Shown one piece after another: positions 1 to 64,000 of a stretch of DNA of 64,000 bases. Numbering within the stretch: position 1 is the first letter of the stretch; every line of letters starts with the position of its first letter. A program made the translations under genes and the position numbers. A model generated the notes under the pieces. That model did no database searches. It had not been told where the DNA came from and worked only from the letters and a program-made list of their open reading frames with translations. The stretch covers positions 1-64,000 of the forward strand of contig NW_015166439.1 of NCBI RefSeq assembly GCF_001447785.1, in the 5' to 3' direction. Source of the DNA: Gekko japonicus (Eukaryota).

Positions 1-761
1 CCTGGAGAAGTTGGCATAACACATTGAACTTGGTTAGCTTCAAGGTTCATGATCATTCTTAACTCACCTTGGAGCTGATTCCCAGGTGAGGAGAGCTGGA
101 AACTTGCCACAAGAGTAGAAATGGCTAGTTACAAGCCATATCCTCAAATTCTTGAAGTAATACTAAAGTTTCTGAACGTGTGCAGAGTATTTTCTTCTTA
201 TCGTTTACACACAAAATAAGCTCAGACCAATCTGGAATTAGGGGAAAGTGCTTCAAGAAGGCTGGTGACCTCCAGTGCTTTTCAATTTGGAAATTCAACA
301 CCAGCAATAGCTTACTGCATATAGCCTCCAAGGCAAAAAACAAAACAAAACAAACAAACAAAAATCACTGGTGTCTTTGACTTATAGAATTCTCTAAAAC
401 CTGTTTAAGAAGTTGGGCGGGATGCCTGGAAGAAGTTGAAAACAAACAGGAACTTGCCGCTAATTAAACCATCCCTGCTCCACTAAGCCCTGGGGCTGTT
501 TTGAATACCAGGACTCAGCTTGGGGTTCAGTGAGATTACCTCTGAGCATGTGTAGAGCGTGACCTGTTTCTATCACTGCGAGACTGCATCAAGGATTCAA
601 GGTTAAGGTTTCTTACACAAAAGGGTGATTCTACACATATTTAGGGCCTGTCACATTTAAAAAAGTTAACTCCTTCAGGATTCCTCCTTGATTAAAAAAC
701 AAGATCACAAGAGCTGAAAAAGCTGGAAAAGAACCCAAGTATCCCAACAATTTCAGCAGCA

Positions 762-776
762 GCCACCAGAGGGCGC
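762..776 (+). promoter_or_regulatory. CTCF motif
   Basis: GCCACCAGAGGGCGC is a near-perfect CTCF core. Confidence 0.6.
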
Positions 777-1013
777 GGCCCTTTCAATGCTCAATAGCTG
801 TCCCATGTGGCAGTCTCTTCCCCTGTAGCTTAACCAAAGTCCTTCTAAAAGTGACTTTGTGGGGCATCTTTTCAGAGTGATCATTGCTTGGCTTAACCCT
901 TTCTCGCTCTCTTCCATCCCAACATAGAATGATGCAGTCTGAAAGCAGGGATCTTTGATGAGTACCACCTTGTGAGTAGATGAACCCTAGCATGTATCTG
1001 TCTGCAGTGCGGG

Positions 1014-1700
1014 CAGGGGTCATTTCCTGCAGGAGCGCACAGGAGCGGAGCTCTGGCAGTAAAGAGCCCAGGGGGTGGGCACATGCAACAAGCTCCGCCC
1101 CCTGCTCCCAGCAGCCCAGGGCCACGAGGAGCAAGAAGCAGCCAGGTAAGTTGCAGAGCCCCCCACGGCCCTAACGCTGAAGCGCAGAGCCTGGGGAAGG
1201 CCTCTGGAGCCCCACCACCCACCTTTCCTGGCACCTGGCTGGTGCGGGGTGGCGGTGGTAGGGGCTTGATTGGGGGGGCCATGTGGGTGGCGGGGCCTTG
1301 ATGAGGGGTAAGGGAGCTGCCCTTTCTTTCATTCTGTCCTTTTTTCCTTCTCCTTCTTTCCCTCCTTTCCCTCTCTCCCTCCCTCTTTCTCTTTTCCTCC
1401 TTTTCCTTCTCTTTTTCCCCCTCCTTCCTTCCTGCACATATCTGTGCGCTCCCCCTCCCGATAGCAATCCAAAACAGTCCAGTGGCACCTTTAAGGCCAA
1501 GGCTTATTCAGGGATAAGCTCTCCCTCCTCTGTGAGGGCAGATCTGCGCATCCCCCCCATAGCTAGCAATCCAAAACAGTCCAGTGGAGCCTGAGCAGTG
1601 GGTGTTGCCTTCTGACACACTTCCGGTGATGTCAGGGGGTGTGGCATATGCAAATAAGTTTGCTAATGAGCTCCTGCACCTTTTTCTATGAAATGACCCG
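1014..1700. mobile_element. Non-autonomous DNA transposon (hAT-like), GC-rich
   Basis: Ends CAGGGGTCATTTC ... GAAATGACCC; subterminal GGGGGTGTGGCATATGCAAAT shared with other MITEs in the window. Confidence 0.55.
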
Positions 1701-2817
1701 AATGCGGGACAAGTTCTTCAATGAAAGCCCATTGTTTGTGCCAACCTACAGAAAATGATAAACACCATTGCTTCCCTGGATAAGTTTTCCTTTGCAGAAA
1801 TGAACAGGGCCTTCCCCGTGCCAATATGTTACTGCCAGCTGGGACAAAAAGGCAAAATTGGTTGATTTTCGAGGGGTTGTTTTATATCCCAGGTGCTTTT
1901 CTGCTTATAGGAAGAAAACAGTAAGTGGCTATACTTTGCAGATATCAGTAAACAATGTGTGACAGTGTCCCCAAAGGACAAAGTCATCCAGCAACATCTC
2001 TAAAATAAAGTGCCATCTAGTCACAACCAATTTATGGCAACGGTCAGAGGTGGTTTGCCCTTGTCTGTCTCTGTGTAGCAACCCTGGACTTCTTTGGTGA
2101 GCTTCCATCCATCATGGCCAACCCTGCTTAGCTTCTCAGCTCTGCCAAAGTCAGGCTAGTCGGGGCTATTCAGGCTGCCCACATCACTGTATATTCTGAA
2201 AAAAAACAACCTAAACCAAAACCAGCTGGGAGGGATGCCTTCTGTCCTGGAGATTTAAGGATGGCCTTGCATCACTGTTCCCATGAGTTGCTTCATGTTT
2301 CCTAAACAGCAATGCACACACTGATTGGCTCATCTAAGCCACGGAACTTGTTCTGAAACTAAATAAAGCATTTTTCAGGAGGTATAACATTATATAACTT
2401 AGTTAAAAATAATTTAAGAAAATGCAACCTCCTGCAGCACTGCCCAGAAGCAACAGCTGTTAGGTTACTGGGTAGAAGAGTTTATTTTCAGATCACGGGG
2501 GGGGGTTCTAAAAACTAATCCTATTTTTTTAAAGAGTCAATCACTTATCATTTAACAACTGAGCAAAATGACAACATTTAGGTAGTAGGAGTATGTTAAA
2601 TTGCTGGGGGGGGGGAGGATAGCAAAGAATCCTTTTAGGAATAGACAGGAGAGCAATTCTAGGCACCAGGGGCTGGAACCTGGTGTCTGTAATGATTTGC
2701 CAAGCCCAGCCCCCTCTACCACACCACAACGATGTATTGCACTGTACTTCTAATGCTTGATCTCCGAAAGACATTTCTTTCCTCTCCCTGTGGTTCTTTA
2801 TGGCTCTTACCCCAAGG

Positions 2818-2947
2818 GCCCTGACCTGGATAGCCCAGGCTAGCCCGATCGCATCAGAACTCGGAAGCTAAGCAGGGTCGGCCTTGGCTAGTATTTGGAA
2901 GGGTGACCTCCAAGGAATACCAGGGTTGTGACCCAGAGGCAGACAAT
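2818..2947 (+). mobile_element. 5S rRNA-derived SINE (SINE3-type); another copy at ~2010-2178 (-)
   Basis: GCCCGATCGCATCAGAACTCGGAAGCTAAGCAGGGTCGGCCTTGGCTAGTATTTGG is 5S-like. Confidence 0.75.
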
Positions 2948-3123
2948 TTTGGGGGGGAGGTTTGAATCCCTAGTCTTAACATGGAAGACTGCTGGATAAC
3001 ATAGGCAAGACTACCTCACAGGGTTGTTGTTACGAGGAGGAAAGAAGTATGTCACAAGCTGCTTTCTCTCTGTTGAGGAGAATAGTGGAATAAATAAATT
3101 AATTAAATTAATAAATTAAATTA

Positions 3124-3251
3124 AGATAGATCCAGGTGGGTAGCCGTGTTGGTCTGAAGCAACAGAACGAAATCGGAGTCCAGTGGCACCTCGAAGACCA
3201 ACAATATTTTATTCGGGGTATGAGCTTTCGTGTACACGCACATTTCTTCAG
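3124..3251 (-). mobile_element. Penelope-like terminal fragment with minimal hammerhead motif
   Basis: Minus strand CTGAAGA-A-ATGTG-CGTG-TACAC-GAAA-GCTC-ATAC followed by the family tail TTGGTCTT..AGGTGCCACTGGACTC. Confidence 0.7.
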
Positions 3252-3293
3252 GACAAAGTTATCAACGCCATGGGAAAATGAACGCAAGACGCC

Positions 3294-3470
3294 TGCACTC
3301 TGAATCAGACCCCTCAGTCTGTCATGGTCAGCATCGTCTACTCAGACTGGCAGTAGTGTTCCTGCGTCTCAGTAGGAGGGTTTTCACATCACCTACCACC
3401 TGGTCTTTTCAAATGAAGATGCCAGAGTTTGGAGACCGTTTGCATGGTATTACTGAGCCACGTGGCCCCT
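3294..3470 (-). mobile_element. tRNA-derived SINE (Squam3-like)
   Basis: Matches the copies at 7126, 21783 and 39556. Confidence 0.7.
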
Positions 3471-3633
3471 TCCCTACCTGGACCCTGCAGCATGCAAGGA
3501 ACTCAGAGGCAGACCCTTCCCTTGCCTTCCCCCAGCAGCCTCACAGACTCCCCGAAAGTCAAAACGAGGGGCTCCCTGGCAGATACAGCCTCTCAAGAGA
3601 GGAGCCGAGGCATCTGTGTCATTCACAAGGGAG

Positions 3634-3811
3634 CAAAGTTCGAATCCAGTGGCACCTTTAAGACCAACAAAGTTCAATTCTGGGCATAAGCTTTCATGTG
3701 CATGCACACCTAACTTGTACCCGGAATTAAACTCTGCTGGTCTTAAAGGTGCCACTGGACTCAAACTTTGTTTTATTGCTTCAAACCAACACTGCTACCC
3801 ACCTAAATCTA
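3634..3811. mobile_element. Fold-back Penelope-like element
   Basis: Inverted arms TCCAGTGGCACCTTTAAGACCA / TGGTCTTAAAGGTGCCACTGGA; TSD CATTCACAAG(G/A)GAG at 3620-3633 and 3812-3825. Confidence 0.75.
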
Positions 3812-3901
3812 CATTCACAAGAGAGGTTCTGCAAAGATGGCATCCGTTAATGAAGGCACTCTGTACGTGCTCACAACATACCCACTCTGGTTCAGTATAA
3901 C

Positions 3902-4069
3902 CAGGGCTTTTTTTCTGGAAAAAGAGGTGCCGGAACTCTCAAGAGGGAAATGAAGTTTTCAATCTGTATACTGAAAACTCATGCACTTTTAAACATTAAA
4001 AAAAAATTTTTTTGCTGAAGAGGTTCCGGAATTCTGTTCTGATGCATTCTCCCAGGAAAAAAAGCCCTA
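3902..4069. mobile_element. hAT MITE
   Basis: TIR CAGGGCTTTTTT/AAAAAAGCCCTA; perfect 8-bp TSD AGTATAAC. Confidence 0.85.
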
Positions 4070-4339
4070 AGTATAACCAAAGCTAAACAAAACACCACGA
4101 GCACAACTAATGCCGTGGGAGGGGAAAAAGTCTGGGAACATTTACATGGGCTATTCGGCAGAACTGGTAATGGATCGGTGAAGGGTCGGCGATCTGCCCC
4201 CCCGGGCTGCCTCCTCTCCCCTCCCCCCCTCCTCAAAGCGGCACTTCCCATCCCATAATACACATGAACACATGAAGCGGCCTCATACTGAACCAGACCC
4301 TTGGTCCATCAAAATCAGATCCTTTCCCACCACCTACTA

Positions 4340-4635
4340 GAAGAAGAAGAGGAGGAGAAGAGATTGGATTTATACCCCGCCCTTCACTACCCAAAGGAGT
4401 CTCAGAGCGGCTTACAAACTCCTTTCCCTTCCCCTCCCCCCACAACAGACACCCTGTGAGGTGGGTGGGGCTGAGAGAGCTCTGACACAAACTGCTCTTT
4501 TTCAAGGACAGCTGTGCCAGAGCTTGTGACTGACCCAAGGTCACATCAGCAGGTGTAAGTGGAGGAGTGGGGAATCAAACCCGGTCCTCCCACATTAGAG
4601 TCTGCGCACTTAACCACTACACCAAACTGGCTCTT
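4340..4635 (-). mobile_element. tRNA/CORE-like SINE with L2-type tail, inserted in a Squam3-like SINE (4260-4700)
   Basis: Head AGCCAGTTTGGTGTAGTGGTTAAG, tail GGGCGGGGTATAAATCCAATCTC(TTC)n; family copies at 15487, 42438, 45276, 45604. Confidence 0.8.
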
Positions 4636-4775
4636 TTAACTGGAGATGGCAGGGATTGAACCTGGGACCTTCGGCATGCCAAGCTGATGTTCTACCAGAG
4701 CCCCACAGAAACAGCAAGACCCGAATGAGAAGCAAAGGGCTAAGAGAGGAAAATAAAACAATCTCACTTTGGTGT

Positions 4776-4781
4776 TTTATT
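4776..4781 (-). terminator. Probable BRMS1 polyadenylation signal AATAAA
   Basis: First AATAAA about 345 nt after the stop, followed by a U-rich tract. Confidence 0.6.
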
Positions 4782-5126
4782 GGAAGTCTCTTCAGAAAGA
4801 GGAACTGCTGCCAGACACACACACAGACACACATTCCTTCCCAAGCAGAGGAAGTGCACGCTTGGCAAGCACAGTAAGAACTGCAGCAAAAACAGCTGGG
4901 GGGGGGGGAATCCCCACACCAGGGCCTCAATCCATGATCCATCGGTGCCTCGAAGCTGGTAACTGCAGTGCGCTACAGGCTGGAGAGATTCTCCATTCTT
5001 CCCAGCTCGCGCTGGCCCAGGGAGGAGTGTATTGCTGCTTTGGGATCCTTTGGTTTCCTCGGAGATGCCTTGCCAGTTCCAGGAGAAGAAAGGGGACAAG
5101 TGCAAGTCCGTGGCCCTGACCGGGTG

Positions 5127-5244
5127 CTAGGCTTTGTGCACGGAGTATTTACCCTTCTGGAGCTGGGACACATAGATTTTGGTCTTGCTGCCGTCCTCCC
5201 TGCGGAGCCAGACTTCTCCAGTGCTGATGGCTGTGATCACGGCT
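5127..5244 (-). CDS. BRMS1: BRMS1 last coding exon
   Basis: ccctag|[38 protein letters not shown]; resembles BRMS1L C-terminus ([36 protein letters not shown]). Confidence 0.9.
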
Positions 5245-8200
5245 CTAGGGGAGAGGGACAGGGAGCAGCAGAGGTGAGCGACAAAGATCTCAGACCAAAC
5301 CAAACCTCCGCCTGTCCTCTTCAAATTCCTCACTGCTTCTGTGAACCCTTTTGTTCACCCACCACCCCCGTTTCTCACTACTATGGCCTGTATAGCTTGC
5401 ATCTGCCTCACTACCCCCACCAGGCAAGTCTTACTTTGTACACATCTGGGGGGCAAGGACTACTGTCTTTTGGGCTCACGCTATGAAGGGCCGTGTACAC
5501 CGATGGCCAGGTAAGAGCTGCACAGAACTGACAGCCCTCTAGGAAAGGGAACTGTTAGAAACAAGATGGGAGTTTTGAATGGATGGCTTGTTGAACTCAT
5601 GCCTGTTTGAAATTACCCACGGTTGATTTAATGATGCACCGCTAGCTTGCGCCTAGCGTGACTGATCTGTGTTTCGTGGCATGCTAGGCTGATGGCGTAA
5701 GCGTGTGGGTGAACGTGGCTGGGTGCGATTGCATCCCCTTGAGGGCTGCGTGAGGACAAGCGGCAACAAGCAGAAGAGTCTGTTCTGTTGCCTGCGGTGA
5801 ATGCAAGCTGCAAAAGCAGAAGGTAATTTTTTCCAGCCTGCAGGGAACTCAAAAGGGACACTGTGGGAGTGACGGCCTTCCCCCACGGCAGCCCTTCTAT
5901 AGTGGAGGCTTGACTATTTTGTAGTGGCAGATCAGGCCCCACCAGGCCTCCAGAATCAGCCCACCCCATCCTTCTGATCAAAAGGGAAGGAAATGTTTTC
6001 ACCAGGCTGACCCAAACAGAAGGCTGTGGTACCACCCGCCTGGATCTTGGCTCATCCCCACCCCGTCCCTAGACAGGAGGAAGACAGTGCAAAATTTGCA
6101 CGGCCTGAGACCCAAAGGACTATGAGACCCGCAAAGGGCAAGGGAAGGGCAGAATTCCCTTTACCTCCTGCTGGGATTCGCCAACTCGAATTGTATCAGC
6201 CGCGTATCAGGGCTGCCGGTCCCCCCAGACCATTGATGGGGGATAAGGGTTGCCACCTCCAGGTTGGGAAACTCCTGGAGATTTGGGGTCGAGCTTGGAG
6301 AGGACAGGGACCTCAGTGGGGTACAGTACCACAGAGTCCACCCTCCAAAGCATCCATTTTCTCCAAGGAAACTGTGATCTCCATAGTCTGGAGATGAGCT
6401 GTAATTTCAGGGAATCCCCAAGTTCTGCCTGGAGGCTGGCACCCCTACTAAATATGTTTGGAGGCGAAATGAGGGGCTTTTGGATTGCCTCGGTGTGAGC
6501 TTAATAAACATTAACTCTGTATTCAAGAACTTATCGCCCGGCTTTCTCTCTGTCTCACTCCTTCTCCTCTGGAATGGAGTAAAAGCCCTGCTGTTCAGAG
6601 TAGATTTGGGCAGAGGAGGCCCAATCTCGCTTTCTGCTCATTTGCACTGGGCCTGGGCTCTTTTGGCTCCTTCCTACCTGTCTCTTTCTCCCATTGATTT
6701 GGAACTGGTGACCTCAAGATGTAGGCTGGCCTGGACAGCTGAAGGGAGCTTCAAGGTAATTGTGACTTTGTAGATAGCTAGCTCCTAAGCTAAACAGCCT
6801 GTTCTATATTTTAACATCTGATAGAGCATGTATAGAGAGGGGGACAGAGGATTTGCGTTTTACCTATTTCTTTTGTATACCTTGCTCAATCTGGTGCTGT
6901 GTTATAAGTATGGTTATGAGCATTTTCTTTTTAATAAATACCTTATAACATAAAAAAAAAAAGATGTAGGTGGATTTTCAGCTGCCAGGACTCTTCTTCC
7001 TCATCCTAACCAGACCAGCGCCTCGCTTCAATTCTGGAACATTAAATCCACTCCCATGGAGGGAGGGGAAGACTACTTTACCCACAGTCCCCCCTACCTC
7101 AAATTTCACCTCAGCCAGCATTACAGGGGCTGTGGCTCAGTGGCAGAGCATCTCCTTGGCATGCAGAAGGTCCCAGGTTATATCCCCGGCATCTCCAGTT
7201 AAAAGATCTGGCAGTAGGTGATGTGAAAGACCTCTGCCTGGGACCCTGGAGAGCCGCTGCCAGTCTGAGTAGACAATAATGCAGTTTCATGTGTTCATGT
7301 AAAGGATCCCACCCAGTACTTCCCTGTCTCAGTGGCCCTATACCACTGGCCTGCTGGCACAAAAAGGCACATGCTGTAGGCATGGGCAGCTATACAAGGG
7401 GATAGATTCTTGGAGGATAGGTCTATTTGGCTACTAGCCATGGTGAAAATGGGAACCTCCATGTTCAGAGGTAGTCAACCTCTGAATCCCAGTGCCAAGA
7501 AGCAAAATCAGGGAAGGCCTCAGCCTCTATGCCCTGTTGTTGGCCCTCCAGAGGAACTGGTTGGCCACTGTGTGAGACAGGATGCTGGACTAGATGGACC
7601 ACTGGTCTGATACAGCAGGACTCTCCTTATGTTCTTATAACACAAGTTCAAGGCTCAGTCAAGGGAAGAGGGGGCAGTACAAGCCTATACCTTCTAAAAC
7701 GTTGATGCATCTGGCCAGGGCTGCTTCTATGATCATTTTGCACCAGGGTCAAATTGAAAGTAATGGGAGCTGCACAGGAGCCCTAGCAAAGGCATCCTGT
7801 TCCAGTTTCTATTCTCTGCAGTATCTTTATAAGGTCTCTTTACTGCCACTACTGAATCTGTTTACCATGTCTCACCCTTTGCTTTCCATAACTAGATTAT
7901 GTGTTAGTCTGCCCTGCTCATCAGCCAACAGCTGGACATGGTCCTCACCCACCCCTGAAGGGGCTTACTCTTTAATTGTTTGTTTTATTGCTGGCCTCTC
8001 CTTGTAACATTTCCCATCTTGTTGTTGCTTGCAGTTTTAAATATGAATATAGCTGCTATGGATTGTACAGTCTGTTGTATCTGATGAAGTGAGTTCTGAA
8101 AGCTTATGCTGGAATAAGTTTTTGTTAGTCTGTAGTGCTACTGGACTCAGCAGATTAAGGGGGCCACCCCCTTTGGAGTTCTCCTCCTTCCATGGGGAGG

Positions 8201-11200
8201 CAGTCTCAGACACAATGGGGCTTCATGGCTGATTGAGCCCAGTCTCCCCCCCCCCCCCCCCCCCCACCCTCCCCTTCGCGGGCACTCACTGGACGGGCGC
8301 CTCCTCCCCAACCTGCAAGGAGATGCTCTGCCCTTTGACGTAGACCTCGCCTTCGTAGTGGAGGTGGCCGTCTTCACAGTGAGCCGAGAACAGGGCCGGG
8401 GATGGCAGCTTCTCCGCCTTCACCGAGCCTGGAGGAAGGGAAGGAGAGGAAAAGCAGAAATTGAGGCTGCTAAGATGGTGGGCAGAGAAGGCAGCTGTAG
8501 TCGCTTAGGCATGGGGAACTTGGTGCAATGGGAAGGGAAGGAGAGGGTGCCGGAAGGAGGGGGGACAGGCCGTTTGCTGCCTGACCATGACAAGGAATTT
8601 ATTGCTATGCTTGATTCTGTTCATTTAGGGGTCAGCTGATACACTTCCTCCCATTACAGATGTGAAACATCTGGATGCCACAAGGAGACTTTTTAAAGTG
8701 GGAAATGCCAGTTGTTCGTGTGAACACAACAAGGAGAATTGCGGCATCTCAACAAAATTAAACGAGAGTCCAGTAGCACCTTGAAGACGAACATCATCTA
8801 GTCCAGCATAAGCTTTTATTACACCTGTGGCAGTGAGTTCTGACTCAAGCCAGCTCACGTTCCAATCAGTTTTGTTATCTGTTAAGGTGCCACTTTTACT
8901 GCAGTGGCCTAACATGACTACCCCTCTGTAATTAACGTCTAACGGATTCATGGTGGTGGAAACTTTCAGCGACTAGAACCCACTTGGTCGAGGAACACAG
9001 AACGCTACCCTAAATGGGCTGATTACAGAACTCATGTAAAACAAGTGGCCTTGAACTTTCCCTGAGACACACAGAAGGCAGCATATGAAGACATTTGATT
9101 AAAACAGCGTATAAAAAGATCACCACTGACACGCCAGCGCAAGAACCGTTCAAAACCAGCAACCCCCAAATAAATCAAAGCCAGTCCATGAAAGAAGCAT
9201 CCAGCGTTGTAAAATGCATGAAAGCAGCACTGTGCCTTTTAAAACAAATGTTGGTCAGGAATCACAGGAGCCAGAAGCGTCTATTAAAAATTATGTAAGA
9301 AGATGCCTATTTTTTAAAAAAAGCTAGGGAAGCAAACCTTTCTGCCTGGTGCCCCCCCCCCAAAGTAAATTGTGATTTGCCATCAGGCAAAATGCCGTAG
9401 GGAGCAATTTCTGAAGTCTGAGTGCCACAACAGGGGAAGACCCTGTCTCTGATTCTCACTAGCGGCCACAGACAGTGGGGGGCACACAGCGCAGGCCCTC
9501 TGCAGAAGGTGGGAGCACAATGGCCCCTGCTCGATTGACACAGGGCAGGGTTTTTAAAAGATTAAACTCTGCTTTAAATTGAGAAGCAAAAGAGGGGCCA
9601 GTAAAGATTTCATAGCCTGCAGCCAATCTCACTGCTGCGTTTTGAACCATATGAAATTTACGGACGGTCTTCAAAGGTTGCTCCTTGTAAAGTGCATGGC
9701 AGTTGTCCATCCTGAATGTAATTAACCCATGGGCTAACTCTCAAAAAAGGGCAACAGCTGGTTCAAGGCACCTACATGCTACAGAAGACGTTTGCCCCTC
9801 CATCTGCAGACCTGTGACTAATAGCAACAAGTCCTGGATGAAGAGAAGCAACCTTGCTGATAAATTTTAGTTGAGCAAAATTGCTGAACTAGAACTTATT
9901 GGCAAGCATGACCCTGTTTGTTGAACTTGTTCCTTTCTATTAGATGTTTGAAATTAGCCTACCAAAACAAGAAAGGCTGTGTGTGACTGCCAGTTCTGTC
10001 ATGAATGGGGATGCTGTTCTGTCTTGTATACATCTGGACAGTTCAAAGAAACAACACAGGCAAGACCTCTTGCCCACTGTTTACAATTTCTTCTCTCCTT
10101 GCCCACATATATACACACATCAGCTGAGGATAACACTCCTTATTTCTGGCAACAGCGCTTCCTGAATCTATTCCATGAAAATGTCTGCCACAATAAATCA
10201 ATTTGTCTGCTACATGACACAAGACCCCGTTTTTTTGTTTTTACCAAGACAAACATACTTTATTCTTTGGAATCCATTACTTCCAGGAATTCATCCACTT
10301 TAGGAAGACAGGCTTCCTAGCTAATAGATTTCAGAAACCATTTGTAATTCGGAACGGGGGTGGGGCAGGGGAAGTGAGGAAAGGAAGGCTTTTAGGTGGC
10401 ATGGTGCTTTGCGTGTGCTTCTCCACCATCTGCATACCACAACCAATTAAGTAACCTAGCCTTGCTCCCTTCTGCATAAATTCACTTTGCTTCCACACCC
10501 TGTTGTGTTCCAAATAACTGGGCCTTTTTCTGTGAAGAGAGGAGTGGCAGGAGCAAAGGGTGGAAGGAAGGTTGGGGATGCCCAGGATGAAAAGCTGCAG
10601 AGGGCTCCAGAACAACTTCCCATCCACCCCTAGTCATCTCAGAACTCAACAGACACTGTCCACATATTTTCCAAGTTCACCTTCATGACCGTCAGGACTT
10701 GAAGCTTGCTTTTTTTTTAAAAAAAAAAAGTAATCCAAGACCCTGAGGAACACTACATTTGATGCAAAGATAAAACCATTCAGAGCACAACAAGCCCTTA
10801 AGGACCTGGGGAAGGGTGGTTGCAACTGGATCAGTGCTCTGGTTAGCTACGCATTCTCCCAGACATGCTGCTGCATGGACAGCAGGAAAAGAAAAGAGTA
10901 CCACACATTTCTCCTTTGCACCAATTCTCCTCGCAGCCAGGGGGAAAGAACAAAGCACTTGCCTTCTATCTTCCTCTTCGGAGGGGACACTGCGGATTTA
11001 GCCTGGGAAGGAAGAACAAGGCAGTGAGAAGAAGACCCTCGGGTACTGTTCTCTGCTCCAAGGCAGAGACCCAGCCGGAGTCAGATAAAGGGATTGGGGA
11101 GGAAACCCAGACTTCAGCCCCCTTCTGCCAGCACTGGGGACGGAATATATTAAGATCAGAGCATCAAAGTATAGCTAAGGGACTGGGAAGCCCCCAATCT

Positions 11201-14200
11201 GAATCTCCTCTCAGCCTCAAATTCACTAGGGGGCGCTGGCTCTCTCCCAACAAGGAGATTTGCAATATGGGGATAACAATAACCATTCAAGCTGATCCCA
11301 CAAGGAAGTTTATAGTAATTAGAGATATACCTGCAACAAGCAACATATATCCTTGCTATTATTGTGGTATATATGCTGGAATCCTTATTGTCACATTATA
11401 TATTAGAATCATTAAAAAGAGAGACTTTTCAAATTCCACAAATGGATCTGCTCCTCAGACTGCACTTTTAAACTTCCTTTAATGAATCCTCACCAGTCCA
11501 GGAAGTATTCCCTTTCAGAATTAAACACAGCTGGGCTGGATTTTCTAGGCAACTTCCCAACCACACACAAGGACACACATGAAGCTGCTTTCTATTCAAT
11601 CAGACCACTGGTCTACCAAGGTCAGGACTGTCTACTCTAGTTGACAGTCTTGGGCAGAGGTCTTTTGCATGACCTGCCACCTGATACTTCCAAACTGAAG
11701 AATCCAAGCTCTGAACCTGGGGACCCTTCCACACACAAAGTTGGATGTTCTACCACTGAGTGCTGGTCCTGCCCCATGCTGCATTTCATAACACNNNNNN
11801 NNNNNNNNNNNNNNNNNNNNNNNNNNNNNNNNNNNNNNNNNNNNNNNNNNNNNNNNNNNNNNNNNNNNNNNNNNNNNNNNNNNNNNNNNNNNNNNNNNNN
11901 NNNNNNNNNNNNNNNNNNNNNNNNNNNNNNNNNNNNNNNNNCTCCCTCTTCCCCTCTCTCAGCACTGAGAATAGTTCAAATCCCTGCCCTCCCCAATGCT
12001 ATTTTCCAGCTCACCTTTTTGATGGCTGTCCAGTCCTCCATGATGTCAATATCACGCAACATGTAGACAATGTAGGGGCGTGGGAAAGGTGAGTTAAGGG
12101 TGTGCCACTGCATCTGCTGCCATGAAAACAACTCCTGCATCTCCCACCCCACCCCAAACTGTGGTCAGTCTTCTGGCCAGCGCAGCTTCTCTCACCTCTG
12201 CCCATGCTGAAATTCCCTCTTCCAAACAAGCACGGAAGTTGCCCGAGCCCTCTGCCCCACCTGATCAGGAAGAGCGAGCATCAGTAGCAGCTCTCGCCTC
12301 AAAACTATCTTTGGGACTGGAAGTACAAAAGGATATCAGATACCAACGGTGGCTTCTTCCTCTTGCCAGGCCGGAGAGAGTCCCATTCCTTTGCACTGTG
12401 CTTTGGCCGAAGTTTGTCATCCCACCATTCTAGAAGAAGAAATTAGAGATGAAAGCATTAACCCCGGGGGGGGGGGGGGGAGCAAGAGACACCACCAAAA
12501 GGGACTGAGAGCTCCAGAATCTGACCAGTCATTCCCACATTACTACCTTTGATGGAACAGACACACATCCAGACATATTGGATATTTGTTACCAGAACAA
12601 TTTGGAGAGCGTGTGCAGTTACCGCAGTTACCATGAGAGATTATCCATGGCCTACCGTGTAAACCTTTAGCAATTGTGCACCACGTGAGAAAGCAACACC
12701 TGGATCTAAAGCAATCCCCCCCATATCTTTATTTCTGGATGTGTGTTGTTTTACAACAGTAATATTGACCACTGAGGAAGGCCCTAAGGGGCCAAAATGT
12801 GTATGGTCTACTGGTGGTCATATGATATACCCATAAATTGTGTATGTGAAACTAACAGCTCTGCATGTAAAAAGTTTTAAGAGTCTGATATTTGGATCAT
12901 TTCTTTTAACCTATTTTATTTTTTACTAATGTGTGCACCATAATAAACATTTGTATTTTATAATACTTTATTTTGTTAGCTTGATATATCACAGTCATTC
13001 CCACATGCCTGGGAATTCTGGTAACTGTAATTTTGTGCAGGAAGCTATGAATTTCCAACAGACACTTTTTGTCACCCATATGAAACAACAATTCCCAGGG
13101 TTCTTTTGTTACCCTTTAATTGAACATTTTAATGATACAGCAGCAGCACAAGAGAAAACCTGCAACTGAGCTGTGAACATTAAAAAAATAATGAGATAGT
13201 TCACTATGAATACCTTTGTACTGTCTAGTATGCAGATTTTTTTGGCTTCTTTGCCTGATATAAAATAGAGCCAAGTTTGAACAGAAAAATGACTATTCTT
13301 GTCCGCCACCATTGACTGTGTGAATGTAATTCAAAAAAGCCTCCCACACCTGGTGGCTTTCTGCACAGGACAACACAGAGCTTGGGTTGTCTCTATGAAG
13401 ATATTCAATAAAAAAAATTAAAGAGCTAAGTGGAATCCCCCACCAGCCCCCATAAAGAAGAATCAGCTGAGGTTTACGAGGAATTTCATGGCTAAGTAAC
13501 GTCCTGGTTTTTCTAAACAATTATTTGCCACCTCCCCCCATTGCACATGAATGCATAACCACCATATGTGAAGTTCTGTGCCCATCAGGTTGTAACCTTC
13601 CCAGCACTTAAAAGTGACGGATCTGAAGTGGAACAGTGTATTGAGCCTTTCATTCCTGGGTAAGGTAGTCGAGAGAGCCGCTCCAGACTTTTTTGGAGGA
13701 TACATCAGCTCTGGACCCATTTCAATCCGGCTTCCACCCTGGCCATGGGTCAGTGCTGGTCACTCTCATAGATGACCTTTGAGCTGGATTGAGGCGGCTC
13801 AGCACTGGTGCTATTGCTTGATCTGACAGCAGCGTTCAACATGGTCGATTATGATCTGCTGAGCCACCGCCCCGCCAATGTGGGGATTTGTGGGACAGCC
13901 TTGAAATGGCTCGTCTCTTCTCCCAGGTCGGGGACAGAGGGTGGCGCTAGGGGAGACGGTTTCACCATGATACCCTTTGGTGTGTGGTGTTCCCCAAGGG
14001 GCAATCCTCTCCCCAATGCTATTTAACATCTATATGCGCCCCCTCGTCCAGCTACTACAGAGTTCCAGGATGGGTTGTCATCAGTATGTAGATGATACCC
14101 AGCTGTATCTATTGATGAGTGGCCGGCCGGATGCTGCCCCAGATATTTTGGCCAAAGGCTTGGAGGCTATGGTTAGCTGACTGAAATTAAGTCCGTCTAA

Positions 14201-17200
14201 GATGGAGGTCCCGTGGCTGGGCTGGGAGGACTCTGGGTTAGGGTGCCAACTCCCGGCTCTTGACAGTGTGCCTTTGACATCAGTGTGCCTTTGACATCAT
14301 CTGTCAAGAGTCTGGGTGAGATTCTGGATGCCTCCCTCTCAATGGAGGCCCAGATCACAAATGTGGCCAGGCTGGCATTTTTCCACCTGCACCAGGTTAG
14401 ACAACTGGCCTCCTTCCTGTCTTGCCCTGACTTAGCCACAGATTAGACTACTGTAACTTACTGTATGCAGGCCAACCCTTGAGGCTGACCCAGAAACTTC
14501 AACCGGTCCAGAATGCAGTAGCATGTGTTCTTATGGTAACCCCATTTAGAGCTCATATCCGATCGGTGCTCCGCCAACTGCACTGGCTCCAGGTTAAATA
14601 CCGGATCAGGATCAAGGTTTTGGGATTGACCTTTAAAGCCCTAAACTGTCTGGGACCAACGTATCTGCAGGACCACCTCTCCTGGTATGCCCCCCAAAGA
14701 GCACTACGCTCAATGGATGACAACGTACTAGTGATCCCTGGCCCGAAAAATATCCAGCTGTCCTCAACCAGAACCAGGGCTTTTTTGGCCCTGGACCCGA
14801 CCTGGTGGAACTCGCTGTCGAATAAGACCCAGTCCCTGTGAGATCTGATGCAATTCTGTAGGGCTTGTAAGACTGAGATGTCCCACCAGGCCTATGGGTG
14901 AGGACAACATTTCCATTAAGACTGGCCTCCCTTCTTTTCTTCTCCACCCCCGTTCCATTTCCCTTTCCTTTGGCCGTTACTCTCTTAGTTACTTAATCCG
15001 TATGATATTTACTCCCCTTCCTGGCTAAGGGGCATTATGCTGTGCTCCCTTCTTATGTGCCACTGTACTGGTTGTTAGTAGTACTGTTAAGAATTGTTTT
15101 TAATAAGTTAATTTATGGCTATTGTTGTTATCCGGCTCTGAGCCCTTCCTATCGGTTAAATTGAATAATTGCATTATTACATTTTATCCCATCCTTCCTC
15201 TATAAATGTTTATGTATGATGCTTCCTCCATCGCTGAGCAGGGATTTCAACCAATATCTCCCCAATCCAACCACTACATCACATAACACTGACAGAAAGC
15301 AACTTTGATATGTACAACTGCCCGTCCCAATTTAATTCACAAGATTCTTTGAGGGAAGGCGTGACAAATGTGTAGATATGCCAGAGTGACCCCTTCGGAA
15401 AGATGCTGTCTATTGATAAAGAACATTTGATTTCCTATTCGTCTTTTAGTCCAGGTGGGTCTGCATGTCTGAATGGGGGGGGGAGGGGAGGAGGAGATTG
15501 GATTTATACCCCATCCTTCACTTCCTGAAGGAGTCTCAGAGCAGCACAATCTTCTTTCCCTTCACACAACAGACACCCTGTGTGGTAGGTGGGTATGAGA
15601 GAGTTCTTTCAAGAACTGCCCTTGAGAGAACAGCTCTGAGAAAACTATGACTGACCCAAGGTCATGCCAGCAGCTGCATGTGAAGGAGTGGGGAATCAAA
15701 CCTGGGTCTCCCAGATTAGAGTCTGTACTTCTAACCACTACACCAAACTGGCCTGCTGAATCAGACCAATGGTCCACTGAGTCCACCATCCTGTCTCACA
15801 CAGTGGCCAACCAGTTCCACTGGAGGGCCATAAACAAGGCATAGAGATCGAGGCTTTTCCCTGAGGTAGTCTCCTGGCTCTGGGATTCAAAGGTTTAGTG
15901 CCTTGGAATCCCAGAACCAGGAGATTGGGGTGTGTGTGTCAAAAGGCAGGTCAGAATTCAGGAGGGCAACAGCAACCACAGGGGACAGTGTGTGTGAGTG
16001 CGAATAAAGAGGGCACTCCCTTACTGACCTGAGGTGAGGCCCACACTGTGCCTGTCATCTTCCAACCGCTGGATCCGTTCCAGCAGACGCTCCTGAAGGG
16101 TGTCATACAGCAACAGCTTTTCGCTCTGGGTGGGGAAACAAAGCACAGTCTGTCTTTTCTGTTTCTGCCCCTCATTGTGGCCTCTACTGATTCAGGGCCC
16201 TGTCTGGTCTCTGGCTGTATTAAAGTAAGGGCTACCCACCACCACTTCCTTTACTTAGACATTCTGCCTTCTAGGAAATGTGCGATTCCAATTAATTCCA
16301 ATTAATGTCAGAATCAGAGTCAACTAACTGTTACTACAGTTATCAACAGGCCTGGAGGGGGGAAATTCTGCCTCTTTAATAGGGGCTTAATGTGTAGAAA
16401 TGGACATCTGAATTTTTTCACAACATAGATGAAAAATTAACATCACCTGGTAAATAACATCACATTAAGCCTCCACTAAAGGGGCAAGACATTTCCCTCC
16501 AAGCAATCATGTTAACTTGTCTTCTCCATGAGCGGCTGTTACTACTTTGTCTTGGATGTAACCAGAGATCTTTTGCCCTAGAGCATAAATCCACATCTAT
16601 TTCCCTTTACCACGTGTTCCTAAATTTGATACGTTGGGGGTCTCTGTGCAACCTGCATTTTTATCCCACCTTTCTTCTCCCCTCCTCCATTTTGAACTAG
16701 CAACCACCATGAGAGAGGTCAGGCTGAAAGATTAGCTCAAGGAAGCTTCACGGCCAAACGTGGACTTGAGCCCAGGATCTCCCCAGCCCAACATTCCAAC
16801 CGCTCCACAACACGGGCTCACTGCCCAGCTGGAACCCTGTCAGAAAAGGCTTACAGGACGCTGACACCAGAATTTCCGCTAAGCTCGCAAGATCCAATTC
16901 TATGCGCAATCACCGTTCACTTGTGAAAGGTTACAGTGGCTGCTCTTGCCAAACCCCTCTGTGGTGAAGAAAGCGAGAAGCTTCCCTTGAGACACACACT
17001 GACCAAAGGTAGCTTCTGCTCTAATCAGGCTGATTACAACACACATTGTACTCCTGCAACATCCTGAGTTACGTCTTTCCAACACCCCTCCCACCTTCTG
17101 ACTGGGATATAAGGACTTCGAGATCTCTGTTCCTGTACATATCTGACAAAGGAAACTTCGACTCTCGAAAGCTTATACTCCGGAAATCTTGTTGGTCTCT

Positions 17201-20200
17201 AAGGTACTACCAGACTTGAATCTTAACTGATCAAAGGTCTACTTCAGGAGAGAACTTGAAACTGGAAGATCCCCCTCTTCCCCAAAAATGCCTAGGGCTT
17301 TTAGCCTGCTGAAGAGCTGACGACTTTGCCATTGCCATCCTCCCCCCATTAAGTCAAGCTGACTGTCAAGCTGACTTCTGGTGACCCCTAGTGGGGCTTG
17401 AAGGCAAGGGACAGTCAGAGGTTTGACTCTGAGAAGCTTATACCCTGGAAACCTTGTTGGTCTTTAAGATGTTACTGGACTCGAATCACATCGAAGACTG
17501 TTTGCCAAGCTGACCGACTGCATGCCAGCTCGGTGGCTCTTGCGCTCTCCTTTGGGCTCACATCCCCACCCCAGATGTAGCCTCAGAACGGAAAGAGAGG
17601 AACATTGGTTTGCTGCCTCCTCCCTCCCCCCCTCCCAGGACAAACCCCTGCACTTCCTTCGGCCAAAGCTGGCTTTAAACAGGTCAGTGCTGACTGGGCG
17701 TGCCCCCATCCACAGGGGACTCTGCAATCCAGTTGGGTCCCTCCAACATGGTGGCCGTACCTCCCACAGCTCAGCCTGGTTAGGTGAACAGCAGCGCTCA
17801 GCATCACCATGGCAACTGCTGCCTCCTTCCCCAACTCCTATGCTGCCGAGGGATCTGCCAGGTTGGGTGTGTGTGCGTGCTCCTTTTAATGTGCAACTTA
17901 AAACCCACTCTCCATATTCCATGACAGAAACACGGAAAATTATGTGTTGTCCTCCTCGGCAATGTTTTGCTTTACAGAAAGCCAACGATGCTTTAGCATA
18001 ACGAGCCTCTGCCTAGCTGCGTGTTCCATAAAAGCAGGGAACTCTGTGGCTGCAAACTGGGTGCCCTCAGACCGCCGGCTGGCAGAAGAAGCTACTCCTT
18101 TTGGACAAAAGTGATCGAATTATTCCACAAAGAGCACCTTGAGTCGCTGCCTTAAGAAGATGGTGCTGCTGAAAACTTCTGTGCCTCCCATATGTTTGTA
18201 TGGGGGGGAGAGGAAAGAGCCCTCCTGAAGCAGGAGAACAGACCGTCTGGTCCAGCATCCTGTTTCCCACAGTGACCAAAGAGATACCCTGGAACAACCA
18301 CCAGCAAAGGCACAGAGGTCAAAGTCCCCACCCCCAGCAACTGGTTTCTCAGCATAGGGTTTTTCCTTTTTTCAGAGCTTCAGGAATGAGTTCTGAGAAA
18401 CATGAAAGTTAAGTCCATTGTCTGGCAACCTAATGAAGGTCCCAGGATACCGTTCCTGTTTGAATTTCTTTCCAGCTACAGCTACCACCAATCAGAAAAA
18501 GGGTGTTACGTCCTTGCTGTTATTTGGAAACTCCAACCCCACCCCAGAAGTGATTATGAAACACTCCTTGCTTCATAGGGTCTGAGAAGGATTTTAAAAA
18601 GGGACGAGAGATGAGGGTCCCAACCTCCAGATGCTGCTGCGCTCCCTGAAGTTCACACCGATGTTTGTGATGAATCACCTCCAGGCAGAAGTTTCTGTAG
18701 ATCCCTACGAAAACAAAAAGGGTCAGAGACAGACTCTTCGTCCTAATATGAGCTGCAGCCAGCCCTGAAACCTTCTGCCAATGTCACGTCCTAGCCGTGG
18801 AAAAGGATGAGTTCCTCCGAGCATGGGCTGAATGTATGCATTTCCATTGCTGCTATGTGACGAGACCGGCTTCTCTCTTTTCAGAAATTAATGACTGCCC
18901 CAATTCTTAGAGGCTCTCTCCTCTCTTCACTGCCACTGCCGGCCCCTCTGCTAGCAAGGATCCTGCTCACCAGCCACTTCGATCCGGATCTGCATGTGGT
19001 TCTGTAGGACTCCCAGAGGCTCCAGATACTCCACTGCTTTCCCAAGCATCACATCCTCCAGTTTCATCTTCACTTGATTCAGGCGCTCCTTGAAAAGCCT
19101 GCAGAAGAGCACAGACACATTCACCCAAGATTCTTATGGAAAGGGTTCCAAGGTGTGTGTTTGGGGGGTGGGGTGTAATTCCTACACCTGCAGAAAATAA
19201 ATCATGATTTTTCTGGTCAGCTACATGCCTCTGGGAAGCTCATAAGCAGTACAGACAGACAACCTTTATTGGCATATCAGAGATAAAAGTACATTAAAAT
19301 TTAGGAATACATCAAAAATGTGGCTGTCATACAAACAAACAGCAAGAAGAAAAACCTGATCAGTTTATAGTTTCCCTGATTTGAATTGCAGATTGAAGAA
19401 AACAGGCAACATTAAAGGTTATATAAGAATTTTGCCCTGAGAGTAGCAATTGGACTTTGACAGTCTCAGGGAGACCACACCATGTAAAAAGAAGGGAGTC
19501 CAGAAATTTATCCCGGGTCTTAGTATAAAATGGGCAATTTAAAAGAACGTGGGAAAAAGATTCAATGGCACCCTGACTGCAAAGGTCTAAATTCATAAGG
19601 GATTTTATGGCATCTTCCAGAGAAGATAGCCAATGGCAATACGTTAAATCTGGCTAACAAATGCCCTTCTTTGATGGGGGTCAGTTAAAGAGCAAAAATA
19701 AGTAGCTGTCTGGCCCAGTGTCTGGGGTGATCCCAGATGAATTGCAGAACAAGTTTTCCTAGCTCCCTCCTTCAGGCACTGAAATTGAATATATAAAAAC
19801 CTGCATTTGATTGTATGACATATTGTGGAGGCAGATGATAAATAAAGCAGATCTAAAGGTATTCCTAAGGACCTAATTTTTTTTTTTACTAATTTCAGCC
19901 AATTAGGTTCACAGTGATCTGTCAGCATTAAAAAGGTAAAAGAATTCGGGTCAGGATTAAACAGAAGGCGCAACCAAAATTTGATGGTCAAAAGCCAGGC
20001 CTGAGTTTCCAGGCAGGGACATCTGACCAGTTTCGAGACACATCGCGGCATATGGGACACAATTAAGAAGACCAAGGATTTTCCACACACAAAAAAATTT
20101 GTAAACCCTCTGCTGATTGGTTAATTGCACTTATCCAAATGGGAGCGCCATATAGGAATTGTGAACTAGATTTTGTGTTGAAGACTTTTACAAGGTTTGA

Positions 20201-23200
20201 TTCCCCAGTAGATTAAATTTAACCTGACAACTGATATGTAAATATGGGTTTTTTATTAAAAAAAAAAAAGCAATCTGGAATCTATATTCATTCTAGGCAT
20301 CTTATCCCATAAGAGGTCTCTTGGGATTGAAACAAACGCCACCTTAAAGTCTAAAAAGGCAGCAAAAAGCTTATTGCCTGGTTTCCCACTGTATTTAGTA
20401 ACAAGGTGTGATAATACTGCACAGTGGTCCAGAGTGGATTTACCCCAATGAAACCCTATTTGTTGTGGTCCTAGGATATTATGGTCAGACGTCCATCCAT
20501 CTAGTTTAATTAGAAGATGTTTGGCATAAAGTTTGCCAACTACTGATAAAAGTCTAATCGGTCTATAATTTTCGGGAGATGAAGAATCACCCTTTTTAAA
20601 AATGGGGACAATGATTGCATTTGCCCATGACTTTGGCACTATTCCAGTGTTATTTATAAAGTAGCCAAAGGAGGGGCCCACCATTCTGGGTGAGACTTCA
20701 ATAGTTCTGGGGGAACTGCATTAGGGCCAGGGGCTTCTTTTGGTTTAAGGCATGTGATCAAGGTAATAATATCCTCAGGGGACAAAGGTGGCCACTCGGT
20801 GGTCTTGAGGGCATCGGGTTCAGTGGGTATGGAAAATTTTTCACCATTTTCATTTAAAAGGTTTTAAAAATATGAAAACCAGGTACGGGAGGAAAGTGAT
20901 GGTGATTAAATTAATTTCCCCCAAGAGCCTGAAGTTAAGGCCCAAAATTTCACACTGTCGTTTAACCTGGATGCCCTGATCAATAGTTCCCACTGGTCCC
21001 TGGCAAACTGGAGCTTCTTGGCTTTGACTAAGTCTGACAGCTGTTGTTTAACAGTAAAGTATTCCTTCAGTAAGGAAGACTTTTTCTGGCTCCGGTAACG
21101 GTGATAAATGGAACGGAGAGTGGACTTCAGACATAAACATTCTCTATTGTACCATGTGTTATGTTTGGGTTTATGTTTAGAGACCAAAAAGGGAACAGGG
21201 TTAAGTAGGGAAATAAAACTGGAGACTAAATTATCATATGAAGCTACCGCTTCAGTGGGGTTTGAAGAAGTCATAAGGGAGGAACTCAAGTCAATAATCA
21301 CCTGCTCAGAGGCTAATAGCTAGACTCTCTCAGTGTGGTTATGTGACCAAATGAATCTAGGGGGGGACTCAAAGGATAAGTCATTAGCTGTAGGGGCTAA
21401 GTCAGGTTCAAGGTGTATCTGAGGGGTAATTGAGAGGCTTAGAGGGAAATGGTCGCTCTCAGTGCGGGCATCAATATAGAACTGAGAAGCGGTACATAAA
21501 AGAACACCCTGTGGTATGTACCCATCATCTTGTGCTCAGAGATATACTGCCTTTGAACATGCAGGCCCCAATTCTAACTACCATGGACAGTAGCAATAAT
21601 CCTCCAGAAATCCATCTAATTCTTTATTAGAACTGCCCTCCTGGAAGCAAACCAATGGTCCATCTAATCCAGGATTTAATGTTCCACAAGGGGCAGATAG
21701 ATCCCTCTGTGTGTGTAGTGGTGCTGGCGCTTAAATACAGGTCATGGTGCTGACAGCTATCACTTGTAGTTCACCCCTAGCTCATGAATCTGCCCCATAC
21801 TGAATCAGACAATCGGTCTACTGAGTTCAGTATTGTCTACTCAGACTGGCAGCAGCTCTCCAGGGTCTCAAACCGAGGTCTTTCACACCACCTACTGCCT
21901 GGTCTTTTCAACTGGTTATGCCAGGGATTGAACCTGGGACCTTCTGCATGCCAAGCAGATGCTCTACCCCTGAGTGACAGCCCCCTCCCCTCATGGCATA
22001 CTGCCTCTGTACAGGGAGCTTCCATTATACAGACTTATATTCCACATTGCTCAGTGTATTTATGGGTCCATGTCCCTTAAAGGACTCACAACAACAGGAA
22101 AAAAACCACCCACACAAGGAGAACAACTAGTTCTTTGGAACGCGAGGGTGGAGAACAGACGGGGCAACTCTGAACGAAGCCAAGAACAGATGTGTGATGG
22201 TGTCTTTGCCTTCCTAGCTGCTGGCCACCCTTTCCTGATAGATCACTCTCCGTGAACACGTCTAATCCCTTCTGAAAGTCGCCTAAGTCAGTGTGAGCAT
22301 GGCTGGTAACATCACTGAGACCTCCTTGTTCGGTTTGCCTCCTGGTGGCTTCACCAGATAAGTGACCAATTGAATTCAAGATAGCAATATGGCATATCTG
22401 AGTTTGCACAAGAACGTCTCTAGTAATCGGTAGCAAATTAAAACAGGTTATCTGCAATTTGACATTCGCTGGAGCCGGATCTAGGAATGATAAGGAAAAA
22501 ATGAAGGATCCCAACCTCAGGTTTTCATCAGAACGGAAATGTGTGAGGGGACCTTCCAGGGGGAAACTGGTGGCCAAGACATAACCCCTTTCCCTGCCTA
22601 CGAATTCTCCCCTTCCAATGAGTCCATCCCCACCCATTTGAATTGATCCCCACCCACCCCTGGCCTCAGATAACCAGAGTGGAGTGAAGATTTACAGAGA
22701 AGAACAGGCAATTCAAGCAAGGTTTATTAGCAAGTTATTGCCAAGACTTGTGTCCTGAGTAACTTTTAGAAACAGCCATCTCTTTTATGTGGGCATGCTT
22801 GTTTCCTTGAATGCTCCAGTCCTGCAGTACGGATTTGTTTTGCACCCTATAGGATCCCTGGAGATGGTTTGTTTTCACATTGCAGAGAGCCAAATTTTTA
22901 AAAAGCATGAGCCCACTGGGAATAATTTGGGATTTTATTATACTCGGTACGGTTTTTCATTTGGAACTGTAAGCCACAAGAGAAAGGCATGGTATAAATA
23001 CTTTAATAAATAAATACAGGGGAACTCTCTCCTTACTCACGGCTCTGCACCTGATCAGGCTCTTTGTAGGGTGAAAAGAAACCTTAAGATTTTCAATCGA
23101 AAACTCTAGAATTGTGAATTGTTTGACCCGTGTGTGGAAGGGGTGGCAGAGACTGGACGTTGTCTCTGCTAGAAAGCTTGGCAGTTAAATTGCAACAGCT

Positions 23201-25959
23201 CAAGAAAGGCGCCCACTCACTTTTCTTTGATTTCAGAGAATTCCTTCTCCAAGTGCATCATCTCATCTACGCACTCTGAGCGACGTCTCTCACAGTCCTC
23301 TTCATCCATCTCTGCAGAAAGAACAGATGACAATTGCCATTCTCCCACTGTCCCTGAGCTTGCAGTGCAAGACAATTCAGCCACACTCGCTACAGAGGAA
23401 TTTCTTTAAGCAAGGAGAACAGTGGAGGCAAGAAAGAGGCAGTAACCTTTTGAGCTACACAGAACTCTTCCCACTTCAAATATGAACAGGACTTCAGTGT
23501 AATCTGGATGCTTACTAACTTGCAGCCACCAGCACAGTTGGCCCGTTTTGATAATTACGGCCTGGCCAAAATGAAGAGAGAAAATCACAAATACTATTTT
23601 GTCAGTCCCAGTTGATGAAGCATTACAGTTAGTTAATGGAACATTCTTAAGTGAACTTAACAAGAGTTGTTTGAGAAGTGTTCTCAGACAGGGCAAATAT
23701 TCCTTTCCTTCCTTCTGTTAAAATGCCACATAGGCTGAAACAGAGCAACCAACCTTATATTGTCAGAACAAAGTTGCAAAAAACCTCGCCACTTGAAAAG
23801 TAACATCAGAATCAAAATCTGAAAGGAGCCAGAAAATCTTAGATTCAACAGTCACACAAGCATCAGAAATAGATAAAAAACGGAGCAAGAGGAATTTATT
23901 CCTAGCCTCTGCTCTCAGAGGGCATTCAAAGACAATATGGGCTGTAGTCTCAATCCTACTTGTGTAACACTGGGAGATTCTATCTGGTGTCCGTGAATTT
24001 CTCCCATTTAACACTGTGGAAGGTAAAGAGTCCATGTATGCCAAAATAAAGGCTTGCCACAGCTTTGGAACCTTCAACATAAAAATATGGTGGTATTTTC
24101 CAATGGAAGGACAGTCCAAGTGCAATGGGAGAATAGACTCGTTGAGCACGTAAATAAGTAAATAAGATGTACTTTTACATAAGAATTATTATTTTGTCAT
24201 GTAACATAAGGATACTCCATAATCATTGAAGTAAAGTGGTTAAATAGGGTATATTGTGGCAATTAGTGGAGGAAAACATTTTGGTTAGTTAAGTTATAAG
24301 CTGACATGTGGAAATTAAAGGTGTAACCATAAATAGGTGCTGGAAATTAAAGGTGTAACCATAAATAGCTGCTGGAAATAAATGGTTGAATAGTGAAGAA
24401 AAGAAGCTATACCAATGGATTTAATGAAAATTAGGGTGATGATTGATACAAAAAATATGCAATAGAAACAGGGAAAATTAATTGTCTAAAATTCTTGATG
24501 TTGACTCAGTTCTAGGAAAATTGAAAAGGTCAGTAGATATGGCACAGGAGTATAAAGGTATGGAATGCGTTATTAGAAATTTCATTGGAATAAGATCAGT
24601 TATAGAAATGAATTTATTGCCTAGTGTATAATTATGTAGAGGTATCAAAATTATGTATATCAATATATATGTATGTGTGTGTGTTTGTCTGTTTGTCAAT
24701 ATGTGTGGAAAATTAATAAATAGAATATTATAAAAAAATATGTACAACTGTAGTGCAATTCTGTAATACGGCCCTTAATTAATTTATACACCTCATTGGT
24801 AGGTAGACTCATTATGGTGTCTTTTGGCAAGTTTAAGGTGGACAACTTTAAATCCATTAATTCATCCCACGATGATACAAATGAGTCATTATGAATAAAA
24901 GGTAATAAACTGTGTCCCAGCTCAGGTTTGAGGACAGGGCAAAGAAAGACAGCCCACCACTCCCACAAGCTCCTCGCTCTCGTGGTTACAGAGGCAGGGA
25001 GACAGTTCCCAGTTGGAGTGGTGGAGCTGCAGTAGCAGCTGTCCTCAAAGCTAGCTGGTGGAGAAGAAGGACACAAAGGGAAAAACAAAAATCCCTCTTT
25101 TACTTCCCATTTATGACTTTTATCAGCACCAAGGTGTCTATATGCATATTTGAAAAATCAAAGGCAGTCTGGATAATCTTTTAGGACACTTCCTAGTGTT
25201 GTAGAAAGACCAGTAACATAACAAATCCTGAGCACAAAACAGAAGCTTTGCAGAAAACTGGCAGTTTTGCTTAGCCCCAAATCAGGTAAGCTCAACAAAA
25301 GTGAAAAACTTAAATAGATGCAGGCTGAAGACTTCTGAAGCCTTGGCAGGTACTGGTCATAAGAACACCGACTTCATTAGATTCTGCTGCCAAAGTTTAT
25401 GGAACATTTACAAACATTACAATTGCTCCAAAGTTTAAAACAAAGTGCCCACAGACAATGGCTGGGGAAAAGGAGAGGTTGCATGGTGCTGGACAGGGAA
25501 AGGGCTCAACGGGGTAGGCAGCACGAATCAAAAGCCAACTTGTCGACTGTGCAAATGAACAAGGACATTTAGGTATGAAAACAGCAGGGGAATAGCATCG
25601 GTGACACTGAATATGTTGTTACTCTGCTTGCCTTACATAGGGTGGGGCGGGGGGAGGGTCATCCCTCAGAAGTGCTTAGTTTCAGCAAGGCTGCATTCTG
25701 TAGCTTCCAACTGTACCCTAGGAGTGAGCCTGGGATCTTCTGCATGCAGAGCAGGTATTCTCCCACTGAGCTACAACTTTGCCCTTGGCTCCCACGAAAT
25801 CAATCTGAGGCTGCTTTTGCCCTGCCAGATACCTGAACTCTCCTCTTCTGATTCCGACTGGCTGCCACTGCGCTCATCCTCGCTCTCTTCCTCGCCATTC
25901 ATGTCAGCTGCTGAATCTCCCTCTGCCTCCATCTCCTTGGGCAGGGGCTGGACAGGCAT
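5127..25959 (-). CDS. BRMS1: Breast cancer metastasis suppressor 1 (SIN3-HDAC subunit, Sds3 family), spliced gene, 325 aa
   Basis: Exons 25833-25959, 23221-23311, 18971-19098, 18625-18704, 16029-16125, 12337-12429, 12015-12079, 10963-11002, 8290-8428 and 5127-5244 sum to 978 nt with consistent phases. N-terminus [56 protein letters not shown] matches BRMS1, and the gene sits next to B4GAT1. Confidence 0.95.
6245..6448. mobile_element. hAT/Tip100-like MITE
   Basis: AGGGTTGCCA ... TGGCACCCCTA termini. Confidence 0.65.
6495..6963 (+). mobile_element. L1/Tx1-like LINE 3' fragment
   Basis: Degenerate coding-like sequence ending in AATAAA and poly(A). Confidence 0.45.
7126..7300 (+). mobile_element. 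tRNA-derived SINE (Squam3-like)
   Basis: GGGGCTGTGGCTCAGTGGCAGAGCAT...GGTCCCAGGTT head with A/B boxes; CTTCATGTGTTCATGT-type tail. Confidence 0.8.
7393..7640 (+). mobile_element. CR1 LINE 3' end
   Basis: GGCCACTGTGTGAGACAGGATGCTGGACTAGATGGACC...CTTATGTTCTTAT. Confidence 0.7.
8290..8428 (-). CDS. BRMS1: BRMS1 coding exon 9 (BRMS1L/SUDS3-like C-terminal domain, first half)
   Basis: [47 protein letters not shown]; ctccag / gtgagt flanks, 139 nt, in phase. Confidence 0.88.
10963..11002 (-). CDS. BRMS1: BRMS1 coding exon 8 (GC donor)
   Basis: ttcccag|[14 protein letters not shown]|gcaagt, 40 nt; corresponds to human ARAAVSPQKRKSD. Confidence 0.88.
11222..11237 (+). promoter_or_regulatory. CTCF motif in a BRMS1 intron
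   Basis: TTCACTAGGGGGCGCT. Confidence 0.45.
11795..11941. other. Assembly gap (147 N)
   Basis: Run of N. Confidence 1.
12015..12079 (-). CDS. BRMS1: BRMS1 coding exon 7
   Basis: [22 protein letters not shown]; AC acceptor, gtgagc donor, 65 nt. Confidence 0.93.
12080..12336 (-). other. BRMS1: U12-type (minor spliceosome) AT-AC intron of BRMS1
   Basis: 5'ss ATATCCTTT, branch site CCCTTAAC (12093-12100), 3'ss CCAC; splicing here restores the conserved VSGPYIVY. Confidence 0.93.
12337..12429 (-). CDS. BRMS1: BRMS1 coding exon 6 (followed by U12 AT-AC intron)
   Basis: [31 protein letters not shown]; donor |ATATCCTTT, 93 nt. Confidence 0.93.
13720..15150 (+). mobile_element. L2 LINE, degenerate RT and 3' region
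   Basis: [46 protein letters not shown] in broken frames. Confidence 0.9.
15487..15752 (-). mobile_element. tRNA/CORE-like SINE
   Basis: Same family as 4340-4635. Confidence 0.8.
16029..16125 (-). CDS. BRMS1: BRMS1 coding exon 5
   Basis: [32 protein letters not shown], ag/gt flanks, 97 nt. Confidence 0.95.
18625..18704 (-). CDS. BRMS1: BRMS1 coding exon 4
   Basis: [27 protein letters not shown], ag/gt flanks, 80 nt. Confidence 0.95.
18971..19098 (-). CDS. BRMS1: BRMS1 coding exon 3
   Basis: [42 protein letters not shown], ag/gt flanks, 128 nt. Confidence 0.95.
19251..21486 (-). mobile_element. LINE remnant (RTE-X-like) with RT fragments
   Basis: [43 protein letters not shown]; C-terminal [13 protein letters not shown]; CAATAAAG plus (GTCT)n tail. 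Confidence 0.8.
21783..21985 (-). mobile_element. tRNA-derived SINE (Squam3-like)
   Basis: Family match. Confidence 0.8.
23221..23311 (-). CDS. BRMS1: BRMS1 coding exon 2
   Basis: ctgcag|..[31 protein letters not shown]..|gtgagt, 91 nt. Confidence 0.95.
23755..24910 (-). mobile_element. RTE-X-like LINE 3' remnant interrupted by an L1-like fragment (~24150-24740, +)
   Basis: [17 protein letters not shown] zinc-knuckle-like motif; AT-rich insert ending in AATAAA and poly(A). Confidence 0.6.
25833..25959 (-). CDS. BRMS1: BRMS1 coding exon 1 (start codon)
   Basis: ACCATG start; [42 protein letters not shown]; donor CAG|gtatct; likely acceptor ttccag with exon start at 26018. Confidence 0.95.
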
Positions 25960-28379
25960 GGTGCGCCACGGAGGCAGGGTGCCCAGGGTGAAGAAAAGGA
26001 GGAGAGAAAACAACCAACCTGGAAGGTGGGGGGGGGGGGAGAACAAGATTAGAAAATCATGCTTACAACAAGGTTATAATGTACCTCCTCTACAAGTGGG
26101 TGGGACAAAGTGCACTTACGGGCCCTGACCACAGCATTCAGCATTTTTGAGAATACCAAATTTTGACTTGCTTTTAAAGTCTATAGTCTTTATGGTTTCC
26201 AAGGATGTTGACATCAATACCTGTTAAGTTATCTTTCGAATAATATTTCCAGTTGTCAAACATGGGCCTTCAGCACCCTGCAAAGGCCTCCCCACCTCAC
26301 CTGCATCTGGCAGCATTATCCAACATAAACCTATCTGCAAACATCCGTAATTAGGATAATTTATGCAGACAGCTTTTCTTAAGCCATAATTTGGGTTTTC
26401 ATTTTTAAGCACGCACAGGTATCATTAAGTGTCTGGAGGGCAAATGCAGATAGATGCAGAACTGAGCCAAGCAACATCTATCTCCCTTTGCTGGCTGGTG
26501 GGTAAGAGACTGGCTGGGCATTACACTCACAACACAAATGGCTGCCTCACTTGAAAGCCCAGCTCTGCCTGCCCAGGCCTGATTTAAACATTATCTCAGT
26601 GAGCAATAAGAACATTGCATGTGTAAGCATCCTATTTAAATGGCACCACTATGCACAGCAGTTGCGTGTACAAGGTTAACAAATCCAGGTCAGTGCCCAC
26701 AGATCCAATGTATCTCTGGTGGGCTAACATACCACAGCTGATGGCCCACTGACGCTGCCTCTATGCAATGTTCCAAGTACACTGTTCTTGCCTTTTTTCA
26801 AATGGGGACCAGGCTTCTCCAGAGAATGCTGAAAAGCAAAACCAAAAAGAGGCATAGTGAAACAGGAGTCCAGTGGCACTTTAGAAACTAACAACATTTC
26901 CCAAGTCAGAGCTCACTTCATCAAAAGCACTTCAGGGCAGCTACTGAAATGAACTCTGACTCACAAATGCTTATGTTGCAATAAAGGGCCAGCCTTTATT
27001 TTGCCACTACAGGCTAAGATGGCTCCCTATTTGGAAATACAAAAAGCAGCAGGAGCTGCCTCTCTCCCACCACCACTTCTCTCTGCTTAGCAGCTCACTG
27101 TCCCGAAAAGATGGCAAGGAAGGAGTAGGGAAATTAGCTCCTAAGCAGAGAGAAACAATGGCCAAGGGCTAATCTACTGGTGCCAAAGTGTAGTTTAACA
27201 TTAAAAAGTAGCGAGGGCAGATGGAGGATGTGGATCTGGGCCATGGCTGTCCTTTCACCACACTCCAGTTCCTGGATAGAAGTTGACTCCCCCCCCCCCC
27301 CCCACTTAAGTTAAGGAAACACTGGGGAAATCCCTGTGCTTGCCTAGAAGACCTTCAGCTTTGTGTCTGAGGGAAACTTCAGAATTCTAAGTAGGCAGAG
27401 CTCAGTTTATAGACGACTACTCTGGACATAACATGCAGCCTGGCTATTCCGCCTTCCAACAGTGCCACCCAAACAGCAGGAAAAACAGCCCACCTGTTGG
27501 CCTACCGCTCTGGGAAACCCTCCGGCTTTTCTTCCTGCTCAGTGAGCTTTAGAGCACAAAGGCTCTAACTTTCAAGTCGAAGAATTAAACCAAACTGCTG
27601 CCTGGCAACAGGAATTGATTCAAGACGGGTGTCTTTCCCAGGTATTGGGGGGGGGGGAGCTCACCTGTTGCATTCATGCCAGTCAGGTGCCTCGGGAAGT
27701 GTAAGGAATGGAGACTCTGGCAAATTTCCCATATCTTACAGACTTTTGGAAACTGGGCTGGGGCTCACCAAAAGAAACCGGGAAAAGCCCTGCTGGATCA
27801 GACCATGGGTCCGCATCCACTTCCTCATAGTGGCCAGACTATTTGGACTCAGAAAGGCTACAGGCGGGGCGCAGGGCCCAAAACCTCCCCACTGACCACC
27901 CCTGCTTCATGCTCCCAAACACTAGCCTTCCTCCCCTGCAGTAAAAAAAAAAAAAGTATAATTAAGCAAACAGGCGCATAAAAACTCGTTCCCCCGCTTG
28001 CTTGGAAAGCGACACCCAGGACAAGAAGTTAACACAGGACAAGGACTTATTACAAGCCCCTCCCTCAAACTGTAATGGACTCAACCACCTCCCCGGGGAC
28101 TTCCACGGGGAAACTCGCTACCGGACACTGGAGGAAAGGAAATGAGAGAATGAACTCTTTTCCCAGCTACATCGCTCATACAGCTCTGGGCTTCACAGGG
28201 AAGAACAAACAATACACACATATTTCCTTCTCTTTATATTGCAATGGTGTGACCCACCACTTTCCCTCCAAATGGGAAAACGCAAAAGACTGGAATGGGC
28301 GGGACCATCCTTACCCACAAAAGGGGGGTGATAGGAAAAGAGTCTAGACCCTTCATACCTGGGGGAGGGGCTGAGGAGG

Positions 28380-28900
28380 GCGCAAACCCCGCTCTAGCGC
28401 TCCTTTGCAGCCGGAAGAAGTTCTCCTTGGCCCCGCCCACCACCATCAACCAATCAGAGCAAGAGATGTTTAAACTTACTCAGCTAGGCTTGCTTTGATG
28501 AAGATTTATGCTCTCCGCGATCGGCATTGTGGGAAACAGGAAGTAAAGGGCGGGTAAGAGTTTCCATGGTGACCAGACACCAACAAGGTTAGTATAAATA
28601 CAAAACTGTAAAAACATGCTGTAGTGTAATCGCCATAGTCAATAAAAAGGACATGGACGCAAAGAACAATCCCGCCGCCCACAGGCGTGTGTTCGTTTAT
28701 TTCAATTTGTGCATATTCTCTATCATACAGGAACGACGTGAGAAGCAAAGTCAGAAGCAAAACCTCGCAAGAATTCCAGTCTTAGCGGAAATAAAGGAGA
28801 AGGCTAAAAGAAGGGCTAATTAAGAACATAACTGGAAAACTGCCAAGAGGCCTGAAAAACCCCATCCCACAAAAAAGGCTGCAGTTGCCATGGAGACTGG
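28380..28900 (-). promoter_or_regulatory. Probable BRMS1 promoter / non-coding first exon
   Basis: CpG-enriched; GC box (~28430), CCAAT (~28450), ETS GGAAG sites, two RFX X-boxes (28560-28573, 28884-28897); donor GA|GTAAGT at 28480/28479 on the minus strand. Confidence 0.55.
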
Positions 28901-30529
28901 CAGTATCCTCTTACTGTCCACCCCCACACCATCTGTGAAGCGATTACTGCCCATGGCAGTGCCTCAGCAAATCAGTGCTGTGTCCAGCCCTGAAATTACT
29001 CGCCCAGCCAAAACCCATCAGGTAAGGTAGGCACCACAATCACACTCTGAATGTGATGTCAGTATGGTTGAGTGTCGGAAGGCGGTTATTGCAGGTTTTG
29101 AGCCACACACTGGATCTCTTCTACATTGCAATTTGGAAAGAATGAAAGAAAAGTGACAAGCTGCTTCAGTGTTGTCTTGTGGGTGGTGTTTACCACCACA
29201 GAGGTGTGGAAAGAACCTTAATATATGTTTCCCCAAATTCTAGAAAATGGATTAGCTTTTTCAAAAGAGCTAGCTCTGCCAACAGCCCTTTCATTAACGT
29301 GTATATTCTCACTCCTGCTAGCTCTTTATTACACTATGCCCTAACTACTTATGCTCTACTACTTGGCATAAAGTTGACAAGAATACTGCATTTTAAATCC
29401 AAGATATTTGGTTTAATTTGCAAATGGCAGTTTTTAGTGGAAATAAATTATCCCCTCCCTACTTCCAGCCCCAGGAAGTACATTAGTGTATTTATATCCA
29501 TTATACAAAAAAACCCCAAGAAGACGCTATCAATTTGAAAAATAAAGTCAGGGACAAAAATCAGCAATCTTGAATTGTATTTCAGTTTCTCCTCTTCAAG
29601 TCACCCAGCCTCAATCTCCAGCACTTTGACACAAATCCCTGTGGCCCATCCCCACCTCTTAAGCATCATAAAACATCAGCCCTCATTCCACAGGAAGAAA
29701 TGTGCCTTTTATAGAGGAGGCCAACCAGGGAAAAACAGACAGACAAAAAAGAAACATCAAACATTTGTAAAAGTTAGCGAGTGGAAAGTGTGGAGTCTGG
29801 TGTTTGTTCTCACAATCAAGTTCCAGAGATTGTTAGCTCAGATTTATTTCCCAAGTTATCCTAAGGAACTAGGAATTCCAAAGTGAATTAGCCAGAGTCC
29901 TTTGTTAGCTATTTCACAAATAAATGTGTTTCTTTGTGTAAAACAGTGACCACCCACCAGAAACAGTTGTATAGTTATTTATCTCAGAACTGAACTGACT
30001 GGAAGGTGAGCTAACATTCCTTAGTCTTATCTGGGGTTAACTCCCAGTGCCATCCTAAGCAGAGCTAATGTCAGTCTAAGCTGATTGATTTCAATAGGTT
30101 TAGACTGGAATAACTGCATAGGACTGGACTGTGAAATTTGAATTAAAATTTACCTTTGCAATGCAAAGACAGTGTAACTGAACTGTAAACAGGCCCTACA
30201 AAAAGTCAGCTGTGGAATTCTTGTGCCTGATAGAAACCAAGATCCTTATATATGGAAGGGTCAGGGTGTGCGTATGTATGCAGACACAGATTCTGCAAAA
30301 TAAAGCACTGATAATATTCTAGCAGCAACAAACATCACTGGAGAAAGTGGACAAGCTGGCAGGTATGCCCCCTCCCTCCAATGGGCACAGTAGTAGTTCT
30401 CCAGAAAAATATTGACAGTAGCATCAGCATCCTGAGTTGGACATTTCTGTCGAGCCGGTGTGCAGTGCTAAATCCCCCCCCCCCCGTCCAAAAGAGACTC
30501 AGCACAGTCCCCTATTAGTTGACACAGAA

Positions 30530-30721
30530 TCAGCACCGCCTTGATGAAGTGGGGTATCTTATCTTGAGTTCCTGCTTGAATTGTCGGAAGAGCACCTTGT
30601 TGCGCTGGTTCTCAGCATCTTTTTGTGCATGGAAATCACTGGCCACCTTGAAGCCCTTGTGCACCAGAAATGCGTTGCTGAGCACCGAGAAACGGTACCC
30701 GGCCATATGGAGCTCACAAGC
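30530..30721 (-). CDS. B4GAT1: B4GAT1 coding exon 2
   Basis: caccag|[25 protein letters not shown]...YPTSSRRC*, 192 nt. Confidence 0.95.
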
Positions 30722-32004
30722 CTGGTGGGAAAGGACAATATAACAGCAGCAGAGTTCAGAGGCTCTCCCTAATTGAGAACATGCAAGAATAACCCACGTA
30801 TTCTCTAAAAACTTTAAGAAGCGCACTGCAGGACTGTTCATATAAGGACCCCCCCCCCCAGTCTGGCTGAAATTAAGCTCTTCCACCATCCCAACCCCCA
30901 AACTACATTTGGCCCCTTTACCAAGATGACCACCAGACTAGATACCTGACTGATGCGATTGAAGCCATACTGCTTGAAGCGTTCATCGTAGTGTGGCACA
31001 GAACTAGCACCAATGTAGAAGGGTTCCCAGGGGTCCCTCCACTCCACTTCATAGGCCACACGCAGGGGGCCGCCCACTGGAAGATTCAGCCAATGGGAGT
31101 AGTTGGTGGGTGCCTGGCATCTGGGGCACAGCTCTTCATAGAAAGGCCGGATCTCACCCACTTGGTACAGCTGCAGCAGTTCTGTTTTGGTTCCAGGGAT
31201 GCGGCGAGTATGGCGGATCTCAAAAGCAGGCACAACGAGGACCCTTGGCGTCCCCTCGTCAGCAACTCTGGGCAGTGCCACAAAGGCCTCCCGTAGCCCC
31301 TCGCTGGGCACCATGTCTACATCCACCACCAGCATCCAATGCCCACCGACCGCCCTCCGTGCCACATTGCGGAGCAAGTTATTGGGATAGGAAACATTGA
31401 CAACATCCATGGCATAATTACGCTGCCCAGCCCCTACCCGTGACAGCTTGGCAAAGACATCTCCACAGGCTTGGAGCCTGGCAAATTCGTCATGATCCTC
31501 CAGCTCAGGGAAGGCAGCCACTTGATCGGCCTGGCACACCAGGTGGAGGCGAACCAGCTGGCGAATGGGCGCACACAGGGCTGCCAGTGCATAGACCATC
31601 ACAGTGGCAAGGCGGACTTCGGCGGCATTTGGAGCGAAGAGGGCCACTGAGAGTGGGCCTCTCCAGCGTTCCACCAGTTGCTGAGTGTGATGCAAGTTGC
31701 TAAGGCTGGTGTGGGTGACCAGCACCACATCTTGGCTGTGCTTACCATCCCAGGTACCACGTAACATGTCCTGGTAGATGCGGAACTGTCTGCTGGCATC
31801 CAAGCTGCCACCACTGGCCAGCACTTGCTTGAGCCTCTCCTTGTGCCCGTCGCTGGGCAGGGACTGGCGCCCTTGGAAAAGCTCCGCATAGTGGGACCGT
31901 TGATCCTGTCCATGCAGTCCTGACAACAGGGCCAAATACAGCAGCTGCAAGCCAGCCACGAGTGCCAGCGCTGCCACCAGCACCTGGAAGCATGAGCACT
32001 GCAT
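30530..32004 (-). CDS. B4GAT1: Beta-1,4-glucuronyltransferase 1 (GT49; formerly B3GNT1), 2 exons, 416 aa
   Basis: Exon 1 30946-32004 plus exon 2 30530-30721; type II TM anchor, [11 protein letters not shown] motif, [28 protein letters not shown], ends RRC*. Confidence 0.96.
30946..32004 (-). CDS. B4GAT1: B4GAT1 coding exon 1
   Basis: [27 protein letters not shown]...GFNRISQ|gtatct, 1059 nt. Confidence 0.93.
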
Positions 32005-32099
32005 GGGCAAAGGGGGTACACAGTGTGTGTGTGTGTGAGAGAGAAGTCTCAAACCTGGCCCATCAGCTGTGGCTCCTTGCCTTCATTTCCTTTGCAGAG

Positions 32100-32600
32100 C
32101 TGCATGGTCCACCCTGAAGAGTCTGCAACGCGGCATGAAATCTACCTTGGGAAGAACCTTGCAAAACAGGTTAATGCATCGCGAGCAGCTGCTCGTCTCC
32201 CTTCCCTTCTTCTGAAAATCTACGAGCTTCGGTACAAGATCTGCTCGGGAGGGGGCGTCTTTCTCTAGCGCCCTCTACTCACGAGGAGGATTCATTACAA
32301 GGGGGGTGGCGGACGATTGCGACCCCCCCACCCGCTTTTCATTGTGCCCCCAGCCCTTCTGCACAGTTTTTCAAGCACATACAACCCCCCACCCCCCCAA
32401 CCTCCGTTCCGCGAAGCAAGCGGTTTTCAGGCGCCGAGGTTCCCTCCCAACCAACCACCCCCCTTTTATTTTCATTTTGAGCGTTTGTGTTTTTTGGCGT
32501 TTGTAGAAAGCATAGCGAAAGACGGGCGCGGGGGGGGGGGGGGGGGAGAAACACGACGACTGCATACTGGAAAATTGGAAGTCATCGTGGGAAAGGGATA
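32100..32600 (-). promoter_or_regulatory. CpG-rich promoter region of B4GAT1
   Basis: High CpG density between the B4GAT1 ATG and the tRNA; CTCF-like AGCGCCCTCTAC at ~32267. Confidence 0.55.
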
Positions 32601-32694
32601 ATACAAGAAAGACGAATTCTTATATAGGAAAGAGCTTCCCTGCCAGCTGGAAAATAACTATAGACCAGGTAGAAGAAAACACTTAAGCCTATGA

Positions 32695-32776
32695 GACGAG
32701 GTGGCCGAGTGGTTAAGGCGATGGACTGCTAATCCATTGTGCTCTGCACGCGTGGGTTCGAATCCCATCCTCGTCG
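32695..32776 (+). tRNA. TRS-GCT: tRNA-Ser (anticodon GCT)
   Basis: GACGAGGTGGCCGAGTGGTTAAGGCGATGGACTGCTAATCCATTGTGCTCTGCACGCGTGGGTTCGAATCCCATCCTCGTCG: 82 nt, intact cloverleaf with long variable arm, A and B boxes, TTTT terminator at 32783-32786. Confidence 0.98.
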
Positions 32777-33473
32777 CACCTCTTTTGAGTAACAGGAAGT
32801 TACCTTACATTTTCCGAAGATGGAAGGGAAAACAAGAAGAAAGTAGCCCCCCCCCTCCTCCTGTATTCTGTTGAACTTTAAGAGGAAGTCACTAGGTTGA
32901 GAGAGCTGAAGAACGAGAATGCAGTCCCCAGCTGAAAAACCCGGGGGAACGGTTTCAAGAAAGCGAGACTGTGGTGGAACTCAAAGGAGGTAGATCACCC
33001 GAGGTCCTCCAAACCTCGAGCTAGTTCTGGAGCTCGGGGGCGGGAGGGGGGGGGGAACACACTTCTCGCAGAATATATAAAATGTTGTACAGTCAGTTCC
33101 ATGACGGACGATAACTGTGGATGTGTCAGAAGGGAGGGGGGTGGGAGAGCCACTACAAATTAACCTTTTACTTATAAAGACTTTAAATGAGGAAGAAATG
33201 GATTCTACTCCAACAGAAGAGTCTCCAAGTGAGTTTTAAAAACACGCATGGGGATCGATTTCTCTCGTTTTAATTCTTGAACTTGAGTTTTTAAAATTAT
33301 GTGTAATAATTTTACTTTTAGTGCGTTCAAATCACATCAAAGCACAAGAACCCCATCAAGTATCCGTGAAAACTATGATTACTTGATTCCCCCCTCTACA
33401 GTACCACTTGTTTCCAACAGAATCCTGGGAGTTGTTGTTTTCTTTTGGCAGGGTGCACATTCTGTTAGTCGCA

Positions 33474-33677
33474 ATCTGGATAGCCCGCTAGCTCGATCTC
33501 ATCATATCTCAGAAACGAAGCAGGCAGGGTGAGCTCTGGCTAGTATTTGGATGGGAGACCTCCAACTTGGAATACCAGGACTGCTACACAGAAAAGTCAG
33601 GCAATAGCAAACCACCTCTAAAGGTCTCTGGCTTTGAAAACTCTTGCATTGCAAGTCAGCTGTGACTTGATGGCAAA
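33474..33677 (+). mobile_element. 5S-derived SINE with RTE-type tail
   Basis: 5S-like head then GGCAATAGCAAACCACCTCT...AGTCAGCTGTGACTTGATGGC. Confidence 0.7.
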
Positions 33678-33739
33678 ACAAAGGGGGGGGGGAACCGATT
33701 CTGTTAGCAGTGCCATCCACCTCCCCAGAAACAGCTTTT

Positions 33740-34400
33740 ACTATCATGAAATACATCTACATTTGTAGTCCTTTCCTTTATTATTAAGCTTGTATGACCA
33801 AAGGTTTTGAGCATATAACCAATACATCACAACAGGGCAAAGAAACAAAACCAACCTTACAAACACCACAGAACAGGCAAAAAGACAAAATACAGAACAA
33901 TCAAATACATGTATCTCATAAAAGTCTAAAACACATTGGATAAAATATAACAGCGGACCTATACAATTTCTCATGCCAGCAGGATAATACTTATTATAGC
34001 AGCATTTTAAGGAGATCACTATTGTCAAATATTTTGCAACAGATCGAGTTATTTCTGAATCAAAATCGGCTAAAGATAGAGATACCACCCAGGACTCAAC
34101 AAGAAGTAGATATCTGGACCTACATTTGTAGTATAGACAGGCTATCATTTTCAGGGTGTTGGTGTGGTTCTAGGGTACATGTTCATGCACTTCTGTGTAG
34201 CCAGCTTAACAGCGATCAGGAAATAAACTGGATAGGATTACACTGTTATTTCCAATGCTTTCTCCACCAAAAGGACATTCACTTGTGGAAAACTTCCATA
34301 TAAATATAGAATAAATCTCACTACCAGATCTTGTGGACAAAACTGGGGAGAGATGTCATTATGCCATGCTTTACTTTCTGAGATATCTGCCATGGAAGTC
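33740..34400 (-). mobile_element. RTE-X-like LINE 3' remnant
   Basis: C..YK..RSRYL..SLADFDSEITRSVAKYL resembles the other copies; AATAAAG tail. Confidence 0.55.
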
Positions 34401-35371
34401 CAAACCTGGATGCCAACCTAGACAGACCACGGGTCTGACCCCCACCCCACCCTAGTGGAACGGGCGCCCATTCAACTTTCCTACTAGAACAATTAGTATG
34501 CTGAGAAGGAAAGCATTTCTTAGAGCCTGAAAATATTGTTAGATCCCATATTGTTTATGGATGCCCAACTGGTGTCTTCAACCAAAGTCCTTGCTCCATT
34601 GGTGTACCAGCATGTGCCCCTTTGTGAAAAAGGATCACTGTACCTAGAGATGGAGGGGGGACAGGAAAATTCAAGGGGAAAATTCCCCCCCCCTTTTTTT
34701 CCTGAGGGGGGCCCCCCCCCCAATTTTTCCAACAGAAAAATTGAAAATTCTTGGGAGTACTGAAAAAAAATTCTTATGAACTATTTTGTCTTTTAGAATG
34801 AGTGAAACACTTTTAAAGACAAGGTGGGCATACTGTAGAGGTATACAGCTCTTAAATACAAGATATTTCTGTACCTAAAATGATACCAAATCTTCATGAG
34901 GGAAGCATGGCTTTCACTGCTTCTGTGGCCTTTTGACCTGATGGTTCTCTTGTGATTGACCTTTTCACCTCTCCCTCAAACCACTGTGACACACATACCC
35001 ACAGATTGTGTATCAGGTAGCTTATTGCCCTATCTTGCTGGAGAGGTAAAATATAAGAAGGAGTTGGAGCAGAAACTGCACCAAACCCCCAAAGGAAAAC
35101 TTGGGGTTTCACCGAGAACTGAACTCTCTAACCCAGGGGTGTCAAACATGCAGCCTGGGGGCCAGATTAGGCCCCCGGAGGGCTTCTATCAAGCCCACAG
35201 TGGAACTGGCTGTCTTCTGCTTCTTCCAGTTCTGCTGCTGCTGCGTCATCGTAGGTTTGCAGCTTACAGATACACACCTGAACAGCATACTCAAGATTGC
35301 AACACCACAGACATTTTGATGCAATAATTCAGAGCAAGAAGTGTCAGTTATTAGACACTGTTAAATAAAAT

Positions 35372-36351
35372 AGCAGTTCAAGACCTGGGTGCCGCATGAT
35401 GGAGTGAGCTCCCATCTCTAGTTCCAGCTCCTGCCAACCTAGCAGTTCAAAAGCAAGACATTGCAAGTAGATAAATAGGTACCACTTCAGTGGGAAGGTA
35501 ACAGCGTTCCGTGCGCCTTGGTGTTTAGTCATGCTGGCAGGGCCCCAGCTTATTTTGCACCCTAAGCGAGGATCCCTTCAGGCACCCCCCATGCACTGCC
35601 CTCCCATGCGCCCCCCCTCCCCCTGCAATGCCAGTAGCTCAGAAAGTAGTATTTTTGCTCACAGGACTCCACAGCTTAGAGGGAACATTGCACAGGAGTG
35701 TAACCATTTATCCAGGCAACTTTGTCAAAAACATTTTGTGCAGCGCAAGCGAGACCAGCTGCTCCCCGACACACACTCTCTAGCAAGACGACTTCCTCGG
35801 AGATGGCCGGTGGTGCCTCAGCTGGGAACTTTTGCGGAAGGAGGAAACCCACGCTGGAAGGCAAAAGCCTCAAATTGCAGCTTATTCGGCCAGGGTTTCA
35901 TTCGCCACCCCCCCACACACCTCTTTCATGTCCGTGGGCCCGCTCCCCCGCCCCTCCCATTCAAGGAGGCCCTTCTTGTGTGTGTGGGGGGGTGCCATTC
36001 CAGATCTCAGGGAGAGGAGAAATGGGGGGGTTGGTGCAGAGGACGCTGCGCTTGCAGTCAGCGCTTCTGGGTGCACTTGCCGGACTCAGGGAGAAAGAGG
36101 CGGTGGCGGTCACCCAGTCAGGGCTTTTGGCGGGGGGGATTTGGTGGGGGGGTGCACTTTGGCGCCCTAAGGGCCTGCCCGCCCTAGGCGAATGCCTAGT
36201 TCGCCTAGTGAGCCGGCCCTGCATGCCGGCCACATGACCACGGAAACGTCTTCAGACAGCGCTGGCTCTTCAGCTTTGAAAAGGAGATGAGCACCGCAAC
36301 CCTAGAGTCAGATTCGACTGGCTTTCGAGCAAGGGAACCTTTACCTTTACC
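35372..36351 (+). mobile_element. Sauria SINE, split by a hAT insertion
   Basis: CCAGCTCCTGCCAACCTAGCAGTTC..AGATAAATAGGTACC..GTCATGCTGGCCACATGACC..(ACCTTT)n tail. Confidence 0.85.
35538..36221. mobile_element. GC-rich hAT MITE inserted in the Sauria SINE
   Basis: CAGGGCC ... GGCCCTG termini; TSD CATGCTGG / CATGCCGG. Confidence 0.8.
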
Positions 36352-36499
36352 TGGCATTACATTTTATGACACACATGGCCTAGCCCAACAAGGTCTCATT
36401 TATGTAAGATCTGGCCCTCATAACAAATGAGTTCTACACCTCTGCTCTAACCAGTAGCTACAGAAGAAAGAAGACAGCATCTAGCTGGAACGACATCTA

Positions 36500-37053
36500 G
36501 CTGTGCAGTGGTGGCACAGTGAGTATATCCCACTGTCTTAACATCTGAACTGTGTTAGTTCAAGCCCCGCGCTGGTGTGAGCAGCCAGCCTGTTGTCCCC
36601 AGCTCATCGTCCACCCAGCGATTCGAAAGCTTTAGTGAGTAGATAAAATGGGAACCACTCCTTAGCGAGGGTGGGCACGCCAACCTCCCTTCTGGGAGGG
36701 CGTTAGCTGACGGTCGGACGCCTGGTCAAGGCTTGTAAGAGGCAAAACAGCTTCCCGGCTACGAAAAAGAACGCCTGCAATGGATGTTCCAGCCAGGCGG
36801 TGGCAGTGTGGCGATTGACATACGGGTCCTGAGGCCTGGCCAGCAAGCAGCCGTGCGGGAAAATGACGGAGCAAGCCAGAAGACGTCTACACCAGGCAGT
36901 GACGGCGCATGCAATTAAAGTCAATATATGTTGTCTTCCCTATCCCCTACGAACATTGTTAGTCCCTTGTCTATATATGGAGTAACTGTACATCGCTTTG
37001 AGCCCACTGGGGAAAGCGATTAATAAATGGAAAGTATTATTATTATTATTATT
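36500..37053 (+). mobile_element. Composite SINE: tRNA-like head, Sauria-like core, CpG-rich body, L2-like tail plus (ATT)n
   Basis: GTGGCACAGTGAG..GTTCAAGCC; CCCAGCTCATCGTCCACCCAGCGATTCGAAAGC..GAGTAGATAAAATGGGAACC; TGTACATCGCTTTGAGCCC..GGGGAAAGCGATTAATAAAT. Confidence 0.6.
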
Positions 37054-38113
37054 GACCATTTGTGTTACCATATTTTCCTGATCAAATAATATTTTTACAC
37101 AGCTTGTGTTTCCAGTTTAATTCCTATTTTTTCTACTTTTCACATAGCAAAAATTAAGGTATATGGGCTAAGCACTGGGTATATTTGCAATTTGGGTCGT
37201 AGAACATGAAGGTATTTATAACTATTAAATGCCATAAATATTTCAAAGACTACGATTTTACATGCTAAGTTATAAATGATGCATTTCCTGTTGTTAAAGC
37301 AGTAAAATTAGTTTAGGTTTGATATTATCATATATTTCAGGCTTTCCCCAAATTTCCATTCCCCTCCCCAAAAGGTGGAGAACACTCCCCCCCATGCCTT
37401 CCACATTCATAGAAACTTTACATCTCTAGTTGTATCACAGTTGCCCATGGCTCTCTGACATCAGGCTCCTCTCTACCATAGCAGATATTGTAAAATGTTT
37501 GGAAATTTCAACCAGTCCAGACTACAGCCACTGCCTTATTAAGGACCTGTTGCAGTGAACATGAAAGACTGGAAGCGGCTTTGAAAGGAAACATCACCAA
37601 GCCACAATTCAATGTATGTGCTGGTTTTGAATGACATGCTCTGGGAATCTTCTTCCAATAAACCTTCCCTGCCCTTGAGATCTTCATAGGTGGTTTTCCT
37701 TCTTAAATAAGGCAGGTGCCTCCAGAGAATGGCTCTTTCTGTGGTTGCACAGAAGAATGTTTGCCTGTCTGCCAGCTTGTTAAGTGCTGGGCGAATACCA
37801 TCGTGTCTCCTCCCCTACCTCTCAGCCTTTGTCATTATGGTCGTTTGCTTTTGTAAACAACCTTTTCCTTTCTATTAGGTCAGGCTGCCACTCAGATGGT
37901 TTTTATATTTTTTGAGATCTTCTGACTGCTGTGTATTATTTTCATTTCTACCTGCTGCTTTGCTGCCAACCATTTTGAAGATTTACGGGTAGAAATATGG
38001 CAATACACATTTTAAACACTGATTTCTCCTGGAGCAAATCCTGCTTAAGTTGCTAATGCAGTGGGAAGAAAGAGACTAAATCTTTTTTTGTTTTTCTTTA
38101 AAAAAAAAAAAGC

Positions 38114-38119
38114 TTTATT
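38114..38119 (-). terminator. Candidate SLC29A2 polyadenylation signal (implies a ~3.3 kb 3'UTR)
   Basis: AATAAA followed by a T tract after an AU-rich UTR-like stretch; other AATAAA hexamers lie nearer the stop. Confidence 0.4.
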
Positions 38120-38558
38120 GAATGGCAAAAATAAGCTAACTAAACTTCTCAGAGTTGTTCCACATTTTACAGGCAATATTTTTTATTTATTTTTTTAAAA
38201 AGATGAATACAACCTTAGGATAGAGGTCCTATTTACAACAGCTTAGGACTCTTCTTGGATCTCCCCACCCCACCCCACCCCATGCCAGGCTCTGATACAA
38301 AAAGCTTGAAAAGAGGTCGTTCCACAAAGTATAGACACTGCAAACAGTAAAATACATTAAAGATAATATTTTCACAATTGCTCTTTGATCATTAATAAGA
38401 CTAGTATTAAAACCAATGTTATCTAAAGCCAAGTCTGTTTATGAATGAAATGCGGGCAATTCAGAAATGTTTCACAGATTTAGACTGTGAAAACAAAATT
38501 GTAGCAGGGGTCTTCTTTTATTTTGGGGTCCAGGGGAAGGATCGCAACAAGTAAACAC

Positions 38559-38761
38559 AGAACAAAGTTTGAGTCCAGTGGCACCCTTAAGACCAACGAA
38601 GTTTCAAGGTATAAGCTTTTGTGTGAAAGCACGCTTCCTCAGATTGTGCTTGCACACAAAAGCTTATACCTTAAATAAAACTTTGTTGGTCTTAAAGGTG
38701 TCACTGGACTCAAACTTTGTTCTGCTGCTTCAGATCAACACAGCTACCCACCTGAATCTAT
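38559..38761. mobile_element. Fold-back Penelope-like element with decayed hammerhead
   Basis: Inverted arms of about 75 nt; perfect 14-bp TSD CAACAAGTAAACAC (38545-38558, 38762-38775). Confidence 0.85.
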
Positions 38762-39555
38762 CAACAAGTAAACACTTCAGACGTTTCCTCTTTTTTCGTT
38801 TGTGCAAAGAGGTCTGTGTTTTGCATAAATCAAGGCATGAGTAGTTGTGCAGGCTCCCCAGCAGGAGGCCAGGAAGTTATCTAAATCATAAGGCAGATCT
38901 AAGCATCTTTCACTCAGAAGCAGAACTCTTGAATGACTGTTTGGTGAAAGAGACAGACAGGTATCACACAGAAACATTCACTGGAGCCCAAGGACAGGAT
39001 ACAGCTTCCTGTCAAACGAAGGGCCCTATTATATATTACACTGCTTATGGAACTGCCCCAGGTCCTGCCAAGTAGACATGCACTGGAAAATTCCCACCAG
39101 CAGCACACGTGGAACCCACTGGTTCAAGCAAGTTCCTCCAGTGGGAAAACTGCAGCTTCCCAGGGGCAATCCAGGTCAAGAGAATGGTACGGGGAGAGGC
39201 CCTTCTGCTCATGTGCTGCAGTCATGATCCAAACTGGTCTCCAACATGAGTCATGACTGAGAATCTAAAGCAGGAAACCATACATAATGTGCAGTTAGGC
39301 CCTTGAGGTTCAGCTGCAAACCTGCAAACTCTCACATAAGGATGCTCAGGATTGCATCTTAAACAGCCAAAAATGTCTTTTGTCTAAAACAGGGATCGCT
39401 TTTATGTTACGGGGGACTATACACTTCAGCAGCCAGCCGCTCAGGGGCCAACTCATTCAAAGTGGTGAATACAGTATTAGAGGACATTTAATCAGAGTAA
39501 GCATTGCCAGCTACCGGTATCCAACACTGCCGTCAGTGACCTATGAAACCAGGGA

Positions 39556-39742
39556 GGGGTTGTGGCTCAGTGACAGAGCATCTGCTTGGCATGCACAAAG
39601 TCCCAGGTTCAATCCCAGGATCAGACAGTACGTAATGTGAGAGATCCCCACCTGAGATGCCGGAAAGCTGCTGCCGGTCTGAGTAGACAGTACTGACTTT
39701 GACGGACCAAGGGTCTGATTCAGTAGAAGGCAGTTTCATATG
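39556..39742 (+). mobile_element. tRNA-derived SINE (Squam3-like)
   Basis: Family match. Confidence 0.8.
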
Positions 39743-40261
39743 TAGCCCTGTTGTATTTTATTGCACTGTTGTGCTTATGTAAGCCGCCCTGAGCCCGCGT
39801 GCAGGGAGGGCGGGGGATAAATGAAATAAATAAATAAATGTGTCCTACCATGGATCTGGCTGCAGACTTGGAAGGCTCTGTGAGCTCATCTGCAGAACAC
39901 CTGCTTTGTACACAGAAAGTCTCAAGATCAGCCTCCAGTTAAAAGTACTTTAGGCAGCTGGGGTCATGAATGGCGAGCTCCTGCCGGGCCAAGTCAAAAA
40001 AGGCAGAGACAGGAGGTGGGTCATTCCGATTCTATATACGGGAGCTCTCTAAAGCCACCCTGTTTCTACAGCGCTTGCCTAACTGATTTAAAGCTGATTC
40101 ACATCTTTGTGTAGCTCCATGTAGCTTTCGCGCTTCTTTCCAGATAAGCCGGGAAGGGGGGCAAGACACTGTTATAATATGGAAATAAATGAAACGTAGG
40201 AACTGGGAGGGGGGGAGATTTGACCCACAGGCCACTACTTGCTGAGTCCTTGCCTAAATCA

Positions 40262-40448
40262 AAAGAAGTCCAGTGGGCACCTTAAAAAACTAAAAAAAAT
40301 TCCGGCGTTGAGTTTTCATGAATCAGAGCTCACTTCTTCAGATGCTCCAACTCACAAAAGCTCATGCTAGAATAAATGTTGTTGGTCTTTATGGTGCCAC
40401 TGGACTCTTGTTTTATTTTGCTACAGAAGACTAACACAGCTATTCCCT
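40262..40448. mobile_element. Fold-back Penelope-like element with hammerhead core
   Basis: AGTCCAGTGGGCACC ... GGTGCCACTGGACT arms; minus strand CTGAAGA..GAAA. Confidence 0.7.
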
Positions 40449-41475
40449 GTGCATAAATGAAAGCAGGCACAGAATGTGTCTGTGGTATGAACCTTCACTT
40501 GGGAGTTTTATGGGACACCAAAGCTTGTGTTATATTTACACAGCAAAGGAAGACACTTTCCCTTGCCAATTCCTGGCCTCTTTTTTGAATCAAGATTTCA
40601 ATCTCCTTCTTTCCATCTAAACCCAGAATACTTTATTCTTCTTGGCACAATGTACAAAACCATCCATGGGTGATGTAGAAATGGTTTCGCTTCTAGACTT
40701 CCACCAGTTCAAGCTTCAGTGAGGAAAATTATTCTAGGAGCCCAAAGGCGCTTCATTGTTCATTCGTTTGTCTGGAACTGGGAAAAGCTGCTACAGAATT
40801 TGCCTTGTGTTAAAGACAACTCGCTTTTCATTCAAGGTGGGCAAGTTTCTAGCCCTATGGTTACAATCAAAGAATGTATAACTACAAAGACTCAGTCACA
40901 CACAAAAATGGGTTTTTTTTAAATAAAGATTTTGGGTTGCCACAGATGGGAAGGAGGGCCGTCTCCGTCCCTCGTTTTAACACTGACTGTATACACTGTC
41001 ACCCCTCCCTTGCCCAGAGTCATCCTTCAGCAGTACATTCCACAAAGCAGTTTGTGCGTTAGACAATAATACTTCCTTCAGCTGGAAAGCAACGCAAAGA
41101 GAAAAGTCCCAGACGGGGATATTTTATACAAAGTCTCCCAGTCGCACACAAAAGGCAGTTGCCTCAGCCACTGCCGCCTTCCCTGAGCAAATTACTCCCC
41201 GTTCACATGTCTGAAAAATCCATGGCTCTTTCTGAAAATACATTCAGTCTCCTGGGTTAACAAGAAGGTGACTGAGTGAAACACACACACACCGCACACA
41301 TATACACATTTTCCCTTTGTTTGGAAGACAGTAGGTTGCCCCTCTAGGAAAACATTAGCTGCCATAAAGAGGGGACCTGGAGCAAAGACTGGAGAATGTA
41401 AATGGAGCTACCAGCCTCTCCTCGAGACTTCAAAATGAAGAAATGTCCAAGTTGTGACAGAATGGATGGCACCCT

Positions 41476-41587
41476 TCAAAGCAAGAATTTCAGGACGAAG
41501 GAGAGCCCAGCCCCACAGGAGAGCCCCAAGGCCAAGAAGAAGGTCATGATAGCACCCGCCAACTCACTCTCATGGGGCTGTACCTGT
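41476..41587 (-). CDS. SLC29A2: SLC29A2 last coding exon
   Basis: QVQPHESELAGAIMTFFLALGLSCGAGLSFVLKFLL*, 112 nt. Confidence 0.95.
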
Positions 41588-44500
41588 CTGAGGAAAGAAA
41601 GAGAAGGCGTTAGTCTCATGGGAAAGGGCCCACCTCTGTCGTTCTACCCTGGAGAGGCAATCAGTGCTGGGGTGGAACCCAAACGAGAGTCAATAAAAAT
41701 AACATTTTGATTCTTGTCATCAAGCAGCAGCTGACTGATGGCGAGACCCCGTAGTGTTTTCAAGGCAAGAGATTAAGAGAAGGGGTTTGCCATTGCCTGC
41801 CTCTGGTCCTTGCCACATGGGGGGAAAAAGTCGGGCAAAAGTGCGGCTTTTAAAAGCCACACCAAAATAGGCACGCGGCGGCGGGATCATACAGATTCTG
41901 TGAACCGCGGCGCAATTGCTCCCTGGCACGATCAGATGCCGGGGAGACAGCGACGGGAGGCTGCCGAACTGCACATGTCTGAGCATGCGCAGTTCGGCCA
42001 GGAGCTGGGGACGCGCCGGCGATCCCATGGCCGGCCTTGATGCGGCCTTGCCTGAAGAACCACCTCGGTAGGTGGTTTAGTTTTGCTGCGTGTTTTGGGT
42101 GGAAGGGCCGGATTGGGGACGGGTGCGCAACGCTTCCCAGATGTTGCGGTGGGATCGCGCCTGTTTGCTGCGCCCCCGATCCGTCCCTCTCCTGGCCCAA
42201 AACCTCTCGTGTGACCGGGGCCTCTGCACAGCAACCCCGGGCTTCCTTGGTGGCCTCCCATCCAAGTACTAACTAGGGCCAATTCTGCTTAGCTTCCAAG
42301 ATCTGTGTTATATGTATATTTAATGTAAGCTTCACTTTAATGACCACAAAGCGATTACACAGTAATACACAAGCAATACAAGAAAAAACTGTATAAAAAA
42401 CGTTATTGTATTTTGAATACTGATATTACAGTAAAAAGAGCCAGTTTGGTGTAGTGGTTAAGTGCGTGGACTCTAATCTGGGAGAACTGGGTTTGATTCC
42501 CCACTCCTCCACTTGCCCCTGCTGGATGACCTTGGGCAAGCCATAGTTCTGGCACAGCTGTTCTTGAAAAAGAGCAGTTTCTGTCAGAGCTCTCTCAGCC
42601 TCACCTACTTCACAGGGTGTCTGTTGGGGGGAGAGGAAGGGAAAGGAGTTTGTAAGCCGCTCTGAGACTCCTTTGGGTAGTGAAGGGCGGGGTATAAATC
42701 CAATCTCTTTTCTTCTTCTTCTACAGACACTGTTCATTTTGGTTATTCTTAGCTTCACTTTAATGCCACATCTTCTGAGGTAATTGTTAATCCTGTGTAG
42801 TATATTTTTATGAACCAGTCAGTCTGGTGTTCTCATTAATATTGATTTTATATTGTTTCTAAAGATGTTGTTAGCTGCCTTTGGGGCCTCTTGTGGAGAG
42901 AGCAGGATATAGGTGGCCAAAATAAATAGGGAAATGCCTAATTCAAACTCTCAATCCAAAGATATGTCATGAACACCACTGAATATAGTAACACGGTGCT
43001 TTTCTTCAGTCTTGGAAGTGTATTATGTGCCTCATTCTGTAACCTTTACCAGTACCCTGTAAGGTATGCCTATAGTAATCATGACACAGAGCCTAGGGGT
43101 AGGAGCTGCCTTGGGCCACAGAGTGGTGGGGTCAGGATTTTGGACTCCATTGATGAGTACTTGTGGGTGTGGCTCAGGGGTACAGCATCTGCTTTGCATG
43201 TAGAAGGTCCAGGTTCAATCCCTGGCACATGATGTGTAGGATTTCCATCCAAGATCCTGCAGAACAGTTGCTCATCAGAGTAGAGAATACTGACCTTAAT
43301 AAACTGCTGGTCTGACCCAGTAAAAGGCAGCTTCATGTGCGTTATAAACTAGTTTTCCTAACAGGAATGCTGACCTTTCTTTTCTTTTTTTTGTATTTGT
43401 GTGGGCGTGGGCGTGTGCCTGGAAGTCACGGTTGACTTCTGGCAACCCCTGGTGGGGCTTGGACATTACAGAGAGGTGGCGTCCTATTGCCTGCCTCTGT
43501 GTCTGGGCCCTGGTATTCCTTGGAGGTCTCCCTTCCAAGTACTTGCCAGGGTCGGCCCTGCTTAGCTTCCGAGATCTGACGAGATCGGGCTTACCTGGGC
43601 TATCCAAATCAGGGCAGGAATGTTGACCGTTTTGATGGTGATACTACATTTACGAACATCTCCCCCTTCCGGGGTGGGACTGGAGAGAGGGGCCATGGCT
43701 GAGTGGTAGAGCACATGCTTTGCATGCAGAAGGCCTGAGGTTCAGCCACTCGCATGTCAAGTTAGAAAGGCTCTCACGTGGCGGGGCTCGGAAAGAATGC
43801 CCTGCACTTGAGCTTGAGATGGGCACTGCCAATCAAATAGACAGTGCTGGACTGAAGGCCATTTTGAGCATATACACTCTTAAGTACTTTACTTAGTCCG
43901 TTCTTATCCTGCCCCTCCTCCAAGGGGTGGTGTACAGGGTTATCCCCTCCTCCATTTTATCCTCACATCAACCCTGCAAAGTACTTTAGACTGAGGTAGC
44001 AACTGGCCCAAAGTCAGCCCCCAATAAGCTTCATGGCAAGTGAGGATTCGAACCTGAGTCTCCCCAGATCCTTGTCTGGCATGGTGACCACTAAACCACA
44101 CTGGAATAACTATGCATTAATAAATAAAACTTTCCCAATGCACAGCTGGCCCAAGTTCTTTTTTAAACTTAATAGAAACTGAATAGCCGGCCTGAAACAG
44201 GAAATGAGGAGCAAAACTAATCTCTGAACCAACATCCATGATTTGATGCATTTGTCAAGTATAGACCCAATTCCAAGTCCTCGCATAAAAGTCACATAGC
44301 CACACTGAACTGGTCTTGAGCAAATCAGTCACCCTCAGTCTCTACCTTATCTATCACAGAGGACAGAATGCTCAAAAAAGCACTTATTACAATTTCTGGG
44401 GTGGGGGAAGAACATTGTTAGAGCTGATCAACTAACTCTATTGTTATATATAATTGCTGTTATGTTTTTATTGTTTTATGGATTTTATGTATGGGCTGTA

Positions 44501-47500
44501 GCCCTCTGTAAGCTGCCCTGAGCCCGCTTGCGGGGAGGGCGGGGTAAAAATACCTAAATAAAATAAATAAATAAAAATAAACATTAGGCCAGAGCTCAGC
44601 TGCTCTGTGCATGAAGCTACTGCAAGATATCAGCTGCCAGTCAGTTAATGCTATTTAGTTAGCTTCTAACACCCACCCTGTCGTGAAGCCTCTGGGTGAA
44701 CTGTGATAGACTTAAGCTCTTCTGCAGGTTGTTGTTATAACAATACATCTTCACTAATCTTGGGGGCCTTCAGGAGTGAGTGGACTATAATTTCAAGACA
44801 GGTAGAAAAATCATTACCTCTTGAGTATACAGCAGACTGCTTTCCCGGCTGAGTAACTACAGCCTGTCCCAGCATACATACACACGCTGGGACCTTTTCT
44901 CTTTAAGGGAAAAATTAAGCATTACAGGCACTAATCTGCAATTCACATTTTGTTCCTTCATACCCCAGGAAGAAGACTATTCAGTTCTTCACTCACTTTG
45001 GTGCCAGGCACATGGTGAGGGAGACGAAATAGCCATTGGAAAGCGAGAAAACCACCATGAAGAGGATGAACCAGGTATCGTGGTGGAAAAGCACAGGCAG
45101 GTAGGAGCGTTGAGGGATGTTGCACAACAGGAGCAGTGGGATGAGCAGCAGACGGAGGCCTACCACCACGGGAAGCACAGGCAGGTTCTTCTCAGGCTGG
45201 TGAGGGCAAAAACATCCTGTGTCAATTAGTCCAGTCTCATAGGCACCTGCCGCCACAATTCACCTCTTCTTAAAAAGAGGAGATTGGATTTATATCCCGC
45301 CCTTCACTACCCAAAGCAATTTCAGAGCAGTTTACAATCTCCTTTCCGTTTCTCTCCCCACAACAGGCATCCTGTAAGGTAGGTGGGGCTGAGAGAGCTC
45401 TAAGAGAACTGCTCTTGAGAGAACAGCTCTGAGAGAACTTGTAACTGACCCAGCATCACACTAGCGGCTGCATGCGGAAAAGTGGGGAATCAAACCCTGT
45501 TCTCTGTCAGATTAGAGTCCACACTCCTGACCACTACATCGAACTGGCTCTTGGTTAAAAGGTACAAGCAACAAAATACCACCTGCCACAGAGTAGCACA
45601 GATAGTCAGTTTGGTGTAGTGGTTAAGAACGCAGACTCTAATCTGGGAGAACTGGGTTTGATTCCCCACTCCTCCGCATGCAGCTGCTGGTGTAACCTTG
45701 GGTCAGTCACAGTTCTCTCAGAGCTGTTCTGGAAAGAGCAGTTCTCTCAGAGCTCTCTCAGCCCCACCTACCTCACAGGGTGTCTGTTGTGGGGAGGGGA
45801 AGGGAAAGGAGATTGTAAACTGCTCTGAGACTCTGAGTGAAGGGTGGGGTATAAATCCAATCTCCTCCTCCTCTTCTTCTAATCGCTCCAGTGCAGACAC
45901 TGTCCCCTAGCAATGCCATCATTTGACCAGTGTTCCCTCTAAGCTGAGCTAGTGTGAGCTAGCTCACAGTTTTTAGCCTCCGGCTCACACATTTTTGTCT
46001 TAGCTCAGGAAGGATGGCTCCAGAGCAAACTAATACATGCAGTAGCCAAATTGCTCGCTCACAGCTTTAATGCCAGTAGCTCACAAAGTAGATTTTTTTG
46101 CTCATAGGACTCCACAGCTTGGAGGGAGCATTGCACTTGACCCCTTCAAGGGCATCACTTACCCTTGCCAAAGAACATGTATGGCTGCTTTCAGATATCA
46201 TCTATTGCCTCCTGATAGACCATGGCTTGAGTAATAAACTTGAGTTAATCTATCTGACATAAAATAACAAACCCTTTGTTGTTGTAGTTCAGTGGCACAG
46301 TCGAGTCCGACTCTTCGCGACCCCATGGGCCAGATCACGGCAGGCCCTCCTGTCTTCTGCCGTCCTCTGAAGTTTGCTCAATTTCATGTTTGTTGCATCT
46401 ATGACACAGTCTAACCATCTCATCCTTTGCCGTTCCCGTCTTCTTTGACCTTCAATCTTTCCCAGCATCAGGGTCTTCTCCAGTGAGTGCTCCCTTCTCA
46501 TTTGGTGGCCAAAGTATTTGAGCTTCAGTTTCATTATCTGGCCTTCCAGGGAACAGTCAGGGTTGATTTCTTTTAGGATTGACTGATTTGATCTTCCTGC
46601 AGTCCAAGGGACCCTCAAGAGTCTTCTCCAGCACGATAGTTCAAAAGAATCTATTCTTCGGCGCTCGGCCTTCCTTATAGTCCAACTCTCGCAGCCATAC
46701 ATGACTACTGGGAATACCATTGCTTTGACCATGCGGACTTTTGCTGGCAGGGTGATGTCTCTACTTTTTATCATGCTGTTTAGGTTCACCATCGCTTTCC
46801 TCCGAAGGAGCAGGCGTCTTTTAATTTCATGGCTGCTGTCACAGTCTGCGGTGATCTGGGATCCCAGGAATGTGAAGTCTGTCAATACTTCCACGACTTC
46901 CCCTTCTATTTGCTTTTGTGTAAATTCAGTTTTTCTATTTTTTGCCCCTTCTCCTACTTCCCAGCAGAGAGGACAGTGTTCCTATAATGCTGCCTCTGTG
47001 ATCAAGTGTGCCAACATTCCTGACCCTTTGTGACCTTTTGAACCTTTTATTTATGTGTCACTATTTTTCTTCTGTACCTGTGTGCATGACGGAATAAGTT
47101 CTAGTCCACGTAAGCGTCTCACACAATAAGCCTTTGAAAGGTGCCCCAAAACTCCTTCTGGTTCCTGCCACAACCGACTAACCCAGCTACCTCTCTGGAA
47201 TTCTTGCAGGCTTCTGGCTGATGCTGCCTACACCAGGATGGAGCAGAACCCAAGTAGGGGGACGCCAGCCCCACTCACCCACCCTTGCTCCATCACTTAC
47301 CCAGAGGAAATACGTGGTGGCACTACGGCCGAGCCAGTCCATGACATTGAACAGAAGGAAGCAGCAAATCGGAGTGAAGAATTTCCCTGGGAGGTAACAA
47401 GAAAAACAGATTTATAATGCAAATGGGGGACTGGAAATGCAACTCTTATTAGAAGCTGCAATCCAAATTCAGATCAGAGAAATGACTAACTCAGAGACAG

Positions 47501-50500
47501 AAGACTTTTCTTAAATCCATGGTTTCCCCAGGAGGAGTCTGGGTCAGCACAAACAAGCATTCCTATTGGAGAAAGTCACATAATGAACCCATTGAATATT
47601 TGGTTTCCCGTTATAGAAAAAATCAACATCGATAAATTCGACTGGGAAACGATAAGAAAAGCAAAATTTAAGCTGCTATTGTATAATTAAATCTGTCTTT
47701 GAAGGTATTTTTTAATACAGTTTATCGTTAATCTTTTGATGTTACTAGCATAACTTGAACTCGTTACTTAACACCTATTTTTTTCCTCTTATTTGATATT
47801 GTATATCCCATTTTGTGAACATAGCAATAATCTCTCTATGTTTGTTGTTTTATTGATTATTGTTTGTTTGTTTTCAAAAATTTTCAATAAAATTTTTTTA
47901 AAAAAAAAAAAAAGTATTCCTATTGGTGCAGGAAACTTGTTTCCCAGCATTTGAACAAGTAGTTGTAGTCACTAGAAAACAGAGAATCTTCTCCCACCAA
48001 ACATCACTGCTGTGCAAGCTTGGCTGTGGGGATGGCATTAATGTGAATAGTACGCATGAAGCTTTCTAACAAGTCTGCTGGGGGGGGGGAGGAAATATTA
48101 ACCACCATTTTGGAGCTCCACGTGCATGGGATACTGCAGGTGCAACTGCAGAATGGTGCAAATAACCCCCCCCCCCCAAACCAGACTCGTTAGAAAATGT
48201 AACATCTTCTTTGGCCCAACTCACAGAGAAAGGGTCTGTCAGAGGCTGCTAATGGGCCTGTGTGTTAATACTCAGGCATGCTGGACTGTGCAATCTGGAT
48301 ATATTTATGCAAAATATGTACATCTGCATCCCTTTGCATATCCCCCTTCCCTCCTTCCTGTTGCCTCGGGAACTCTCCTCCTTAGCACACTGATTTTTGT
48401 CACTTTAGGTCATTTGCTCCCAGAAAAGGGCCTAAAGTGGCTGTCAAGACAGAGACCATCTTAAAGAAATTTTCTAGTCTGTTCAAGCCAAACTTTACTG
48501 TTCTCTGATTTAGTGCATGTGCTAGTCACACACACACCCCACACACACACTAGCAGATATGCATCAAGGTTGTCCATCTAGGCCTGTCAATTAAGATCAC
48601 ATTGTTCAGCTGTGAATCTGGTGTAGGGATGCCATTACCCAGTTGGGGGTGAGGGGTGCCCCGATTTTCGGGCCTCTTCCGTGCCACCTGCTAGCTGGCC
48701 GGTGGAGGGAAACCCTGCCCCCAAAGGCAAAGTAATGATGTCACACAGAAGTGACATCATCATGTCAGTGACGCAGCATGGCAACACTGGTATTTTGGGC
48801 AAAACTCTATGGTTACCATAGAGTTTTGCCCAAAATACCAGAGCATCGCCACACAGCATCGCCAACGTTATGTCACTTGTGCTTGACATCGTTACGTTGC
48901 ATGCTCTCCCCCACTCCTGGAAAGTCCCTTCCCCACTGCTGGGTCCATCCGAACTGGCAACCCTAATCTGGTGTTGGAGGGGGGAACTCGCTCTCATCCT
49001 GGAAGGTACCATGGATATGGCCCAGTGATTGGTTAAGGAAGTCAGGAGGTTATAGCTTGCAATCTTCTATAAATATGGTTCGTGAGAAGAAGTCTTACCC
49101 TTGCTTTTACCCTTTCCTCCCCATTCCTCCATGCTGCCAAGAAGATATTTGTATTATGCCCTAGGACTCTTTGCTTCAAGAACCAACTGGGCTGTGTTAG
49201 GACTCCAGTAAAAGGTAGACAGGCCCCGGTCACATGGTGCATTAGCCACGCTAGATAGGCGGATTTTCTGGGCGCGGTCTCACCGCCACATCTGGGAAGC
49301 GTAGAACTCCCGTGGCTCAACCGAGGCTTCCTGCCGAAGATGCGCGGCTAAAAACTAGTACCTCAGAGGTACTAGTTTCTGGAAACCACAGGGCAAGGGC
49401 GGGCGTCTGATCGCGTTTCTGGTGGCATCTGTCGCCCGCCCATGCCCCATTGCGAAAAGGTTGTTTTTTCCCCGAAGTCTCCAGAGATGCGCACAAGCAC
49501 CCAACGGGGCATGCGCATACTTCAGGTTAAAAAACCCACACACAACCCCGTTTGCTGTGCTGCGCCACTTCTTTGGTGCGTCATGTGATCGGCACCTCCC
49601 CCCTAACCATGGGACCTTGACGGGACTGCGAGAGGACGCCTGATTGCGCAGTCGCGCGTTATGTCGCTGCGGGGCAAACAGCCACGCCTCCCCCCCGCGA
49701 TATCCAGCCTGTGTGACCGGGGCCACAGTTAGCTTTCTTGTTTTTCTGTGCATGTTTACTGCCACTGAACTATATACCTTATTTTTACACCTTTTATTGA
49801 ACTTTTATACCTTTTATTGAACTTCTTCAATAAAAATCTTCTGTTGCTTTATTGTGCGTGTCTTAGTTGGGGAGTTACTGAGATCAAACCCAGTTACAGC
49901 TTGGTTACCTTACCACACCAAGGCAGGGACAGCCTTGACAGAGGCAAAAACAGTGAGATAAGGAGGAGGAGAGTTCTGTTTTTTCCTCACACCCATTTTA
50001 TCATAGACTTGGTCCTCAGTTAAGACCTTTGTGTCCCACCATGAAGAGCTAAAATGAACAGACCCTCAAGCTCTGTGAGGTTACTGCTGAGTTTTCTTAT
50101 GGTTTTCAGTTCTGCCATTTTCTGCTGTGACTATAATTATCTCCTTACTTGTAGTGGCATCCATGTTTGTTATCTCCACACTGCTTTATGACAGTGGAAA
50201 AGCAGTATAGAAATGTGGAAAGAAAGAAAGGAGAGCAAGTTTTCCAAGGCTCTTCCTTGCAAGAGGAAAATGTCACATGCCTCAGGGGAAAGGAACACCT
50301 AGAATTCTTGGTGGTTACCCCCCACCCTACCCCCCGTTCCACCCCATTCGCCTGCAGAGATGGGGATGCAGCTCTCTAGACCAGCCTTCTCCATCCAGGG
50401 CTCTTTTTGTAGCAGGTACTCATTTGCATATTAAGCGACACACCCCTAATGTAGCCAATCCTCCAAGAGCTTACAGTAGCTCCTGTAAGAAGAGCTCTGT

Positions 50501-53500
50501 AAGCTCTTGGAGGATTGGCTACATTAGGGGTGTATGGCCTAATATGCAAAGGAGTTAACTCCATCCCTCCCCTCTCAAAAGGTGTCCATCACTCACTCCA
50601 GGTTTTGTTGTCAGACACGCTGGTCACACTGGAAGTAATGGCAGGAAACACGGACAGGGTGACAGAGAAGACCAAGACAATACACAGGGCCAGCTGCCAG
50701 ATCTAAAAGAGAAGGCAGAGTTAGTCCTGGCTGTCACTGAGGCCGTCCACCAGAGTCCAGGCGGCACCACTTCAGGTGGCAGAGAGAGGGCCAACAGATG
50801 AGGCAGAAGTCCCAGGGGTTCACCCCAGAGACGCAGCACCACTTAAAAAAAAAAGTGAGCTCCCAGCTGGGAACTCCTTTCAATGGTGCCACAGGCACTT
50901 CTTGCGCCATTTTGAGTTGGAAAAGTGGCATGAGGAAGAAAGATAGGACCTCCCCCTCTCACTCTACAGTGGTCCTGCCCAAAATCAGCCCCCCCCCCCC
51001 CCCCCGCCCCCCCTTCCCCAAAGCATCACGGTCACTTTTTTAAATGGCAGCGCGTCCCAGGAGTGAACCTGGGAGCGTCTATCTTATATAGTTTGGCCCA
51101 GGGGTTCTTCCCTATGGCTCCCCCCGCACAGAATACCAGCAAATCAAGTAGAAGAGCAAAGACAGAGGTGGGGAAAGCCCTGCTAGGTAAGCTTGCAGCA
51201 GCTGAATGAGATGTGCCTGAACTTGTTCTCCTCTGCTCACTGGTACTTTAGGTCTGGGTTTGCCAGAGGCTTCAGCCAATGGAAAAGAGCCAGAGAACTC
51301 TTGTCATAGCCTAGAGTTGGGCACAAGATCTGCTGGGAGAGAGAGCGGATGGGGGATCTGCTTTGCACTCACAAGTTCCGCCCCCCGCATTCTCCTGTTT
51401 GTTTCTATTGTAACATTTTTAAAAAATTTAAGTTGCTTGGAGTCCCTATAGGGCAGAGAAGTGGGGTATTTTAAAAAAGGGTTCTCTCGCCTAGACATCT
51501 CCATGACATTTTTTAAAAAACGTAAACCCCGCTTTTCTTTCCAGTGGAGACTTAACATCTTTCTTCTCTCCTGCACTTTACCTTGACCGCCCTGTGAAGC
51601 AGAGTTAGGTTGAGAGACAAAGAGAGAGGTTGTGACAGTCCCAAACCCACCCAAGTGAGTTCCCATGGCAGAGCAGGGATACAAACTTGGTTCTCCCCGA
51701 TCCTAGTGCAACCTTCTGACCACTGCAGCACACCGGTATTTTTCTGAGAGTCATTTTTCTATGGAGGAGCCATCCAATTATATAAGCCCATGCCTGCTGC
51801 ATGAAACAGTTTATGCCCAGAGAGAGGCTGACAAAGTCTGAGACACCCATATGGAGCCCCAATGCTCCATTCCAGACCCACCTTCCCCAACCCAGGAAAG
51901 GATCTGTTCTAAGTTTCAGCTGAGTTATATCCAGCCCAGGTCTGGAAGCTATCAAACCTGCTACAAGGGGTCCCTTGGGCACAATGCAGTTTTGAGAATG
52001 GATCCTGTTTTGGAGGCAACTAACAAACGTGGGAGCAAAGCAACCTCCTCGTCTCTGTTGGGGCCGCTTTCAAACATGTGCAGGAAGTTGTGGCTGGGTG
52101 ATACTATTTTTTCTTTTCTCCACGATCATACTTCCTGGTTATAGGGAAATGCACTGAGTATTGCCTGGACGCTGGAGTACAGGCAGCATCTATCATCTCA
52201 GTGGTCTTCCGCCTTTCCAGACTACTCTTTTGGCTCTTGCCCAAACCTGGTGGAGCATGCTCCCACCCAAGACCATGGCCCTGCGGGATCTATTACAGTT
52301 TCGCAGGGCCTGTCAAGTGGAGCTGTTCCGCCAGGCTTCCGGTTGAGGCGGCAGGCGTACCACCATTCTGGCCTCCCCTGTTCATGGCCCCTTCCCAGAC
52401 TTTAGAGAACATTACTTGGGGCCTGGAGCTTCTTAATCACTTGAAATGAGGCATGGGTACTTCCTGTTATCGCAGGGCTCTTTTTGTAGCAGGAACTCCT
52501 TTGCATATTAGGCCACACCCGCTAATGTAGCCAATCCTCCAAGAGCTTACAGAGCTCTTCTTACAGGGGCTCCTGTAAGCTCTTGGAGGATTGGCTACAT
52601 TAGGGGTGTGTCACTTAATATGCAAATGAGTACCTGCTACAAAAAGAGCCCGGATCTGTTGCTTTATTGCTTTTATCGCTTTCACTGTTTTATGAATCTT
52701 ATGTGATAAGCCGCCCTGAGCCCACTCGTGGAACAGGGCGGGATATAAATAAATAAATTAATTAAATAAATTAATAATGAGCAGCATGCACATGTCTTCA
52801 GAGTTATGTGGCGGAAAGGGAGGCAGTTAAACCAGTGTCAAGGCCAGCACTGTGAACAGCAGACCAAGACCGACAGGAAACACAAGCTGAGCACCCAGAG
52901 GTGTACCGCAGTGAAAAACAACCTAAGCCTCAGAACCACAGAAGACTCCTCTCTACTGTCGGCTGAACCACACCTCACTGTCCTGTCGTAACAGAGATAA
53001 GCAGCCGCAGCAGGAAAAACTGACTGTGCTTCCCAGGAGGCCGCTTCTCCTCCCATAAGGCATCAAGCTCCCCGCCACATCCCAAGTTGCCGCCCTCAAC
53101 TCCTACCTTCTGGAGCACACCAATCACCGATGGCGTGGGTGTGGCCAGGCCTGCCCCATTTGTCCCGTTCATCACTTCAGAGGAACACTTGACTTCTACC
53201 TGTTCCGGAGCCGAGATCTTTCCGTTGCTCACGTGTAATGGTTCTTCTTGGGAGCTCTGTGGCACAGCAGTGGTGCCCTCCTCTGGAGACACAAGGGAAG
53301 AGAAAGGCTCTTGCGATCAGGGCGGGCTTTAGAGACACTACCCCTCCCCTTAACTACAGCCTCTCCTTGGCTGCCAGTCCGATGCACAGACTAGCCACCA
53401 AGGTACAACTTGCTTGCTCCGGAATAAAAACAAATTAAGAAATATTAACTGGGTGCCTGCCCTGCCTGCTTCCTTGTTCACCCTGCCCAAACCCGTTCTT

Positions 53501-56500
53501 TCCCTCTACTGTGCCCTGACCTGAATGACCTGAGTGCCCTGCCCAATCTCGTCAGATCTTGGAAGCGAAGCAAGGTCAGCTCTGGCTAGGACTTGGATGG
53601 GAAACCACCAGGGACGTCCAGGGTCACTACACAGAGGCAGGCGACAGCAAACCACCTCTGTTCGTCTCTTCCCCTGAAAATCCTACAGGGCCACCGTACG
53701 TTGACTGCCACTTGAGAGCCCTTTCCACCACCACTGTGCTCTGCAGGGTGATCAACAGTATCCCACGAAGCACTGTTGCTGCAAAAGGTATTTGCATTAG
53801 CCGGCCAGCTTAGTTTTATTTAATAATTGCTGCTGGACTGATTTGGCAATTACTGATTGTCTGTTTCTGGGATCTGATTCGTCAGTGTTTAAATTTGTTT
53901 TCACTGATCCTCCCCCCCCCCCTTAAAAAAAAGAAGACACTTGCATCTTTCAAATAATCTATTTGTAACTTAGAATCACTGCAAGTCAACTTTGGGGCCT
54001 GTTTCTATGGTTAAAAAAAACAACAGGGTAAAATCTAAACAAATACAAAAGAAAAAGCTAGGTGCTGTCGCTGTGGACCGACTAGTACACAGCAGTAGTG
54101 TACATTTAGCAAAGGGAAAGCCAACAATGGCCACTTGTGGAAGAAAGACCTTGGATATTTCTCTAGAGTCCAAAGCAAACAGAGGGAGGCTTCTGTATAA
54201 AGGTAACATGCACATCAGCCCCCTCCCCCACGAGCAATGTTCCCTCTAAGCTGTGGAGTCTTGCAAGCAGAAATTCTACTCTGTGAGCTATTGGCCTTAA
54301 AGTTGTGAGCGAGCGATTTGGCTGTTGCATAAATTAATTTGCTCTGGAGCCATCCTTCCCGAGCTGAGACAAAAATGTGTGAGCCGGAGGTTAAAAAACT
54401 CAGCTAGCTTACACCAACTCAGCTTAGAGGGAACACTGCCCATGAGCATTTCAAAGTGAAGTCCAGCAATCCCGTTTCCTCTTTCCTTTGACAGTGCCCA
54501 CCTGGGGGGAGAAGCCCAGCCTTGGTCTCCAGTTCGTAACCTGGATCTTCCTGGTATCTCTTCTTCAGGTAGTGACGGGCAAAGTCCTGGAAGGAAAGGA
54601 AGGGAAGGGAGGAAGGGAAGGGAAGGGAAGGGAAGGGAAGGGAAGGGAAGGGGAGGGAAGGGGAGGGAAGGGGAGGNNNNNNNNNNNNNNNNNNNNGGGA
54701 GGGAGGGAGGGAGGGAGGAAGGAAGGAAGGAAGGAAGGAAGGAAGGAAGGAAGGAAGGAAGGAAGGAAGGAAGGAAGGAAGGAAGGAAGACAGTTTCAGT
54801 CAGACTACACACTTTCTTTCACACACACCCTTCATCTCTCCACAATCTGTGATTAGTTTCACACACAACATGAATTGTGCATACGTGTGGGGTATGTGCA
54901 GGCAGACAGTGGATCCTAATTATCTGCATACCTTTGATCACACCTTAAACTGAGAGCTTGTGAGGAGTGGGTAGCTAGGGTAATAGCAGCAACAATAATG
55001 GAATCTGCACAGGAAAACAGGAATGAAATTCCTCCTCAGCCACAAAGCTGACCCACCGTGGAAGGTTGTAGTGAGCATAAAATGGGATTATTTGCACTCA
55101 TTACAGGAGGGGAGAAGATGCAAACCTGGGAGTCCAGGGGCGGGAAAAGACATAAGCAACAGTAAAACCAAGAGAATCAAAAGGTCCACCGGCTATAAAA
55201 TAAGCACATTCAAATTGCTTCCTGGTAGCTTCAGGGCAGTCGTTCAAGGCTGACTCAAGTGTCGGAGGATCTCCAGAATGCACTGAATCTCCTGATCTGG
55301 CTGCTCAAAATGGAGAGATTCTTGAGCAAGCAGGAGATAGCACTGTTTTAAGCTCATTGCTCCGCCCCTTCCAACAACACACTCATTCCCCCTCCAAGGG
55401 TTTTCAGAAAACCACACGCTCTTTTCCAATCTCATTTCAGTGCCAGTTCCTGTCCTCAAACTCACAGAGAAACCCAAACCCTCTCATTTTTGGTAGTGAC
55501 ACCCCTCCCCTCCTCTACCTGGCTGTTGTGCATCCTACATGAAGCAGGGTGATTTAGCAAATGCAAGCCAGTGCCATTGGTTTGCATGCACCAACTCACA
55601 CAGCAGAACCAGAGGTTCCAATTTCAGCACTGGGGCTATTTTAGCATGATGCACTTGTGTATTCACACACATGAAAAGGAGTGCCAAACTTGGCACATCC
55701 CGACCACCGTCTCTTGCCAAACTACACAGCCGATCCTACCATTCAGCAGAGTCAGGCTCTCGGATAGCAAATCTGGAGTGACACAAAAGGGCAGAAGTCT
55801 GCCTGCAATTTAATTTACCACCATGCATTTTCTTTTTACTGGTCTTCGGGGAAAAGCATTTGAGTTTTCCACCTTGAGGACCCAAAACACCTGGGGGCTA
55901 GTCCTATGGAACTCATGCATCTTCCAGGTTGCGGCCACACATCCCTTCATCCCAAGCAAACTGCCTCCCCTTATAGCGGGGAAGGGCTTCACCTCACCTT
56001 GTGGGGGAGCACGAGGTAACAGATGATCGAGATAAGCGTCCCAAAGCAGGGAGTGATGAAATAGCTCAAAGCAGAAGTCTGAGCATCAACACCACCTGAA
56101 AGGCCAGAGAAAAGGGGTGTATGTGGGGGTGGACCAGTCGTCAGAATATCTCCCACCTCGTGGCCTGGTGGGCAAAAGCGTACAAGGAGCAGAGTGAGGG
56201 GACTCAGAGCTAGAACTTGCTCTATTTTTCCTATTAGAAAAACAGACCTAAGAACTGGTCATCATCTGACTGTTGCCTATGAGGCTCTCCCAGCCACCGG
56301 CTGACGCCACGGAACGTTCACAAATATTCTAACCCTTCTGGGTGGGGTTGGCTCTGACGGTAGGCTGATGAATGGGTCAGCTCTGGCAAGGAAAGACTTG
56401 GATGGCAGAACAGAATCACCAGGAGCCTGGAGTGGGCAGAAAGGAGGGTTGAGCAGGCAGGGAGCAGGCAGGGAGCCTACACAACTAGCAGCATAGTGAG

Positions 56501-59500
56501 AGAAGGGATGCATGCCTGGAGGAGGTAAAGATCTGAGTGGAAAAAAAGAGGAAGAGGAAAGGCACGACCCAAGCAGGAAGGGGGAGTGAAGGAAAAGTGA
56601 CCCCATACAGGTCCTAGGACACAGCTGCTTATTTTTTGTAGCAGGAATGGATAGTCAAGGTGGACGAGAAGGCCAAAAGGGGAATGGGCACTGAGCGATG
56701 CCCTCTTTGACTGGGTGACAGGTTTCTTGCTCTTGATACCCCAGACCAAGACAGATGTCCCAGGGCTGCTGTCAGTCGCCCAGCACCAAATGCCCCCTCC
56801 CCACCAAGGTACTCACTGGCCATGGACAGCACCATGGCGATGGCGGCAAACGTTCCTGCCATGCCCTGGCCGCTCAGGAAGAGGGTGCTGAACTGCTGTG
56901 GGAAGGAGCCCAACTGCCCAAAGAGGCTGCCTTGCAGGATGGCGCAGAAGGCTGGTGGCAAGGGGGAGAAAAAGACCACAAATCAGAACGTCGACCGTCA
57001 TTTAGGAAAACCAAAACGGGGGCGGGATTCAAGCCTTTCTGTAAGCCCTATCCCCCAGGTTGGGTGGCTAGATGGGTGGGTGAGTTGGATATCTATTTAC
57101 TTGGCACCAAAGGAAATGCACTCTGCACATGCTCGAAGGCATATTTTGTTAGCGCACACATCGCAAGGCTGAACCCAAACTCTGAACGCAGGTCCCAGGT
57201 CCAGGTCCTGGAGCTTAAGTCTGCAGCCAAGCGCTGATGTGCCCACACATTGCCAATCATGCACCCCTACTGCCAACTACAGGACAAACACTGCAGAAAT
57301 TGCTACACATGATTTATTAGGTCAGAGAAAGCTACGCCTGTTGAATTTATGCCAGAAAGCTATGCCTGTTGAATTTATGCCTGACATGTGGGTGTTAAAG
57401 TCAAGGAAAGAAGGCAGCAATTTTATCAGTGAGCAACTGCACAGCAACTGGGTTAAAGGAGCATAACAGCTGGAGGACAGCACGGCCTCTTAGCCACGTC
57501 ACTCGCTGACTGGTGAGTCAGAACCTCCCCAAGTTCTGATCTTGCCTCAAAATGTGGCTTTGAGTGAACTGCCTTGGGCCCCATCTCTAATTATGGGGAG
57601 GGAGATTCAACCTTCCAAGGTTGGAGTGCAAAGCATTCTACAAATGCTCAGGAATATTATTATTAGCACATCTTCTAAGGCCTGGATTGCTTCCCAGGGC
57701 CTTCCTTGCTACAGACATCCAGGAGTTGGGTTACTGACTGCAACAGAAGTCTCCCGCTACTGTTCTAACAGGGCTGGGAACAGAAAGAGAGAGAGAGAGA
57801 GAGAAAGATCCCAGACCACTCACAGTTAATGAACCAGACACTCGCCATGGTAATGGAGAAAAAGCTCTGGGGCAGCATCTCCACCTTGACAAGGGTAGCT
57901 GTCAGTGAGAAGAGGAACAGGATCCCCAAGAGGCTGCCTAGAATGCGCACTTTGTCTGGAATGCTGGGATGGGGGGGGGGAGAGACAAGAAACAAATGCA
58001 ACACAATGATTAGATTGTCTGAATTCAGAGTCAGGGAACAGAGGAGACGCTGGCCCTGCCTCCACCACCTATGCACGATTGCCAGCTCATGAAGACAGCA
58101 CCTAGGTGGTGCATAGGAATGTACATGCCATTCCCCTTGACTGGGAATGTTGCTTTTTCAAGCATTCCTGATCATGGGGATGGGATCTACATGTGTACCC
58201 TCCCTATGTGCATAGATGCTTTGGTCATGAGCTAACGATCACATGTAGGTGGGGCCGGTGCACCTGTGCACACTCTCCCCTCTATGTTCTCATTATGCAT
58301 ACGAGCTTTACGAGACATACTACTACCCTGACCTTTACTGTTTGTCTCCCCCTACACACATTTCCTTGTACCCAAGGGGTATCCCACAAACATCAAAACA
58401 CAACACTCAAAGGGACTGAATGCACACATAGCAGATCAGGGAGAGGCCTGACTTCAAGCCCAAATTACTGAGCATTCAAGAAATTTCTGTAATTTTTACA
58501 GCTCTACCGGTTAAGCTGAGCTTCTGTGACCCCCCCTGCAAAGGATCTGGAAGGCCTAGGTTCAGATTATACTTCTGTCACGGACTCACTGCATGGTTTT
58601 GGCCAAACAGCTCATTCTGCCCTTTGTACAACAGAAAAGATAATGGCCTACTTCACAGCAGCATTCTGAAAGCAAACACAATACAGGCTTTAAGACTATG
58701 GATCCTTTTATATAGGAACTTAAACTTGGTGGGGCAAGCATGTTTGCACAGAGCAAAGTGGAAGGGGCAGTGCTGGAGGAAAGGAGAGAGGGCGGGTGGA
58801 GAACGAAGACTGGGAAACCAATCCTGAAGTGGGGACCTGGGCTGAGGTTAAGTAGCATGACTGTGGCTGTTCTCACCATTGGTAGAGGAGGGAGTTGAGG
58901 AGGGTGAAGAGGAGTAAAGGCAGCTGGGAAAGCAGAGTCAGCCAGTTGCTGAAGTTGAAGTCATCTGTGCACGGAGGTGGGGGTTCAAGGCCAAGGATGG
59001 TTCTGTTCGCAATGGTTGTGTTCTCATTCTCCTCACAAGCAGAGCAGTTCCCAGTGATAAGCCGAGACTGGAAATACTGTGGAAAGGGTCGTATTTGGCA
59101 GGATGATTACGTTTCCACATATACAAATGTAACAACCGGGGCTCACATTTGCCCAGGAACCACTCTTTTGAAACCCAAGGTAAATGTGGTTAAGGCACTC
59201 TTCATTCATACTATGCCACACATTCCAGAGCAGCACAAAATAAGGCCAGGGCTTGAGTTCTGGGGCTGCTCAGCTCAGTACATGCCCCAGGTATATTCCT
59301 TTGACCTCAGAGCTGTGCACATGTGAAGCTGGCTTACACTTAGTCAGACCATTGGTCCATCTGGACAGTACTGTCTGACGGGCAGCTCTCCGAGATCTCA
59401 GGCAGAGGTCTTCTACATCACCTACTACTCAATCCTTTTTTAAAAAACAACAAAACTAGTGATGGTTGGTAGCAGTGTTCTCTCTACGCTGAGTTAGTGT

Positions 59501-62500
59501 GAGCAAGTTCACAGTTTGTTAGCCTCCGGCTCACACATTTTTGTCTTAGCTCAGGCAGGATGGCTTCAGAGCAAACTAATTTATGCAGTAGCCAAATGCC
59601 TTGCTCACAACTTTAATGCCAGTAGCTCTCAAAGTAGAATTTTTGCTCGCAAGACTTCACAGCTTAAAGGGAGCATTGGTTGGTAGTGAATCTGGGACCT
59701 CCTGCGTGCAAAACAGATGCTCTGCCACTGAGGGACAGCACACCCCCCCCCCACATGCACACTTAAAGTTCCCACCGGAAGGAAGCCTCAATTAGGGGTT
59801 TTGGCAGCATCTCAGGGCAACCTTCTACCAAACAAACAGAAAAGCAAAGCAAGGAAAACAATAAAACAGGGGAATTTTAGAAAACCTCATAAAAACAGAG
59901 GTTAAACAAACAAGATTGCCTATATTTTAACTGTGCCTCTAACTTACAATTCCCTGGTTGCCTCTTTGTGCATTCCAAAACAGGTCCATAAAAGGGCAGG
60001 GCTTAGACCAAATCAAGACTGAGTCAACAGCCTATGAGCAGCAACTGACCAAATGGAATCTGGTCCCACTGGGCATTTCTGGAGGCCCATTAGAGACTCT
60101 TGGTAATGCCTGCCTGGGAAGGCCTAAGACCCTGCAGTATTTTCTTTTTGTGCTCCCTGGAGCCATTCTATCAGATATGCCCTGAGTCTCCTGCTTGAAA
60201 CTTAATTCCCAGGCACTCATGGGCCAAATTTGGATCATAACTGCTACATCTGGAGAGAGAAGCCTTAAGCCTCCCCCTCCGTGTCATTATCCTGACCTGA
60301 AATGGCCCTCAGGAGTCACTATTTGCCTCATTGGAGAAGTTTTCTTCTATGGAGCAAACAGCAATTCTCCAAGGCCATTTCGGGGCAGGAAAATGATGCG
60401 GGGGGGGGGAATCTTAATCCCCCTCTCCCCTTGTGCCATGGTTCCACTATGAATCAGGCCCCCACATGCTGAAGAACTGAACACAGTTGGCAGCTGGCAG
60501 AATCTGGGTACAGATTCAGCAAAAGTATAACATGTAATTAGGCCTCCCTGGGGCTATGAGAAGAGGGGGACTGCCAACTACCTATATAAGAAGGATACAC
60601 ACTGGTAGGGTTGCCAACCTCCAGGTGGGGGCTGGAGAGTTCCCTGATTTAGAACTGATTTCCAGACTGCATAGATCGCTTATTTATCATTTTGTTGTCA
60701 AAGGCCAGAAATGTGTTCCAAGTAAAACACTCACCGGAATAGCAGTGATGAAGAAGTTCCAGGGAAGGAGAGTTCCCAGGCCGAGAAGGAAGAAAATGAT
60801 TGCCACGCAATGGAAACTGGCAATTTGGGGAGAAAAGGACACAACAGTTAAAAGGATTTCAGGCTAGGGAGACACATACGCTCAACCACAGGCTTTATTC
60901 TTGTATTATATTTACACACCATCTCTAGCAGCGCAAAATAAAAATAGAAGTATAACGAAAAGCTAAAGCAGTGGCATGTATCCACCTCTGCTAATGTGAA
61001 GGTCATAACATCAGTGGAAGCATTTTTAAAAAAACTGCAGCAAACTGTTGCGAAAGACAAAACATCACTGCATTCAATGGCCTATTTCCGCTTCTGCAGG
61101 GCGCAGCACTAGAAACAGAATATTGTGTATGACTGGGCATTCATTTAAATTTACAATAGTGCAGTTGAAGAATATATTTTCAAAGCGGGACATGGTAAGA
61201 ACCACACTACTTGCACATCAACCTTTGCATTAAGGAAACGCCGTTTTACTTAGAGCAATTCTGCATTTTACGAAATCCACTCTGGAACAGAAATTCCCCT
61301 CTGCATTGCATGCTGCTTTCACTTTCTTTGATCGTTTGCTTTCTAAAAGTCAGAAACAAGCAAACCCAACAGATGTGGCAGCCAGAACAGGGTATCTTCT
61401 GAACATTAGGAAGAACTTCCTGACAGTTAAACCAGTTCCTCAGTGGAACAGGCTTTCTCAGGAGGTGGTGGGTTCCCCTTCTTGGGAGGTTCTTAAGCAG
61501 AGGCTAGATGGCCATGTGACAGCAATGCTGATTCTATGACTCACTATGATTTTAGGCAGATCATGAGAGGGAGGGGACCATGAAAGGGAAGGGATGAGCC
61601 AGTGTTTGGCTCTTGTGGCCCTTTCTTATATGCCCAAGGTAATGCCTGGGCATATAATGCATCTGTTTGGAGTCAAGAAGGAATCCCCCCCGCCAGATTG
61701 GCCCAGGGATCCTGGAGGTTTTTTGCCTTCCTCTGGGTATAGAGCTGGGGTCACTGGGGGAGTGGGGGGGGGAGCTGTGAATTTCCTGCATTGTGCAAGT
61801 GGTTGGACTAGATGATCTTTGAGGTCCCTTCCAGGTCTATGTTTCTGTGAGAAAGCACAAAAGCACAAAAGAAAATACCCAGAAAAAGATGTTCAGTTAC
61901 GTAAGAAACATGCCACTTGCACAACAACCTTTGCATTAAGGGAACACTGTTTTATTTAGGAACTTGTTGACATTTTCTTGGATACACACCAGTAAAGCAG
62001 TCAAAACACCATCTGAGACTCTCCAGCATCCTTTATGCCCTGTGGTTGGTCTTCCAGAGGAACTGGTTGGGCACTGTGTAAGACAGGATGCTGCACTAGA
62101 TGGACCACTGGTCTGAGCCAGCAGGGCTTGTCATAAAATGGTACTCCGTGTAGACCCATAAAGGTAAGCATAACATGATCTCTCTAGCTAGCACCCATCT
62201 GGATTAGACACACTTTACAAGTATCTTTCAAAGGCAGACCCCACAGAAAACACACTATACAGCCCACCCTCAAGGTCACCATAGTAAAGATAAGGTAATC
62301 TGCAACAGAGAGATGAGAGGTATGAAGGTGGGGAGGGGGGCTTGACCCTTCTCTCCACTACCGCTTCCTAGATTATTTCTAGCCTCAAAATCTGGATGGA
62401 AAAAAGTAAGAGGGAAGCAGCCAGGGACCAAGAGAGGGGGAAGAGGGGGGGAGAGACCCCGACCCTCTCAGTCAGAGTGCCAGGGAAAGAACCCGGCTGC

Positions 62501-63662
62501 ATGCAAGGCATGTGCTCTACTATCAAGCTATGGATATTCCTCTATAAGTTGGTGAGGAGGAGGAACTTTAGGGTTTCAAGCCAGAATGGTCAAGTGAGCA
62601 GCCCTAGCCTATCATGGTGCCCAGGCCTCCCCCCTCCCCCCCCATCCCTCCATGTAAAACTCCTGTGTTCTTGCACAGCAAATGTGCATGAGAGCTTCCA
62701 GGGAGATAGCCTTTTGCTTATTCATTTGCTCATTCCCCTGCTTGAGACGCTTGGGTGGGTAACAGGAAAGGCAGCAAACCAAAAATCCCCACACACGTTA
62801 AAATTCCTCCAGGGGTGGAAACATTCAAGCCTTTCCGGTCTCCTGGAAACTGGGCAGCAAGGGGGGCGGGGTGACAAACAGATGATGGAGGGGAGGCAGT
62901 TTTTCCTTGGCTTGCTTACCTCCCTCCCCCCCACACAGAAATGTTGTGTTTTGGTAGTGAAGGAAGGAAGGACAGAAGCCAGACCCACCCTGCCAGCCTC
63001 TCTCACTCATGGCCAGACCGGAAAGTCAGGTTTTGGGGAAGTGCAACTCACCAAATACTTCTAATCCTGATACCTGAGCAATTCATGCATGAAACACTCT
63101 CCTCCAGCCAAATACATACCTGAAAGCACTTTTTTTTAAAAAAAGGACACACCTTTTGCCTTCCTCTGTTTTGTCTCTTTTGCAAAAACAACCCTCTGAG
63201 GACATTGGAACACTTCCATAATTGGTCTAATTAGTGTTGAGTTGGGGAAGCAAGTCAGCCTGTGTTGTGGTTCAGTGGCAGAGCCTCTGCTTTGCACCCA
63301 GAAGGTCAGGGGTTCAGTCCCAGGCATCTTTGGTTATAAAAGGATCAGGTAGTAAGCTACGAGAAAAACCTCTGCTTGAGACCCTGGGGAGTAGGCTGCC
63401 AGTGAGAATGGACAACACTGGTCTTGAGAGACCAGCGGTCCGACTGGGCAGAAAACTACAAAAGGGACTGAGTGCCAGAGGCCACAAAAAAAGAAAAGAG
63501 AAAAAGCAATTATCGGTAACGGTATAAAAACAAACTGTTACTATATACAGTGCAAATAATACAGTGCATACAGTGCAAACAATCCCAAAGTAAATCCCTC
63601 CCAAGCTAGACCTAATGCAAGTCTGCTACTCACGAGTCCTTTGGAGTTCCCTGAGAGGCCAT
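41476..63662 (-). CDS. SLC29A2: Equilibrative nucleoside transporter 2 (ENT2), spliced gene, 482 aa
   Basis: Exons 63634-63662, 60735-60816, 58877-59076, 57824-57963, 56817-56951, 55998-56095, 54502-54586, 53107-53282, 50597-50702, 47301-47386, 44997-45196 and 41476-41587 sum to 1449 nt, all GT-AG and in phase; ENT motifs LGLGTLLPWNFFIT, LQGSLFGQLG, SNGYFVSLTMCLAP. Confidence 0.95.
41805..42222. mobile_element. PIF/Harbinger-like MITE inserted in a 5S-SINE (41715-42305, -)
   Basis: GGTCCTTGCCACA / TGTGACCGGGGCC termini; 3-bp TSD TCT. Confidence 0.7.
42438..42722 (+). mobile_element. tRNA/CORE-like SINE
   Basis: Full-length family copy. Confidence 0.85.
43165..43340 (+). mobile_element. tRNA-derived SINE (Squam3-like); an older copy at ~43687-43860
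   Basis: Family match. Confidence 0.7.
43424..43615 (-). mobile_element. 5S-derived SINE with RTE-type tail
   Basis: GCCCGATCTCGTCAGATCTCGGAAGCTAAGCAGGGCCGACCCTGGCAAGTACTTGG on the minus strand. Confidence 0.8.
44997..45196 (-). CDS. SLC29A2: SLC29A2 coding exon 11
   Basis: PEKNLPVLPVVVGLRLLLIPLLLLCNIPQRSYLP...SNGYFVSLTMCLAPK, 200 nt. Confidence 0.95.
45276..45551 (-). mobile_element. tRNA/CORE-like SINE
   Basis: Family copy, inverted relative to 45604-45880. Confidence 0.85.
45604..45880 (+). mobile_element. tRNA/CORE-like SINE
   Basis: Family copy. Confidence 0.85.
45928..46133. mobile_element. hAT MITE (CAGTGTTCCCTCTAAG family)
   Basis: TIRs; TSD CATTTGAC / CACTTGAC. Confidence 0.85.
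46275..46915 (-). mobile_element. Bov-B (RTE) LINE 3' fragment
   Basis: 201 open codons: FTFLGSQITADCDSSHEIKRRLLL..KSRDITL..VKAMVFPVVMYGCESWTI..LEKTLMLGKIEG..GVAKSRTRL; (CAA)n tail. Confidence 0.95.
47301..47386 (-). CDS. SLC29A2: SLC29A2 coding exon 10
   Basis: KFFTPICCFLLFNVMDWLGRSATTYFLW|gtaagt, 86 nt. Confidence 0.95.
47570..47911 (+). mobile_element. L1/Tx1-like 3' fragment with poly(A)
   Basis: AATAAA plus A tail; TSD AAG(C/T)ATTCCTATTGG on both sides. Confidence 0.75.
48624..48965. mobile_element. hAT/Tip100-like palindromic MITE
   Basis: TAGGGATGCCA / TGGCAACCCTA; perfect TSD ATCTGGTG; central hairpin ~48789-48839. Confidence 0.85.
49222..49724. mobile_element. PIF/Harbinger-like MITE, CpG-rich
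   Basis: Perfect TIR GGCCCCGGTCACA / TGTGACCGGGGCC; 3-bp TSD ACA. Confidence 0.8.
50396..50556. mobile_element. Palindromic hAT-like MITE (one end truncated)
   Basis: TAATGTAGCCAATCCTCCAAGAGCTTACAG and its reverse complement. Confidence 0.8.
50597..50702 (-). CDS. SLC29A2: SLC29A2 coding exon 9
   Basis: IWQLALCIVLVFSVTLSVFPAITSSVTSVSDNKTW, 106 nt. Confidence 0.95.
52473..52653. mobile_element. Palindromic hAT-like MITE
   Basis: CAGGGCTCTTTTT ... AAAAAGAGCCC; near-identical inverted copy of 50396-50556; lies inside an L2-like remnant (~51900-52760). Confidence 0.8.
53107..53282 (-). CDS. SLC29A2: SLC29A2 coding exon 8 (cytoplasmic loop)
   Basis: EEGTTAVPQSS...TPTPSVIGVLQK|gtagga, 176 nt, in phase. 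Confidence 0.85.
53513..53730 (+). mobile_element. 5S-derived SINE with RTE-type tail
   Basis: GCCCAATCTCGTCAGATCTTGGAAGCGAAGCAAGGTCAG..GGATGGGAAACC. Confidence 0.75.
54235..54438. mobile_element. hAT MITE (CAGTGTTCCCTCTAAG family)
   Basis: TSD CCCACGAG / CCCATGAG. Confidence 0.85.
54502..54586 (-). CDS. SLC29A2: SLC29A2 coding exon 7
   Basis: DFARHYLKKRYQEDPGYELETKAGLLPP, 85 nt. Confidence 0.93.
54589..54790. repeat. Polypurine microsatellite (GGAAG)n/(GGGA)n/(GGAA)n with a 20-N gap (54677-54696)
   Basis: Directly visible. Confidence 0.95.
55998..56095 (-). CDS. SLC29A2: SLC29A2 coding exon 6
   Basis: GVDAQTSALSYFITPCFGTLISIICYLVLPHK, 98 nt. Confidence 0.95.
56817..56951 (-). CDS. SLC29A2: SLC29A2 coding exon 5
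   Basis: FCAILQGSLFGQLGSFPQQFSTLFLSGQGMAGTFAAIAMVLSMA, 135 nt. Confidence 0.95.
57824..57963 (-). CDS. SLC29A2: SLC29A2 coding exon 4
   Basis: IPDKVRILGSLLGILFLFSLTATLVKVEMLPQSFFSITMASVWFIN, 140 nt. Confidence 0.95.
58877..59076 (-). CDS. SLC29A2: SLC29A2 coding exon 3
   Basis: YFQSRLITGNCSACEENENTTIANRTILGLEPPPPCTDDFNFSNWLTLLSQLPLLLFTLLNSLLYQC, 200 nt. Confidence 0.95.
59473..59678. mobile_element. hAT MITE inserted in a Squam3-like SINE (59320-59735, -)
   Basis: Perfect TSD GTTGGTAG. Confidence 0.85.
60735..60816 (-). CDS. SLC29A2: SLC29A2 coding exon 2
   Basis: FHCVAIIFFLLGLGTLLPWNFFITAIP, 82 nt. Confidence 0.95.
61385..61837 (+). mobile_element. CR1 LINE 3' end
   Basis: LNIRKNFLTVK..QWNRL..EVVGSPS..VLKQRLD; GGTTGGACTAGATGATC..GAGGTCCCTTCC. 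Confidence 0.85.
63262..63450 (+). mobile_element. tRNA-derived SINE (Squam3-like), diverged
   Basis: Family match. Confidence 0.65.
63634..63662 (-). CDS. SLC29A2: SLC29A2 coding exon 1
   Basis: (M)MASQGTPKDS|gtgagt; adjacent in-frame ATG at 63665; acceptor cgcag with exon start at 63678. Confidence 0.85.
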
Positions 63663-64000
63663 CATGAAAGGTTTATCCCTGCGTGGGAGGCAGCTCACAG
63701 TGTGGGAGTCTCACCTCTGTCAAATCACAGCTGCACCTAGAAGGCAAAAGTGGAAGAACTAACTGCAAGTCTAACCCAAAAGGAGGGGAAAATCCAGTTC
63801 ATGGCTACCTCCAGAGCTCCTGAGAACTCCAGTTTTCAAAGGCAGGCTCCTGCTCATTCCTGGGATGACTGGAGAGCCATCTTACTACAAACACAGTTGG
63901 AAGGAGCAGAAAGAGCACCCAAGAGCACCATTTGGAACTCACCTCCCTACAGAGCCAGCCCAGCAGTGTCAAGGCACATGTCTTTCGGAAGCTCGGCTTC

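What the first reader, a model, noticed from the sequence alone, without database searches (positions are those of the whole stretch)
3124..3251. Dispersed Penelope-like mini-elements carrying minimal hammerhead ribozymes
Seen: about ten copies of one short repeat family (~1460, 3124, 3634, 8077, 8760, 17139, 17420, 26865, 38559, 40262, possibly 47085). The better copies read GTAT-CTGANGA-A-[5-bp stem II]-GAAA-GC-TH-ATAC, e.g. minus 3251-3218 CTGAAGA A ATGTG CGTG TACAC GAAA GCTC ATAC. Established: this is the type I minimal hammerhead of Penelope-like elements, whose loopless palindromic helix III (AGCT) needs two copies to fold as a dimer. Inference: a high-copy non-autonomous ribozyme-bearing retroelement family at roughly one copy per 6 kb, scattered through introns and UTRs, with several stem II variants suggesting selection on structure.
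Basis: partly seen in the sequence, partly recalled or inferred. Interest (0 to 1): 0.72.

Follow-up and report, generated by a model that had tools for sequence, protein, structure and literature searches.

The report
Fossil Penelope retrotransposon ends with hammerheads
These short repeats are the decayed tips of a very abundant Penelope-type jumping gene in a reptile genome. Its parent carried a known kind of small RNA motif predicted to cut itself, but none of the copies in this window still has that motif intact.

Summary
The repeat family is real. [quoted passage not shown]
The copies are not a separate non-autonomous ribozyme family. They are 5'-truncated, often inverted ends of a decayed PLE with RT, a CX4CXXC linker and GIY-YIG (Neptune-type by motif). 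Each is the pLTR plus about 80-120 nt of ORF start. They show the PLE 30-40 nt tail, 13-15 bp target duplications and a different junction in each copy.
None of 7 window arms spanning the motif is intact; the quoted example lacks helix I. The ~1460 'copy' belongs to another repeat. Sampled density is 1 per 15 kb.
Copies decay neutrally: catalytic G12 is lost as often as the tolerated neighbouring change (37 vs 32). Covariation exists only between subfamilies, including a lineage with a U3-A8 core in place of C3-G8, so selection likely acted on active parents.
The scan noted a similar lizard PLE hammerhead before on other DNA. Verdict: new member of a known kind; low interest.

The parts
3124..3252 (-). 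Single arm, subfamily A: hammerhead region, ORF start and tail. Both catalytic boxes present, helix I 5' strand missing, A.C at 10.1-11.1
3625..3812 (.). Inverted two-arm insertion, 5' box absent; 14-bp target duplication with one mismatch at 3620 and 3812
8076..8171 (+). Single arm; both boxes present, stem II deleted
8750..8933 (.). Old inverted insertion (subfamily D-like), core decayed
17139..17224 (+). Subfamily C arm, G8 changed to A
17427..17486 (+). Truncated arm without 5' box
26851..27030 (.). Old copy, probably inverted (left arm 26851-26928 clear, right arm weak); core decayed
38544..38775 (.). Inverted insertion 38557-38762 with 15-bp target duplication (one mismatch); G12 lost in both arms; predicted long hairpin; likely in the 3' UTR of the nucleoside transporter gene
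40265..40447 (.). Inverted insertion (subfamily D-like), helix III palindrome and helix I broken; likely in the same 3' UTR
47096..47201 (+). Weak, old arm (E 9e-4), no core
1470..1523 (-). PLE-derived fragment without core, carried inside a different composite repeat (about 1014-1699) with short terminal inverted repeats; not a ribozyme copy

Best explanation
The repeats are decayed, 5'-truncated and often inverted ends of a high-copy Penelope-like retrotransposon whose pseudo-LTR holds a minimal type I hammerhead overlapping the ORF start, and they likely arose as one-off by-products of its reverse transcription. Shown: parent coding sequence (RT, CX4CXXC linker, GIY-YIG) lies upstream of the motif in long copies; the sequence after the core is the ORF's N-terminus; there are two 3' end classes about 35-40 nt apart; target duplications; variable 5' ends and junctions; neutral decay. 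Inferred by analogy with anole PAc: RT starts internally about 80 or 120 nt past stem II, copies back through the hammerhead and usually stops early, often folding back or switching template to give an inverted arm. The product lacks the downstream ORF RNA that PAc needs, so it would be dead on arrival. The ribozyme likely worked only in the RNA of active tandem parents, as a dimer or with help from the element's protein.
For: Parent: 22 of 30 endonuclease-selected loci have a same-strand family arm 226-1076 nt downstream, and 21 of 30 have CX2-5CXXC. Pfam gives GIY-YIG E 6e-4 and RVT_1 E 1e-5, both below curated cut-offs. Turtle RT/GIY-YIG proteins are 60-63% identical. In L127 the frame runs from the hammerhead 3' side (one stop) into a 263-aa N-terminal open frame. 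3' ends: of 123 arms, 44 end at model 95-104 and 43 at 130-136, about 119 nt from stem II for the long class; PAc RT starts 111-118 nt into an ORF that begins at stem II. Target duplications: 7 of 20 inverted clusters vs 7 of 186 random. 5' ends run from -51 to +199 around C3 in 84 copies. Inversion axes spread over 3-122 nt in 40 of 86 copies. Decay: at C11.1-G12, CA 37 vs TG 32 of 115 arms, p 0.63, and 16 vs 16 of 52 scored in copies picked by the tail only. Core divergence is 8.1% vs 9.1% downstream, p 0.45. 2 of 37 arms in the sampled DNA are intact.
Against: No intact full-length ORF was seen: longest open frames were 367 and 387 aa among the top 150 hits of each search, and only top candidates were scored. 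The hammerhead-to-ORF junction rests on L127 plus 1 of 84 tail copies. 5' ends are about twice as dense 0-10 nt upstream of C3 (17 of 84), so truncation is not uniform. Coding parents were found for subfamilies A and A3 only, not sought for B, C, D. The internal-priming model is taken from a Poseidon-clade element, while this one carries the Neptune/Nematis linker. Some copies elsewhere keep an intact motif (14 of 129 arms).
Confidence: 0.85

Rival explanations
1. A discrete non-autonomous mini-element (SINE-, MITE- or retrozyme-like) with its own transcript is amplified in trans by the PLE protein.
For: Copies are short, about half are palindromic with target duplications, 5' ends are enriched near helix I, and PLE-derived non-autonomous retrozymes are reported in reptiles (bioRxiv 10.64898/2026.07.22.740005). 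Subfamilies B-D were not traced to an ORF.
Against: Junctions and 5' ends differ copy by copy. Long copies grade into the coding sequence. The window copies are dispersed, not head-to-tail arrays as retrozymes are defined.
Confidence: 0.1
2. Dispersed copies are kept by host selection as active ribozymes or RNA regulators in introns and UTRs.
For: Two copies likely lie in a transcribed 3' UTR. One forms a predicted -123 kcal/mol hairpin. The arm carries an AATAAA just after the cut site (sequence).
Against: 0 of 7 window arms are intact, and the core decays at the background rate. Inverted arms would bury the core in a duplex. No pile-up of RNA ends at the cut sites was listed in three raw-read runs (unstranded libraries, unique depth mostly 2-20, reads from paralogues pile on the repeat, so this test is weak).
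Confidence: 0.03
3. The hammerhead pattern is a by-product of coding or promoter constraint and never cleaved.
For: The 3' half of the motif is in the ORF frame in subfamily A. PAc insertion in vitro did not need cleavage, and no RNA-seq ends were found at its cut site.
Against: C3-G8 to U3-A8 double change in one lineage. Stem II pairs change on both sides between subfamilies. A turtle homologue keeps the fold with other pairs.
Confidence: 0.05

Closest known systems
Minimal type I hammerheads (min-HHR) of metazoan PLEs, incl. the Chrysemys picta bellii row (Cervera and de la Pena 2014, PMC4209133)
   Same: CUGANGA, extra A before G10.1-C11.1, 5-bp stem II, GAAA-GC-U-H palindrome, 4-bp helix I. 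The turtle row has the same layout. The paper also reports single dispersed motifs from truncated PLEs, opposite-strand pairs 100-700 bp apart and a U3-A8 variant in Schistosoma.
   Different: Other stem II and helix I letters; the U3-A8 core occurs here in a reptile subfamily; nearly all copies here are decayed and would escape their descriptor.
PAc / Poseidon_Ac of Anolis carolinensis (Frangieh et al. 2024, PMC11167929)
   Same: Hammerhead overlapping the ORF start, two 3' end classes that define a 30-40 nt tail, long end about 111-119 nt past stem II.
   Different: The parent here has the CX2-5CXXC linker that Penelope/Poseidon lack, and no intact ORF was found. Sequence identity to PAc was not tested (the GenBank supplement is unreadable).
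Neptune/Nematis clade EN+ PLEs (Craig et al. 2021, PMC8557442)
   Same: [quoted passage not shown]
   Different: No RT tree was built, so Neptune versus Nematis is not resolved. Microsatellite targeting was not tested.
Non-LTR retrozymes (bioRxiv 10.64898/2026.07.22.740005)
   Same: Short, non-coding, PLE pLTR-related, type I hammerhead.
   Different: Those are head-to-tail arrays with complete motifs; these are dispersed single or inverted fossils.

Membership tests
PLE minimal type I hammerhead | CUGANGA and GAAA boxes with extra nucleotide and G10.1-C11.1 pair | tested here: met
   Met in subfamily majority sequences and in 14 of 129 arms; not met in any window copy.
PLE minimal type I hammerhead | Palindromic, loopless helix III | tested here: met
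   A15.1-U16.1 in 45 of 50 and G-C in 43 of 50 rows.
PLE minimal type I hammerhead | Covariation in stem II and core | tested here: met
   Stem II pair 4: UA 24 vs AU 17; pair 2: UA 41 vs GU 6 and AU 1; C3-G8 33 vs U3-A8 9 of 50 rows. These are about three inherited events, not independent counts.
PLE minimal type I hammerhead | Covariation in helix I | tested here: inconclusive
   No double-sided change. A weak 7-copy subfamily D majority and the published turtle row show the other pair.
PLE minimal type I hammerhead | Self-cleavage as dimer or with protein | not testable with these tools
   RNA reads gave no usable end signal.
EN+ Penelope-like element | RT followed by C-terminal GIY-YIG with Cys pair between the motifs, ahead of the pLTR | tested here: met
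   Pfam scores are below the curated cut-offs on these broken pieces.
EN+ Penelope-like element | 5' truncation, adjacent inverted copy, 30-40 nt tail, variable target duplication | tested here: met
EN+ Penelope-like element | Intact single ORF (activity) | tested here: inconclusive
   None among the top 150 hits of two searches; most candidates were unscored.
Neptune clade | CX2-5CXXC linker between RT and EN | tested here: met
   21 of 30 loci; shared with Nematis.
Neptune clade | RT phylogenetic placement | not tested
   No labelled reference set was at hand.
Non-autonomous family or retrozyme | Fixed ends or recurrent junction, or tandem arrays of intact motifs | tested here: not met
   Continuous 5' ends and inversion axes; window copies are dispersed.

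The most novel reading that the evidence does not exclude
An autonomous reptile PLE lineage fixed a compensatory U3-A8 catalytic pair, and truncations cluster at the ribozyme's 5' edge. Together these would be genomic evidence that the hammerhead folds and is needed during the in vivo transposition cycle, although it is dispensable for insertion in vitro in PAc.
Probability: 0.4. Interest if true: 0.45.

Novelty: new member of a known kind. Interest (0 to 1): 0.2.

Why it matters
As a class this is published: PLE min-hammerheads, reptiles included. The useful additions are small. About 1.7e5 loci by extrapolation are fossils, so descriptor counts and 'selection on structure' claims should separate parents from copies. 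The U3-A8 subfamily is a natural compensatory pair for the open question of what PLE hammerheads do in vivo. One search for 'hammerhead' + 'U3-A8' returned only the 2014 paper; that is not proof that the reptile case is unreported.

Tried and rejected
- Rfam at E<=10 gave no hammerhead family in the window; the miRNA hits on the inverted copies reflect hairpins only.
- Monomer folds of three window copies and two intact copies were not more stable than shuffles (z from -0.83 to 1.12); uninformative for so small a motif.
- One search used a mis-indexed helix I; one search replaces it. The 5'-extent numbers were confounded by inverted or tandem references and were redone.
- PDB search with the RT piece: 0 hits. 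ESM Atlas gave no answer. The Sds3 family search found nothing, in the controls too, so the first host gene's name stays recalled.
- Lunse et al. (PMC5785218) was not held. 'Neptune Penelope gecko' gave 0 papers.
- No RNA was laid on the first 20 kb, so UTR or intron status of the copies at 3124-17486 is not shown.
- A>G differences come from other individuals or paralogues and were not read as editing.
- A search of earlier findings by sequence returned nothing.

Full report
Setting. The window is G000:C6729:1-64000 of a 2.49 Gb genome. Turtle proteins are the closest named relatives of the element's RT; that the host is a squamate is my inference from recalled SINE types. Host genes lie on the minus strand. 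A PF13896 glycosyltransferase is at 30841-32082 and a nucleoside transporter (PF01733) at 56632-56982, with a last exon found by recalled motifs at about 41455-41585. A BRMS1-like gene spans about 5130-26000 (name recalled; Pfam did not confirm it).

Observation. All 11 listed places match one repeat (0 hits on reversed sequence). The quoted example is letter-correct but is not an intact ribozyme: stem II opens with A.C and the GTAT strand of helix I is absent. A strict descriptor finds 0 hits in the window and 1 in 80 sampled 10-kb stretches; with one mismatch allowed in each helix, 0 and 6. 0 of 7 window arms spanning the motif are intact, and 2 of 16 arms keep both boxes. The ~1470 match is a coreless fragment inside another repeat, seen 13 times in the sample. 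In 772,541 non-N sampled bases there are 52 loci, 1 per 14.9 kb, about 1.7e5 by extrapolation. The stretches were evenly spaced on large contigs, not strictly random. The window is about twice as dense.

Parent. Walking upstream from long copies reaches GIY-YIG and RT coding sequence. Pfam gives GIY-YIG E 6e-4 and RVT_1 E 1e-5, both under the curated cut-offs. The RT piece finds 119 proteins at E<=1e-20 among 1354 candidates; the best named ones are turtle proteins 60-63% identical, several with both PF00078 and PF01541. 22 of 30 loci chosen by the endonuclease have a same-strand repeat arm 226-1076 nt downstream. 21 of 30 carry CX2-5CXXC, the linker of Neptune and Nematis, absent from Penelope/Poseidon (PMC8557442, passages). 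The endonuclease query had 14,634 candidates. Of the 150 scored in each of two searches, none had an open frame over 367 or 387 aa.

Anatomy. In L127 the sequence after the hammerhead runs, past one stop, in frame into a 263-aa N-terminal frame. The subfamily A majority sequence is open from stem II with an ATG in loop II. So the 'mini-element' is the pLTR hammerhead plus the ORF start. 3' ends are bimodal: of 123 arms, 44 end at model positions 95-104 and 43 at 130-136, the longer about 119 nt from stem II. In anole PAc the ORF begins at stem II, RT starts internally 111-118 nt into it, and two start sites define the tail (PMC11167929, parts 1-2 of 4 read). Among 84 distinct copies picked by the tail alone (2 duplicates dropped), 43 have an inverted arm. 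Their 5' ends run from -51 to +199 around C3, with 17 in the 0-10 window, about twice the neighbouring density (references for subfamily B were short). Inversion axes in 40 of 86 copies spread over 3-122 nt. 7 of 20 inverted clusters have 13-15 bp flanking duplications against 7 of 186 random places, and the 3625 copy has one too. Truncation, adjacent inverted copy and one-sided tail are the described PLE insertion pattern.

Selection. Five subfamilies were sorted by motif (A 103, A3 17, B 14, C 10, D 7, unclassified 16). I aligned 48 of 60 listed arms (12 with indels dropped) plus 2 window arms. 87% of cells pair. Stem II pair 4 is UA 24 vs AU 17, and C3-G8 33 vs U3-A8 9; helix I shows no double-sided change. 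These reflect about three inherited events. The U3-A8 link was checked independently: of 29 copies fetched with the A3 tail only, 14 read U3-A8, 4 other and 11 lack the core; of 28 fetched with the A tail, 16 read C3-G8 and 12 lack it. A and A3 differ at 7 of 100 sites, so hitting both partners has a chance of about 0.4% for this pair and about 5% over some 11 pairs: suggestive, one event. After insertion the copies decay neutrally. At the CpG C11.1-G12, loss of the catalytic G (CA 37) is as common as the tolerated TG (32) among 115 arms not chosen by the motif (p 0.63). Core sites diverge 54 of 664 vs 247 of 2711 downstream (p 0.45). The tail-picked set gives 16 vs 16 of 52 scored. Intact motifs: A 6 of 67, A3 6 of 17, B 1 of 14, C 0 of 10, D 0 of 7, unclassified 1 of 14.

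Expression. Reads of two raw RNA runs cover all 30 bins of 38160-41620 at low depth (a third covers 17), and a contig of a probable RNA run spans 39810-41587. This fits a long 3' UTR holding the 38557 and 40265 copies. Paralogue reads pile on the repeat, the libraries are unstranded, and no end pile-up was listed at the cut sites. The 38557 insertion is predicted to fold as a -123 kcal/mol hairpin (z -14.6), which would bury the core.

Mechanism. Shown: parentage, anatomy, tail, duplications, neutral decay, subfamily covariation. Inferred: internal priming, early termination or fold-back making short and inverted copies, and inability to move again because the ORF RNA to about +172 that PAc needs is missing. 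Untested: cleavage. Published data offer two modes: weak cleavage of dimer or trimer constructs (PMC4209133) and protein-assisted cleavage that was not needed for insertion in vitro.

Prior art and what I saw of it. PMC4209133: parts 1-2 of 4, and a search of supplement file 2 (file 1 not searchable), which lists a painted-turtle motif of the same layout. PMC8557442 and PMC6765202: passages. bioRxiv 10.64898/2026.07.22.740005: part 1 of 5 and passages; its supplements were not seen and may list related reptile families. Lunse et al.: not seen. Hammerhead numbering and the role of G12 are recalled. Verdict: new member of a known kind, interest 0.2.

Noticed in passing
window 1014-1699; also L134, L139, L151, L160, L164, L171, L183, L184, L188, L194, L196, L201, L211: A composite repeat with short terminal inverted repeats (MITE-like; class not tested) carries a captured, coreless piece of the PLE end; 13 loci in 772.5 kb, about 4e4 by extrapolation.
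   Followed up: partly
L073, L076, L077, L078, L087, L089, L122, L129, L274-L302: Subfamily A3 with U3-A8 core, downstream of coding sequence, least diverged (mean 5.6%), H17 always C (17 of 17). L122 holds two same-strand copies 1.4 kb apart.
   Followed up: yes
window 38114-41455 (-): Probable 3.3-kb 3' UTR of the nucleoside transporter gene with two inverted PLE hairpins; possible double-stranded RNA or editing substrates, not shown.
   Followed up: partly
window 3208 and 3772 (-): The PLE arms supply AATAAA hexamers downstream of the BRMS1-like stop codon; use as polyadenylation signals is untested.
   Followed up: no
L079, L085, L088, L125: A further variant with a changed 5' box (N7 = C) and different helix I letters, perhaps another subfamily.
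   Followed up: no
window 2817-2934, 42226-42339, 43501-43608, 53512-53632; 7126-7197, 21913-21984, 39556-39617, 43167-43228; 32695-32776: 5S-derived and tRNA-derived SINE-like repeats, and one full tRNA gene at 32695.
   Followed up: no
window 50398-50530 and 52519-52651: 133-nt inverted pair, 97% complementary, 2 kb apart, each with an internal hairpin; probably a young DNA transposon.
   Followed up: no
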